Made by a program: the position numbers and the translations under genes. 64,000 bases of DNA. Source: Podarcis muralis (lineage: Eukaryota). The notes beneath the pieces were generated by a model. It did no database searches, had not been told where the DNA came from, and saw nothing but the letters and a program-made list of their open reading frames with translations. The stretch is from NCBI RefSeq assembly GCF_964188315.1, contig NC_135667.1, forward strand, positions 7,936,001 to 8,000,000, written 5' to 3'. Shown piece by piece: positions 1 through 64,000 of the stretch; positions within the stretch are counted from its first letter, which is position 1; each line of letters opens with the position of its first letter.

Positions 1-377
1 AAGCACGTCCAATGGGCAGGGATTATATGGGCATTGTAAGCCAACTTCTAGATTGCATTGCATTGACTAACTCAACTCAACTCTAAGTATTTTTATGAGA
101 TGCTCCTCTGCTAGTTCTCCTGTGTGTATTCTCTCTCCTCCTATAATTTTAAGTTTCAAATATGTTTTCTTTTGTTTTTTAAAAGATTTTGGATCTGGGT
201 TTTAATATCTTGAACTTATCTTATTGAATGAACCCAACCAACCAACAAATGTGTGTATGTACACTTTCATGGATGCTCTGAAAGACCATGTGAATGATCA
301 AATGTCAACATTGAGCTTGGCTCTTAAAAATAATAATAAATCACCGGGATGAGCTGATTCCTGTCTCAATGGCTTGC

Positions 378-432
378 CTTCTTCTTTTCCAACAGCTGCT
401 TGGAGATGGCTTCTGTGTTCCACATGTTCCTT
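378..432 (-). CDS. SPATA31-like copy A, exon 2 (55 nt, KEHVEHRSHLQAAVGKEE); the next large exon is predicted beyond the left edge
   Basis: Acceptor tcctctcttcctag, donor AAG|GCAAGC (GC-type; the paralogue has GTAAGC). Phase 0 in, phase 1 out. Only two differences from copy B exon 2, both synonymous. Confidence 0.7.
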
Positions 433-504
433 CTAGGAAGAGAGGAGGCAGCGAAGTTATTCAAAGGGAAGAACAACCAATTGGAAATACCACCTTACTA
501 AACA

Positions 505-672
505 GGGTACTATGCCATCAGGCAGAATGAGGCATGTTCCAAGTTCCATCCCTGGTATCTCTAAATAGGACTGGGGAAAATCCCAGTCTGAATCCCTGGA
601 GAGCTGCCACTGGTCTGCTTTGACAGTTCTAAACTGGATGGACCAACAGTCTGGATTTGTATAAGGCTACTT
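505..672 (+). mobile_element. tRNA-derived squamate SINE in intron 1 of copy A (same insertion at about 21250-21410 in copy B; related copies at about 25790-25985 and 31180-31270)
   Basis: B-box-like gttccatccctgg, body ccctggagagctgccactggtc, 3' end ataaggctacttcct. Family assignment is by recollection only. Confidence 0.5.
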
Positions 673-1339
673 CCTGCATTCCTGTCTCCTGGTGGCCAAA
701 GCATGCAATACTGTCAGGTCATTTTTGACTCCTCCCATCTCACTTAGAAGTTCATTCAATGTCGAAGTTTGTGTCAATGCAAGACTCAAATGGCCCGTTA
801 AAATGCCATTTTCATTATGACCATGGCATCACATTGCTGCTTTCTGCCCATTGAAGGCCCCTAAAACATGGAACCCCATCCCCATGAATGCTCATTAAGT
901 AGTTTCTGTCATTCTCTCAGCCTTGCCTTTTGACAGTTAAGATGTGTGTGATTTCTGTGAGATCATCTGTATTGTCATATAATTGTTTTATTTTGGATTT
1001 TGATGTTATTTGATTATATGGCTGTGACCTGCTCTGGGAAGCTTTGTGCTGAAGGAAAAGTAGGAAATCTCTTGAATAAATTTGTAAGTACATATTGCTG
1101 TTGTAAGCTGAGAAAACCAAATGTGGTGGGGGTGAGTCAACTTGTCTGTACTCTCACATTATTGTTTTATTTTGGATTTTGATGCTATATGGCTGTAACC
1201 TGCCTTGGGAAGGTTTCTGCTGAAGGATGGGTAGGAGATCTCTTAAATAAATGAGGAAGTAAATATTGCTGTTGGGAACTGAAAACCCCCCCAATGTGAG
1301 TCAACTTCAGACATGAACAAAGGTGTCACTGAAACTCAC

Positions 1340-1594
1340 CATCGGTGTGCCGGTCTCAGAGCGGAACCGACTGCCCAGCTGTTGCTCCAAAAAGTGGGGA
1401 TTCTCAGTGATCTCAGGTTCCACTGAAAAGGACAAGATGCTTCTCCATGCTTGGCCAACTCTCTTGCACCACACAAAGGAGCCACATAGGATCATTTGGA
1501 AGAGGCTGATGAACAGAGCCAGGACTAGAGTAGTGTACAAGTTGAAGTAGCAGTCCAAAGGGGAAAAGCGATTGATAAGGGAAATCAGTCCCAT
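1340..1594 (-). CDS. SPATA31/FAM75-like gene, copy A, coding exon 1 (85 codons, N-terminal hydrophobic/TM segment)
   Basis: ATG at 1594 in strong context (AAGATGG) with an upstream in-frame TAA at 1666-1664. Encodes MGLISLINRFSPLDCYFNLYTTLVLALFISLFQMILCGSFVW...GTPM and ends at a canonical donor ATG|GTGAGT (phase 0). Paralogous to 22029-22283. Confidence 0.75.
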
Positions 1595-2207
1595 CTTTGT
1601 GAATGCAGTCTTTGCACCCAAGAGATGGTATGTATCCCCCAGGCAGTGGCAGTTAGCAGTGTTTTAAAGCAATGTTCCAAAGAACAACATAAAGAACCAA
1701 CAAAAGAACCTTGGGAACACCCTGGGTTCTCTCCAGTCATGGATGCCGCTGCCGCCTGCTTGGACTTAATTGCATTCCATCAGAGCAGTGGGCAAACAGG
1801 TTCCAGCAGTCTTATGATCAGTGCAAATTTGCCAGTCAAAATGCACACGTGATGATTCCATGTTGCCTCCCCTGCTTTTGCTATGAACCTGAAATTAGCA
1901 ATGAACCAGATCAAGCCAATACATTCAATTCTCGATGGAGCAGTCAAACTGAACACTGCATACGGCTTGGTGCTTGTGAGTTCAAATGGAATTCAGCCCA
2001 CCACAGGATCCTCTGTATGCTTCCTATATTCACATTCCCAGTGGATGGAATCTGATAGTCTGGCACAGAATTTACCACCCTATTAATCTCAGCTTTCATT
2101 TTCAAAGTTGTAGCTTTTCTGGATAGCAATAGAAGCTTTAAAATAATGGATGGGTGGTGGTAACCCACTGATAGCCCAAACCTAGTCTCTCCTTCCATGC
2201 TCTCTCC

Positions 2208-2420
2208 TCAGTGTGGTGTAGTGGTTAGAGTGTCAGACCAGGATTGAAATTCCAACTCACCTATGAAGCTCACTGGGTGACCTTGAGTTAATACTTGCCT
2301 CTCAGCCTAATCTGCCTCATATGGTTGCTGTGGGGATTAAATGAGGAGGGAGAAAACCATTTATGCCACTTTGATGCCCATGGGGAAGAAGGTGGGATGA
2401 AAATGCCATAAATAAAATAA
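2208..2420 (+). mobile_element. tRNA-derived SINE (Squam3-like)
   Basis: cagtgtggtgtagtggttagagtg A-box head, tgaagctcactgggtgaccttg...ctcagcctaa core, followed by an AT-rich tail. Confidence 0.65.
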
Positions 2421-2641
2421 TTAATTGATTAAATAAATAATAAATAAATAAAACCATTAGCCTCCAATAAACCTTGCATCAAAATGTTCATCTGGAGCCT
2501 TCCAAAGGGAAATAGGAGTGTGAAGATGGTTTCTTAGGGTTTCAGGAACCTGTGGTCCTCCAGATATTGTTGGACAACAGCTCCCATAATCTCTGGCCAT
2601 TGAATATGGTGGTTGCTGGGGCTGCTAGGAATTTGTAATTA

Positions 2642-2883
2642 CAGTGGTATCTCGGGTTACAAACACCTCAGGTTACAAACACTTTGGGTTACAGACTCCG
2701 CTAACCCGGAAGTAGTACCTTGGGTTAAGAACTTTACCTCAGGATGAGAACAGAAATTGCACGCCAGTGGCATGGTGGCAGCAGGAGGCCCCATTAGCTA
2801 AAGTGGTACCTCAGGTTACGAACGGTTACAGGTTAAGAACGGACCTCCGGAACGAATTAAGTTCATAACCAGAGGTACCACTG
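2642..2883. mobile_element. Tc1/mariner-pogo (Tigger-like) MITE
   Basis: TIRs CAGTGGTATCTCGG...AGAGGTACCACTG, flanked by TA on both sides. Same family at 40340, 52255 and 57004. Confidence 0.85.
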
Positions 2884-3014
2884 TATGACAGTTATTACCT
2901 GCGCTTGAAGCTTTCAGGTTAGTTTACAGAAACCAGTCAGCTTTGAATGTCCTGTATAGCTCTAGAGGTATTCCTAATTTACACACATATTTGTAGCCCT
3001 GTATCTGGTGCTGA

Positions 3015-3367
3015 GGGATGCGGGTGGCGCTGTGGGTTAAACCACAGAGCCTAGGACTTGCTGATCTGAAGGTCGGTGGTTCGAATCCCCGCAACGGAGT
3101 GAGCGCCCGTTGCTTGGTCCCTTCTCCTGCCAACCTAGCAGTTCGAACGCATGTCAAAGTGCAAGTAGATCAATAGGTACCACTCCGGGGAGAAGGTAAA
3201 CGGCGTTTCCGTGCGCTGCTCTGGTTCACCAGAAGCGGCTTAGTCATGCTGGCCACATGACCCGGAAGCTGTACGCCGGCTCCCTCGGCCAATAAAGTGA
3301 GATGAGCGCCGCAACCCCAGAGTCGGTCACGACTGGACCTAATGGTCAGGGGTCCCTTTACCTTTTT
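3015..3367 (+). mobile_element. Full-length Sauria SINE
   Basis: Head gggatgcgggtggcgctgtgg, B-box ggttcgaatccc, tail gtccctttaccttt. 13-bp TSD tatctggtgctga at 3002-3014 and 3368-3380. Confidence 0.92.
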
Positions 3368-4387
3368 TATCTGGTGCTGAACTTGTACTTCCTCAACCAA
3401 TAAGTGAGCTGAAACACAGATGTCCTTTGAAATCCACCCTTTTCTGATTTTTGTGATGCTTTTCTTCAAACCCAAAAGTTTACACTTAAAGTTGGGGAAA
3501 TGGCATACTAAGAAAACACAAAATTTACAGATTCAGCTCTCTCTACTGCAGAGCTGTTCATATTACATGACAAGATTCTAGAGCCCAGCAATGTCAGATT
3601 CCAGGCCCACATTCAGCCTGAGTCAGCTGTGTATAGACTTCCATGGGATTGGGATCTCTAAGAATCTATACTGGGACTGCTGCTTTTTCACTTATTCATA
3701 AATGTCCTGGAGTTAGCAGTGAACAGTGAGGTGGCCAGTTTTGTGTATCATGCCAAATTATTTAGGGTTATAAGCAAATCAAAAGGATCTCCCCCAACTG
3801 GATGGTGGTGAAAGGCACTAGCAGAGGCTAGTGTCTTTAAGAAATATGGTTTATGTTACACACATTCCATGGAGGGAGTGCAGAACATTATGCTTCAAAA
3901 GTGTCTCTCATTGCTCCTTTCAAGGTTGTGTTGAGAGTAGCAGTCAGTCATGGATTCTGGTCTCTCAGCGCAACCTCCTCCAACCAGAACTGCACGGAAT
4001 TCTGCCTACTTCCTCCTTTTTGTTCCCAGAACACCTTTAGATTTCAAAAGGGCAAGTTTTCCTTTGACATCACGCACCCCCCACCATCTTGGCAACCTGC
4101 CAATTCTTCTGTCTCTTTCCACTGCTTGTGGCGGTGGGGGGGGGGGAGTGCTTTTGCATTGCTAATGACTCTTAATGACTCAGTACTTGGATCTCCATTG
4201 TTCCTTTATGTCTCTGCATTTAGCCAGGCCACTTTGCATAAACTAATCCAGGAATTTCTTGTCTGGCACAATTCTGCAGCTTGTATTTTCCCTTCATATC
4301 CTAAATACCATCTTAATACTACTTTTTATTAATTTCTACCATTCTCTAGCAGACTCTGGTACCCTAGATCTATGGCAGTATTATCTA

Positions 4388-4745
4388 AGGTAAGGTAAAG
4401 GTACCCCTGCCCATACGGGCCAGTCTTGACAGAATCTAGGGTTGTGCGCCCATCTCACTCTATAGGCCGGGGGCCAGCGCTGTCCGCAGACACTTCCGGG
4501 TCACATAGCCAGCGTGACAGCTGCATCTGGTGAGCCAGCGCAGCACACGGAACGCCGTTTACCTTCCCGCCAGTAAGCGGTCCCTATTTATCTACTTGCA
4601 CCCGGGGGTGCTTTCGAACTGCTAGGTTGGCAGGCGCTGGGACCGAGCGACAGGAGCGCACCCCGCCGCGGGGATTTGAACCGCCGACCTTTCGATCGGC
4701 AAGTCCTAGGCGCTGAGGCTTTTACCCACAGCGCCACCCGCGTCC
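4388..4745 (-). mobile_element. Full-length Sauria SINE (different subfamily)
   Basis: Reverse-strand head ggacgcgggtggcgctgtggg and (acctt)n tail. 15-bp TSD tggcagtattatcta at 4373-4387 and 4746-4760. Confidence 0.92.
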
Positions 4746-5948
4746 TGGCAGTATTATCTATCCTCAAACAAAATGGGCTACAATTTAAATTTCATGCAAA
4801 GGAACAGTACTAAGATCCCAAACACCAAGAGATCTTTAAGTTTAATAAGCTATACATGAATTGCACAAACTACACCTGATTGAAAAGTATGTTCCAGAGT
4901 GGCTTCAAGGACTTTTGGATCATCTGTCAATTTTACCACTATTCATGAACTCAAATGACTTCTTGTGCATTATTTCCATGGGTCACAGAACACTAGTTGA
5001 GCCAAACCAGCACATCGTGGTTATTTCTGTGTGTCCCCCACCCCCTGCTAAGAAAAAGCATAGATGAAACCTACCCCTGAGCACATTGTGATCTTAATAG
5101 GGATTTAAGACAAGAGATAACATTTTCTTTTTTAGCTTGAGGGCCTAGTGGGCAATCTTCTGGGGTCCACATGCCTGTGGTGGGTAGGACAATGGATACA
5201 ACTCTTATATTTGTACAATAGGCTGCAATCATACAAGTCTCATAAAAGCCAGGGGTACCTCTCTCCATCCAGCCTACAAAGAGGTATCAGTACAGTTCAA
5301 TGGCACATTCCAACCAGGCAATGAACAAATGAACAAAAACCAGCTAAGAAGGTGAAGTAGGACCAGGGATTTGTGTGGCCATTTGTGTGGCCTGTGAAGA
5401 TTCCCAAGGGCCAGATCACCTCTCAATGGGTTTGTGCCACTAATAACTCTGCACCAGAGTACTAATAACTTCTTGTGAACCAATGAAGGTGAACACCAGG
5501 ACCAGCAGGCACATGGGCCAGCCCCAGTAGAAGATGGGTGACCACCCAGCTTAGACTTGAATGGAGTGAATATGCAGTTGCTCCCCTAGAGCTGCCTACA
5601 GTAGTTACCTTACAGTAGAGTGGTCATCTAAGGCAGGATTGGGGAACCTTTTTCATCACAATGGCTACATTCCCTTCTGGGGGACTATTAGTATTTGTAC
5701 TGTATTTGTTAGAAAATGTATTTTACAAAGAATAAATTGTACTGGGGAAAAGAAAACCAGACAAAAACACTTAAGGGGTGTGTGAAGCAGGGCCGGTGAG
5801 GGGCATGTGTGTGACCTGGTGAGGGTTGCAAGTGCCAGATAGAGGGTCTTAGCAGACTGCATTTGTCTCCATTCCCCACCCATCTTCTAAGGTGGCTATT
5901 ATATTTAAGTGCTGCAAACCCCCCAACACAGTGCTGCTAACATAGAGA

Positions 5949-5954
5949 TTTATT
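5949..5954 (-). terminator. Candidate polyadenylation signal (AATAAA) of the giant SPATA31-like gene
   Basis: tttatt on + strand, about 310 nt downstream of the TGA stop at 6264-6262. Confidence 0.5.
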
Positions 5955-6261
5955 GACAAAAACGTATTACATTACAAAACAATTTAAGAATGCTTCATAC
6001 ACGGTAAAAAAAGGTAAGTGATAGGTTTGCTGAGCCTTCAGCATCTAGACAACCATCAGTGGAAGGTGGAGCCTTGTGCTCTTTTCCCATCACCACCATT
6101 TGATATTCATGGTGCTGCGTTTTAAAAAATCCTTGTCATCAAGGTATCCTACACACTCCACCAGAGCAGCTTATCATTTTCTCTTGGCCTCTTTGTCAAG
6201 GGGACTAGATCTTGCACGTTGCTGATGCTCAGTTTTCAATCCTTAGTGCACACCTTGCCAC

Positions 6262-9200
6262 TCACTCAACTGCTGCTCCATCTTTGCTGCTTGTCCCGGT
6301 GCTTTCTGGACTTTTTAAATTTCTGCTTGACCTGCTGCTTGAACTCGGGTCCTTGCTGCTTGACCTGTTTCTTGACCGGCTGCTCAATCTCGGATTTCTA
6401 CTGCTTGAACTTGGGTCCTTGCTTCTTCCCCGGCTTCTTGACCTGCTGCTTGAATTTCGGCCCTTGCTGCTTCCCCGGCTTCTTGACCAGCTGCTGAATC
6501 TTACATTTCTGCTACTTGCCCTGCTCCTTGTCCGGCTGCTTGATCTTGGTTCCCTACTGCTTGACCTGCTTCTCGATCCACTGCTTGATTTTTTATCCCT
6601 GCTGCTTGCTCTGAGCTTTGACATTATGCTCTGCTTCCAGCTCCTGAAACTTATTCTCCCTTTTCTGGGTTTAGATTCATGATCCCATCGGACTGATCCC
6701 CTTTCTTTTTTCTCAGGGAGCCTTGTTTCACCAGCACCCCCACTCTGCTTCCTCTTGTACAACACGCTTTGAGTCATCTTCCTTTCACTTTTCTTCCTAA
6801 ATTTGGACTGGGCCAAATCCTTTCTCTCTCTCTGACTTTCTCCAGGGTGGTTTCCCATGCCGCTTGTTGCATGGCCAATGCCGGCGCCTCGTTTCTTTGA
6901 CTTCCCTTCTGAAATGACCCCCGGCCTTTCAGTATTCTGCATCCAGATATTCATCCCATCCCTCAGATGCATTTTTCTCTCCAGGATTTTACCAAGTATA
7001 GACAGTTTCCCATCTGTTTTCACAGTGTGTTTTGAAGATATGCCACCTACAGAGTGAGGGTGGGAGCCTTTTTGCACCGGCTGCTTGTCCATCCCATGTT
7101 CTAACCTGGGGGCCTCTTCCCCTCTTGTTGTCTTAGCTACCTGTTTGCTTTCATGTTTGGTTGATAACTCTTTTTCTCCAATAGTTTCTTTATGGGATGC
7201 CTTTCCTCTCCCACCCAAAATTTCTTCACCATTTCTGTCTCTTACTTCTCCCTCTCCATCTCTTATTTCTCCTTCTCCATCTCTTACTTCTCCTTCTCCT
7301 TCTCTTACTTCTCCTTCTCCTTCTCTTACTTCTCCTTCTCCATCTCTTACTTCTCCTTCTCTTACTTCTCCTTCTCCATCTCTTACTTCTCCTTCTCTTT
7401 CACCTCCTCCATCTCTTACTTCTTCTGCTTCTCCTCTTTCTTCCTCCTCATCCTTCCTCCCAGCTCCTTGGTGTTCCCCACCTCCAGGATCTATTGTGGA
7501 TGCTTCTCCACCAGCCTTTCCTTCTCCTTCCCTGTCATCCCCCAAGATCTCTGTCTGTTCAAAATCACGATTTTCCTCCCAGAAGGCCACTCTTTTGTGG
7601 GATACAGAGAGTGGCCTGGAGAGATCCAGAGCTTCAGTCATTTCATCTGCAACTGACTGAGGTGCACGGAGGTGTTCAAATTGTTCAGAAACTGCTTGCC
7701 TTGCCACATCAAACACCTTTGTTTTGCTTAGGCTGGCCCTTTCATCTGAGGTCTCTGAGGAAGGCACAACATCCTCTGGAGAAACTTGGGGTGCTCCTGC
7801 TGTCAGAGAATCTGCATATCTCAGGCTTCTGGGCTCTACCATGGGCATCTCCTCTGCATCTTCACTACTGACTCCTTCCTCCTTTCTCACACACGAGCTC
7901 TCCTTGCCTATTTCTTCGCCACCATCCCAGTCTCCGACTCTCTCCAGTTCACATTCTGTGCTGTACTCAGAAGATGAATAGGCACCACCTTCCTCCCTTT
8001 CTTTCCCCATATTATCACTTGTCTGTAGCAGGGAACCATCTGTGGGCTGCATTTGGAATTCAACTTCTGTGTTTGCAGAATCTTGATTTTGAGATAAAGG
8101 TGACACCTGCTGGTTGGATTGTTCTTGATCTTGGGAGTCTTCACTTGAGGTCTCCCTATTCTCAGAGACTTGGATACCTTGGTGCTCCATGGGGTCCTCA
8201 CTTTTGGGGGTGGGTGGGGGAGGTTTCAGGTTACAGCAAGGGGATTCAGAGGACCACCCTTTTAGCTGTCCGGGTGCTTGGCCCCCTTTGTCACTGCTGG
8301 TGGCTGTATCTTCAATAATTTGGTTGGTTATTTGCTTCCTTTCCTCACTGTCACAGCTTTGTTTGTCCCATTCTGCCTGGTGCTGTTGATCTGCCTGGCT
8401 ATAATGCACAGGGTCCACCACATGCTCATGGAAACATTGAGAGTCAAGGGTATGGGGTGGCGGTGTGGTGGGATCCAAGGCTTGCTGGGAGACAAGAGTG
8501 TTGTACTGTTGAGTGTCATCTGCCTTCAAAGGCCCAAAATATGCCTGGGAAAATTCATGTTCTGAGAGTGAAGCATCCTTCATACATTCACCTAAGGATG
8601 AACCAGAGACTTGGGATTCAATATTATGTGATATCTGAGAAGTGGCATCTGCCTCTGCCTCTTGTGAGAGGGAAGGATCTTTATTATCTCCTGAGGATGA
8701 AGAATGGATCTGGAGTTCGGTATTCAATGATGGCTGAGAAGAGGAGTCAGCCTTGCCTTCCTTTGAGAGGGAAGTATTCTTATCTCTGTCTCCTGAGGAT
8801 GAATCAGAGTCCTGGCATTCAATATTAGCTGATGTCTGAACAGAAAAATCCACCTCGGCTTCCTTTGAAATGGAAGAATCTTTTCTACTTTCTCCTGGGA
8901 ATGAAACAGAGTCCTGGGGCCCATTATTCTCTGATATCTGAGAAAAGGACCCTGCCTCTGTCTCCTTTCCATTTTCCTGGGAATTTTCTTGCTGCTCTTG
9001 CCTCCACCTTTGCTCTGCAACTAATTGTAATGATGAAGCTGAGCCTTTTGTGGATGTTGATGAATGACATGAGCAGGGACAGTTGAATATCTCACAAGAC
9101 TCCTCTGCCTTGCCAGGAATTTGTGGATACTGTGCAGCATGATGTAGATTCAGTGTAACTATCTGCAGTGCACTCACTTGCGGTGCTTCTCTTTCACCCT

Positions 9201-12200
9201 CTGAGCTGCTGCTTGTCCCTTGGATTACTGTGAAATGCTGAACTTTTGTAAGAGGATAGAGAGATCCACTATCCTTTTCGGCATCTGGCCAGGAAACCAT
9301 CCTATGCTGTATTTTCCAAAACAGCTCTGAGCTGTATGTGGGTTGATCTTCTGACCCTGAGCTGGCTTCCTTTTCTGCTCCTGTTTGAAAAGGAGTGTTT
9401 GGCACTTGGAGGGTCTGAGCACCAGAATAAGTCAAAGGCTCCTCCTTCTCCATTTCATCAGCTTCTGGGATAAAGTCCCTTGTTGACTTCTGAGCCAGGT
9501 TAGGGAGGTGCCACTGGTGCTCTATGTTGAGGTTCTTGGTGTGTTTTTCCAGGTGTTCTTTTGATCTTGAGTGTAAGAAATGTGAGTGCTGGGAAGAAAC
9601 AGGAACCTCTGTTGTCGTAGGCCATTCCTTGGCACCAGCTCTCCATTCATCAATAAAGTTATTTTGTCTCCTTCCAGCAGTGCTCACTCCCACTGAAGTT
9701 TGGGGGCTCTCCTGTGGCTCCAAGGGGGGTGGAGCAAATGCACGCACCGATTTCTGAATAATGGCTGGCAAGCCCCACTGATGCTGGATCTTCTTGTGCT
9801 GGATGTGGACTTCCAGAACATCTTGAGCACCATCAGCGAGGAAAGGCAACTCTGCCACACAGTCTATAAAATGGGTAATAGATGAGGTTCTTGCCAGAAG
9901 TCTCTCCTCCTCATTCTCCCCCAGAAGTTGGGTGTGAGAGTCTTGATAAAATGTAGAGTTGTGGGGATGAGTTTGAGGCCTGATTTCCTCAAACTGATGT
10001 GACACAGGAGGTAGAAATGCTCTAAGCATATTTTGAGCATGTTTTGGAAGCCCCCATCTATGCTTTGCAGTCATGCTCCTAACATGAGCATCTAGACACT
10101 CTGTTGTGTCTGGACTGAGGAATGAGAGAGTCGGAGTAATAATGTATACTTCCCCTCTGTCCCATGAAACTCCGTTGGCTATATTCTCTCCTTCCATGTA
10201 TGGTGGGTGCTTCTCTGATTCAATGAGAAATGGAGCAAAAGCATGCAGGGATTTCAACACAGAGGAAGGTAAGCCCCATGCATGATGGAGTTTCTTGTGC
10301 TGAATGTGTGATTCCAGAAGGTTCTGGGCCTCATCCGTGAGGAAAGGAAGAGTCACCTCAGGCAATAAGAAAGTAGTCGCTTGAGCCAATACAGGTGTAG
10401 CTGCTGCCTTTTGAACATAATTGAGCTTCCTCTCCAGTTTCTCTACTGCCATTTTTCTTACCTTGGCATCTTCTAGAAAGTCTTCCTTGTCATCTTCTGA
10501 ATGGGAATCAGCTTCAGGCTCTTGGGAGAATTTGCGATGAAAAGGTGTTAGAGACCTTGCTTCACCCAACTCAGATTGGGAAAATGCTCTGGGATTCCGA
10601 AATGCCCTCAGTGATTGTGAAACCTGTTCTGGAAGGTGCCACCTATGGTGTGTAGTCATACGCCTCACATGGGCATCCAGGTTCTCCTGTAACTCTTGGC
10701 TGAGGAACGTGAGACTCCTTGAAATAATATTGGCTTCTTCTTTCTCCCATGGGTATCTCATGGTCATGCTTTGCCTGTGTTTCTCTGTCTCAAGATGAAA
10801 TGGAGCAAAGGCATGCAAGGACTTCAGCACATTGGAGGGTAGGCCCCAAACATGGTGGAGTTTCTTGCGCAGGATGTGAAATTCAAGAAATTCCCAGGTC
10901 TCATTGGTTAAGAAACCAAGTTTCACTCCAGGCCACAAGAAAGCAGTTACATTCAAGTTCATAGTTGAGTCTGCTCCCTGTTTCAATTGGTTGAAGACCT
11001 CCATATTCCTTATTGTCCTTCTTTTGACCATGGAGTCTTTCATGTCTTCATTGTCACCTTCTGTTTCAGAGTAATCTCTAGCCACCTGGGAGGATTTGTA
11101 GTGAGAAGGAGAAAAATCCTGTGCATTCTCCAATTCCAATCCTAAAGCATGTCTGGGATGTAGAAATACTCCCAGTGATTGCTGAACCCGCATTGGAAGG
11201 CCCCATCTGTGCTTAGCCACCCTCCTCCTCTCATGAGCTTCCAGGCGATCTTTTGTGTCTGGACTTGGGAAGAAGGGATCCCAGACAATCTCTTTCACTT
11301 CTACCTTATCCCCTTGGCGTGCCTTAGTCATTCTCTTGCCTAAGCTTTCCACATGCGTCTGAGACCCATGGAGAAATGGGGCAAAGGCATGCATGGACTT
11401 CAGCACAGAGGAGGGTAGCCCCCATGTGTGCTGGAGTTTCTTCTGTCGGATATGGAATTCCAGAAGATCTTGCGCTTCATCTGTGAGGAAAGCAAGCTTT
11501 GCCCCAGGCCATAAGAAAGTAGTTTCTTCAAAGTTCACAGTTGTGGTTGCTCCCTGCTTTCCTTGTGGAAAGCCCCATCCTTTCTCTCCTGTTCTTCTGT
11601 TGCCCATTTCCTCCTCCACCAAGTCTTCCTTGTCCTCTTCTGAATGGGAATCAGCTTCAGGCTCTTGGGGAAATTTGCCATGAAAAGGTGTTAGAGACCT
11701 TGCTTCACCCAACTCACATTGGGGAAAGGGTCTGAGATGCCGAAATGCCCTCAGTGATTGTGAAACCTGTTCTGGAAGTTGCCACCTATGGTGTGTAGTC
11801 ATACGCCTCACATGGGCATCCAGGTTCTCCTGTAAGTCTTGGCTGAGGAACGTGAGACTCCTTGAAATAATATGGGCTTCTTCTTTCTCCCATGGGTATC
11901 TCATGGTCATGCTTTGCTTGTGTTTCTCTGTCTCAAGGTGAAATGGAGCAAAGCCATGCAAGGACTTCAGCACATTGGAGGGTAGGCCCCAAGCATGGTG
12001 GAGTTTCTTGCGCAGGATGTGAAATTCAAGAAATTCCCAGGTCTCATTGGTTAAGAAACCAAGTTTGACTCCAGGCCACAGGAAAGCAGTTACATTCAAG
12101 TTCATAGATGAGTCTGCTCCCTGTTTCAATTGGTTGAAGACCTCTATTTTCTCTGTTGTCCTTCTCTTGACTTTGAATTCTTTCATTTCTTCATTGTCAC

Positions 12201-15200
12201 CTTCTGTTTCAGAGGAATCTCTAGCCACCTGGGAGGATTTGTAGTGAGGAGAAAAATACTGTTCATTCTCCGATTCCAATCCTAAAGCATGTCTGGGATG
12301 TAGAAATACTCCCAGTGATTGCTGAACCCGCATTGGAAGGCCCCATCTGTGCTTAGCCACCCTCCTCCTCTCATGAGCTTCCAGGCGATCTTTGGTGTCT
12401 GGACTTGGGAAGAAGAGATCCCAAACAATCTCTTTCACTTCTACCTTATCCCATTGGTTTGCCTTAGTCATTCTCTTGCCTAAGCTTTCCACATGCGTCT
12501 GAGACCCATGGAGAAATGGGGCAAAGGCATGCATGGACTTCAACACAGAGGAGGGTAGGCCCCATGTGTGCTGGAGTTTCTTCTGTCGGATATGGAATTC
12601 CAGAAGATCTTGTGCTTCATCTGTGAGGAAGGCAAGCTTTGCCCCAGGCCATAAGAAAGTAGTTTCTTCAAAGTTCACAGCTGTGGTTGCTCCCTGCTTT
12701 CCTTGAGGGAAGCCCCATCCCTTCCCTGCTGTCCTTCTGTTGCCCATTTCCTCCTTCACCAAGTCCTCATTGTCATCTTCAGTCTGGGAATCAGCTGTAG
12801 GCACTTGGAAGAATTTGCCTAGGGAAGGCTGCACATTATCCTGACGAGATCCGAAAGGTTGTCTGGGAAGCAGAAATCCTCCCAGTGATTGCTGAACCCG
12901 CTTTGGAAGGCCCCATCTGTGCTGTACCACCCTCTTCCTCATGTGAGCTTCCAGGTGCTCTTTTGTGTTGGGACTCAGGAAGGAGAGACTTGGGATAACA
13001 ACTTGTACCTCCATCCAATTGCATTGCGTTGCCGTTGTCATGTTCCTTCTTGTGTGTTGCATCTGCTTCTGTATCTCAAGGGGGTATGGGCCAAAGGCCT
13101 TCAATGACTTCAACACAGAGGATGGTAGGCCCCATGCATGCTGGATCTTCTTATGCTGGATGTGGAATTCCAACAGGTCCTGGGTGACCCTTGTGAGAAA
13201 ATTTAGGTTCACCTCAAGGCTTGATAAAGCAGTTACTTTAAAGTTTGATTGTACAGTTACTCCCTCCTTCCCTTGGGGAAAAACCCATCCCTTTCCTGCT
13301 GCTCTTCTTCTGTTGTCCATTTCCTCCTCCACCAAGACTTCATTTTCATCTTCAGTCTGGGAATCAACAGTATGCTCTTGGAGAAATTTGCCATGAAAAG
13401 GTGTTAGAGACCTTGCTTCACCCAACTCAGATTGGGAAAATGCTCTGGGATTCCGAAATGCCCTCAGTGATTGTGAAACCTGTTCTGGAAGTTGCCACCT
13501 ATGGTGTGTAGTCATACGCCTCACATGGGCATCCAGGTTCTCCTGTAACTCTTGGCTGAGGAACGTGAGACTCCTTGAAATAATAGGGGCTTCTTCTATC
13601 TCCCATGGGTATCTCATGGTCATGCTTTGCTTGTGTTTCTCTGTCTCAAGGTGAAATGGAGCAAAGGCATGCAGGGACTTCAGCACATTGGAGGGTAGGC
13701 CCCAAGTATGGTGGAGTTTTTTGCGCAGGATGTGAAATTCGAGAATTTCACAGGTCTCATTGTTTAAGAAACCAAGTTTCACTCCAGGCGATAAGAAAGC
13801 AGTTACATTCAAGTTCATAGTTGAGTCTGCTCCCTGTTTCAATTGGTTGAAGACCTCCATTTTCTCTGTTGTCCTTCTCTTGACTTTGAATTCTTTCATG
13901 TCTTCATTGTCACCTTCTGTTTCAGAGGAATCTCTAGCCACCTGGGAGGATTTGTAGTGAGGAGAAAAATACTGTGCATTCTCCAATTCCAATCCTAAAG
14001 CATGTCTGGGATGTAGAAATACTCCGAGTGATTGCTGAACCCTCATCGGAAGGCCCCATCTGTGCTTAACCACCCTCCTCCTCTCATGAGCTTCCAGGCG
14101 ATCTATGGTGTCTGGACTTGGGAAGAAGAGATCCCAGACAATCTCTTTCACTTCTACCTTAACCCATTGGTTTGCCTTAGTCATTCTCTTGTCTAAGCTT
14201 TGCTCATGCGGGCAAAGCTTAGACAAGAGAAATGGGGCAAAGGCATGCATGGACTTCAACACAGAGGAGGGTAGGCCCCATGTGTGCTGGAGTTTCTTCT
14301 GTCGGATATGGAATTCCAGAAGATCTTGTGCTTCATCTGTGAGGAAGGCTAGCTTTGCCCCAGGCCATAAGAAAGTAGTTTCTTCAAAGTTCACAGCTGT
14401 GGTTGCTCCCTGCTTTCCTTGAGGGAAGCCCCATCCCTTCCCTGCTGTCCTTCTGTTGCCCATTTCCTCCTTCACCAAGTCTTCCTTGTCATCTTCAGTT
14501 TGGGAATCAGCTGTAGGGACTTGGAAGAATTTGCTGGGGTAAGGCCGCACATTGTCCTGCCCTGATCCGAAAGGTTGTCTGTGACGGAGAAGTCCTCCCA
14601 GTGATTGCTGAACCCGTTTTGGAAGGCCCCACCTGTGCTGTATCACCCTCTTCCTCATGTGAGCTTCCAGGTGCTCTTTTGTGTTGGGACTCAGGAAGGA
14701 GAGACTTGGGATAATTACTTGTACCTGCATCCCATTGCATTGGATTGCCGTCGTCATGTTCCTTCCTGTGTGTTGCATCTGTATCTCAAGGGGGTATGGG
14801 CCAAAGGCCTTCAATGACCTCAACACAGAGGATGGTAGGCCCCATGCATGCTGGATCTTCTTATGCTGGATGTGGAATTCCAACAGGTCCTGGGTGACCC
14901 TTGTGAGAAAATTTAGGTTCACCTCAAGGCTTAAGAAAGCAGTTACTTTAAAGTTTGATGGCACAGTTCCTGCCCTCTCTTGCTTTCCTTTTACCCTTCT
15001 CTTGGCTTCTTCTGATGAGTGTTCATTGTCATCGTCAGTCTGGGAACCATTAGTATGCCCTTGGGAAGATTTGTATTGACGAGATAACGGATCCAGTTCA
15101 GATTGAGGAAGTGATCTGGGCCGTTGAAATGCCCTCAGTGATTCCTGTACCCGCTTTGGTATTTCCCATCTGTGCTTTGTGGTTATATTCCTCACGTGAG

Positions 15201-18200
15201 CCTCTAGTCTCTCCTTCATATCCGAGCTGATGAAAGCAAGATTACTGATTATCGTTCTCACTTCTACCCAATCCCAGGGGTGAATATTTGTTATGTTTTC
15301 TCCCCGATGATTCTCTGGATCAGGGGGAAATAGGGCAAAGGCACATAAGGACTTCAGGACAGTGGAGGGAAGACCCCACATGTGCTGGATTTTCTTCTTT
15401 CCAATGTGGAATTCCAGAAGATTCCAAGCTTCCTCTGTGAGCAAAGGTGGCTTCATCTCAGATGATTCAAACGTAGTCAGTTCCACACCTGTGCCTGTGG
15501 TTGCCACTCCATGTCCTTGGTGGATAGTAGCTTTTGGATGACCCCTGGCTCCTGCTTTGGGTGTGAGTTGCTTCAAAGGCTCTCTTCCCTCAGAAAGAGT
15601 AGGGATTTCATCTTGCTCGTAGGACTTACGATGATCTTCTTTGAAATGGGACGCAAGTTGAGTGGGAGCAATTGCCCTCAGAGAATCCTGAATCAGTTTG
15701 GGAAGTCCCCACTGGTGCTCCATGGCCCAGCTCCTCACGTGGGCTTCTATGCCATTCTTGACATCTGGACTTACAACACGCAGGGCCTTTTGAGGGGGGA
15801 TGGTCTCTAACACAGATTGTGGTACATGGGCAGTCGCTTTCTCTTGATATCCCAGTTTCTCAACAGTGACATGTGTTGATGCGCCTGCTTTTTTACTCCT
15901 CTGTAGCTCAGGTGGAAGAGGGACAAAGGCATGCAAAGATTTCTGCACTAGAGATGGCAGCCCCCACTCATGCTGGAGTCTTTTGCGCTGTATGTGAAGT
16001 TCCAAAAGATCGCAGGCTTCCTTTGTAAGAAATGTTGGCACTGGCTCCTGAAATACTTCCGTCAATTGGAATTTAGCCTCCATATTTTTTTTCTTGAGAT
16101 GGTCTTCCAAAAGATTCATATTTGAAGCAGGGGTCACTGATTTCCCTGAAGAGGGTTTGTGTGCAGTGTCTGCAAACATCGGCTGTGGGGATCTAGTCAT
16201 AAGCAACTCCCTTGCTTCATTCTGGAATATTGGGGGTTCCAGCTCCTGGACCCTAATCTTCACTTGGCTGATTTGGGATGAGGAACATCTTTCCTGGAAC
16301 ACTGTAGCCAAAGGTTCCAAGTGCATGCTGGGCAACTCCCCCAAGAAAGTGAAATGTTCCCTTGTTGAAGATGAGGTGACAACATTTGGAATATCTCTCA
16401 ACTGCATCTCCCTGTGCTTCTTGGCCAAGTGGTGGTTCATCTTGTCCAAACTATGGGGCTTCAGCATAGAAAGAACTTGAGCTGACTGTGGGGAGGCAGG
16501 CATCAACCCAAATGTTTTTCTGTTGCTTACTTCTTGGTGTACAGTACTCAATCCTGGGTGCTTGTATGTTATCCAATAGCAAGGGCAGTAGAAGTAGCGG
16601 TCTTCCACTGCTGCCCTGGTTATGGCATCTTTCCCATTCAAGATTTCACTCTGTTGACTAGGTTGGTGCTCTGGAAACTCATGCCTGATGTTCAGCTCCC
16701 CCTTATCCACTGCTTCACCCTCCACCAAGGGCAGAAATGTGCTTCTGGGCTTCACTTGGCTATAAAGAGGGGCAAACTTCTGGAGGGAGTCTTCAAGTGT
16801 GATCTTGAAGCTTCCCATGGGTTGGAGATCAGATTCTGTGGACCTTCTCCTGAGGCTAGGGTGATCTGTAGAGGCAGCTGATGATTCAGAAAAAGCTCCC
16901 TCAGGGACTTCTCCTGCCTCCATATCCTGGTGTGGGCTGACCATTTGCTGTGCCCTGTAAGCCTTGGGTCCATGTGTGAAGATGTTCTCACCCACAAATG
17001 TTGCCTGCCTTGCCTCTACCAGCTCTTCTCTGGCTACTGGGATGGGAGAGGAGAATCTGCCCAGAGAGTCACAGCTTTTATTTTGGTACTCTGTAATTTG
17101 TGGTTCCAAGGGACCTGTCCCAAACGCAGGGCGGAAAAGCTTGATAGATTCCAAAACCCTCTTAGGCAACTTCCATTGTCTCTGTAGCTTCATCCTTTGA
17201 ATGTGGAAATCCAACTGACTGTAGGTGCTTTGGGGAAGGAATGACGGTTTCTGTAGTAGAATGTAGACATGGGCTTTCGCCCTTTGGAGACTTGGCAGTG
17301 GGGGAGCCTGTGATTTGAAGCCATGCAAGGATTTCTGAATAAGACTAGGCAAGCCCCATTCATGTTGTAGCTTCTTTTTTCTAATGTGCAGTTCCAGATT
17401 CTCTCTGACCTGAGCATAGAGAAACTCTGTCCGCACTTCTAAGAACTCAACAGCAACTTCTCTAGCTCTAGGAAACGTGGGCAGCAGTTTGGGCTTCATT
17501 GCACTCATGGCCAAGGTTGGGGAAACGTCCGGCCATTTTTCATCCAAGTGGAATATCTTATTCTCTGTTGCTTCAGACTGAAGTGTGGGGTACATCAAAA
17601 GCTGACTTGGCATTGTCCTCCTCCCTATCCTAGTTCCATCCTGTTTCCCTGCAACAGTCACCATCTCTGGGGAAAGTAGCCTGAGGGACTCAAGGACCCT
17701 TGGGGGTAAGTGCCATCGGTGAAGCATGATTCTTTTCAGCAGATTCTGCTCTAGTTCTTGGATGATGGCATCGCTAAGGAAGGAGAGCTCAGCCAGAAGA
17801 ACACTCACCTCCATGTGCTGCAATGTCCGGTGCTGATGCAATTGGGGGACAACGGGGAAAACAGAATGGAGAGATCTCTGGACAAGACTTGGCAACCCCC
17901 AATCATGCTGCAACCTCTTTTTTCTCACGTGCCATTCCAGATCCTCCCAAGTCCCCTGCTCAATGAATGGGATCTCTTGTATCAGTGTGGGCTCGTCCCA
18001 TGGGTGCTGCACCTTCTTTTTAAGCACATGGGAATCCAAAGACTGCTCCTCATTAGCAGGAAGAAAACTTGTCCTTGCTTGGACAAATGCAGCAGTGTGC
18101 TGCGACCGAAGTAGCATCTCATGTCTGGCCTCAAAGGACTTCTTCTCAGTTATAGTCTGGGGGGTTGCTTTGGAAGGAGGGGGAGATTTGAGGGCTGTTT

Positions 18201-19415
18201 CTCTGGCTGTGGATTCCAAATGTAGAACATGCCTATGAAGTTTCCCTTCCCTCTCACCCTTGACGACTCCTCCTCGGCCTCCTTTCCTGTGTGCAGATGA
18301 TGCTATATCTGTGGTGAGGGGATAATCTAGCTTCATATGCTTGAGGGCCTCTTGGACTTGCTTTGGCAACACCCGGCATTGCATGTGAATCATCTTTTTC
18401 ATGTGTTTCTCTAGTGTCCTCCTCTTTGCCCCACTCATGAAAGGAAGAAGCCGAGGCCTCATCAACACAGTATGCTCCCTCTTTGGACGGTACGGGCAAG
18501 TGAAATCCATACCAAGAGGCAAAAAGGCCCTGAGTGACCTGAGGACGACTGATGGAAGACCCAATTTGTGTTGAATACTTTTCACAACCAAATGCCACTC
18601 CAAGGTCTTTCTCACAGTCTTAGCTACAAAGGGAGTGTCCTCAGTAGCAAATTCAACCCTAGGAGATTTGATATTTGCTTGGGAGATCACAGGTAAAGAA
18701 CTGGGGAAATGCCTTGTTCCTTTATGGTGGAATCTCATGCCCTGGTGGTTCTTCCTCTCACTCAGAGAGGACCCTTCATTTTTCTTATGCCTCAAAGGCA
18801 TGTGGCTCTTCTTGCTGAAATTTGATAGCTCGGACAGGTCAGAAGAGGGACTGTAATCTTCCCAACTATTGTAAGACAGCTCTGATGATGTGCTAGAAGA
18901 GAGGCAAAAGGGATCGCTCATTTCCCCACTGCTGTCCTCAGAGCTGTCATAACATTTATTTATACTAAACATGGAATGGCTGTCAGAACAGGTGGGACTT
19001 ATGTCATTCTCCCTGGAGATGGGAACATCTTGCTGAGCATAATGGAGTGGTTTCTCCTTCTGCCTCTTGCCTTTGGGAATGTGTTGCTCCTTTCTGGATG
19101 AAGGGGTTATTTCTGGGCCCAATTCTGGATGGCCACAGTTTGTGGCAGGTTTACTGCTGCTCCATGGAAAAATTGTGTCATCTCTTTGAGCAGAAATGGC
19201 TGGTAGGCTGGAGCTCCCCACATAAGAGGCAATGGGAAGTGATGGCATTTGCAAAGCAGAAAGCCCAGGTTTTGATCCATAGACACGCAGCACTTCCTCA
19301 GCCTCCTTGGCTGCCCTGTCACATATGGCGCAGGTCACGTTGTCACATAGCAATCTGCGTATGGAGGAATGGCAACTGCCTCCATTTTGTGGGTCTGTCT
19401 CCTGGTGTTTGGTAC
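6262..19415 (-). CDS. Giant terminal exon (13,154 nt, 4,383 aa + stop) of a SPATA31/FAM75/FAM205-family (spermatogenesis-associated 31-like) protein, copy B
   Basis: Uninterrupted ORF. Acceptor ttcatttgtcttacag|GT at 19416/19415 in phase 1, matching exon 2. Starts with SIRRLLCDNVTCAICDRAAKEAEEVL (resembles the conserved RxLLCxxxxCxxC motif of SPATA31 N-termini). About 30 copies of LE-x-H-(I/V)-xx-K/R-xx-QH-x-WGLP-xx-V-xx-S, typical of FAM75 domains. Three-exon layout (TM exon, tiny exon, huge exon) fits the family. Family assignment is by motif recognition. Confidence 0.8.
6265..6620 (-). repeat. Ser/Arg-rich imperfect tandem repeat encoding the protein C-terminus (RSSS/RSRS)
   Basis: Recurring ctgctgcttgaa/ctgcttgacc units on + strand. 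Protein SSSRSRSRGRSKDPSSSSRNPRLSSRSR. Confidence 0.85.
7238..7424 (-). repeat. 21-bp coding minisatellite (EVRDGEG / EVREGEG heptapeptide, about 8-9 units)
   Basis: Unit tctcttacttctccttctcca repeated, with one 15-bp variant; frame preserved. Confidence 0.9.
10390..14956 (-). repeat. In-exon higher-order tandem repeat, eight ~570-bp (190-aa) monomers in order A-B-C-A-B-C-B-C, with diverged monomers on both sides (to about 9700 and 15460)
   Basis: Anchor ga(g/t)ggtaggcccc at 14831, 14267, 13691, 13121, 12551, 11978, 11411, 10835. Spacings 564, 576, 570, 570, 573, 567, 576, all multiples of 3. Confidence 0.9.
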
Positions 19416-19842
19416 CTGTAAGACAAATGAAGGCACTGGTGACCTTTCCTTCACCTCCAGGATGGTATGGAGCCAATTGGTATAGAGACAATTATATTTT
19501 GTCAGGAGCTGGCTGGATGAGGAGGAGTGGCAGGCACTGGAGGAGGAAGAGGAGTGTGGGGGGAGCATACCACCCACGTGTGCCACGCCCCTGCGGGCAG
19601 TATGTCCTGCCCCCAGGACATGGCCTGCCCTGCCCTGCCTGCTCTCCACCCCCCGGTGTCAGAGCATGAAGCTCCGCCACTGGTGGCAAGAGCCTCTTGC
19701 CCAGAAGCTCCCCAGGGAAGACAGAGAAGACGAGGACTTAGACCCTGGGTCCTGGTGGTGGGAGGTGCTAGAAGTAGGAGGGTGGAGTGATCAAGGGAGG
19801 GAGCGGGTCAGAGGAAGAAGGCCCTTCCATAATTTCTGCCCC

Positions 19843-20215
19843 AAAATGGAAGGAAGTACACAGACATGGCAAAACATGGAGTACACAGACATGGCAAAAC
19901 TTACCAGAAGAACAAGAAACCAAGAAGAAAGACTTTTTAAAATGGAGTGGGGGGGGAATTATTGACTATCTGAAGACACATTGTAAACAAATCAAAACAT
20001 TAGTAGGACTGATTTAAGCACGTGCAGTAAGAGAAAGCTAGGGAGAACATAAGGGGAAATTAGTAAATAGATATGAATTGGATATGCAGTAATAAAAATA
20101 AAAAGGAGGGGAAGGAAGTCAAAGGGAAAGTACATTGGATTTGTAAAGTGTTTGTTTTTGTTCCTGTTGAAAATATTTGTGAAATGTGAAGAGGAAATTT
20201 AAACTTAGAAATAAA
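19843..20215 (+). mobile_element. L1-clade LINE 3' fragment (ORF2 C-terminus + 3' UTR)
   Basis: Translates to ...DMAKLTRRTRNQEERLFKMEW...IDYLKTHCK, similar to the L1 end at 60667-60882. Confidence 0.6.
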
Positions 20216-21030
20216 GCACATTCCAAACCAAAATGAGAAAGAGGGGAGGCGAGAAGGGATGGAGGGTACACTGACCATTCCACAGCAGGACAATTCCAGT
20301 CTTGCTGGTTCTCCTCCTCTCACACCCCCTCTTGGAGTGTCCTACATGTTGTCAAGCAATGGGTCTGGCAGAAGCAGAGGAGGAGCTCACTGCCACATTG
20401 CAGTCCCCATCTGTTGGGAAGAGCTGTAGAGGGGAAAGGCAGATCCGAAGCTCAGTTTCCTGCAACTTCTCAAGCTGAAAGAGTTGAGCAGGGAAGACTT
20501 CACTTGCTACATTCTGTGAATAAAAAGCCAGTTGCATTCCAAGCGTCCTGTCTATTTTTGACCTGCAGGGGCCTGATACTTCCCTGTCAGCACTCATGGC
20601 ACATTTATATATTTATTAGAAGTATTAGAAAACATATATACCAATTTGGAGACCCAAGAGGCACTGATTTTATTTCAGAGCAGCAGTGGTGAACCTGTGG
20701 CCTTCCAAATGTTGTTGGACTCCAGTGCCCATCAACCCTAGCAAGCATGTCCAATGGTCAGGGGTAATGGGCATTGAAAGCCAACTTCTAGATTGCATTT
20801 ACTAACTCAACTCTAAGTACTTTTGTTAGGCGATCCTCTACAAGTTCTCCTGGGTGTATTTCAGTTTTAAATAAGGCTGTTGTTGTTTAAGATTTTTAAT
20901 TTGGTTTGTATTATCTTGCAGTTGTCTTATTAAAGAAACCCAAGCAACAAATGACAAGGGTGTGTATGTACACTTTCATAGATGTTAAGAAAAGACCATG
21001 TGAATTATCAAATGTCAGCAGTAGTTTTTA

Positions 21031-21032
<2 letters not shown>

Positions 21033-21077
<45 letters not shown>
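21033..21077 (+). repeat. (CT)22 microsatellite
   Basis: Direct reading; absent from the paralogous copy A position. Confidence 0.95.
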
Positions 21078-21081
<4 letters not shown>

Positions 21082-21115
21082 CCAGGATGAGCTGGTTCCT
21101 GTCTCAATGGCTTAC

Positions 21116-21170
21116 CTTCTTCTTTTCCAACAGCTGCTTGGAGATGACTTCTGTGTTCCACGTGTTCCTT
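21116..21170 (-). CDS. SPATA31-like copy B, exon 2 (55 nt)
   Basis: cttcctag acceptor, AAG|GTAAGC donor. Phase-1 end G joins GT at 19415 to give Gly, in frame with the giant ORF. Confidence 0.75.
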
Positions 21171-21675
21171 CTAGGAAGAGAGGAGGCAGCAAAGTTATTC
21201 AAAAGGAAGAACAACCAGTTGGAAACACCTTACCAAACAGGGAACAGATCCATCAGGCAGATTGAGGCATGTTCCAAGTGTCATCAGGGTATCTCTAAGT
21301 AGGACCAGGAAAAATCCCTGTCTGAACCCCTGGAGAGCTGCCACTGGTCTGCTTCGACTATACTAAGCTGGATGGACCAACAGTCTGGATCTGTATAAGG
21401 CTACTTCCTCCTGGTGGCCAAAGCATGCAATACTCTCAGGTCATTTTTGACTCCTCCCATCTCACTTAGAAGTTCATTCAATATCAATGTTTAACAGAGA
21501 CTGTTAAAATGCCATTTTCATTATGATCATGGCACCACACTTCTGCTTTCTTCCCTAAAGCATGAAAATCCATCCCCATGAATTATCATTTTCTCATTTT
21601 CTGCGCCATATCTGTGAGATCACCTGTATTGTCATATAATTGTTTTATTTTGGATTTTGCTAATATTTGATTTGA

Positions 21676-21855
21676 GGTAGTGGAGGACAGAGGTGCCTGG
21701 CGTGCTCTGGTCCATGGGGTCACGAAGAGTCGGACACGACTAAATGACTAAACAACAACAAATATTTGATTAGGCAGTGGAAGACAGGAGTGCCTGGCAT
21801 GCTCTGGTCCATGGGGTCACGAAGAGTCGGACACGACTAAACGACTAAACAACAA
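21676..21855 (+). mobile_element. Two tandem 5'-truncated Bov-B (RTE) LINE 3' ends
   Basis: Each unit is gg(c/t)agtgg...cctgg...ctctggtccatggggtcacgaagagtcggacacgactaa...aacaaca, separated and flanked by tatttgatt. Absent in copy A. Confidence 0.85.
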
Positions 21856-22028
21856 ATTATTTGATTACATGGCTGTAACCTGCCCTGACTTTGCACTGAA
21901 GGAAAGGTAGGAAATCTCTTAAATAAATTTGTAAGTACATATTGCTGTTGTAAGTTGAGAAAACCAAATGTGGTGGGGGGGGGGCTGAGTCAAATTCAGA
22001 CATGAACAAAGGGGATACTGAAACTCAC

Positions 22029-22283
22029 CATCGGTGTGCCAGTCTCAGCGGGGAACCAACTGCCCAGCTGTTCCTCCAGGGAGTGGGGATTCTCAGTGAC
22101 TTCAGGTTCAACTGAAAAGGACAAGATGCTTCTCTATGCTTGGTCAAGTCTCTTGTACTATGCAAAGGTGCTACATTGGATCATTTGGAAGAGGCTGATG
22201 AATAGAGCCAGGGCTAGAGTAGTGTACAAGTTGAAGTAGCAGTCCAAAAGGGGAAAGTGATTGATGAGGGAAATCAGCTCCAT
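22029..22283 (-). pseudogene. SPATA31-like copy B, exon 1, with two in-frame TAG stops (codons 42 and 50); the last codon is an in-frame ATG
   Basis: Same length (255 nt) and donor (ATG|GTGAGT) as copy A. TAG at 22160-22158 and 22136-22134 where copy A has TGG. Confidence 0.8.
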
Positions 22284-22813
22284 CTTTGTGAAACTGACCT
22301 GAATGCAGTCTTTGCACCCAAGAGATGGTATGTATCCCCCAGGCAGTGGCAGTTAGCAGTGGTTTAGAGCAGCATTCCAAAGAATATCACAAAGAACTAA
22401 CAAAAGAACCTTGGGAACACCCTGGGTTTTCTCCAGCCATGGATGCTGCTGCTGCCTCCTTCTTCACTGTCCTTCAGAACATGCTTTTTTTCTTTGTTAT
22501 TCTGGAAGCCACAGTCATACACCTCCATACAAAAACACATGAGTCTATGGTTTTTTGGTTTTTTTAAGAACTAGATAGACACTACCAGAGAGATGAACAA
22601 TGTTTGCATCTAAAGTTAGTTCTACTCAGAGTAGACCCACTGAAATCAATAAACCTAAGTTAGTCATATCCATTAATATCAACAGCTCTGCGTGGATTAG
22701 TATTGGACACAACCCAAAAACTTGTAATCTTAGCTTAACATTTATTTACTCAGGATAGGAAAGACTGTGTGTAGTGCAGTTGCATACTGTATATTGTAAA
22801 ATGCTGTGGTAAA

Positions 22814-22980
22814 TAAAGGTAAAGGAACCCCTGACTGTTAGGTCCAGTCTTGGACAACTCTGGGGTTGCAGCGTTCATCTCGTTTTACTGGCTGAGGGAG
22901 CTGGCATACAGCTTCTAGGTCATGTAGCCAGCCTGACTAAGCCGCTTCTGGCAAACCAGAGCAATGCACGGAAATGCCGT
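22814..22980 (-). mobile_element. 5'-truncated Sauria SINE
   Basis: taaaggtaaaggaacccctgac...taagccgcttctggcaaaccagagc matches the 3' half of the SINE at 3015. Confidence 0.8.
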
Positions 22981-23129
22981 GCATGAAATTACACGGGTAA
23001 TAATAATAATTCTATTTATCTAATATCTTCATTCTGGGATATGTGAGCAGTGTGACTCTCTTGCAGGATAATGTACTCAAACATTATGTGAATGGAGCAG
23101 ACAAATTTGAGAAGCTGCCTTCAATGTGT

Positions 23130-23715
23130 GTGGAGTGGAATGACCAAGATGATCTGGAAACCAAGCCTTATGAGGAATGGTTGAGGGAGCTGAGTATGCT
23201 TAGCCTGGAAAAGAACAGACTAGGAGGATATATGATAGCTGTCTGCACTTATATAAAGGGCTCCCATATGGAAGATTATTTTATTATTATTTCTTGAATT
23301 TATATACCACCCTATACACAGAGGTCTCAGGGTGGTTCACAGAATAAAATCAAAACATAAAACTACAAAATACATAATCAAAATAAAACCAGCCCAACCC
23401 CCCCAAAACACCACATTTTAAATGGGCATAAAATGGGGCATGCTTGTTTTCTCCTGCTCTGGAGGGTAGGACTTGAACCAATGGTGTCAAGTTATAAGAA
23501 AGGAGATTACAATTAAACCTTAGGAAGAATTTTCTGACAGTAAGGGCAGTTTGACTGTGAAATGACTCCCTCGGAAGGTGGCAAACTCTCCTTCCTTGGA
23601 GGTTTTTAAGCAGAGGTTGGATGGCCATCTGTCTTGGATGCTTTAGCTGAGATTCCTGTATTGCAGAGGAATGGACTTCTAGTGGACTTCCAACTCTACA
23701 ATTCTAGGATTCTAA
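23130..23715 (+). mobile_element. Decayed CR1 LINE 3' end, interrupted at about 23281-23437 by another insertion
   Basis: KPYEEWLRELSMLSLEK...; aaccttaggaagaattttctgacagtaag; attctaggattcta tail. Parallels the CR1 at 53595. Confidence 0.75.
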
Positions 23716-23824
23716 CATGACAGCTAAAGTGCAGTCAAATGTCTACTCAAACAAAAAGCTTCATTGTGTTCCAGAAGAGTTACCCCAAGAAATTGTGAAG
23801 GGAACTGCAACATAGTTCTTAACT

Positions 23825-26800
23825 TTATCTCCTCATTAGCTGTTCTTTGCTGTTCAGCTCAGGCCTCAGCAAAATAATGTAACATTTTGGGGAAAAAATA
23901 CAACCCAACAAACCAGCGCTGGAGGCCAAGATGGAGAAGATCTCCACAGCCACCATATATTTCCCCTTAGTGCTCAGGTAGGTTGGAACAAACGACAACC
24001 AAACACTGCAAAACATCAACATGCTGAAGGTGATGAACTTGGCTTCATTAAAAGTGTCTGGCAGCTTCCTAGCCAGGAATGCCACAGTGAAGCTGATGAT
24101 GGCTAGAAGTCCCATGTAGCCCAGGACAAGATAAAACATGGTGACAGAGCCTTCATTACATTTTGATATGATCTCTTGAGTCAGTGACTGCGTGTCCAAA
24201 TCTGGAAAGGAAGGAGTGGTAGACAACCAAATGGCACAAATACCAACTTGAATGTGGGAGCAGGAAAACACAATGGCGTTGGTCAATCTTTTTCCTACCC
24301 ACTTCCTCATGCTGGACCCTGGCCTGGTGGCCATGAAAGCAACAACCACTGTCATGGTTTTGGCCAACACACAAGAAACAGCCACTGAGAAAATGATGCC
24401 AAAAGTGGGTTGTCTGAGAAGGCAGGTCACTTTCCCAGGTTGGCCAAGGAAGAGCAAAGAAGAGAGGAAGCAGAGCAGAAGGGATATGAGGAGAGCATAG
24501 GTGAGGTCCCTATTGTTGGCTTTGACTATGGGGGTATCTCTGTGCTTAATAAAAGTTATTAGTGCCAAAGCTGTGATCAGGGAAAAAGAAACAGTAACTG
24601 ACGTTAAACTGATCCCTAAAGGTTCTTCATAAGAAAGATAGCAGATTGTTTTGGGGATGCAGTGATCTTGGTTGTTGCTTGGATACTGATAATCTGGGCA
24701 GTTCACACAGTTAATCATGTCTGGAAAAAGAAGAAGAAGAAAGGCTCATTTCAATAGAAATTCACATCTGATGAAGAGTACATTTTGGCTTCTGAGTTTG
24801 TTACTATAGGTACCGTATTTATCACTGCTATTTTACTGTATTTTATTGTAGTGTTCTGATGTAATGGTTTCTTCTTTTTGCATGGTTGTTTTACTGATTC
24901 TGGGTTGTCAGCTACCCTATGTTCCAGAAGAGAGGAATGGTGGAATACAAAAATATTTAAGACATAAATAAAATAAACTTTATTTGTGGAAGCAAGATGG
25001 AAGCTGCTGCTCACATACATTATCATCTAACTGCTGCTTGTATATATAAGATTGCTATATTCCCGTTGAGCTCTTTTCATTTGGGGGCTTTTCTTTGATT
25101 TTTTAATAAAAAGAGCCCAACTTGCCATACGTCCGGGTCTTCCGATTAAGGTTGTGTGCAGTGTTGTCTGCTGAACACCTTCGTTATGTTTTGAAGGTTC
25201 CTGCAGAAGACTGCTTACATTATGAGTAGTGCCTTCCAGAAGCCTTTGGTCTACACTTCCCATCAGTCTGGCTAGAATAGCCAATGTTAGGAATGATTGG
25301 AGCCTAGCATTCCTGTGCTTATTACATATCTTGCCCGTGAATTAAGTTGTCTATTACCCCATGTCTCGTTTCTTCATTATTGCTGCAGGGGCAAATGATT
25401 ATTTGCTGCTTGAACGAAAATTAAGTGAGGGGATAATTGCAATACATCACCTACCCTTCTGGTTTGAAATCTTCCCTTCTGGACATGGAACACAATCATA
25501 GCAGCAAAATTTATCCTTTTCCCTCTTTTTCTTCTGATAACCAGGGCGGCAAGAGTTACTACACACAGAAAGGGGTGGCACCTTTCAGTACACAGCATTG
25601 GAGTTTAGGGTAGAAGAAAGAAGAAATGTTTTGTTGCACATAAGCTGACGTACAAAATAAGTAAATAAGCAAACTGTTGACATGGAATAATGAACTTAAA
25701 TGGAACATTACACATTCATGCATACACCCGCCCATCTCCTGCTAATGCTTTCCAGAATATATTGTTTTTGCCATCTATTGCTTGGCTGACATAGGGGCAT
25801 AGGAAGTTGCTAAATACTGAGTCAAACCCTTGGTTCCTCCAGCTTTGTATTGTTCACAGTGACAGGCAACAGCTCTCCAAGATTTCAGACAGGGACATCT
25901 CCTGGCCCTACCTGGAATTGCAAGCAATTTAAACTGGGACCTGCATGCAAAGCAGATTCTCTATTACCAAACTATGGCTAGGGATGCAATAAGGCAGTCA
26001 TTTCCATTCCTTTCTATCCTATCTCACAATCGGAACTATTTCCATTCCACTGCAGTTTGGTTTCCACAAAACACCATGTTATTTGTCACACTGTCCACTA
26101 TTTAATGTAATTCACATAATTATTGACGCTAGTTACGAATTTAACATAAGTAAACACTTTTAATTCCACACCATTAATTTCAGTGCAAGGCACACACAAT
26201 CTAAATGGAGTGGGGCAGAAGTAATCAATCACATATTGCTTCCGAGTAGAAAACAAAACAAAACAAATATTATAAAAGCCTGGATTATTTTCCATTTGGA
26301 TGTAGGATAAATTAGTCCAGATTGGTTATTTCCACTTCTGTTTTAATTTTCATCAGTATTTTCTTACAACTCTAGCTGAGGGCCCTTCTCCAAAATGTGG
26401 GTACCAGAGAAGTTATTTTAATAACTTAATCCAGTGTCTCATTCCATAGGAAGAGGGGTGTCTATTGGTGTCTCGTTTTCTTTTGTAAAAAAAAACAAAA
26501 AAAACTGGTTCAAAATCCCCTATCAAAGTTTATTTTTATAGAGGATATTATTTTTTATTTCACTTGAACAGAATATTGCACATTTCCCACTGTTAGGCAC
26601 TTTAAGGTTACAGCTCTCTTTGTTTTTCTTAATGCAATAGGTGGTATTGTCTTTATTATAGAGACAGATCATTCATCGTCAACTGATACAGAAGAGAGAA
26701 TTCTTAGGTCTTAAATCAATATCCTAGCACCCATACTTGGTTAAATACACTGGGCCACACAATTAAATCATCATCAAGGATTAGTTCTTCTCCTTCAGGA

Positions 26801-29800
26801 GCTCTGGGCTCCACACTTCCGACTTTAACTCTCTGGAAGGAGTTGTTTGGGAAAGTGGCTATGCTCATGATGTCAAATCCACCTTCCATTTCTCTTTTGT
26901 CATTAAAGGACACTGTTTCTTGAGCTGAGTTGTTGAATGTTATGTCTTGAAGAATCAGGTGGAGCTAGTTGAAAGAGAAAAAGAAACAAGGGGAGAGCAA
27001 AATAATAGACACGTATCGCTGGAAATTCATGACATTGAATTCATGAGTTCATGAAAATTCCCAATGAATTGAATGGGTCTGGATAGGCGTGCCTAAACAA
27101 AATTGTTTTAAGCAGGTGCCATAGTTAGCAAAGTGATGGTACCTGCCAAATGTTATGTTATGTCCTGATAGGGTCTCACTTCTTTTACAACCGCAGTTTC
27201 CCAGTGAAAAGCAAGAGATGCCCTACATACAGTGCATTGAAGTAACCTAATCTTGAAGTAACCAATGCCTGAACAATTGTGGTGAAGCTCTCCTGGTCTA
27301 GGCACAGTCTTAGCTGATGCACCAGTTACAGCTGGTAAAAGGTGCTTCTACCCACTGAGGTATCTGGGTCTCCAGAGACAAAGCTGGATCCAGACACTCA
27401 TCACCTCTGCCTGCATACCTGCTCATTCGGGGGGATTGTAAACCCATCAAGGGCAGGCAATCGACCAATTTCCCATAGAGGGTAGCCTAGGGCTGCCAGA
27501 TGCCGGCACAGACATCACTTAAAAGGGCAGTGCGTTTGGAGAAGGGAAGAGAGCCATTCGCAGCCACGCCTACATTGGGGAAGTGCTGGGGCGTGGGCGG
27601 GGCAGTGTGGGGCTCTCCTCTTCTCTTATGCTCGCTCTGTGCATCATGTTTTTCATAGCAAATCATTCTAGAACTTCATTTTTCTTGGAGCTTTTGCCCA
27701 CCACAAAAAAACTCAACAAGCGTAACAAAATAACCACCTTAACAACTTTTCTGTCTGGATTTTCAATTTTGGAAATATGGAAACTGGTAGCCACTCACCC
27801 ACATTGCATCCTTCTTATGTTATTTTCCCATCCCACCACAGGGCTCTCATGACCTCTCCTTATCCATGTCATGGAGAAATAAAGTTCAGTGTCATCAGCA
27901 TACTGATAGCATCTTGCCTCCAATCTCAATACCATTGAGGATAAAACAGTGCCCCATGCCAACCCCCAGCTTAAATGCCTGGGCCCCACAAAACACTCAT
28001 GCAATTCTACTCTCTAGATAGGACCAGTAACCAAATGCCCCCAGTTCCCATTCCATGTAGCTGGCCCTGGTCAATGGTATCAAAAGCTGCAGAAAGCTCA
28101 AGCAACAGGAGCAAAGTCACATTCCCCTTGTCCCGTCTTCCATAAAGGTCACCCAACAGGATAACTCAGTTTGGCAAACACCTTCTCTTGTCATGCAGCA
28201 AGACCTAGCCTGAAAATGAAGCTATTTTTTTCAGTGAGGGATGCTCAAAAGTTACGGCTTCCCTTCTCCAAGCCCCAAGAAAAGGAGAAAATGTGAACCC
28301 ACAAATTTCCATCAATGTCTTGGTGTGTCTAACATAATTTTACCATTAGGAAAAAGGCATATTGTATTAGCTTTTTCATGGCAAGTAAAAACACAATTAT
28401 ATAGTGTAGACATTACCTGCCATGGGTGGTTTGCAACTCTTTCAGCCTCCACAGCTGCTCTGAGTTTGGGTGTAGATGAGTCCATGGCATGCAGTGCATG
28501 TGCAGCAGCATAGACAGCATTATAGATGCTATAGCTGTGACCAGTCATGCACATTTCAAAAAGAGGCGCAGGAAGGCTCTCCAGTCTTGCCTCTCCAGTA
28601 CATGGTTCATTGACCTCTTTTGGACAATGAAATGAGCAGTCAAAGACTTGCTCCCATATATCCTTGATAAAACCATCTCCTTCTGCCCAGCAAGGCTCTA
28701 TAGTCTGAAGGAATGTCTTGAATGCTGGTGGTTCATGTGAATGAATTGTGAATGAAATAGCCCCTTGGAACACTTGCAGATCTGAGCCTCTTTGAAGGCT
28801 AGTTAATGCAAAATCTATCTGGGCTGTCAGAATCCACACCTTTTCGTGAGATGTGTCATTATTACGTTCAGGATTTCCCAGAAGAATAAAATAGCTCAGC
28901 CACATAATGGACAGTGTTTCTCCATAGAGAACAAATGTGTTGACTTTGTTAAATGTGAAAGGTTTATAAATACTCTGGACCTGGTTGTTAATTTCAAACA
29001 TATCATTTAACCGGGCTTGTTGTGTAATCCTTTCTGTGAAAGCTGAACAGATTCCATGCTGGGAAAGCAATGGCTCCAGGGTCTGCAAGAAACGCTCTCC
29101 ACTCTCATCGTTGACAGTGAAGAACCCAACCCATGTCCATCTGAAATGCTGAAGTAAGCGGACAATCCCAATGTACTGGCGGGCTTCGTTGGGGACCATA
29201 TTGTAGAAGGAGTGGGACTGCATTGCATAACTCTCCTCTGGGGCAAATGAGCCATAAGTGAGCTGAAATAAAATGTAGCGATTTAAGAGATTTTTTTAGG
29301 AGGAATGCCTGAATGAATCTGCATATGAGGGCTTTCAGTCTGGGCAATGAGTATTTTTCCAGCTAAACCTGATATGAATTCAGAAAACCTGAATTTTAAA
29401 GACGTATTTTGTCTGAATTTTCTCAGCCTGTGAAAATGTAATATTTTTGAACTAGTCATTGGAAAGATATCTGGTAGAAATTATTGACTGTATATTACCC
29501 AGATATGTATTTTAATATGTAAATATATTTATAATAACTGATTTTATGCATACTTTGGTTTTTTATCAACTAACTTTTTAAATCATTAAATCTAATGTAT
29601 ATTTTATATAAACTGCATTGAGATATTTATGAGTAAGCATACAAACTGCATTAAATAAATATATGAATTTCATTACATAAATAAATATATTTTCCCATCC
29701 TGTTCTCTTCCTTGGGCTAAGTCCCATTTCACTTTTGAATATCAGGCAAATTAAGTGTAGCTTTCCTGCCTTTCTGAACAACAAAAACCACTTCCAGAAT

Positions 29801-31676
29801 AGCATGAAGCGATTGCAATTTCCGTAAATCCCCATGCACAGAGCTTACCTGTGGAATCTTATAGCTATCCAAGATATCTGCCATGCGGTATGAGATATCA
29901 GAGCCAAGCCCCCCTATGATGGTCATGAGGTTTTTCTGTCTGCCACATTTGTAGTTGGGCACAAATTTCTGTGATTTGAAGAGCAGGTCCAGAGTGGTGC
30001 GGTAAGTTCTCTGAGCATCGTAGTAGCTGTCACTGATGTGGAACCCCAATGTAGCATTGGGCAAGATTCTGGGATTTTCATTAATTTCTTTCACAGCAAA
30101 TGCCAAGGCGAGGACATGCTGGTAGAATTTTATTATCACACTGCGAACAGAGAGACCTGCTTATTTGGAAGCAGATGTTGCAAGCTTGGCTAACATTGGC
30201 TTTAAATAAGACAATCTATTTTTGAAACAAACTCCTACAAGCATCACGACTAGGGAAGGGCAAACTTACTTTATTTGCACTATCTGAAACAATATGCAAA
30301 GCAAAATGCTGCTAAAATTCACACCTCTCTGAATTTTGCAATGTAATATATAGGTAAAGGTAAAGGGACCCCGACCATTAGGTCCAGTCATGACCGACTC
30401 TGGGGTTGCGGCGCTCATCTCGCTTTATTGGCCGAGGGAGGCGGCATACAGCTTCCGGGTCATGTGGCCAGCATGACTAAGCCGCTTCTGGCAAACCAGA
30501 GCAGCGCACGGAAACGCCGTTTACCTTCCCCCCGGAGCGGTACCTGTTTATCTGCTTGCACTTTGACGTGCTTTCGAACTGCTAGGTAGGCAGGAGCAGG
30601 GACCGAACAACAGGAGCTCACCCCGTCATGGGGATTTGAACCACCGACCTTCTGATTGGCAAGTCCTAGGCTCTGTGGTGTAACATATTACATAATGTAA
30701 TATGTAAAAACACGCATTTACTAGGATAAGATGTGCATAGAAATAAGGCTTATGCACAGTCCTCCCAGTCCATCCCATGGCTTCAGTCTGCCCCCACAAT
30801 CAACCTGACCTCACCTGCCTTAGATCCAGTCCACCTGCCCTCTTAACAACTGTAGGCTTTCTGCAATGGTTTAGTTGATAATCAACTCATAAGGATGGAT
30901 GAAGCTGTTAATTTTGGTTTCTCTCAGTTTCTCCTTCTTCTAGTTTTAACACATTTCTCCACATTTTCACATCTGTCTGCAATGGGTTGTTTTTTTTAAG
31001 CCATCAAGACAATTCATCAGCATTTTGATGCAAATTTATCCAAATGTACAAAATTTGCTATGCAATTTCCCTGAACGCACACATTTTACAAACCAATTTC
31101 CCCTAACACAATATATTTTTATGCCGTTTTCATTAGCATGTGTATTTTAATGCATATTTTGGCCTACTGTATGCATAATCAGAATTGCCTGAAACCCTGG
31201 AAAGCTACTGCTGGTCCTTGTAGACAATACTGAGGTAGATGGACCAGTGGTTTACTTAGACAGCTTCCTACGCAACTGTTAACTACTAGCTTCTTCTTCA
31301 CACATGCACACAGCATGAGAAAGAGATGTGATGATGTGGACACTCCACACCAAAATTCTCTTTCCTTGCATTACAAATGCTGAGGTTTCAAAGCTCACAT
31401 GACGCAGGAAGGAGGGGATCCTTACAGTGGGACATCAGATTTCAGCTCTTGTGAAGGGTGTACCTTGAAGGAAACTGGGGTGAAAACGTAAATGATCTGA
31501 GAGGAAATCCCACCGATGAGGAGGTCTCCTGATTGGTACCACTCATGGGGAACAGGGAGGGGATCAGTTGGACGGCACTTCATAGCATTTGCTTTGCACG
31601 CTAGAGGAGGTAGCAGAAGCAGCAGCACTAACCACACCATCTGATGGCAAACCAGAGCAGGTCCTTCTTTGCCCAT
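23825..31676 (-). CDS. Vomeronasal type-2 receptor (V2R, class C GPCR) gene 1, intact, 879 aa
   Basis: Exons 31676-31426, 30140-29849 (292), 29262-28417 (846), 26964-26737 (228), 25581-25455 (127), 24720-23825 (896). All GT-AG, total 2640 nt. Signal peptide, [30 protein letters not shown], Cys-rich domain, 7TM with FNEAK and PKCY. Alternative start at ATG 31640. Confidence 0.93.
27780..28190 (-). mobile_element. L2-clade LINE reverse transcriptase fragment in V2R1 intron 3
   Basis: Translates [12 protein letters not shown] (RT catalytic YADD motif). Confidence 0.7.
30352..30682 (-). mobile_element. Sauria SINE in V2R1 intron 1
   Basis: aggtaaaggtaaagggacccc...gggatttgaaccaccgaccttctg, the reverse complement of the 3015 element. 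Confidence 0.9.
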
Positions 31677-32879
31677 CTACAATGCCATTGTTGGCATCAG
31701 AAAGTTTGAAAAAGCTATAGTCAGCCAAGATCCTTAATTAAATATATAAATATATCTAAGTGTATCAGCCTTATCTTTAAAATCAGTTAGGCTAGCAAAA
31801 CATGCCTTGAATGTGCCAGTAAATGTCCATTGATTTCAAGCCAGAAATATACAAGGAAAGAGGGAGATTATCAAAGCCCAAACTGACCAAACCTCATGTG
31901 CCTCTCGCCCCCGGTCATAATGGCACACAGTGAGGTTGGTTATAAGTAAATAACTTTCACACTTGTTTCCTGGTTGCTTTTCTAGAAGCTTCTCCTTTGA
32001 ACAGGGAGTGCATTTAAGATAATTTCAGGGGAAGATAATTACTTCTGTAGGGTTTCGTCTCAGAGGATCTCCCTCAGTACAAACAGTTTTTTCCAGATCT
32101 GATCACTGCTCCATGTGGGAGTTAGGGCAAAAACTACATGTGATGTTAACCATGTAGTTTGCTACTGGTGCAAGCCATCTTTCACTAATAGCCAGTGCAC
32201 TGTTGACTGATGTACCATTAGGGTATGTGTGTTGGGATAAGGAGCTTTATCCCTTTGCCCCCAATTGGCCAAATAATCTATGTTAAAGACACTACATTTT
32301 AATGTACATAAAATGTGTGTTTGAATGCATTGTATTTAAAGTGCTTGTAATGAGAAGTTTACATTAGGCAGGAGCTTTTATTATAGTGAATACAGGAAAG
32401 CAGCTATGGTCAGCAGACAGCTGAAACCTGAGAAGTCAGATTCTCTGTGTTGTTGGAAGCCAGAAGAGAGATTGCCAGCCCAGCATCTTGCGAGGAGCTC
32501 CCAGCATATTGCAGTCTCTCTCTGGGATCAGAGGGAGGTTCCTGAACTTTATAAAAGTAATTAAAGGACTGAACCTTATTGCCTGCTGCTTGATTGCAAG
32601 GTGTTACTTTGTTCTTAGCAATGTTTGTATGTAGATAGTTTTAAGACTGTTCTGTAGTAAAGCACTGAAACTTATTCTTGGGATGGAAAGCTCATTTATA
32701 GCTAAACAAGGTCCAGATCAGGGATTCAGCTAAATACCTTTAACAACCTGTGATTGGCGGTTGTTTGTGGCTGGTGTGCAAATGATGGGTAACTTTGGTG
32801 AGTTGTAAGATTGGCAGTGGTGGTTAGTTGGGTGAGTGGTATTTGGCAACCCCCCCCCCAATAGCTCAACAACTCTGGG

Positions 32880-33002
32880 CAATCCCCCCATAAAAAAGCT
32901 GAATAACTCTGGGCAATCTCCCCACATTTCCTTAATTTTGAGTCCCCCAAAATAGGGGTCGTCTTATACACAAGGGGGCATTTCATACACGGAAAAATAC
33001 GG
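32880..33002. mobile_element. Right end of a Tc1/pogo-type DNA transposon
   Basis: gtcgtcttatacac...catacacggaaaaatacgg followed by TA; same terminus as at 34891. Left end not found. Confidence 0.55.
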
Positions 33003-33063
33003 TAAATATAAAAGTTCCCTCTGCCATCATTTCACCTATTCAAGCCAGTTTCTACCACACTAA

Positions 33064-33091
33064 GGTTTTTGATGGGTGATATATTGCTGTG
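33064..33091 (-). promoter_or_regulatory. Recombination signal sequence with 12-bp spacer (CACAGCA-12-TCAAAAACC)
   Basis: Heptamer 33091-33085 CACAGCA, spacer ATATATCACCCA (12 nt), nonamer 33072-33064 TCAAAAACC (consensus CACAGTG / ACAAAAACC). Confidence 0.85.
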
Positions 33092-33519
33092 GTAATGCAG
33101 GAAGCTTCTTACACAGTAATAGACAGCTGTGTCATCGGGTTTCATGTTATTCATCTGCAGTTCCAACTTGCATGAAGGGTTCCTTGAGACAGTGAAGCAT
33201 CCTTTCACCATGGGGGCATAAAACTGCTTGCTCCCGTCAGTGTATATTAAGGCAATCCATTCCAGTCCCTTCCTGGGAGCCCGCCTCACCCAGTGCAGGG
33301 GAAGCTGTGGAAGGTGAACCCAGAGCCCTGGCAGGAAATGTTAAGGGTCTCTCTGGGACTTTTTACACTCCCTCCTGGACTCAAACCCTGGGTCTTCCAT
33401 CAATACCTTAACCACTACTCCACACTTGCTACTCCACACTTGCTATTGCACCATATCAGGATGAAAAAATACCTTTGAAGATGACTGCAAGAATAACAAA
33501 CTATAGCCACCATGTCCAT
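33064..33519 (-). pseudogene. Orphan immunoglobulin heavy-chain variable (IGHV-like) pseudogene with leader exon and RSS
   Basis: Leader 33519-33473 reads MDM-WL*FVILAVIFK|G with +1 frameshift and stop, donor AAAG|GTATT. V region [27 protein letters not shown]-(frameshift)[38 protein letters not shown]...[18 protein letters not shown] has the canonical Cys, Trp and YYC of VH. Confidence 0.92.
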
Positions 33520-34384
33520 TTCACTTCCCATAAGTTTTGACAGACTGTCTGGAAAGTGGTCCCAGGCAAGCAGGGCTGTGTAGTTGCGGTGAATACAGCA
33601 GATTTAAACAGGAAGTTGCCTATGTATTTTAAATGTCTGTGCATAAAAGCGGCTTACAAGCCCCCTTCAGAAATTCAGATATGGAGGAGAGGGAGACGTC
33701 TTTGTGTATTGGCCCAACCCCTGGTATTTTAACTGCCACTAAAGCTGTCTGAAGGAAGAGCTGTAGGAACTGTCCTCCTGGCCTGGGTGTTGTCACCTGC
33801 TCGGCCTCTAAGTCTGATCTAGGGGAAAAGATTGCTGCAGGGAGGCATTCCTCTTTATCAAGGGCAAGACAACCAGAACCATGTCTGAGGAGTTGCTCTT
33901 CTGCTAGACAGGCAGAATCTGCAAAGACAAAACTATCTAACAGTGTGTTAGCTTCAGGCTTGTAACTTGAAATTAGCTTCTCCCTCCCTCCTCCCTCCCA
34001 ATTCTTTTCCCCTTGTATGGCTAACAGTAATTAAGCTATCTCTGTCCAGATAGGGGTGCAGCTGGGCCATCTGGAGATGACAGGAGCTGTAATCCAAAAT
34101 ATCTGAAAGGCACCAGGTTGGGAAAATCTGGTCTGGATTGTGCCTACTCAGAATAGACACAGTGATGTTAACAAGGGTGATTAACTTACTTCTATAAATT
34201 TCATTGGGCACAGTCGGCTGCAACCCATTTAAATGACCAAACTGGCATTTCTGATCTTCCCAGAGAGTACATCCTTACATTTCTGAATAACCTCCAAGGA
34301 AAACAAGATCAGCAGCAATTTCATCATGATATTGAAGAGATGGCCCAGATAGAAAGGGCATACCAGGAAGGTCATAGGTGGTTT

Positions 34385-34891
34385 CTGCGACGTGAGCGAA
34401 AACCACCTAACAGCTTCTTGATCGCTGCCAGCGGTCGCCAATCATACTCCCACTTGTTGCGACAAGGGCAGCTGTCTATTGGCTGCCACAGCGGCAAACA
34501 GGAGGGCTAATGGCAGCGATCAGGCAGCTGCGACGTGTGTGGTTGTCTGCTGCGTTCCGGTGGGTGAGAGATTTTTGGGATTCCCCGCCCCCAAACAATC
34601 AAGCGGCCAATGCTGAAAACTGCTCACCCGCTGGAATGAAGCGCAAGCCTGAGATTCTAAGCAGCAATTGTAAGCAACACAAGCGGCTGTGTGCTGCATT
34701 CTGGTGAGTGAGCAATTTCCGGCATTCCCCTCCACAACAATCAAGCGGCCAATCACCACTTACAATCTCGGGCTCGTGGCAAAAAACCATTCCAGCGTCC
34801 CCCCTCAGCACTACCAGTGTATAAGACGAGCCTAAATCTTGAACCTCATTTTTGGGTCAAAAAAGCTCGTCTTATACACGGGAAAATACGG
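34385..34891. mobile_element. CpG-rich Tc1/pogo-type non-autonomous element (right end clear, left end uncertain)
   Basis: Terminus cttatacacgggaaaatacgg+TA. Perfect 15-bp inverted repeat gtgtataagacgagc (34817-34831) / gctcgtcttatacac (34865-34879). Confidence 0.55.
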
Positions 34892-36245
34892 TATCTCCTC
34901 CCACTGAGAATATCAGGGGCACTAAGTCCCATCAGGACTGTGGTGGGGGCACAGGGATGAGGTGCTGTCAGTTTTGATTCCATCACATTGCAGAACTACA
35001 GGTTTGTGCATTTAAAATAGATCAAAGTGTTCTGCTGCCCTAGTGCAACATATCCACTTTAAAATAAACCTGTACTGTTGGCTGTTAGGAAAGTGATAAG
35101 GAAATGAATTGAAAAGTGTGGGATCAACTAATTTTTAATGTGTAGTTATATAAGCACCATGCAAGCAAGCCAGGGCTGGGTACGGAATGATCTGTTAATT
35201 TTCCCAATCTTAAATTCAGTTATTTGCATTTCTGCAGTAATTTGTAAATATCTTTTTTTCTTAAAAACTCGTGAAAGTTCACCAGAATTTTAGTGCAAAA
35301 TTCTCCTAATAAAAATTTCTGCTAATAAATTTGTGTGTACACATTTTGGTAAGTAATTTTGTGCGCATTATCTTCAGTGGCCTTTCCATTTTTATACACA
35401 TTTCTGCAAACCTATGCGTTTTTCTGGACATTCGTTGGAGAACTGCATCAAAAGTAGGATAAATTTCTGAATTTTAGGGGATGTCTGTGTTTTAGTTCTC
35501 ACATTGCTTTGGAAAGTGTGGATTTGCTATCTTTGCATTTAAATGGGAACTGAGTCAAATTTCTTATCCATCCCAAAACAGGATGAATTCTCATGATTTT
35601 ATAACTTCCGCACAAACTAATCAGAGCGAATGCTCAGTGAAGACCAGATACAATCTAACCTCCATGGAAGCTTGGTTTGGGGTAAGTGAATCAGGAACAA
35701 AACTCAATAAGAATAAAATCTAGAGGGGCCTTTCAAACCTCCAGAGTCCTCCTCACCAGTGTCTTATTGCAACTTGCACTGGCAATTCCAAACTACACAG
35801 CAAACCTTGTATCTAGTGTGTGTCATAAAACTGGAACTGGGCAGTGCTGATAATCTTCTCATAATTTTCATAATTATGGAAATGTGTTTCAATAAATGAT
35901 CGAACATAGCACTTCATCCTATCCCCCTGTCAAGCCAATGGCTTCACTTTAGGGTATTATTTTCCTGTTGGCGTTTGCTCGCCTTGGAAATCTGGGACCT
36001 GTCACCTACTTGTAGTCTCTTTGAGGAGCATAACAATCTTGTGGCCAGATTCAAGTAGAGACAAACATGTTTTCTATCTAAAAGGATTCTGGCACAGTGA
36101 CTTTGCTAAGTTATCTCCCCCTGCAGCTATCCAAATTACTGTCATTTGTTCTCCTGCCCAAAACCCTAGTGGTGTTTCAGAAAATGACAACATTTAGTAA
36201 AAGCACTAGCTCTATAAGTAGATATAGAAAACAAGCAAGCCTCCT

Positions 36246-36339
36246 CAAAACAAAAAAAATTCCTTCCAGTAGCACCTTAAAGACCAACTAAGTTAGTTCT
36301 TGGTATGAGCTTTCATGTGCATGCACACTTCTTCAGATA
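36246..36339. mobile_element. Short Penelope-like insertion upstream of V2R2
   Basis: tagcaccttaaagaccaac...gagctttc...cacttcttcagata. 11-bp direct repeat gcaagcctcct at 36235-36245 and 36340-36350. Empty site in the V2R4 paralogue (about 56155). Family by recollection. Confidence 0.6.
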
Positions 36340-36584
36340 GCAAGCCTCCTGTCACTGATGAGTGACAAGATGCAGGTAAGGTTCTGCCAGTTTGAGCTGC
36401 GATGTGTGGTGCCATTTTGTAGAGCAAACTTCAGAGTCTGTATTGGTTGTCTCTACTAGCCTGCTGAGGCAGGCACTCGAATTCTGCTGATGCTAAAGAT
36501 AAGTGTGTTGTTTTCCTTTATTGGCAGAGTCAGGCACCACCCAAAGTAAGGCATTAATGTAAGGCTGGATGCTGGAGCAAGAGA

Positions 36585-39459
36585 ATGCTAGAGAGGGTGT
36601 TTGCTGTAAAGATGGTGGGTCTACATGTGTTGTTGCTGCTGCTTCAGCCTCTCAAACAATGTAAAGCAGATACAAGAAAGTGCCACATGAATGATCCCCT
36701 CCCTGTTCCACATGAGTGGTACCAGCCCGGGAGCCTCATCATTGGTGGGATAACTTCTCACATCTCTTACCATTTCCATGAACTACTCTTCAATATACTT
36801 CCTAATCATGAGCTGTTCGAGGTTCCAAAGTAAGAATTCACCTCCCCCCTTAATCTGCTTCATCGGAGCTTGTTGCTCATACAAGTGATAGGATTTGATC
36901 TGATTTTGCTTTTACTTTTATATACCATCTTCCTATGGTACAAGCTGGGAAAAAACAAAATATAGAAGGAAAGTCGCACACCTCATAACAATCTGATCCA
37001 AAACAAATTAGTGATAGAAAAGATCACTTTAAAGTAAAGTTATATCAAATAAAGTAATATTCAACGATCCATACGGAATATGATAGTACATAATAAAACA
37101 AACTTTCCAAATATCAGTAAATAATAGTTTCATAGAAATCCACTCTCAATAAATACAATAAATCATTACAAAACCTGTTATCAATTTTTTTAAAAAAGAA
37201 ATGCACAAAATACTGCAATAAAAAGATCAGCTTTGGGTACATGGTCATGTATGTATGTATTTCTTCTTTTTAGGCTCCTTAGAGAGAGAGAGGAAAAGCA
37301 ATGTATTACAATGATGTGTGCTTCAAACAACGGCTTCTTCAGAACTATATCCAGTGCTATTTTTCCTAGTAAAAGAGGTGCCAGAACTCACATTGAACAC
37401 CTACCTAAGAGGTGCTGGAACTGAGTTCTGGTTGAAAAAATGTCCCCAGGATTAAATTTCTGAAGGAAACTCCTGGACTGGAAAGCTTAGGACTCACTGT
37501 TGGTTCAAGGCAGGAAAACCTTTGTCAGTGTTATGATGCTTTACATATGTTATTTTGTCTGTAAAGGAAGAGTTTTACTATCTCAGGAACAGCAGTAACA
37601 GGGTACTTTCAGTAGCTATGCGGTATCATCATAATCACCATGACTGATGTCCCAGAGGCAAGCAATTTGGTTATAGACAGGATGGAGCAGAATTGTTCTA
37701 AAGAGTTTGGCTGCCTTAAGTGCTTCTTTGCTGAAAGAGCACTCAATCTCTCTCTGCAGTGTGGTGCTAAAATTCTACCAGCACATCCTGGCCTTGGTGT
37801 TTGCCGTAAATGAGATCAACGAGAATCCCAGCATCTTGCCCAATGTCACCCTTGGGTTCCACATCTATGACAGCTACTACGACACAAGGATGACTTATCG
37901 GACCACTATGGGTCTGCTCTTCAAATTCAGAAGATTTGTCCCCAGTTACAAATGCAACACCCAGAAAAACCTCATAGCTGTCATTGGGGGACTTGGTTCT
38001 GATGTCTCCTTCCATATGGCAGAACTCTTAAGCCTATACAAGTATCCACAGGTAGGATTTATCCATGGATGAAGGGGGGGTAGTCACTAAGTTCATTCTT
38101 CTCCTGGAATGCTGAGAGTAATTTTGAGGGTCAGAATAAGCAAAGGAATGGATGAGAGAAAATCAAAATCTTCCCTAATGCTTAAGTTCCCCTGAAGCTT
38201 AGTGGTGCCATTTCCCAAGTGTGTAGCAGCTGCAATATCCTTAAAAAAAAGAAAGAAAAAGAAAGAAATGGAAATGAACTGTGACTTCATTTTAAAATGA
38301 ACTATGACTTCATTTTAAATGAGAGGTGCTAGTCTTCAGAACACCTCCTTTACCAGTTACTAAATGTCACATTTCCCAAGTCTACATTTCAGAGACCTTT
38401 AATACAATTTTGGCCTGCTCCCAAAATTGTGAAGGAGTTTTTCCACAGCTCTGATAAATATTCCTGTTTTGCACAGGGTGACAGGCTCAGATGCTCCTCT
38501 TAAAATATTTCTGTTTTTCCCTTCAGCTCACATACGGTTCATTCACCTCAGAGCAGAGTCATACAACACAGTTGCCTTCCTTTTACCACATGGTCCCAAG
38601 TGAAGCGAACCAGTACATTGGGATCATTAGCTTGCTGAAGCATTTTGGTTGGACCTGGATTGGGCTCTTTGCTGTGGACAATGACAGTGGAGAACATTTC
38701 ACACAGGTCCTGGAGCCATTGCTTTTTCAGAATGGAATCTGTTCAGCCTTCACACAAATGATTCCAAAACAAAACAATGCACTGAATCTCAATGCAGTTA
38801 ACATATTAGCCTCTCTTATTTATCTAGCTTTCTCAGAGAGCAAAGCCACTACCTTTGTCATCTATGGAGATTCTACGACCATTCTATGGGTGAATACATA
38901 TGTGCTCATAGGAGTTCCTAGCTACAATGAAAGAACATCACTTGGAAAGGTGTGGGTTATGACAGCCCAGCTGGATTTTACATTAACAGGCCTTCAGAAT
39001 GGATGGGATTTTCAATTGTTTGAAGGTGCCCTGTCCTTTACAATTCACTCTGACGAGATTCAAGGATTCAAGGAATTTCTTCAGATCGCAAAACCTGGCT
39101 GGAATCAAGAAGATGGCTTTCTCAAGGACTTCTGGGAGCAAGCATTTGACTGTTCATTTCCAGACCCCCAGAATCTGATAGAGGTTGATGGAACTTGTAC
39201 TGGAGAGGAGAGGTTGGAGAATCTTCCTGCATCTATATTTGAAATGTATATGACTGGCCACAGCTACAGTATCTATAATGCCGTCTATGCTGTGGCACAT
39301 GCTTTGCATGCCATAGGGTCCTCTAGATACAAACACAGTCCAATAATGAGTGGCAAAAGTCTTCAAGATCTCCAGCCCTGGAAGGTAGTGTATTCATAAT
39401 GAAATAATCTCATTTACATAAAGAGAATATAAAAAATAATGCATCTTCCAACTTTATTC

Positions 39460-39510
<51 letters not shown>

Positions 39511-42500
39511 TACTATTATTCAAATTAAACTATAACAACCATGGCATACTGGTTCTCTTGCCTTAAATATAAACTACATTTTTAGGCAGATTTTTTGTAG
39601 GATGAAACTACATAAGCAATGTTGTCAACAAATTTTTAAAGTATATTTACTCCAATAGGTTTTGATCCCATTCCTAACCACCCTTGCTCTTTTTTCCACT
39701 AGCTGCACCCATTTCTTGAAGGCATTTTGTTTAATAACTCAGTTGGAGAAGCAATCTTTTTTCAAGATAACAGGGAGAGGAGAGGTGGATTTGACATAAT
39801 GAACATGGTCACTTTCCCAAACAAATCCTTCCAGAGAGTCAAAGTTGGAAGGGTGGATGCCAAGTTTCAGGAAGGAAAAGAGTTCATCATTGATACAGAC
39901 ATGATTGTGTGGCACAGGAGTTTTAAACAGGTTTGGATTCTTGATAAGCTTCCCGTTTATGCCTTCTGCCATGTTGGTTGGAGATACAAAATGATTCTTG
40001 TCTCCCAAAGGATTGGTGTTCGTAACATAGATCAGATGGATAATGAATGTCAATATGTACTGGAACGTCCCTTAGGAAAATGTTGTCTAAATTTACAGCT
40101 TCTTCTGAGAAAGAATTCATCTTTGCTGTTGTTGTAGTTGGGAGGTTATCAATCTTTGGTAACCAAGCCACAGTTATACATTATGACCACAATTAGACCA
40201 CTTTAATCAAAATGCCCCCCCCCCCTCAAATTCCTAAGAACTGAAGTTTGTTAAGGGTGCTGAGAGTTGTTAGGAGAACCTTATTACACTATTCTCAGAA
40301 GTGTGGTTCTAAACAATAGACTGCAAAAATAATGCATTATAGTGGTACCTCAGGTTAAAAACCTAATTCATTCTGGAGGTCCGTTCTTAACCTGAAACTG
40401 TTCTTAACCTGAGGTACCACTTTAGCTAACGGGACCTCCCACTGCTACTGCAACGCCGGAGCACAATTTCTGTTCTCATCCTAAAGTAAACTTCTTAACC
40501 CAAGGTACTATTTCTGGGTTAGTGGAGTCTGTAACCTGAAGTGTCTGTAACCCGAGGTACCACTGTATATGCTCAGGACTGTTTGGCACATTGTGGCATG
40601 CTTATATTGCATGTACCCTGTTCTGAATTCTTCCACGTTTATCATGTGCTTACGGAGTAAACAGAGAGATTGTCAATTTCTCCCATTCTACTAATCATTT
40701 ATTCCCCTTTATGGGCAGGTGATGCCTGTCTCTGTGTGCAGTGACTCCTGCCGTCCTGGTTATCAGAAGAAAAAGAAGGAAGCAGTGAAGTTTTGCTGCT
40801 ACAGTTGCGCCCTGTGTCCAGAAGGAAAGATTTCCACCCAGAAGGGTAGGTCTCAATGTCTTTGTCTTCTGGATGCTTTCAGTTAATATGTTTGGTTATG
40901 AGAGGGAATTAATCAAGTTTTGGTGGCACCATAGGTTCAGATTCTACACAGAGAGTAAGGGCAGCTTAGTCCATTTTGAGTAGGCCACAAACCTCAGTAC
41001 TGTCCAAGTTACTCCCTCTTGTTAACCTATTTTACCCAATGAGGATTTGTTTATTTATTAATTTCACTTTCTTTCATTCTTCTTTTCATTTATTTTATGT
41101 TCTCAAAGAGGTTTCCATAAAAAAACCTATGAACAGAAACTCACAAAGACCAGATGAAAAGGCAGCTGCAATCAAATAAAACAAATGATAGCCTTCAACA
41201 GTGTGATGATGTACCTATCTGTGCCTCCAAGGGGAGAGAGCACCAAAACTGGGGTACCACCACTAACAAAGCCCTGTGCAAGGACCTCACACATACTACT
41301 CAGTTTGACCTCACACAGCCCTCCCCACTGATCTCAGGGCTCAGGCTGGTTGATACGGGGAAAATGGTTCCGAAAAGAAATTGCTTACTGTAGGGACAAG
41401 GCAGAAATGGTTCCAAGCACAGTGTTTGCATGCTGAAAGATGTCTCCCGCCCCTAGTTGCACAGGAGATATCTCTACATATACCTGCCACAGTCTCTTAT
41501 GTCACCTGAAAATTGGAATTTCCATAGTAGTAACATACACAGTAACTGATTAGGTGTTATGCCAATGTCACACACTGTACAAAATCATAAAATAATATGA
41601 CAAATAGTAGTGAAATTTTTGTATTATTTTATTTTGTTGACTAGTTCTTTATTTTAAAAATAAATACTGTGTTATAGTACAGGCGGAAAGGGCAGAACGG
41701 GAGCAGACTGTGGGGTGGAAGGGGGCAGGGCACGCTTATGTACACTCTGCCAACGTGTGCAGGGGTGGTGAATGGAAATGGTGCGAAATGGTTGCTGCAT
41801 GTATTTAATGTAAACCATTTGGAATTTTTTTTAAAAAAAATAAGTGGACTACACATTTCATGTGCAAAATTAGCATTGTGATGATTGCTCTTTATTGTTA
41901 CAGACATGGATGACTGTTCCAAATGCCCAGGTGATCAGTATGCAAGCAAGGACAGAGATCAGTGCATCCCCAAACTGACAGTCTTTATGTCTTATGAAGA
42001 ACCCCTAGGGATCAGTTTAGCCTTGGTTGCTATTTCTTTTTCCTTCATCACAGTCGTGGTGTTAGGAACTTTTATTAAGCACAAAGACACTCCCATAGTC
42101 AAAGCCAACAACCGGGACATCACCTACACTCTCCTGGTCTCCCTTCTGCTCTGCTTCCTCTCATCTTTACTTTTTATAGGAAGACCTCAGAAGTTGACTT
42201 GTTACCTCCGACAAACTTCCTTTGGAATCATCTTCTCTGTAGCAGTTTCATGTGTATTGGCAAAAACCATCACTGTGGTTGTAGCTTTCATGGCCACCAA
42301 ACCAGGGTCCAGCATGAGGAGGTGGGTGGGGAAAATATTGGCCAACTGCATTGTCCTTTTCTGCTCTTGGATTCAAGCAGGCATCTGTGTAGTGTGGCTA
42401 GCCACTTCTCCCCCATTCCCCAATTTGGACATGCAGTCAGTACCTACACAGATCATATTGGAATGTAATGAAGGGTCTGTCACCATGTTTTATCTTGTTC

Positions 42501-42811
42501 TGAGCTACATGGGGCTTCTGGCCATCATCAGCTTCACTGTGGCTTTCCTGGCAAGGAAGTTGCCAGACAGTTTCAATGAAACCAAGTTTATCACCTTCAG
42601 CATGTTGGTGTTTTGCAGTGTTTGGTTGTCATTTGTTCCAACCTACCTGAGCACCAAGGGGAAATATATGGTGGCTGTGGAAATCTTCTCCATCTTGGCC
42701 TCCACTGCTGGGTTATTGGGCTGCATCTTTGCCCCTATATGCTTCATCATTGTCCTGAGACCTGACTTGAACAACAGAAAGCAACTAATAAGGAAAAAGC
42801 TCAGCTTTTAA
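36585..42811 (+). CDS. V2R gene 2, open reading frame intact, 885 aa
   Basis: Exons 36585-36829, 37760-38051 (292), 38527-39384 (858), 39703-39930 (228), 40719-40845 (127), 41904-42811 (908). GT-AG, total 2658 nt, phases 2/0/0/0/1. Confidence 0.93.
39460..39510 (+). repeat. (AAT)17 microsatellite in V2R2 intron 3
   Basis: Direct reading. Confidence 0.95.
40340..40565. mobile_element. Tigger-like MITE in V2R2 intron 4
   Basis: TIRs (t)agtggtacctc...gaggtaccactg with TA duplication. Empty site atgcattatatgctc in V2R4 at about 62991-63005. Confidence 0.88.
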
Positions 42812-43961
42812 TCAACTCCATCTGATATCATAGAATTAAAGAATATTACATTCCTGTTTTGTGTATATGTTATGTGAGCAGAGTTTGTGGCCTACTCAGG
42901 CTGGGACTCAGCTTTCAATATATGTCTATTAAATTATTTGTATTTATGTGTTACATTAACAAATAGAACCAGAATATGATATATTCACATGAATAAAAAT
43001 GAAGAAATAAACCTTTAAAACTTTCATGGGATGTTATTTCATACAGCATAATTATTTACTCAAATAGGGAAGAAAGTACATTAAACTGAGATTTGACAAA
43101 AGAAGAAAGAATTGGAACAATCTGCAGCTAAGAAATATTAGAAATATGAGCAAGCCAGGGCTGAACTGGCTGAACCTTGCTGGTACCTTTCCAGGGAAAA
43201 TCAGAGGCTCACTATGTCAGGTTCCTATTGGAAGACCGGACAAATGCTAGAACATTAGCAGTGGCAAAGTTTTTATTGGTGGTTGCAAGAACAAATGATC
43301 CCTATATTCTGAACAAAATGCTTGTTTAACCTGGAGGTAGGCTGTATGAATTGTGTATTGTGTACTGCTTTGTAATGATTTGCTGGGTCTCTGAACCGTA
43401 ATAAAGATTGATGATGAATATTACTTGGCAAATTGAGATCCTTCAGATCTATGTTAACAATCCAACTGATACAAATGAAATTGAATTATGGTAAAGAAAC
43501 AACTTTTGAATTTGCCAGGGATATTCAATGACTGGGGAAATGATCATCATATAAGCTGCGGAAGGAGAAAGAGATATTTTAGTTGCAAGAAGAAATGCTG
43601 TAATAAGAGATAAGTGTGCATAGTATGTTTATATTAGTAAAAATAATATGCAAAAATGCATTATATTACAGAATACTGCTTGCAAAAATGTGTTCATTAG
43701 TCAAAACTGCATATCAAAATTTATGTATTAGGAGAAATTTGCACTAAAATGCTGGTTAATTTTCATAAGGATTTTTCCTTTTTTAAAAATCTGCATATTG
43801 CTGGGGAAATGTGGTGAACTGATTTTAAGATTGTAAAAATGAGAAACAGAGACCAGCAAAATTAAAAGATCCATCCACCCATAATATAGGCCTTAATTTT
43901 AAGTATTTTAGGGACAAGAGGATCTAGGAAAGAGAATAACTGGAGAACAGGCAACTGAAAA

Positions 43962-44778
43962 GAGGCGGTTGGAGGATGGATGGTGGCTAACGGATTGAGG
44001 TTGAATCCTGACAAGACAGAAGTACTGTTCTTGGGGGACAAGGGGCGGGTGGGTGTGGGGGACTCTCTGGTCCTAAATGGGGCAACTGTGCCCCTGAAGG
44101 AGCAGATGCGCAGCCTGGGAGTAATTTTGGACTCACAGCTGTCCATGGAGGTGCAGGTTAATTCTGTGTCCAGGACAGCTGTCTATCAGCTCCATCTGGT
44201 AAACAGGCTGAGACTCTACCTGCCCACGGACTGTCTCACCAGAGTGGTGCACGCTCTAGTTATCTCCCATTTGGACTACTGCAATGCACTCTACGTGGTG
44301 CTACCTTTGAAGGTGACCCGGAAACTACAACTAATCCAGAATGTTGCAGCCAGACTGGTAGCAGTCGCCAAGACCACACAACACGAGTCTTGAAAGATCT
44401 ACAAAGGCTCCCAGTACGTTTCCGAGCACCATTTAAAGCCCCAAATGGCCTCAGCCCAGTGTACCTGAAGGAGCGTCTCCACCCCCGTCGCTCTGCCCAG
44501 ACAGTGAAATCCAGTGCCGAGGGCCTTCTGGCGGTTCCCTAACTGCGAGAAGCCAAGTTACAGGGAACCAGGCAGAGGGCCGTTTCGGTAGTAGTGCCCA
44601 CCCTTTGGAATGCCCTCCCATCAGATGTCAAAGAGATAAACAACTATCTGACGTTTAGAAGACATCTGAAGGCAGCCCTGTTTAGGGAAGTTTTTAATGA
44701 CTGATGTTTTATTGTATTTTTAATCTTTGTTGGAAGCCGCCCAGAGTGGCTGGGGAAACCCAGCCAGATGGGCGGGGT

Positions 44779-44823
<45 letters not shown>
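43962..44823 (+). mobile_element. L2-clade LINE 3' fragment with (TAA)n tail
   Basis: LRLNPDKTEVL...RSLGVILDSQLSM...HALVISHLDYCNALY...KLQLIQNVAARL (RT C-terminus), ending in an AAT repeat at about 44780-44823. Confidence 0.85.
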
Positions 44824-44824
<1 letters not shown>

Positions 44825-45880
44825 TAAGCAAAAACTACTAATGACTCATGCAAATGAGCCAGATCTGTCACCACTGAAGCAGAGCCAATTTTTCTTTTTT
44901 AAAGTTTATCATTTTCTTAATAAACATAGTAATAAAAAGGAAACTCCTTCTCACCCCCAACCCAAGCACAGTTGCAATCCCATTCAAATACAAATATATC
45001 TCCTTCAGATGATTTGTTTTATTTATTAAATTTGCACACCACTCTTCATCTGTAGATCTCAACATAAAATACAAAATAAAATACAAAATACATGACAAAA
45101 GTAAGAACAAAAACAGAAAAACAATAAACCCTTTACTCATCCCTTCCCATTTCCATCTGTTACTGAAAATTGCTGGTGGTCTATAGCCATGTTCAGTGTA
45201 GTTGCATAGGACATGAACTAAGCAATGTTGTCTAAAACTCGTCTGGTTTTTTTGTCTGTTGTTTCTTCAGTCTCAAACTTAATCAGTTTCCCCCCATTAA
45301 CATCAAGTCCCACACCTTCATAAGTCATGTTTCAACCAAACTTCCTTGTTGACATTTGTTCCCTACAGGGACAGCTGTTAACCATCTGCTACTTAGTTCA
45401 CCACAAGCAGCAGAGAAGAGTGGGAGCTGGGAGCAAAACCCCCTAAACAGGGTGGTTGTGTTGGGGAAAAACCTGATGAACTAATTATTCCCCACTGGAA
45501 TTGACAAAATCACTATAATTTGTTCACATAACCCAAACGCCAAAGGCTTTCTAGAAAGCAATAGAAAACTATCAATGCAGAAGTCCGAAAGTGAACATAA
45601 ATAAACCCATTTGCCATGGACAGCTGGGAGTATGGGCAAGAAGCTGACAGGGCTCTGTCAATTCCATTTCGGTCCTCATTTTCTATGTTATCTGCCAAAC
45701 TTAAAATTGAGAGCACTGGCAACTTCCATTAATACTCATAGCATGCATTTGTTGACACTAAAAGCAAGACTGATACATTTCTCTTAAGAGGTGTATTGGC
45801 AAAGTCAAGCATCATACTGTTTATACTGTTTTAAGTCAGCCAGCTGGTATGAATGGGCAAGGTAGAGAGTGGGTCTAGAG

Positions 45881-48800
45881 ATGAGCTTTGCTGCTAGGAT
45901 GCTGCTGCTGATGTTCTTCTTTCTGCTATCTGTCAAGGTGTGCAAAGTCAATACTATGAAGTGCCCCATTAGTAATCCCCTCCCTGTTCCTCATGAGTGG
46001 TACCAGCCAGGGGACTTTCTCATTGGTGGGATGGCTTCTCAGATCACTTACCCTGCCAGTGAAGCTTCCTTCACAGAACATCCTTCTGGGAGGCTATTTG
46101 ATGTTCCAGAGTAAGAAACCATTCCCTCTCCCCATGCATATTCTGAACTTTGCAAGAACAAAGACAAATAATTTTTTGTATGAGTGATGGCATGCTCAAA
46201 GAAAGTTCATGTAGGCTTATCCTACCCTATCACTTTCTGAGAACTGTGCGCATTATTAACCCCACAGTAAATATGGGGTTTATTCTCACATAATAAGAAC
46301 TCCTTTTGTTTTAGAGTATAACATCAGGTTGGGGAGAAAGACGACATTTTCTTTAATTGGATCAAATGTATCTGGAGGTACACATCTGCAAATTCATTGT
46401 AGTGCATTCACAGGGATTTTTTTAATTTAAAAAATTATGTTAGCGCTAATTAAATTAATATAAGTCCCAATTTTTGTGGGCTAGCTGGAAAGCAAGTTGA
46501 AAATGGATGTACACTTAATTCGGCCGGATTCAGAATAGAGCTCCAACTATTTAAGGAGCAATCCTATGCACAAGAGGCTGGTGTAAAGCAAAATGATGTA
46601 AATTAAGCCTGCATAAAGTTATGTTATATCCAAACCCCATTCAGTGGCTGGGCTGCTGCTCTGTCTAAGCCTGACAGAAGGAAAACAAGACTTAAAAATA
46701 GTATTCTATGTCAGAAATGATATTAGGATCCAGCACAAGCCTCTCATTTTTCATCCAGCCTCTGGAATGCCCCCTTTTGGAGATTTATACTGGCTTCTAC
46801 TCAGCTGGCTGAGCCAGAACCAGAGAGTTATTCAAATGTGTATTCAGCTGAGCTGGGACAAAGCTGGGAATCAGCTGGCTGACACTAACACCTACTGCAT
46901 CCTAAATCGCTCATGCCTGCGGATCTTGCCATAGGATTGCTGGCTTAAGTTTCATGGGGCAGAATGCACCTTGATTTATACATGGAGTGGTGGCAAGAAA
47001 TAACTGTGGGTATGTGGGTATATCTCATTTTACATGCTGCTATTCCAGTGCTTCATTAATTATCTTTGGGCTGAAGAGGAAGTATTTATTAGCACAGAAA
47101 CACCGGTTAGAAATAACAGGATTTCCAGAAGGAAGCCAAATGAGTCCGTTGCAGCAAAAGCAATAAAGGAGTTTAACCCTACACAGAGTTGGCCCATTGA
47201 AAATAATGGGCATCACTTAGATAAATTTATTCAGTGGCTCTATTCTGCATTGAACTTAACACAAGGAGTTTTGTAGCACCCTTAAAGACTAACATGTTTA
47301 TTATGACATAATAAACTTCATCAGATGTATGAAGTGTTATTTTGGTTGCAGGTACTGTGTATGTACACATGATGAGGGTAACATGAGGGCAGAAGGATAT
47401 GAGAAACAGAAAAATACAGAGGCTGATGATAAGGTTACCAACAGTGAACTTGTTGATAAAACACAGGCTGGCATTAGAATATGTGTTTTCTATATTTTTC
47501 TCCAGTCCGCAAAATTCAGTCTGCAAGTGAAAGCACTCAACTATGTAATGAAATGGAATTGCACAGTTTCTTGTTGCAGTTCACCTTTGATATTCCAGAA
47601 CAACTGCATGAATGTCAGTTACAGAACAACATTGGGGGCTAATGTCCTGTCCCTCAGTTTTGGAGGTTGTCATTTGTGATGTCAGAATGGTGTACGTTAA
47701 TTCTTTTGTGCAGAGAAATAGTAGGACCGGTTAGAGACAGAAGTTACCGCTTCAACAATTTAATGCATTGTAGAACTCTTTCCTGAAATAATAATAAGAA
47801 ATTGTTTCTATTTATAGAATGGTAACAAAATTTTACCAGCACATTCTTGCCTTGGCATTTGCTGTGAATGAGGTCAATAAAACCCCCGAGATCTTGCCCA
47901 ATGTCACTTTCGGGTTCCACATCTATGATAGCTACTATGATGCGAGGATGACCTGTCATACTACTCTGGAACTTCTCTTCAAATCACATAGATTTGTCCC
48001 CAATTACAAATGTGGTTCCCAGAAAAACCTCATAGCCATCATTGGTGGACTTGGCTCTGATACCTCCTTCCATATAGCAGACATTATAGGATTATACAAG
48101 ATTCCACAGGTAGGACTATTGCACTGGGAAGCAGACATGTTTCATTTCATCATTCTGTGAGGAATTTATTTCAAAATGAGAGAGAGGGAGAGAGAGAACT
48201 AATAGAAACCCTCCCATAAATTTCATAACACCTTGCCCAAATATCCCCCCAAATCCTACAAATTCCTTCATGTAGTTGTTTCTTTGTAAGAGTCTGCCGA
48301 ATTGTTCCGTCCAATATCTGTCCTTTTTTTCTTTTTCTTTTTAGCTCACATACGGCTCATTTTCCCCTCAGGAGATTCATAGCACTCAGATCACTTCCTT
48401 CTACTGCATGGTCCCTAATGAAACCCACCAATATGTGGGGATCATCCAGTTACTTAAGTATTTTGGTTGGATGTGGGTTGGTCTCTTTGCTTTTGATAAC
48501 ACCAGTGGAGAGCATTTCTTGCAGACCCTGGAACTTATGCTTTCACAAAATGGAATCTGTTCGGCCTTCACGAAAAGAATCCCACAACAACCCTATTTGG
48601 ATGACTTGGATGAAATTAACGATATAGCCTCAAGTATATATTTACCTTTCAGTGACAAAAAAGTCAGTGTGTTTATCATCTATGGAGAATCTTTGACAAT
48701 TGCATGGCTGAGAACTGTAATCTTTTTAAGAGATCCTGGAAACAAAGAAAATAAATCTTTTAGAAAGGTGTGGATCATGACAACCCAATTGGATTTACTA

Positions 48801-51800
48801 TCTCCAGGACATCAAAGGGGGTGGGATTTTGAACTGTTCCAAGGTGCCATTTCCTTTACAGTTCACTCAAATGATATTTTACAGTTCAGGGAATTTCTTG
48901 AGGTTGTAAAACCTTATTGGACTGATGGAGATGGCTTCCTTAAAGAATTCTGGGAGCAAGCATTTGACTGTATATACCCAAATCTGAGAGGGTCAGTGCC
49001 ATTTGATGGAATGTGTACTGGGGAGGAGAAGGTTGAATATCTTATTAGACCTATTTTTGAAACACATATGGCAGGCCATAGCTACAGTATCTATAATGGT
49101 GTTTATGCGGTGGCTCATGCTTTGAATGCCATTTATTCATCTAGATCCAGCCAGAAAGCAATGTTGGGGAGTGCAGTTCACCTTCATCATATACAGCCTT
49201 GGCAGGTAGAGTTTCCACTACAAATATTCTTACTTCAATAAAAAGTTTCTGAGGCAAATGTGTACAGAGCAATGGATACGATTCTTATTATTGTGCAGTA
49301 GACAATGTTCCGGCCACGCAACTGTCAAAGGTGTTCTTGCATATGCAAACAATCTCTCTCCATTCTGACAAGCAAGAGGCATTATCCCAGTTCCAAGACA
49401 TGTTCTGGCCAAGAAAAAGCACCTAAGGAAGGCTGATGATGGGATAAGGCAGAAGTTTTCATCCTGAACTGTCTTCATTCAGTGCTGTTTCCATTCTGCT
49501 GCAGTTTAGTTTCCAACAAATACTGTTATTTTTCTCATTCTCTGCTATTTGATGTAATTTAGAAAATCACTTATACAATTCACATTAGTTTAGAATTTAA
49601 GTAAAAGAATGGCACATTCCCCCCTCCCCCCACTATTCATGTCAGTGCAAAATAAATGGAATGTAATTTGGGGGGGAATATTATCCATTGTGTATCACTT
49701 GCTGAAAGCAAGAACATATACCAGTTAATATTAACTGAATTGATTTCCATTCCAGAAAGGGGATAAATAAGAGGACAATTTCCGCTTCTGTTTTCTTTTT
49801 GTTGTTGTTGGAATTCTGACATCTCTAATGAAGTCACAGTGCAGGGCCAATGAGGGATGATCATGAGAGTGTAGTCTTAGGAGAATGCTGAAGACCATAG
49901 AGAGGGCTGCATTTGGACTCTGCACCTGAGGTTCCTCATCCCTGAGCTAAATGATATTAGTAAAGCCACATGAAATATCCAATACAATTTCATCTTCCAT
50001 TCCTTCCCTCTCTTTTTACTTTATTTATTTCTACTTCTCTTCCAAACAGCTCCATCCATTTCTTCAAGGAATTTCATTTAACAACTCAGCTGGAGAAACG
50101 GTGTCCTTTAATGACAAAAGGGAAGTGGGTGGCAGATTTGACATCATGAACCTGGTCACTTTTCCAAACATGTCATTCGAGAGATTGAAAATCGGAAGGG
50201 TGGGCCCCAGTGATTCCGAAGGGAAAGAATTCACTATAAATGAGAGTATGGTTGTGTGGCACAGAGGATTTAACCAGGTAACCACAGAGGTCCTTTGAAT
50301 TTCTCATTTCCTTTGCTGCCTAGCATTATCTAAACTCCCAAATAAAGTCAGTGTTGCACAACTCTAAAAATAAAATAAAAACACTAGTTGTAACAGCAAA
50401 GCCCAAAACTGCAATTCTAAAAATAATATTACAAGTTCAATATGGGTGAAATGAAGTTAATAATATATGCTGCACCTTGTTTTAATATGAAATAGATTCT
50501 GGGTGATTGAGATAAGTTTTCTTTGTGGGTCAGCTCTTTTTCTGTATGCGATACTACTGGGGTGAGTAGTAAGGTTTTTTATTTGGAGATCAATAAGTGA
50601 ATTTTTAATATATCAATCAATCTCTCATTGTAACTCCATTCATTATTATGGCTAGGTACTCCCCATTTCTTTGTGTAACGAGCACTGCCAGTCTGGCAAT
50701 CAGAAGAAAAGGAAGGAAGGGGAAAAATTTTGCTGTTACGATTGTGTTCCATGCCCAGAAGGGAAGATTTCCAACAAGACAGGTATGCTTCTATAGTACT
50801 CCAGTTTTTCCATCAAAAGAGAGTTATGTGAGTTATGTAAGATGACTTGTCTATTCCTGGAGAGGCCTTCCTTTTATAGCAGCTTTCTCTGAATGTTCAG
50901 AGCATTCACTTTCACATTCATATATCTACACACTTGACACATGCAAGCAGAAATCAGCATGAACTACAACTTGCATATGGAGTGGGGAACAGTTTGTGAC
51001 ACTTGCATTGAACTGTTATTTCTTCTATTTTTCAGACATGGGTGACTGTTTCAAATGTGCAGAAGAACAATTTCCAAATGAAGGGAAAAATGGATGCATC
51101 TCCAAAACTACAAGCTTTCTCTCTTACGACGAACCATTAGGGATCAGTTTAGCCTCAGTTGCTGTTTCCTTTTTCCTGATCACAGCCTTGGTGTTAGGAA
51201 TCTTTGTTAAGCACAAAGATACCCCCATTGTCAAAGCCAACAACAGGAACCTCACCTACACTCTCCTTGTCTCCCTCCTGCTCTGCTTCCTCTCTTCGTT
51301 GTTATTCCTCGGACAACCTGGAAAAGTGACCTGCTTTCTTCGCCAAACAACTTTTGGAATCATCTTCTCAGTGGCTGTTTCTTGTGTGTTGGCAAAGACC
51401 ACCATTGTTTCTCTGGCATTTCTAGCTACAAAGCCTGGGTCTAGGATGAAGAAATGGGTGACGAAAAGACTGACCAACTCCATTGTCCTTTCCTGCTCTC
51501 TTATTCAAGCAGGTATTTGTGCTGTGTGGTTGGCAACCTCTCCCCCATACCCTGATTTAGACATACACTCGGTAACAGAAGAGATCATTCTGCAATGTAA
51601 TGAAGGGTCAGTTGCCATGTTTTATACTGTCTTGGGTTACATGGGACTCTTGGCCATTGCCAGCTTCACTGTGGCATTCCTAGCTCGCAAGTTACCAGAT
51701 AGTTTTAATGAAGCCAAGTTCATTACCTTCAGCATGATGGTCTTTTGCAGTGTATGGTTGTCTTTTGTTCCAACCTACCTGAGTTCAAGAGGAAAGGACA

Positions 51801-51937
51801 TGGTGGCTGTGGAGATTTTCTCCATCTTGGCCTCCAGTGCTGGGTTATTGGTTTGCATTTTTTCTCCTAAATGCTACATCATAGTACTGAGGCCTGAGCT
51901 GAACAACAGGGAGCAACTAAGAAAGCGAAATAATTAA
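45881..51937 (+). CDS. V2R gene 3, intact, 879 aa
   Basis: Exons 45881-46110, 47818-48109 (292), 48345-49205 (861), 50050-50277 (228), 50656-50782 (127), 51036-51937 (902). GT-AG, total 2640 nt; FNEAK and PKCY intact. Confidence 0.93.
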
Positions 51938-52221
51938 AGAATATGTCTCTCCCCACATCCCCATTATTTTGACAGGGTTGGTGCTTTAGGAGAAAAGGGG
52001 TTGGAGAACCTGAGATCTATAATTTATAGCAGTCTCAAAGTTAATTAGAGAAAGAGGATTTTGTGACCTTATGCCCTGAGTTTTTTTGGGGGGTGGGGTG
52101 GGGGGATAAAGATGAACATTCAGGTCAGGTTGCCAGGAATGTCTCAGTCTCCCAGCATATAAAGCGGCTTTTTCAGAGCATCAGAGGTTAATACCTTATT
52201 CACTCTATTTTTCCAAAGTAT

Positions 52222-52224
<3 letters not shown>

Positions 52225-52256
<32 letters not shown>
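52225..52256 (+). repeat. (CA)16 microsatellite fused to a MITE terminus
   Basis: TA-(CA)n-GTGTTACCTC. Confidence 0.9.
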
Positions 52257-52258
<2 letters not shown>

Positions 52259-52495
52259 GTTACCTCTAGTTACAAACTTAATTCATTCTGGAGATCCGTT
52301 CTTAACCTGAAACTGTTCTTAACTAGAGGCGTGCTTTCGCTAATGGGGCCTCTTGCCACTGCTGCGCCGCCAGCACACGATTTCCGTTCTCATCCTGGGG
52401 TAAAGTTCTCAACTCGAAGTAGCTCTTCCAGGTTAGCGGAGTTTGTAACCTGAAGCGTTTGTAACCTGAGGCATTTGTAACTCGAGGTACCACTG
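52255..52495. mobile_element. Tigger-like MITE
   Basis: cagtgttacctctag...cgaggtaccactg+TA. Confidence 0.85.
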
Positions 52496-52614
52496 TATAT
52501 ATAATTGGATTTCAGATTTATGGCTTTAGAGTTTGACAGGACGTGGCCTTCTCTTTTCTTCTCTTAATCTTCTTTTCACCAGGATAAACATACCAGACTC
52601 CCTCAACCATTTCT

Positions 52615-52760
52615 TAAAAGGGTGTTTTCCAGACCCTTATCATCATGGCCACCCACCTCCCCAGCTTGTCAGTATATTTCTGAAACTGTGGTGCCCAAAG
52701 CTGGACACAGTAGTCCAGGTGTGGTCTGATCAAGGCATAATTGAGCTGACCAAGGCTGAT
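52615..52760 (-). mobile_element. Small CR1 ORF2 fragment
   Basis: LIRPHLDYCVQLWAPQFQKYTDKL on the minus strand. Confidence 0.7.
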
Positions 52761-53594
52761 GCTTACAAAAGAATTCTCAAAATAATGATCACCCTCAAAC
52801 CTGATAACAGTTACAGAAATTACTTGGTGTGCCCAAATATTTTTATTCATTTTATTTATATAGCCCTTCACCCAAAGACCACAGGATATTTTTCAACATA
52901 ACAAATAACAACTCAAGACCTTAAGAACGTAAGAACACGTGAAGATCCTGCTGGATCAGGCCATGGTCATCTAATCCAACAGCCTGTTCTCAAATAACTG
53001 ACCAGATGCTTGTGGGAAATCCACAAGCAGGATTCAAAGCACAAGAATTCTCTCCCCTCCTGGTTTTCAGAAATGTAATGCCCCCAACTGTGTACAAGCC
53101 TTATGTGGAGCCAGGGCTATACATTTCAAAGCACATAATTGCAGGATAGCAAGCATCCTGGCTCCATAATATTAAGGTATAGTTATCTATAGTGGAAATA
53201 GTATGGTGTTTGTTCATATGTGTACTTGTTTTCCTCATTCAAAAAGAGAAATAAAGTTTATTTTATCTACCTACCTACCTACCTACCTACCTCTCTCTCA
53301 TCTATCTATATGTAACACAGAAAAGTGTGTATTTGCTTCCCCTACTACTGAGAATAAGAAATATGTTTCTTGATGCAAAGCAATGAAAGTTTAACGACAT
53401 TCCTATACAATCCTTGCTCAGTTTCTCTTCCCTGCTAATTTCTTGCACAGAGCCCATACTAAGTACAAGCTAAATATGAGCTAGTTATGTAATACGTATA
53501 TAGATATAGAGATCATCTGCATCCTAATATGATCACCCCAGAGCAAACATGTCTGAAATGATTCTTTGAGAATCAATTATCTCTCCCCAGCCTG

Positions 53595-54196
53595 TCTACT
53601 GCAATTCTGGGCTGCATCAATAGGAGTATAGCATCTAGATCAAGGGAAGTAATAGTGCCACTGTATTCTGCTCTGGTCAGACCTCACCTGGAGTACTGTG
53701 TCCAGTTCTGGGCACCACAGTTCAAGAAGGACACTGACAAACTGGAACGTGTCCAGAGGAGGGCAACCAAAATGGTCAAAGGCCTGGAAACGATGCCTTA
53801 TGAGGAACGGCTAAGGGAGCTGGGCATGTTTAGCCTGGAGAAGAGGAGGTTAAGGGGTGATATGATAGCCATGTTCAAATATATAAAAGGATGTCATATA
53901 GAGGAGGGAGAAAGGTTGTTTTCTGCTGCTCCAGAGAAGCGGACACGGAGCAATGGATCCAAACTACAAGAAAGAAGATTCCACCTAAACATTAGGAAGA
54001 ACTTCCTGACAGTAAGAGCTGTTCGACAGTGGAATTTGCTGCCAAGGAGTGTGGTGGAGTCTCCTTCTTTGGAGGTCTTTAAGCAGAGGCTTGACAACCA
54101 TATGTCAGGAGTGCTCTGATGGTGTTTCCTGCTTGGCAGGGGGTTGGACTCGATGGCCCTTGTGGTCTATTCCAACTCTATGATTCTATGATTCTA
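53595..54196 (+). mobile_element. Young 5'-truncated CR1 LINE (ORF2 C-terminus open over 53655-54119)
   Basis: [19 protein letters not shown]...[11 protein letters not shown]...[11 protein letters not shown], followed by the CR1 3' UTR and (ATTCTATG)n tail. Confidence 0.95.
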
Positions 54197-55038
54197 CTTA
54201 TTGAGATACTTATAGTATTTTCAAATTTGTTTCTACTTGTGATTAAACGAATAAGCACTTCATCTTTTATCAGTTCCATTACAGTAGTAACAATTCAAAC
54301 TCTCTTGTGGTATTATAAAGAATTGCCATATTTCAAAAAAGTGAAAATCTGGACACTTTGCTCTTTTGGGGGGCAAAATTGTCGCCCAAAGTTGTTGAGT
54401 TCTCAAAAATAAAAGGAAAGGAAAAAGGAAATTCACCAAAATCTACACTCACAACATCAACATGGGTTGCCATACAACTGGATTTCAGCAATTTCCATCT
54501 GGACACCTTTATGTGAGCCAAATTCCAGCTATGTCTCTTGGATGTATGGCAGCCCTGTTTTATACAACTTATACTATTTGTTCTGCATGTGTTAAAACAA
54601 CGAGGACTTTCCTCCAACTGTGAATATCAGGGGTTCTATCAAGACTGTGGTGGGGGCACAGGGTACTGTCAGTATTATCTGGGATTTATTCCACCACATA
54701 GCAGAACTTCAGGTTTTGCATTTCAGGTGGATTAAAGTGTTCTGCTGCCCTAGTGCAACCAAGCCACAAAATGCAGACTGTTTTCTATTAGGAAAGTAAT
54801 GCGGGGAGGGAACTGAAAAGTATGGGATGAACTCTTTCTTAACAGGTAGATGTAAATGCACCCTGCAAGCAAATCAGAGTTAGGAACAGAATGATCTTTT
54901 CCCAACCTTAAATTCAGATCTTCACAGATTCACCAGCATTTTAGTGCAAATTTCTCCTAATAAATACATTTTTTTGTGCAGTTTTGAATAATGTACACAT
55001 TTTGGCCAGCAATTTCCCATGATATAATGCATTCATAG

Positions 55039-55189
55039 AATAATAAAATTGAAGAGTTGGAAGGTACACAGAGGATCGTTTAGTCTCACCCCATATAATA
55101 CAGGAATATGCAGCTGTCTCATGTGGGGATTGAACCTGCAACCTTAGCATTATCAATCAGCACCGCACTCTAACCAACTGAGCCATCCC
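55039..55189 (-). mobile_element. tRNA-derived SINE with CR1-like tail, upstream of V2R4 only
   Basis: gggatggctcagttggttagag (A-box), ggttcaatcccc (B-box), ttccaactct tail. Confidence 0.75.
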
Positions 55190-55932
55190 TTTGAATTTCT
55201 GTGGGTTATTTTCAATACTGTTTTCATTTTTAGAAACGTTTCTGCTAATATGTATATTTTAGGGGCTTTTGTTGGAGAACTGCATCAAAATGAGGATAAT
55301 TCCATCAACTTTAAGGGAAGCCTGTGTTTTGGTTCTCCTATTGCTTCAGAAAGAGTGGATTTCATATATTTGTGTTCAAATAAGAACTGCGTCAAATTTC
55401 TCATCCATTCCAAATCAGAATGAATGCTCATTATTGTATAATTTCCACACAGACTAATCAGAATGAATGTTCAGTGAAGACCAGATACAATCTAACCTCC
55501 CTGCAAGCTTGGTGCAGGTGAATCACGAACAATATTCAATAAGAAGGATATATGGGGGGGGGGGAAGGGGGCTTTCAAGCCTCCACAGTCTTGTTACAGC
55601 TTTCTCATAAACTAGTAACAGTTGTTTGTTTAACATCAAGAATACAAAAACAATTCCAAACTACATGGCAAGAGCTGTATCTAGTGTGGGACAAAAAACT
55701 GGGATTGGACAGCGGTCATTATTTCAGCACTGATGCTCTGAGCTTCTTCACAATTATGGAAATGTCTGGATTCACTTTACGGTATGAATTTGCCCTTCCT
55801 GGAAGTCTGGGACGCATCAGCTATTTGTTGTCTCCTTGAGGAGCATAACATTCTCGTTGCCAGGTTCAAGTAGAGAACAAATATGTTTGCTACCTGAAGT
55901 GCTTCTGGCACAGTGACTTTGCAGAGGGAAGT

Positions 55933-56121
55933 TATCTCCCTCTGCAGCTATCCAAATTACTGTCATTAGTTCACCTGCCCAAAGCTCCAGTGGTGTTTCA
56001 GAAAAGAACAACATTTAGTAAAAGTTACCTATCTCCCCCTGCAGGTGTCCAAATTACTGTCATTAGTTCACCTGCCCAAAGCTCCAGTGGTGTTTCAGAA
56101 AATAACAACATTTAGTAAAAG
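55933..56121 (+). repeat. 97-bp tandem duplication upstream of V2R4
   Basis: tatctccc...catttagtaaaag starts at 55933 and 56030; single copy at about 36113-36203 upstream of V2R2. Confidence 0.9.
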
Positions 56122-56402
56122 CACTGTCTCCATAAGTAGATATAGAAAACAAGCAAGTCTCCTGTCACTGATGAGTGACAAGATGCAGGTAAGGTTCTGC
56201 CAGTTTGAGCTGCAATGTGTGTTGTCATTTTGTAGAACAGACTTCAGTATTGATTCTGTATTGGTTGTCTCTACTAGCCTGCTGAGGCATGCACTCAAAT
56301 TCTGCTGACGCTAAAGATAAGTGTGTTGTTTTCCTTTATTGGCAGAGTCAGGCACCACCCAAAGTAAGGCATTGATGTAAGGCTGGATGCTGGAGCAAGA
56401 GA

Positions 56403-58763
56403 ATGCTAGAGAGGAAGTTTGCTATGAAGATGGTGGGTCTACATGTGTTGTTGCTGCTGCTTCAGCTTCCCAAACAATGTAAAGCAGATACCAGAAAGTG
56501 CCACATGAATGATCCCCTCCCTGTTCCACAAGAGTGGTACCAGCCCAGGAGCCTCATCATTGGTGGGATAACTTCTCACATCTCTTACCATTTCCATGAC
56601 ATACTCTTCAATATACTTCCTTCTCATGAGTTGTTTGAGGTTCCAAAGTAAGCATTCCCTCCCCCCTTAATCTGCTTCATCTGATCTTGGCTAGATCACA
56701 CACTCAACCAGTTGCTCATACAAATAATAGGATATAATTTCATATTCATTTTACTTTTAGATACCATATTTTTACATTGCTATACACAGGGTGGTTGACA
56801 TGCTGGAAGAACAACAAAATATACAAGAAAGATCGCACATCTTATAAAAATCTGATCCAATACAATTTAGGGATAATAGAAAAGGTCACTATCAAACAAA
56901 GTAAAGTTCAGTTATCCATTAGAATATAGTAGTATAGAATAAAAGAAACTTTCAAAATGTCAGTAAATAATAGTTAAACAGAATTTCACTCTCAATAAAT
57001 ATACAGTGGTACCTCTGGTTATATACTTAATTCGTGCCGGAGGTCCGTTCTTAACCTGAAACTGTTCTTAACCTGAAGCACCACTTTAGCTAATGGGGCT
57101 GTTGCTGTGCCGCCGCTGCGCAATTTCTGTTCTCATCTTGAAGCAAAGTTCTTAACCTGAGGTAATATTTCTGGGTTAGCAGAGTCTGTAACCTGAAGCG
57201 CCTGTAACCCGAGGTACCACTGTAATACTATTTTCAATGAAAAATAAGAGAAATACACGAAATAATGCAATACATTTAAAAAATGTAATAATTGACTTTC
57301 TAAGAGAATGGGGGAGGTGGTCATGGTGAGATTAGACACCTTTTTTCCTAGAAAAATAGTGCTGCGTGAATCAGATGAAACTTGGTCAGCTGCCTGTAGA
57401 GATTGACATAAATGGTAGATTTGAACAGTGAATAACAGGGAGATCATGCCTATTATTTCCTGAGGAGTACCTACAAGCCACCTGTTGTACAACCTTTGAT
57501 ACCATGGCAAATCTTCCCAGTAAGGGAAGCTTCTTAGAGAGGGAGGAAAATCAATATGTTATAATGATGTGTGCTTCAAACAACAGCTTCTTCAGAAAAA
57601 GAACTAATATTTGTTTAAAATGATCTATCTGTCTTGGTGCATCATTTCCATTGCTGCTCCAAGTCCTGTTCTATTTTTCTGGATTTGTTAACCAGCCTCA
57701 TATCACCAACATACTTAAATCTAATTAGTGCATGAAATAAGTCTAATTCATGCACTAATATCATAGAATAAGCTGTTCTTCAAGGCTTTGCTCACCCTGG
57801 AACAAAGCAGGTAATCAAGATTTTGTTCCCCTTCAGTCTACCTGAGAAACTCCATGTGTGAAAAGGTTTGAGCTGGTTAGTATGTGGCTTTCACTACCCA
57901 GTCTTGAGTTTCTATACCAATAATTGAGGAACTTGCACCACTTTGTAACTAAATTTTGCCACAATTGTTGTCCCGATGGCAAGCAATTTGGTTATAGACA
58001 GGAAAGAGCAGAATTATTCTAAACTGTTTTGCTGCTGGAACCAGGCAAAGGACCTTCTTGGTATTGGTGCCCACCCTGGTGTGCAGCCTGGGAGTCATTT
58101 TGGACTCACAGCTGTCCATGGAGACACAGGTTAATTCTGTATCCAGGTCAGCTATCTACCAGCTCCATCTGGTACACAGGCTGAGACTCTACCTGCCCAC
58201 AGACTGTCTCGCCAGAGTGGTGCATGCTCTAGTTATCTCCCACTTGGACTACTGCAACATGCTCTATGTGGGGCTACCTTTGAAGGTGACCTGGAAACTG
58301 CAATTAATCCCAAATGCGGCAGCGAGACTGATGACTGGGAGTGGCCGCTGAGACCACATAACACTGGTCCTGAAAGACCCACATTGGCTCTGCATATGTT
58401 TCTGAGCACAATTCCAAGTGTTGATGCTGAACTTTAAAGTCCTAAATGGCCTCAGCCCAGTGTACCTGAAGGAGCGCCTCCACCCCCATTGCTCAGCCCT
58501 GAGGTCCAGCTCTGAGGGCCTTCTGGCGGTTCCCTCACTGTGAGAAGTGAGGTTACAGGGAACCAGGCAGAGGGCCTTCTCAGTAGTGGCTCCCGCCCTG
58601 TGGAATGCCCTCCTATCAGATGTCAAGAAAATAAACAACTATCTGACTTTTAGAAGACATCTGAAGGCAGTCCTGTTTAGGGAAGTTTTTACTGTTTTTA
58701 AAATATTCTATTGTTAGTCAGAAAGAGTGGCTGGGGAAACCTAGCCAAAAAGGTGGGGTATAA

Positions 58764-58811
<48 letters not shown>

Positions 58812-61800
58812 TTGCTGAAAGAGCATTCGAACTCTCTCTGCAGTGTGGTGCTAAAATTCTACCAGCACATCCTGGCCTTGGTGTTTGCCGTAAATGAGAT
58901 CAACGAGAATCCCAGCATCTTGCCCAATGTCACCCTTGGGTTCCACATCTATGACAGCTACTATGACGCAAGGATGACTTATCAGACCACTATGGACCTG
59001 CTCTTCAAATTCAGAAGATTTGTCCCCAATTACAAATGCAACAACCAGAAAAACCTCATAGCTGTCATTGGGGGACTTGGTTCTGATGTCTCCTTCCATA
59101 TGGCAGAACTCTTAAGCCTATACAAGTATCCACAGGTAGGATTTATCCATGGATGAAGGGGGGATAGTCACTAAGTTCATTCTTCTCCTGGAATGCTGAG
59201 AGTAATTTTGAGGGTCAGAATAAGCAGAGGAATGGCTGTGAGAAATCCAAAAACTTACCTAATGCTGAAGTCCCCCTGAAGTTTAGTGGTGCCGTTTCCC
59301 AAGTGTGCAGCAGCTGCAATATCCTCTTTTTAAAGAAGGAAAGGAAATGAACTGTGACTTCATTTTTAAAGATGCTAGTCCTCAGACCCTCTCATATACC
59401 AGTTAATAAATAATACATCCCCGCAGGCTACATTTCAGCAATCTTTCAGGGAGTTTTGGCCTGCTCCCAAAATTTATCTTATCACCTACAACAGTCTTCT
59501 TAAGGAGCTTTTCCATTGCCTTGATAAACATTCCTGTTTTGCACAGGTCGACAGGCTCAGATGCGCCTCTTAAAATATTTGCATTTCCCCCATCAGTTCA
59601 CTTATGGTTCATTCACCTCTGGGCACACAAGACAATTGCCTTCCTTTTACCGGATGGTCCCAAGTGAAGCAAACCAGTACATTGGGATCATTAACTTGCT
59701 GAAGCATTTTGGATGGACCTGGATTGGGCTCTTTGCTGTGGACGATGACAGTGGAGAACAATTCCTACAGACCCTGGAGCCATTGCTTTCTCAGAATGGA
59801 ATCTGTTCAGCCTTCACACAAAGGATCACCAACCAACATGATTTAACGAATTTCAGTGCATTTTACGTATCAGCATCTATTATTTATCCAGCGTTCTCAG
59901 AGAGCAAAGTCAGTATCTTTGTCATCTATGGAGATTCTATGACCATTCTATGGGTGAATGCATATGTGCTCCTAGGATTTCCTAGCTACAATGAGGGTAC
60001 CTCACTTGGAAAGGTGTGGGTTATGACAGCCCAGCTGGATTTTACCTTAACAGGCGTTCAGAACGTATGGGATTTTCAATTGTTTGAAGGGGCCCTGTCC
60101 TTCACAATTCACTCTGCTGAGATTCAAGGATTCAAGGATTTTCTTCAGATCGTAAAACCTGGCTGGAATCAAGAAGATGGCTTTCTCAAGGACTTCTGGG
60201 AGCAAGCATTTAACTGTTTATTTCCAGACCCCCAGGAGCTGATAGAGGTTGGTGAAACTTGTACTGGAGAGGAGAGGTTGGAGAATCTTCCTGCATCTAT
60301 ATTTGAAATGCACATGACTGGTCACAGCTACAGTATCTATAATGCCGTCTATGCTGTGGCACATGCTTTGCATGCCATACAGTCATCTAGATACAAACAC
60401 AGTCCAATAATGAGTGGCAAAAGTCTTCAAGATCTCCAGCCTTGGAAGGTAGTGTATTCATAATGAAATAATCTCATTTTCATGAAGCGAATAGAACAAA
60501 ATCATGCACGTTCCAATTTTATTCTTTAAAACAACAATAATATTAATACCATATCTTAAGTTCCCAGGGTGGGTTACCACAATAAAGCAAAAAAACAGTT
60601 TAAAACAAGTTACAATAACCAACATAAGGTGGGTCTTAAAAATATACCCCTCAGAGAACTTTCTTTATGTATGCTACAACAGCAGCAAGAATACTTATTG
60701 CAAAGTATTGGAAGACACAAGATTTACCCACTTTGGAAGAATGGCAGATGAAGGTGATGGATTACATGGAATTGGCGGAAATGACTGGCAGAATCCGAGA
60801 TCAGGGAGAAGAGTCGGTAGAAGAAGACTGGAAGAAATTTAAAGATTATTTACAGAAATATTGTAAAATTAATGAATGTTAGAATGATGTTGGATTGAAA
60901 TTAAGTGGTTTCTAGCTGTAATGGTATAACAGAGCATGAAAAAAATGGTTTTTTACAAGTAAAAATTTAATGATGTAACAACTTAAGATTAAAGATCTGG
61001 GTAGAATAAAGAGGGAAAGAAACTGCTAAGTTAATAAATTGAACTGGAATACAAAAAAGGGAGGTATGAGGAGGTCTGGGAAACAAGTTAATGAAAAATA
61101 ATGTGATGAAAAGATTGATTGTTTTTAACTATTTTTATTTTGTATTTTGTATTTTTTCTTTTTCTATTTTGTAATGTAAAACNNNNNNNNNNNNNNNNNN
61201 NNNNNNNNNNNNNNNNNNNNNNNNNNNNNNNNNNNNNNNNNNNNNNNNNNNNNNNNNNNNNNNNNNNNNNNNNNNNNNNNNNNNNNNNNNNNNNNNNNNN
61301 NNNNNNNNNNNNNNNNNNNNNNNNNNNNNNNNNNNNNNNNNNNNNNNNNNNNGGTAAAGAGGTGCGTCTTTTCGTCAGAAGCTATGTATGTCCCCCAGGT
61401 GTATCTCTGTGGAGAGGGAGTTCCACAGCTTAGGGGCTGCCACAGAAAATGCCCTCTCCTGGGCCGCAAACCCCCCTCAAGTGTCTGAGAGGAGAGGAAC
61501 TAGCAAGATGGCCTCCTCTGCTGATCTTAGCAGTAGGGAAGGAGGCGGTAATTCAGATATGTCTGACTTGGGTCATTTAGGACTTTAAACATTCGTGTTT
61601 AACTAGCAACCAGTAACGCTGCTGTAAAACAGGTTATATTAGTGTCTGGTAGGAAAGGAACGAATAAGAGGCAATCATCTGCTGATCTCAGCAACCAAGA
61701 GGGTCCGTAGGCAGTATTTCAGATATTTGGGAATATTTAAACTCACATGACACTTTAAATGCATATGTGAGCACCTTGAATTGGGGCCAGAGATGAACTG

Positions 61801-64000
61801 GCAACCAGTATGGGTGTTGTAAAATAGGTTATGTTAGATCTAAATGGAACCCCAGCCACTAATTTGACTGCTGCATTTTGAAGAAATAACTATTTCTAAG
61901 TCATTTTCAAAAAGGGACGCGGGTGGCGCTGTGGGTTAAACCACAGAGCCTAGGACATCTATAACAAAAAACCTGCATTCATATTTTACATTTTTATTTT
62001 ATTTTTGCATTTATAGCACACCTTTTTGTCAAAGGAACACAAGGTAATGCACCCAGTTGGTCCCTGGCCCCTCAGGTTGAATCCTGGTCTCCCAAGGTAT
62101 TAGTCTGACACTCTATGGACAATACTATATTGGTTCTCTTGCCTTAACTATAACCTATTACAAAATTGTTGTAAGATGAAACTACATAAGCAATGTAATC
62201 AAGGAAAAATTTCAGCATATTGACTCCAGTAGGTTTTGATCCCATTCCTAACCACCCTTCTTCTTCTTCAACTAGCTGAACCCATTACTTGAAGGCATTT
62301 TGTTTAATAACTCAGTTGGAGAAGCAATCTTTTTTCAAGATAACAGGGAGAGGAGAGGTGGATTTGACATCACGAACATGGTCACTTTCCCAAACAAATC
62401 CTTCCAGAGAGTCAAAGTTGGAAGGGTGGATGCCAAGTTTCAGGAAGGAAAAGAGTTCATCATTAATACAGACATAATTGTGTGGCACCGGAGATTTAAC
62501 CAGGTTTGGATTCCTGATATGCTTTCAGTTTATGCCTTCTGCCATATTGGTTGGAGATACAAAAATATTCTTGTCTCCCAAAGGACTGGTGTTTGAACAT
62601 AGATCAGATGCAAGATTACTGTCAATATGTACTGTACTGAAATGTCCTCTAGATGGGAAACATTCTTAAGAAAATGTCTAAATAAACAGCTTCTGTTTAT
62701 TTATTAACAGAGGAAAGAAACCATCTTTGCTGTTGTTGTTGGGAGGTTTTCACCATTGGTAACCAAGCCACATTTACACCTTACATTTAAAGCACAATTC
62801 GACCACTTTAATCAAAATGGCTTCCACCTCAAAATCTTAAGTATTGAAGTTTGTTAAGGATGATACTGAGAGTTGTTAGGAGACCCTTATTTTCCCTACT
62901 GAGCTACAATTCCCAGAGTTCCCTTGGAAGAGGGATTGGTTATCAAACTATTCTAAGAAGTGTGGTTCTAAACAATAGACTTCAAAAATAATGCATTATA
63001 TGCTCAGGACTGTTTTGGCACATTGTGGCATGCTTATATTGCATGTACCCTGTTCTGAATTCTTCCATGTTCATCATGTGCTTACAGAGTAAACAGAGAG
63101 ATTGTCAATTTCTCCCATTCTACTAATCTTTTCTTCCCCTTTATGGGCAGGTGATGCCTGTCTCTGTGTGCAGTGACTCCTGCCATCCTGGTTATCAGAA
63201 GAAAAAGAAGGAAGGAGTGAAGTTTTGCTGCTACAGTTGCGCCCTGTGTCCAGAAGGAAAGATTTCCACCCAGAAGGGTAGGTCTCTCTAGATGCTTTCA
63301 GTCCATACATTTGATTACGAGTGAAAATAACCTTTTTTCAGGGGGGCGGGAGCATTTTTTTTTTTAAAAAAAGTTTAGACAATTTTTTTTATTGCACTTT
63401 CTGTTATTCTTCTTTTTGTGGTTTTTAAAAGTGTCCTCAGAAAGGTTTCCATCAATAAAATTATTACAAAAAACTGACTAGAACCTATTCAAATTAAACA
63501 AATTATAGCCTCCCAACCTATGATTATTTCCTATATGCTGCTCAGTGTGACCACACAACCCTCCCCATGGATCTCGGAGCTCAGGCTGGTTGATATGGGG
63601 AGAATCATTCTGAAAAATGACTTGATGTTGGGACAATAGAGGGAGTAGCTCCAAGTATAGTGTCTGAATGCTGGGTGAGAGAGACTTGCCTGGCAGATAG
63701 TGGATTGTTTGGATTATTATTTTATGTTGACTTGTTCTTCATGTTTGTTGAAGGCCTTTTTAGTATTTATTTTAAAAAATAAATGCTGTTTAATAGTATT
63801 ATTTGTAAAACATTTGAGGCATTGTTTCAAAATTAAGTTGTTTGCAGATTTCATATGCAATTTTAGCACTGTTACGATCATTTTTTCTTGCTTCAGACAT
63901 GGATGACTGTTCCAAATGCCCAGGTGATCAGTATGCAAGCAAGGACAGAGATCGGTGCATCCCAAAACTGACAATCTTTCTGTCTTATGAGGACTCCCTA
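56403..64000 (+). CDS. V2R gene 4 (paralogue of gene 2), 3'-incomplete at the window edge
   Basis: Exons 56403-56647, 58844-59135 (292), 59597-60448 (852), 62276-62503 (228), 63151-63277 (127), 63897->64000. No stops or frameshifts in the visible part. An N gap lies in intron 3. Confidence 0.9.
57004..57222. mobile_element. Tigger-like MITE in V2R4 intron 1
   Basis: TA-cagtggtacctctgg...cgaggtaccactg-TA; absent at the matching V2R2 site (about 37150). Confidence 0.88.
58068..58812 (+). mobile_element. L2-clade LINE 3' fragment with (TTA)n tail in V2R4 intron 1
   Basis: CSLGVILDSQLSM...LDYCNMLY..., same family as 43962; tail ends about 31 nt before the exon 2 boundary. Confidence 0.85.
60600..61182 (+). 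mobile_element. L1-clade LINE 3' end in V2R4 intron 3
   Basis: AARILIAKYWKTQDLPTLEEWQMKVMDYMELAEMTGRI...DWKKFKDYL (squamate L1 ORF2 C-terminus) plus 3' UTR running into the gap. Confidence 0.75.
61183..61352. other. Assembly gap (170 N)
   Basis: Run of N. Confidence 1.
61353..61910 (-). mobile_element. Decayed L2-clade LINE fragment
   Basis: Reverse complement resembles the 3' part of the 43962/58068 elements (gagcaccttgaattgggg, ggagttccacagcttaggggctgccacagaaaatgccctctcc). Confidence 0.6.
61914..61956 (+). mobile_element. Isolated Sauria SINE 5' head
   Basis: gggacgcgggtggcgctgtgggttaaaccacagagcctaggac, then truncated. Confidence 0.8.

Follow-up and report, generated by a model that had tools for sequence, protein, structure and literature searches.

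The SPATA31/FAM205 proteins are required for male mice to be fertile and rank among the most rapidly evolving primate gene families; we know of no structure or mechanism for the FAM75 domain. Mammalian SPATA31 members function in spermatid adhesion or in the acrosome, with binding of beta-actin and syntaxin 1 described, and it is for these mammalian members only that testis- or spermatid-specific expression is known (PMC5338094, PMC13423385). FAM205A/SPATA31F1 is acrosomal and the mouse Fam205a1 knockout is infertile (PMC13423385). Human SPATA31H1 (C2orf16) also bears the SPATA31 name and is very large, with a variant reported at residue 4789 (PMC13348677). A search of the literature on SPATA31 in lizards or other reptiles returned nothing relevant.

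The window analyzed here is the whole of a 64,000-nucleotide stretch of DNA which is identical to Podarcis muralis OZ076966.1, in agreement with the reptile origin proposed in an earlier note on the sequence. That note had also described a protein of about 4,400 residues encoded almost entirely by one 13.15-kb exon and this was borne out. The minus strand contains an open frame of 4,409 codons at 19491..6262 (ORF list and translation), all other frames at the exon are stop-rich, and the probability of such a stop-free frame arising by chance is approximately (61/64)^4409, or e^-212. An acceptor consisting of a polypyrimidine tract and AG (ttgtcttacag followed by G) at 19417-19416 places the exon start at 19415, and the resulting 13,154 nt comprise 2 nt, 4,383 sense codons and the stop, so that, as is usual for SPATA31/FAM75 genes, the bulk of the protein is contained in a single large terminal exon. 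Exon 2 was found to be 100% identical to the N-terminus of the Podarcis raffonei orthologue LOC128400584 (XP_053218865/6) by tblastn, with its splice sites taken from DNA alignment. When the ATG at 22031 was joined to exon 2 and exon 3 the spliced reconstruction gave 4,403 aa with zero internal stops and an N-terminus the same as in both P. raffonei isoforms. The features of the locus are presented in Table 1. A Logan contig (P0011) considered as cDNA evidence was rejected, and we read it as genomic because its N-terminus runs through the intron-exon boundary and continues past the acceptor to 19431 (tblastn).

Table 1. Coordinates of features of the FAM75-type locus within the window and the basis for each.
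Feature	Position	Strand	Basis or remark
Exon 1, ancestral transmembrane/signal-anchor exon	22029..22283	-	Last codon ATG (22031-22029), then donor GTGAGT
Exon 2, 55 nt	21116..21170	-	Encodes KEHVEHRSHLQAAVGKEE and the initial base of a Gly codon; preceded by ag and followed by gtaag
Giant last exon	6262..19415	-	4,383 sense codons; stop codon at 6264-6262; ORF list, acceptor, length arithmetic
Cys motif (IRRLLCDNVTCAICDRAAKEAEE), typical of the SPATA31 N-terminal region	19288..19368	-	Pfam DUF4599 match and homologues
Array of 15 FAM75 core pairs and one half-unit (aa 279-3351)	9439..18657	-	Motif and pair HMMs, Pfam FAM75 stretches
Higher-order repeat (A-B-C)(A-B-C)(B-C), pairs 6-13, sub-units ~190 aa each	10354..14919	-	Nucleotide identity, unit tree
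1,134-nt GT..AG 'intron' of LOC144325216	13480..14613	-	In frame; fuses two B motifs in register
C-terminal tail, ~1,060 aa, low-complexity, Ser/Glu/Gly-rich	6265..9438	-	Tandem Repeats Finder, composition
Short conserved motif (LSILGKILERKMHLRDGMNIW)	6943..7005	-	In a tail segment matching near-C-terminal ends of other squamate homologues; limits (21 aa) are the author's choice within overlapping blastp hits of the tail against retrieved homologues
Candidate polyadenylation signal AATAAA	5949..5954	-	Pattern search, consensus match only; ~310 nt past the stop codon

Membership of the SPATA31/FAM75 family had been suggested from inspection of the sequence and was confirmed with the Pfam FAM75 profile (PF14650), which matched the protein in 17 stretches with a score of 451.1 bits (cutoff 24, E=5.6e-135); eight separate sub-pieces of the protein each scored 44-104 bits. 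An HMM of the motif, derived from the sequence itself, identified 31 motifs between aa 285 and 3347 in strict alternation of type A (LEFHI..KK.QH.WGLPS.VLKS) and type B (LE/DAH.R....HRWGLP.RVQQS), with a spacing of 61-88 aa from A to B and about 110-120 aa from B to the next A. These were resolved by a pair HMM into 15 complete A/B pairs (each E<1e-31) and one half-unit. Net charge per 100 aa is +4.7 for the motifs, which are basic and contain 7.5% His, and -3.5 for the mildly acidic linkers between pairs, which have an E/D patch; this is in keeping with the approximately 30 copies in alternating pairs and the acidic linkers of the earlier note. Every pair maps to positions ~140-245 of the 382 positions in the FAM75 profile, and the paired motif does, as proposed there, form the core of the domain.

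Mammalian SPATA31 proteins (mouse Spata31/VAD1.3/AEP1; SPATA31A-E) share with the lizard protein the FAM75 domain, the large final exon and an N-terminal 'LLC..x.C..C' Cys motif in the DUF4599 region, but the lizard protein differs from them in its disabled transmembrane (TM) exon and long RS-ended tail. The FAM75 core is also found in SPATA31F1/FAM205A, from which the lizard gene differs in array size and in the absence of a TM segment. The Cys motif gave a sub-threshold match to the Pfam DUF4599 profile (PF15371; 20.2 bits, cutoff 34, E=7.7e-4), limited to positions 42-68 of the 88 in the model, and the same motif is common to the N-termini of homologues, including ones carrying PF15371. The remainder of the DUF4599 model would fall in upstream exons. 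The lone mammalian match in the sequence search was a rodent SPATA31D1 with 38% identity over only 8% of the query, and when the N-terminal 1,150 aa were used to look for relatives of ordinary size, two hits only were obtained. Dipodomys SPATA31D1 (P0016) contains an A/B pair at aa 493-611 which matches the lizard pair profile with E=7e-26. Typical mammalian members had been expected to have few such motifs, and the two SPATA31D1 proteins examined (rodent and rabbit, 1,400-2,160 aa) each contain one strong pair and degenerate remnants, compared with 15 pairs in ~4,400 aa in the lizard. The tandem duplication and fast evolution which characterize the family were also observed at this locus: a tandem paralogue located directly downstream is 44% identical at the amino-acid level over the large exon and 75-90% identical in nucleotide sequence in the 5' region, and the P. 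raffonei orthologue, although from the same genus, is only 95% identical in protein, with in-frame gaps only.

AlphaFold2 predicted a helix-kink-helix for each motif (pLDDT 80-93), and the core unit would be a pair of basic helix-kink-helix motifs with a hinge at WGLP, each pair being followed by an acidic, disordered linker of ~70 aa. No confident mutual packing of A and B was predicted in either the 190-aa unit (pTM 0.27) or a 126-aa core whose spacer was short and for which 140 sequences were aligned (pTM 0.28), and the A-B spacer had a pLDDT of 47-62. The earlier note had taken the pair to be a small folded module; on one version of this, A and B together would form a compact domain such as a four-helix bundle and the protein a rigid 15-domain chain serving as a structural element of sperm. 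Such a domain would fit with the observation that A and B are always found together, the pair being the unit of duplication over >400 million years of divergence, and that both motifs are predicted to be helical with high local confidence. However, the prediction for one unit contains local helices only, with the low pTM and spacer confidence given above, and no match to a PDB fold was obtained: Foldseek returned zero matches against PDB and, against Swiss-Prot models, only non-globular matches to SPATA31 proteins (TM <0.2, rmsd ~30 A), headed by SPATA31F1-type proteins of mouse and human (E=6e-3, TM 0.19). A profile search of PDB sequences also gave nothing significant, the best match being an HMG-box protein (E=0.034). 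Although the predicted lack of packing would still be compatible with a folded module, or with oligomerization requiring a partner, we consider a compact domain to be quite unlikely.

The copies of the (A-B-C) block are 84-95% identical in nucleotide sequence and the unit tree groups them as clades 6/9, 7/10/12 and 8/11/13. This 570-aa (1.7-kb) higher-order repeat was not reported by Tandem Repeats Finder, which was run with a longest period of 500 and reported the short tail repeats only. dN/dS was 0.36-0.55 between copies of block sub-units A and B and 0.4-0.5 between older units. In the unit tree, positional orthology with other squamates is seen for the units at the edges (1-5 and 15), and the interior units, including the (A-B-C)(A-B-C)(B-C) block, have expanded lineage by lineage. 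The array is inherited and did not arise in a one-off amplification, and its interior (units 6-14) grew as a three-pair, 1.7-kb block was duplicated in tandem in a lineage-specific manner. Tandem 1.7-kb repeats are prone to assembly error, and the NCBI gene model skips 1,134 nt, either of which might point to a repeat count inflated or collapsed during assembly. The array copies are, however, readily told apart because they differ by 5-16% at the nucleotide level, the independent assembly of P. raffonei shows an identical order of 15 pairs, and the region contains no N runs. We rejected inflation of the array, and the probability we would assign to an assembly artefact of any kind is negligible.

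The gene is already annotated by NCBI as LOC144325216, although imperfectly. The model protein (P0002) starts only at Met364 and corresponds to the ORF of the window minus aa 1627-2004, being 100% identical wherever covered. The 'intron' of this model is probably a repeat-alignment artefact, and no gap matching it is present in the P. raffonei orthologue model. Compared with the homology-based reconstruction, 741 of 4,403 residues are missing from the current P. muralis RefSeq model. For annotation more generally, the lesson is that in-register repeats yield spurious introns and truncated models.

An N-terminal TM exon of the kind anticipated in the earlier note is present upstream, but the Podarcis copy is disrupted. 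Exon 1 resembles the N-terminus of a Lerista homologue, and translation together with alignment to the intact tandem copy revealed two in-frame TGG>TAG stops (22160-22158 and 22136-22134) just past its hydrophobic segment (a hydrophobic 19-mer). The tandem paralogue has an intact TM exon (1594-1340) with Trp kept at both sites. The TM segment is also absent from both P. raffonei isoforms, which suggests that the TM-less state is old and tolerated. With the ancestral membrane-anchor exon disabled the product would be soluble, and translation would begin at the ATG closing exon 1 or at an internal ATG, and may or may not take in the full giant exon.

Loss of the TM exon might instead have inactivated the gene, with the 13-kb frame still open merely from the short time elapsed. 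The two stops in exon 1 at sites where the paralogue has Trp, the NCBI model cut to Met364 with its odd internal intron, and the weak constraint indicated by dN/dS of 0.4-0.9 among repeat copies could all be accommodated by a dying or recently dead gene. Against this, all 4,383 codons are intact in P. muralis, the P. raffonei frame is intact at 5% amino-acid divergence with the gaps between aligned blocks all in-frame, the lack of a TM segment in both P. raffonei isoforms suggests an old condition, and dN/dS remains <1. The P. raffonei orthologue has its 15 pairs in identical order and the MKEHVEH... start in common with P. muralis. Constraint on motifs and linkers was compared as protein-level conservation between P. 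muralis and this orthologue, and the motifs were significantly more conserved (96.2%) than inter-motif sequence (92.6%; odds ratio 2.0, p=2e-5). A dying gene is in our estimation very unlikely, and on the evidence of these comparisons LOC144325216 is a real, selectively maintained gene.

The C-terminal tail, which would be disordered, contains 34-aa repeats (8591-8941), GEGEVRD repeats (7238-7456) and an RS-rich end (~6265-6700), and a Pfam scan of the tail gave no match. The last 150 aa contain 29 RS/SR dipeptides compared with a family median of 5, and a comparison of C-termini found RS-rich ends in several further family members as well. One alternative is a nuclear scaffold associated with chromatin or RNA, not an acrosomal or cytoskeletal one, in which the basic helices would be the nucleic-acid-binding part and the RS-rich tail would direct the protein to nuclear speckles. 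The absence of a usable membrane anchor, the net basic, His-rich motifs and the RS/SR count are consistent with this, as are the nuclear localization signals and the UV/DNA-repair link reported for human SPATA31A (PMC5338094); the non-significant match to an HMG-box protein is the weakest hint. However, Pfam revealed no recognized DNA- or RNA-binding domain, homologues which keep the TM N-terminus have the same motifs, the RS-rich end is shared with the further members just mentioned, and knockouts of mammalian relatives show acrosomal or adhesion defects (PMC13423385). We consider a nuclear scaffold unlikely. The reading we moderately favor is that the exon is the last exon of a maintained FAM75 gene whose inherited 15-pair array makes a soluble, flexible, multivalent scaffold in spermatids. 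The protein would act in spermatids, as its mammalian relatives do, as a multivalent and flexible 'beads-on-a-string' scaffold; each of its conserved helical faces would engage a partner, or would become folded on doing so, and the valency would be set by array length. Both the tissue and the scaffold function are extrapolated from these distant mammalian relatives.

The array had been regarded as a special, approximately 15-fold amplification, which was not upheld, as 6-19 full pairs were found across non-mammalian jawed vertebrates (squamates, turtle, newt, coelacanth, sturgeon, sharks and chimaera). Catshark (XP_038674067), coelacanth (XP_014342996), skate, electric ray, chimaera, sturgeon, newt and turtle all possess arrays with several pairs of this A/B unit, and these giant proteins of other gnathostomes are 2,400-5,100 aa in length; to our knowledge none has been functionally studied. 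Judged from these sequences, non-mammalian vertebrates normally have giant arrays, and it is the single-pair state of mammals that is the exception. The units mostly group by lineage, with a single supported clade in the unit tree (SH-aLRT 95) that mixes sauropsid and chondrichthyan units. We tentatively suggest, with just short of even confidence, that the ancestral jawed-vertebrate SPATA31 was a giant multi-pair array with at least two pair types before the cartilaginous/bony split, and that mammalian SPATA31 proteins are drastically reduced remnants in which one functional pair persists. If this were so, the FAM75 'domain' would be one helix-kink-helix pair with decayed neighbors, array valency would be the evolving functional parameter and, in the Podarcis lineage, an array once anchored in the membrane would have become soluble and RS-tailed.

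Taken with its shark-to-turtle relatives, the lizard protein points to two short, paired basic motifs, predicted to be helix-kink-helix, as the conserved unit, which most vertebrates deploy in long arrays of variable length. This would recast mammalian SPATA31 proteins as reduced forms, and it offers a minimal construct of ~120 aa for structural and binding studies. A second giant array is present in P. muralis itself, in SPATA31F1 (XP_077792083.1) on another chromosome-scale record. It contains 14 pairs, of which the first and last are positionally orthologous to those of LOC144325216, while overall identity is ~35% and the interior units have expanded independently. The automatic NCBI names of the giant squamate paralogues are either SPATA31F1 or FAM205A (P0003, P0007, P0009, P0023).

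A hidden Markov model seeded from the obvious copies located 31 motifs between residues 285 and 3347 of the protein, in which two types, A (LEFHI..KK.QH.WGLPS.VLKS) and B (LE/DAH.R....HRWGLP.RVQQS), alternate strictly. A second model, made at the level of the A+B pair, found 15 full pairs (each E<1e-31) and one half-unit. The motifs are net basic and rich in histidine, and the pairs are separated by net acidic linkers of approximately 70 residues, each containing an E/D patch; the description in the earlier note of about 30 motif copies in alternating pairs with acidic linkers was thus accurate, the coding strand being minus. The membership of SPATA31/FAM75 which it proposed was confirmed by a Pfam profile search, where FAM75 (PF14650) matched with E=5.6e-135 over 17 stretches. 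When the protein was cut in pieces, each pair aligned to the same part of the FAM75 model (positions ~140-245 of 382), indicating, at the level of sequence profiles, that one A+B pair makes up the domain's conserved core. DUF4599 gave a sub-threshold match to the N-terminal Cys motif (20 bits against 34).

The minus strand contains an open frame of 4,409 codons at 19491..6262, while the remaining frames across the giant-exon region are full of stops. No N bases are present in this region; the sole N run of the window, of 170 bases, is at 61183-61352. The exon start at 19415 is set by a strong acceptor, ttcatttgtcttacag|G, which gives a giant exon of 13,154 nt (2 split-codon bases, 4,383 sense codons and the stop). 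Two small upstream exons were placed by homology with Podarcis raffonei and a Lerista homologue. Alignment to a second exon copy at 1594-1340 shows two TGG>TAG changes in exon 1 (22160-22158 and 22136-22134), at positions where the second copy has kept Trp. The 3' end of exon 1 is ATG|GTGAGT, and this terminal ATG forms with exon 2 and the giant exon an uninterrupted frame of 4,403 aa, whose candidate start (MKEHVEH...) is the exact start of both P. raffonei isoforms. Since the membrane segment is absent from the gene models of P. muralis and P. raffonei alike, the TM-less state is probably shared between the two species and tolerated.

Features of the gene and its neighbours (window positions, except where L001, the retrieved P. 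muralis locus, is named)
Feature	Position	Strand	Remarks
Exon 1	22283-22029	minus	codes for hydrophobic N-terminal segment
Exon 2	21170-21116	minus	55 nt; canonical splice sites
Short motif LSILGKILERKMHLRDGMNIW	6943-7005	minus	tail segment matching near-C-terminal ends of other squamate homologues
RS-domain-like C-terminus	6265-6700	minus	SR/RS runs; ORF aa ~4,260-4,409
Paralogue exon 1	1340-1594	minus	TM exon, intact
Paralogue exon 2	378-432	minus	GC donor instead of GT
Paralogue big exon	L001, from ~28,950 to locus end		starts just past left window edge
Vomeronasal type-2/CaSR-like receptor gene	~23825-28402 and beyond	minus	upstream; L001 gene table

The window matches record OZ076966.1 of the Podarcis muralis assembly GCA_964188315.1 without a single mismatch over 28.4 kb. 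The NCBI product, 'uncharacterized protein LOC144325216' (3,668 aa), agrees with the window ORF at 100% identity apart from a late start and one omitted stretch. The model begins at Met364, which is 363 codons into the open frame and 339 codons into the exon, and aa 1627-2004 are omitted by way of a 1,134-nt GT..AG 'intron' (14613..13480, minus strand). Donor and acceptor of this 'intron' occupy equivalent positions in two B motifs, which it joins exactly in register, and it has no counterpart in the P. raffonei orthologue LOC128400584; it has the look of a spliced-alignment artefact caused by the repeats, and would at best represent an alternative isoform. The orthologue (isoform X1, 4,376 aa; isoform X2, 4,365 aa) is 95% identical and has the same 15 pairs in unchanged order, the differences being in-frame gaps only. 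Our analysis corrects the current LOC144325216 gene model. Public annotation already includes this gene and many of its giant relatives, most of them under the label 'uncharacterized' and some under SPATA31F1 or FAM205A. The gene adds to an established family, and its architectural lesson is useful but unsurprising.

The pair profile was searched against 1.84 billion representative proteins and matched 373, the best being giants with many matched stretches: sturgeon (5,126 aa, 37 stretches), catshark (5,132 aa, 27), coelacanth (4,716 aa, 30), skate (4,631 aa, 26) and pigeon (4,132 aa, 20). Electric ray, chimaera, turtle, newt, axolotl and many squamates were also matched. Under a strict full-pair criterion, squamates have 11-15 pairs, turtle 7, newt 6, coelacanth 12, catshark 18, sturgeon 19 and chimaera 8, rabbit and kangaroo-rat SPATA31D1 have one each, and the pigeon protein has partial stretches and no full pair. 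The sturgeon homologue (Acipenser sinensis, P0017) carries the source flag UNVERIFIED_CONTAM, and its 19 pairs are almost identical, repeating every 271 aa exactly (near-identity was seen in three sampled units). This array could have been amplified very recently; otherwise it is an assembly or annotation artefact. No description of non-mammalian giant arrays was found in the searchable literature; for human paralogues a preprint reports a motif repeat of 2-6 units, and for mouse a single unit (doi 10.1101/2020.02.14.947036).

A rough maximum likelihood tree of 116 units (127 columns, quick IQ-TREE, SH-aLRT support only) grouped window units 1, 2, 3, 4, 5 and 15 with squamate or turtle units (support 95, 94, 97, 96, 86 and 92, respectively) from corresponding array positions, as judged from unit order. 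Units 6-14 fell in a squamate-only clade (98) built of species-specific subclades, and one clade (95) united sauropsid and chondrichthyan units. This grouping argues that the array is old, with conserved edges and an interior renewed by tandem duplications particular to each lineage. An (A-B-C)(A-B-C)(B-C) block, the letters here denoting types of whole pair, is made up of pairs 6-13, and its copies are 84-95% identical in DNA. The single-pair form of the mammals examined (rabbit and kangaroo-rat SPATA31D1) is probably derived.

The 13-kb frame is open in both P. muralis and P. raffonei, and between these species motifs are conserved at 96.2% versus 92.6% for inter-motif sequence (odds ratio 2.0, p=2e-5). 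Compared between repeat copies inside the array, dN/dS was 0.36-0.55 for the A copies and B copies in the higher-order repeat, while older units gave 0.4-0.5. Together these observations point to purifying selection of weak to moderate strength, which agrees with SPATA31 having been described as a family that evolves fast (PMC5338094).

AlphaFold2 models were made of a single 200-aa unit, from an alignment of 130 units (pLDDT 64, pTM 0.27), and of a compact 126-aa core of unit 3, from 140 units including fish and mammals (pLDDT 74, pTM 0.28). In both models every motif consists of a helix of ~20 residues followed by one of 10-12, interrupted for two residues at G-L-P, with local pLDDT of 80-93, and the A-B spacer and linkers score low. 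With so low a pTM for so small a core, A and B are not predicted to pack against each other. Foldseek matched only other SPATA31 models (TM below 0.2, rmsd ~30 A) and nothing in the PDB, where a sequence-profile search also returned nothing significant. The small folded module suggested earlier finds no support here, though a pair might still fold if that takes a partner.

The last 150 aa contain 29 RS/SR dipeptides versus a family median of 5, and the protein extends by an extra ~225 aa beyond the LSILGKILERKMHLRDGMNIW motif. This RS-type C-terminus is most pronounced in the window gene and in the P. raffonei orthologue; further members of the family, Pantherophis and turtle proteins among them, end in weaker versions. 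Antisense to the GEGEVRD/low-complexity tail, plus-strand ORFs of 150-224 aa at 7085-7871 are probably by-products of purine-rich repeats and not genes.

Functional knowledge comes from mammalian relatives only: FAM205A/SPATA31F1 is an acrosomal protein, and knockout of Fam205a1 causes infertility (PMC13423385). By analogy, the protein could be a flexible multivalent scaffold in spermatids, with array length setting valency; the conserved helical faces in 30 repeats, the basic blocks alternating with acidic ones and the long disordered tail would fit such a role. The main rival is a possible nuclear or RNA-associated role, in keeping with the missing membrane anchor and strongly RS-rich C-terminus.

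The duplicate exons 1 and 2 are part of a tandem paralogue directly downstream, for which no gene is called in the L001 locus table; its big exon, 44% identical at the protein level, has an open frame of at least 1,123 aa. The upstream receptor gene has the Pfam domains ANF_receptor, NCD3G and 7tm_3.

Follow-up and report, generated by a model that had tools for sequence, protein, structure and literature searches.

A stretch of 64,000 nucleotides of the Podarcis muralis genome (contig NC_135667.1, positions 7,936,001 to 8,000,000; referred to below as the window) carries on its minus strand a gene, copy B, whose first exon is interrupted by two in-frame stop codons while its second exon and a third exon of 13 kb are undamaged. 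The locus therefore raises the question whether copy B is a pseudogene or a gene that still makes its protein, and if the latter, where translation of this protein begins. Copy B consists of three exons, and their splice sites are all intact. Exon 1 (255 nt) begins with an ATG and, as had been pointed out in the initial annotation, also ends with one, the splice donor GTGAGT following directly. A second gene of the same kind, copy A, starts 4.7 kb downstream of the stop codon of copy B and continues past the left edge of the window. Beyond this edge the third exon of copy A was read in locus L001 (GCA_964188315.1, OZ076966.1), where its frame continues without a stop for at least 1,042 codons. 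The relevant parts of the two genes are listed below; coordinates are those of the window.

22283..22029, minus strand: exon 1 of copy B, the ancestral N-terminal hydrophobic anchor exon, closed by two TAG codons
22158..22160, minus strand: first of the two in-frame TAG codons, at codon 42, where copy A has TGG; also in P. raffonei
22134..22136, minus strand: second of these TAG codons, at codon 50, where copy A has TGG and a P. lilfordi paralogue Trp; also in P. raffonei
22029..22031, minus strand: terminal ATG, last codon of exon 1; here RefSeq begins the CDS of the P. raffonei orthologue, and a product of 4,403 aa is proposed to start
22023..22028, minus strand: donor of exon 1, GTGAGT, preserved in the two copies of each species
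22300..22361 (copy A 1600-1661), minus strand: conserved upstream block of 62 nt, shared without a difference by the two copies and close to the ancestral ATG; possibly a core promoter or a leader
21116..21170, minus strand: exon 2 of copy B, 18 codons plus 1 nt (55 nt in all); its acceptor is AG, its donor GT
6262..19415, minus strand: exon 3 of copy B, a frame of 4,383 codons closed by a stop; contains 15 FAM75 (PF14650) stretches
1340..1594, minus strand: exon 1 of copy A, intact in both species, with hydrophobic residues 23-41
378..432, minus strand: exon 2 of copy A, with a GC donor in both species

Some minor structural differences between the copies were also seen. The donor of copy A exon 2 is GCAAGC (372-377) in P. 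muralis as well as in P. raffonei, whereas copy B has a canonical GT there (21110-21115). Copy B carries an 11-nt insertion at 22284-22299, in the interval that separates the ancestral ATG from the conserved block, and this insertion is found in P. raffonei too. Copy A appears to be much shorter, encoding ~2,550 aa.

Exon 3 of copy B matched the Pfam family PF14650 (FAM75) in 15 stretches with a score of 451 bits (E 4.7e-135; the cut-off of this family is 24 bits). No Pfam match was obtained with copy A exon 1 or with either open piece of copy B exon 1, the latter being searched separately. Copy B is a SPATA31/FAM75-family gene, one of two adjacent giant members of this family of sperm proteins. 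It shares with the family a conserved Cys-rich motif, located near the N-terminus of exon 3, and the gene structure, in which small 5' exons are followed by a single giant exon. Giant homologues of 2,400-5,100 aa were found in geckos, skinks, snakes, turtles, sharks and coelacanth. Most reptile homologues possess a hydrophobic N-terminal segment 80-100 residues ahead of the Cys motif, and so does copy A, in which the Kyte-Doolittle mean over 19 residues reaches 2.39 at residues 23-41. Copy B deviates from this norm, as its hydrophobic segment is out of the reading frame and separated from the main ORF by the two TAG codons. The closest relative in the protein database was LOC128400584 of P. 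raffonei (96% protein identity); protein word searches spanning 770-7,670 aa detected no orthologue in Lacerta or Zootoca. A word search made with the first 300 residues of exon 3 and aimed at short spliced ORFs in public RNA assemblies gave no hit, a blank that carries no information.

The two copies are old paralogues and far from near-identical: dS between them is ~0.23, their non-coding DNA differs by 13.8%, and exon 3 contains large in-frame indels. The hand count of the initial annotation, 29 differences in the 255 nt of exon 1, was reproduced, together with the excess of G>A over A>G (G>A 10, A>G 2, T>C 7, C>T 3, transversions 7). The same was true of the two differences in exon 2, both synonymous, and of the uninterrupted 4,383 codons of exon 3. 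It had also been noticed that six of the G>A changes, including both TGG>TAG, are crowded in codons 38-50. The count was correct, but the clustering was not significant: the densest 43-nt window holds 10 differences, which is equalled in 26% of random placements (scan statistic p=0.26), and this density exceeds that of the introns by a factor of only 1.7 (p=0.08).

A single burst of cytidine-deaminase mutation had been considered as the event that killed exon 1 through clustered G>A changes. The ratio of G>A to A>G, 10:2 in exon 1 and 24:28 in the flanking non-coding DNA, goes in the direction predicted by such a burst (Fisher p=0.026, uncorrected). However, the strand asymmetry between G>A and C>T was weak (p=0.09, uncorrected), and the G>A changes occurred in mixed contexts (GG, GC and GT). 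With the clustering and density values given above, the burst is left without statistical support, and we consider it rather improbable.

The age of the stops was assessed by comparing P. muralis with one other species, its sister P. raffonei, the two being represented by independent assemblies. The P. raffonei locus (L002) contains the same tandem gene pair. Exon 1 of copy A is intact in both species, and both TAG codons are present at the same positions in the P. raffonei orthologue of copy B. Since the two stops are common to two species, they must be old, and the possibility that they are assembly errors or rare alleles was ruled out. Judged from synonymous divergence, they arose after the A/B duplication (dS ~0.23) and before the split of P. 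muralis and P. raffonei (dS ~0.05-0.07). Exon 1 of the P. raffonei copy B carries in addition a 1-bp deletion near codon 12, which, being located in short runs of C and T, may be an error of assembly.

It had been argued that a gene dead for so long would have broken its giant exon, and that the downstream part of copy B is thus probably still translated. The comparison with P. raffonei strongly supported this argument. Exon 3 of P. raffonei is likewise a single open frame (4,356 codons, against 4,383 in P. muralis). The exon 3 proteins of the two species are 94.5% identical and are separated by eight indels, all eight in frame, whereas only 30% of the 63 indels found in the flanking introns and intergenic DNA (~10 kb of alignment) are multiples of three. 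Given the neutral divergence of 4-5% that was observed, exon 3 would be expected to have acquired 21-31 stop-creating substitutions since the split, and it has none; the probability that the frame stayed open by chance is 1e-9 to 1e-14.

Rates of substitution pointed in the same direction. By Nei-Gojobori counting (no likelihood model was applied) dN/dS between the P. muralis and P. raffonei copy B genes was 0.52 for the whole of exon 3, with a synonymous excess of p=3e-9; alignment within the 570-nt tandem repeats of this exon may be imperfect and could distort the values for its middle part. For the 577 N-terminal codons that copy B shares with copy A the ratio was 0.26, and the same 577 columns of copy A gave the higher value of 0.63. 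Codons 1-337 of copy B exon 3 gave 0.27 (p=0.002). The three differences between the species in copy B exon 2 are all synonymous (p=0.011, a test made on just three substitutions). When exon 2 was combined with the 55 codons preceding the first internal Met, five synonymous and two non-synonymous substitutions were counted (p=0.0086). The open frame of exon 3 and dN/dS values below 1 since the split indicate that copy B is alive and its protein still made. As far as sequence comparison can tell, exons 2 and 3 have been under purifying selection ever since exon 1 was closed.

These data also bear on the reading of copy B as a pseudogene whose giant exon is open merely through recency or through gene conversion from copy A. 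The two stops in exon 1 are what a pseudogene might show, and the high protein identity of exon 3B residues ~680-926 to the copy A orthologue of P. lilfordi is a hint of local conversion. Recency is contradicted by the stops, which are older than the species split, and the chance that both ORFs stayed open neutrally is at most 1e-9 from the stops alone. Because copies A and B differ by a dS of 0.23 and by large in-frame indels across the N-terminal 600-1,000 codons, conversion from copy A cannot have kept the N-terminal part of copy B open. Recent introgression from P. muralis into the P. raffonei locus is opposed by the 5% divergence. In view of the missing stops (none against 21-31 expected), the eight in-frame indels and the dN/dS range of 0.26-0.52 (p=3e-9 for the whole exon), the pseudogene reading was rejected as extremely improbable. 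The region mentioned, residues ~680-926 of exon 3B (roughly 17375..16635), is ~90% identical to the P. lilfordi protein (P0047), the sequence upstream of it ~55-75%; it may be an A/B gene-conversion tract.

If copy B is translated, the closed exon 1 requires another start or a way through the two stops. The terminal ATG is the sole in-frame ATG between the second TAG and exon 2 and early exon 3, and in both species it is the first AUG in any frame once the upstream ORFs have ended. Both RefSeq isoforms of P. raffonei begin with the Met of this codon and continue with the residues of exon 2. The synonymous excess in exon 2 and the first 55 codons indicates that translation starts at or upstream of ATG 22031-22029. 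Among the mechanisms put forward in the initial annotation, initiation at this ATG, which would give a 4,403-aa product without the transmembrane segment, is thus the one best supported, by the RefSeq start in P. raffonei and by the coding-type evolution of exon 2. Our main reading, to which we assign a probability of roughly 0.7, is that copy B is a living gene, that its exon 1 was closed by two Trp-to-amber mutations, and that translation most likely starts at ATG 22031-22029 to yield an anchor-less product.

The two P. raffonei isoforms, X1 and X2, differ solely by 11 residues in a low-complexity repeat of Gly, Glu, Val, Arg and Asp (~residue 4036, P0044). The difference is probably an alignment artefact and not true alternative splicing.

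The NCBI model of the P. muralis gene (LOC144325216, 3,668 aa) is different. It starts at Met338 of exon 3 (L001 10001-22141, corresponding to window 18402..6262) and treats 378 residues (two repeat units, 1,134 nt) as part of an intron. The late start and this intron both have the look of annotation artefacts when the sequences of the two species are compared. The dN/dS of 0.27 for codons 1-337 indicates that the codons upstream of Met338 are translated.

The sequence around the possible start sites was also inspected. The terminal ATG is in a weak context, with C at -3, whereas the ancestral AUG at the beginning of exon 1 is in a strong one, with A at -3 and G at +4. The upstream ORF that begins at the ancestral AUG is 41 codons long in P. 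muralis, where it ends 126 nt ahead of the terminal ATG with no AUG between, and 22 codons long in P. raffonei. Since a weak AUG is located behind a strong one and a 41-codon ORF, initiation at the terminal ATG is predicted to be inefficient. Of the upstream block, 58 nt are invariant across copies A and B of both species, against a background A/B difference of 13.8%.

This arrangement, as well as the Met338 start of the NCBI model, could be taken to mean that copy B is alive but has another 5' end: a promoter or first exon that has escaped notice, initiation at Met56 or at another Met further down in exon 3, or initiation at a non-AUG codon. Starts within exon 3 fit poorly with the constraint on codons 1-337 (p=0.002) and with the synonymous excess in exon 2 and the 55 codons that follow (p=0.0086). 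Use of a different first exon is difficult to reconcile with the conserved exon 1 donor and upstream block. In addition, a scan of 1.5 kb of upstream sequence and of intron 1 in both species gave no phase-0 first exon that has an ATG and a good donor, so that the unseen alternative first exon proposed earlier has no candidate nearby. We regard another 5' end as unlikely, with an appreciable residual chance.

The way through the stops would be recoding of the two UAG codons, either by A-to-I editing to UIG, read as Trp, or by readthrough, in which case P. muralis would still make the anchored full-length protein. Both UAG codons are derived from UGG, and editing would give back the ancestral Trp at both; moreover, exon 1B of P. 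muralis has no other disruption of the frame. In this respect copy B resembles the amber/W site of hepatitis delta virus edited by ADAR, since its UAG codons would read Trp if the A were edited. The resemblance does not go further. Predicted RNA folding around the stops was no better than that of shuffled sequence (MFE z-score +0.53), and within 3 kb there was no inverted repeat covering 22134-22160, so that over this span copy B is without a supporting duplex. Two independent high-efficiency edits would be needed. Furthermore, the frameshift in P. raffonei could not be mended by editing, yet exon 3 of this species is equally constrained. With initiation at the terminal ATG, editing is also unneeded. 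The editing proposed in the initial annotation is therefore disfavoured, and recoding of any kind seems most improbable.

The sequence of events proposed for copy B is as follows. Two Trp-to-amber mutations shut the anchor exon at some time between the A/B duplication and the species split, and translation would since have started at the exon-terminal ATG 22031-22029. The predicted product has 1 + 18 + 1 + 4,383 = 4,403 residues and lacks the hydrophobic segment, which would leave the large family domain free, presumably in soluble form, rather than tethered. Exon 1 is now probably a 5' leader with a 41-codon upstream ORF. Should the old promoter still be in use, this leader would be transcribed from the dead part of exon 1, and the main ORF would be reached by re-initiation after the upstream ORF, probably at reduced efficiency. 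In copy A the hydrophobic segment is followed by basic residues. According to the positive-inside rule the basic flank of a membrane segment faces the cytoplasm, so the large domain should face the cytoplasm as well. Loss of the anchor would then release this domain from the membrane while leaving its compartment unchanged.

A variant of this scheme would have the P. muralis mRNA bicistronic, coding for a hydrophobic micropeptide of 41 residues and a re-initiated anchor-less protein of 4,403 residues, or would have partial UAG recoding provide some anchored protein. If the bicistronic reading were true, nonsense mutation would have split one ancestral membrane protein into a membrane micropeptide and a soluble giant. 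The peptide of the upstream ORF is not conserved in P. raffonei, where the ORF is frameshifted and has 22 codons, which makes a conserved micropeptide unlikely. We give this variant very little weight.

The Met that probably serves as the start of copy B seems to be older than the loss of the anchor in Podarcis, since a Met near the end of exon 1 is found in Sceloporus and also in Phrynosoma. In the RefSeq model of Sceloporus undulatus LOC121920879 (L003 ~5800-6012) the initial Met is located three codons ahead of the donor of exon 1. Further upstream the frame is open to an ATG and encodes the hydrophobic segment, so this model seems to under-call an intact anchor exon.

The divergence of the two copies is of an ordinary, known kind. 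It is comparable to the relocalisation of paralogues by loss of an N-terminal anchor or targeting sequence: in a tandem pair copy A keeps the anchor, copy B lost it by mutations in the first coding exon, the rest of copy B is under purifying selection, and a pre-existing downstream Met was available as a new start. In copy B the change of location is predicted from the missing segment. The loss in copy B was by two nonsense mutations and not by loss of an exon or a change of promoter, and the old AUG with its 41-codon upstream ORF is still there. Re-initiation after upstream ORFs is established for vertebrate mRNAs such as ATF4. Copy B is similar to these mRNAs in that the upstream AUG is strong and the ORF that it opens stops 126 nt short of the main AUG, with no other AUG between. 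It differs from them in that the upstream ORF is what is left of a coding exon and its peptide is not conserved in P. raffonei; any regulatory role of this ORF is putative.

Copy B thus offers a datable natural case in which the likely location of a duplicate changed through nonsense loss of its anchor, a Met at the end of the exon probably taking over as the start. For SPATA31 biology the two copies would represent a natural tethered/untethered pair with which the role of the anchor can be addressed. The comparison also corrects the P. muralis gene model, whose start appears to be 337 codons too far downstream and in which 378 residues seem to be wrongly removed as an intron. More generally, stops in a first exon are no ground for calling a pseudogene when a 13-kb exon is open across species.

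The neighbours of copy B in the window are genes of type-2 vomeronasal receptors, recognized by long open exons:

23825-24718, 28312-29223, 38491-39399, 41885-42811, 48408-49241, 50996-51937 and 59561-60463, on both strands: long open exons of type-2 vomeronasal receptors (7tm_3 and ANF_receptor domains)

The window contains a run of 170 N at 61183-61352. Between 36 and 63 kb of the window, blocks of ~10-11 kb are present three times.
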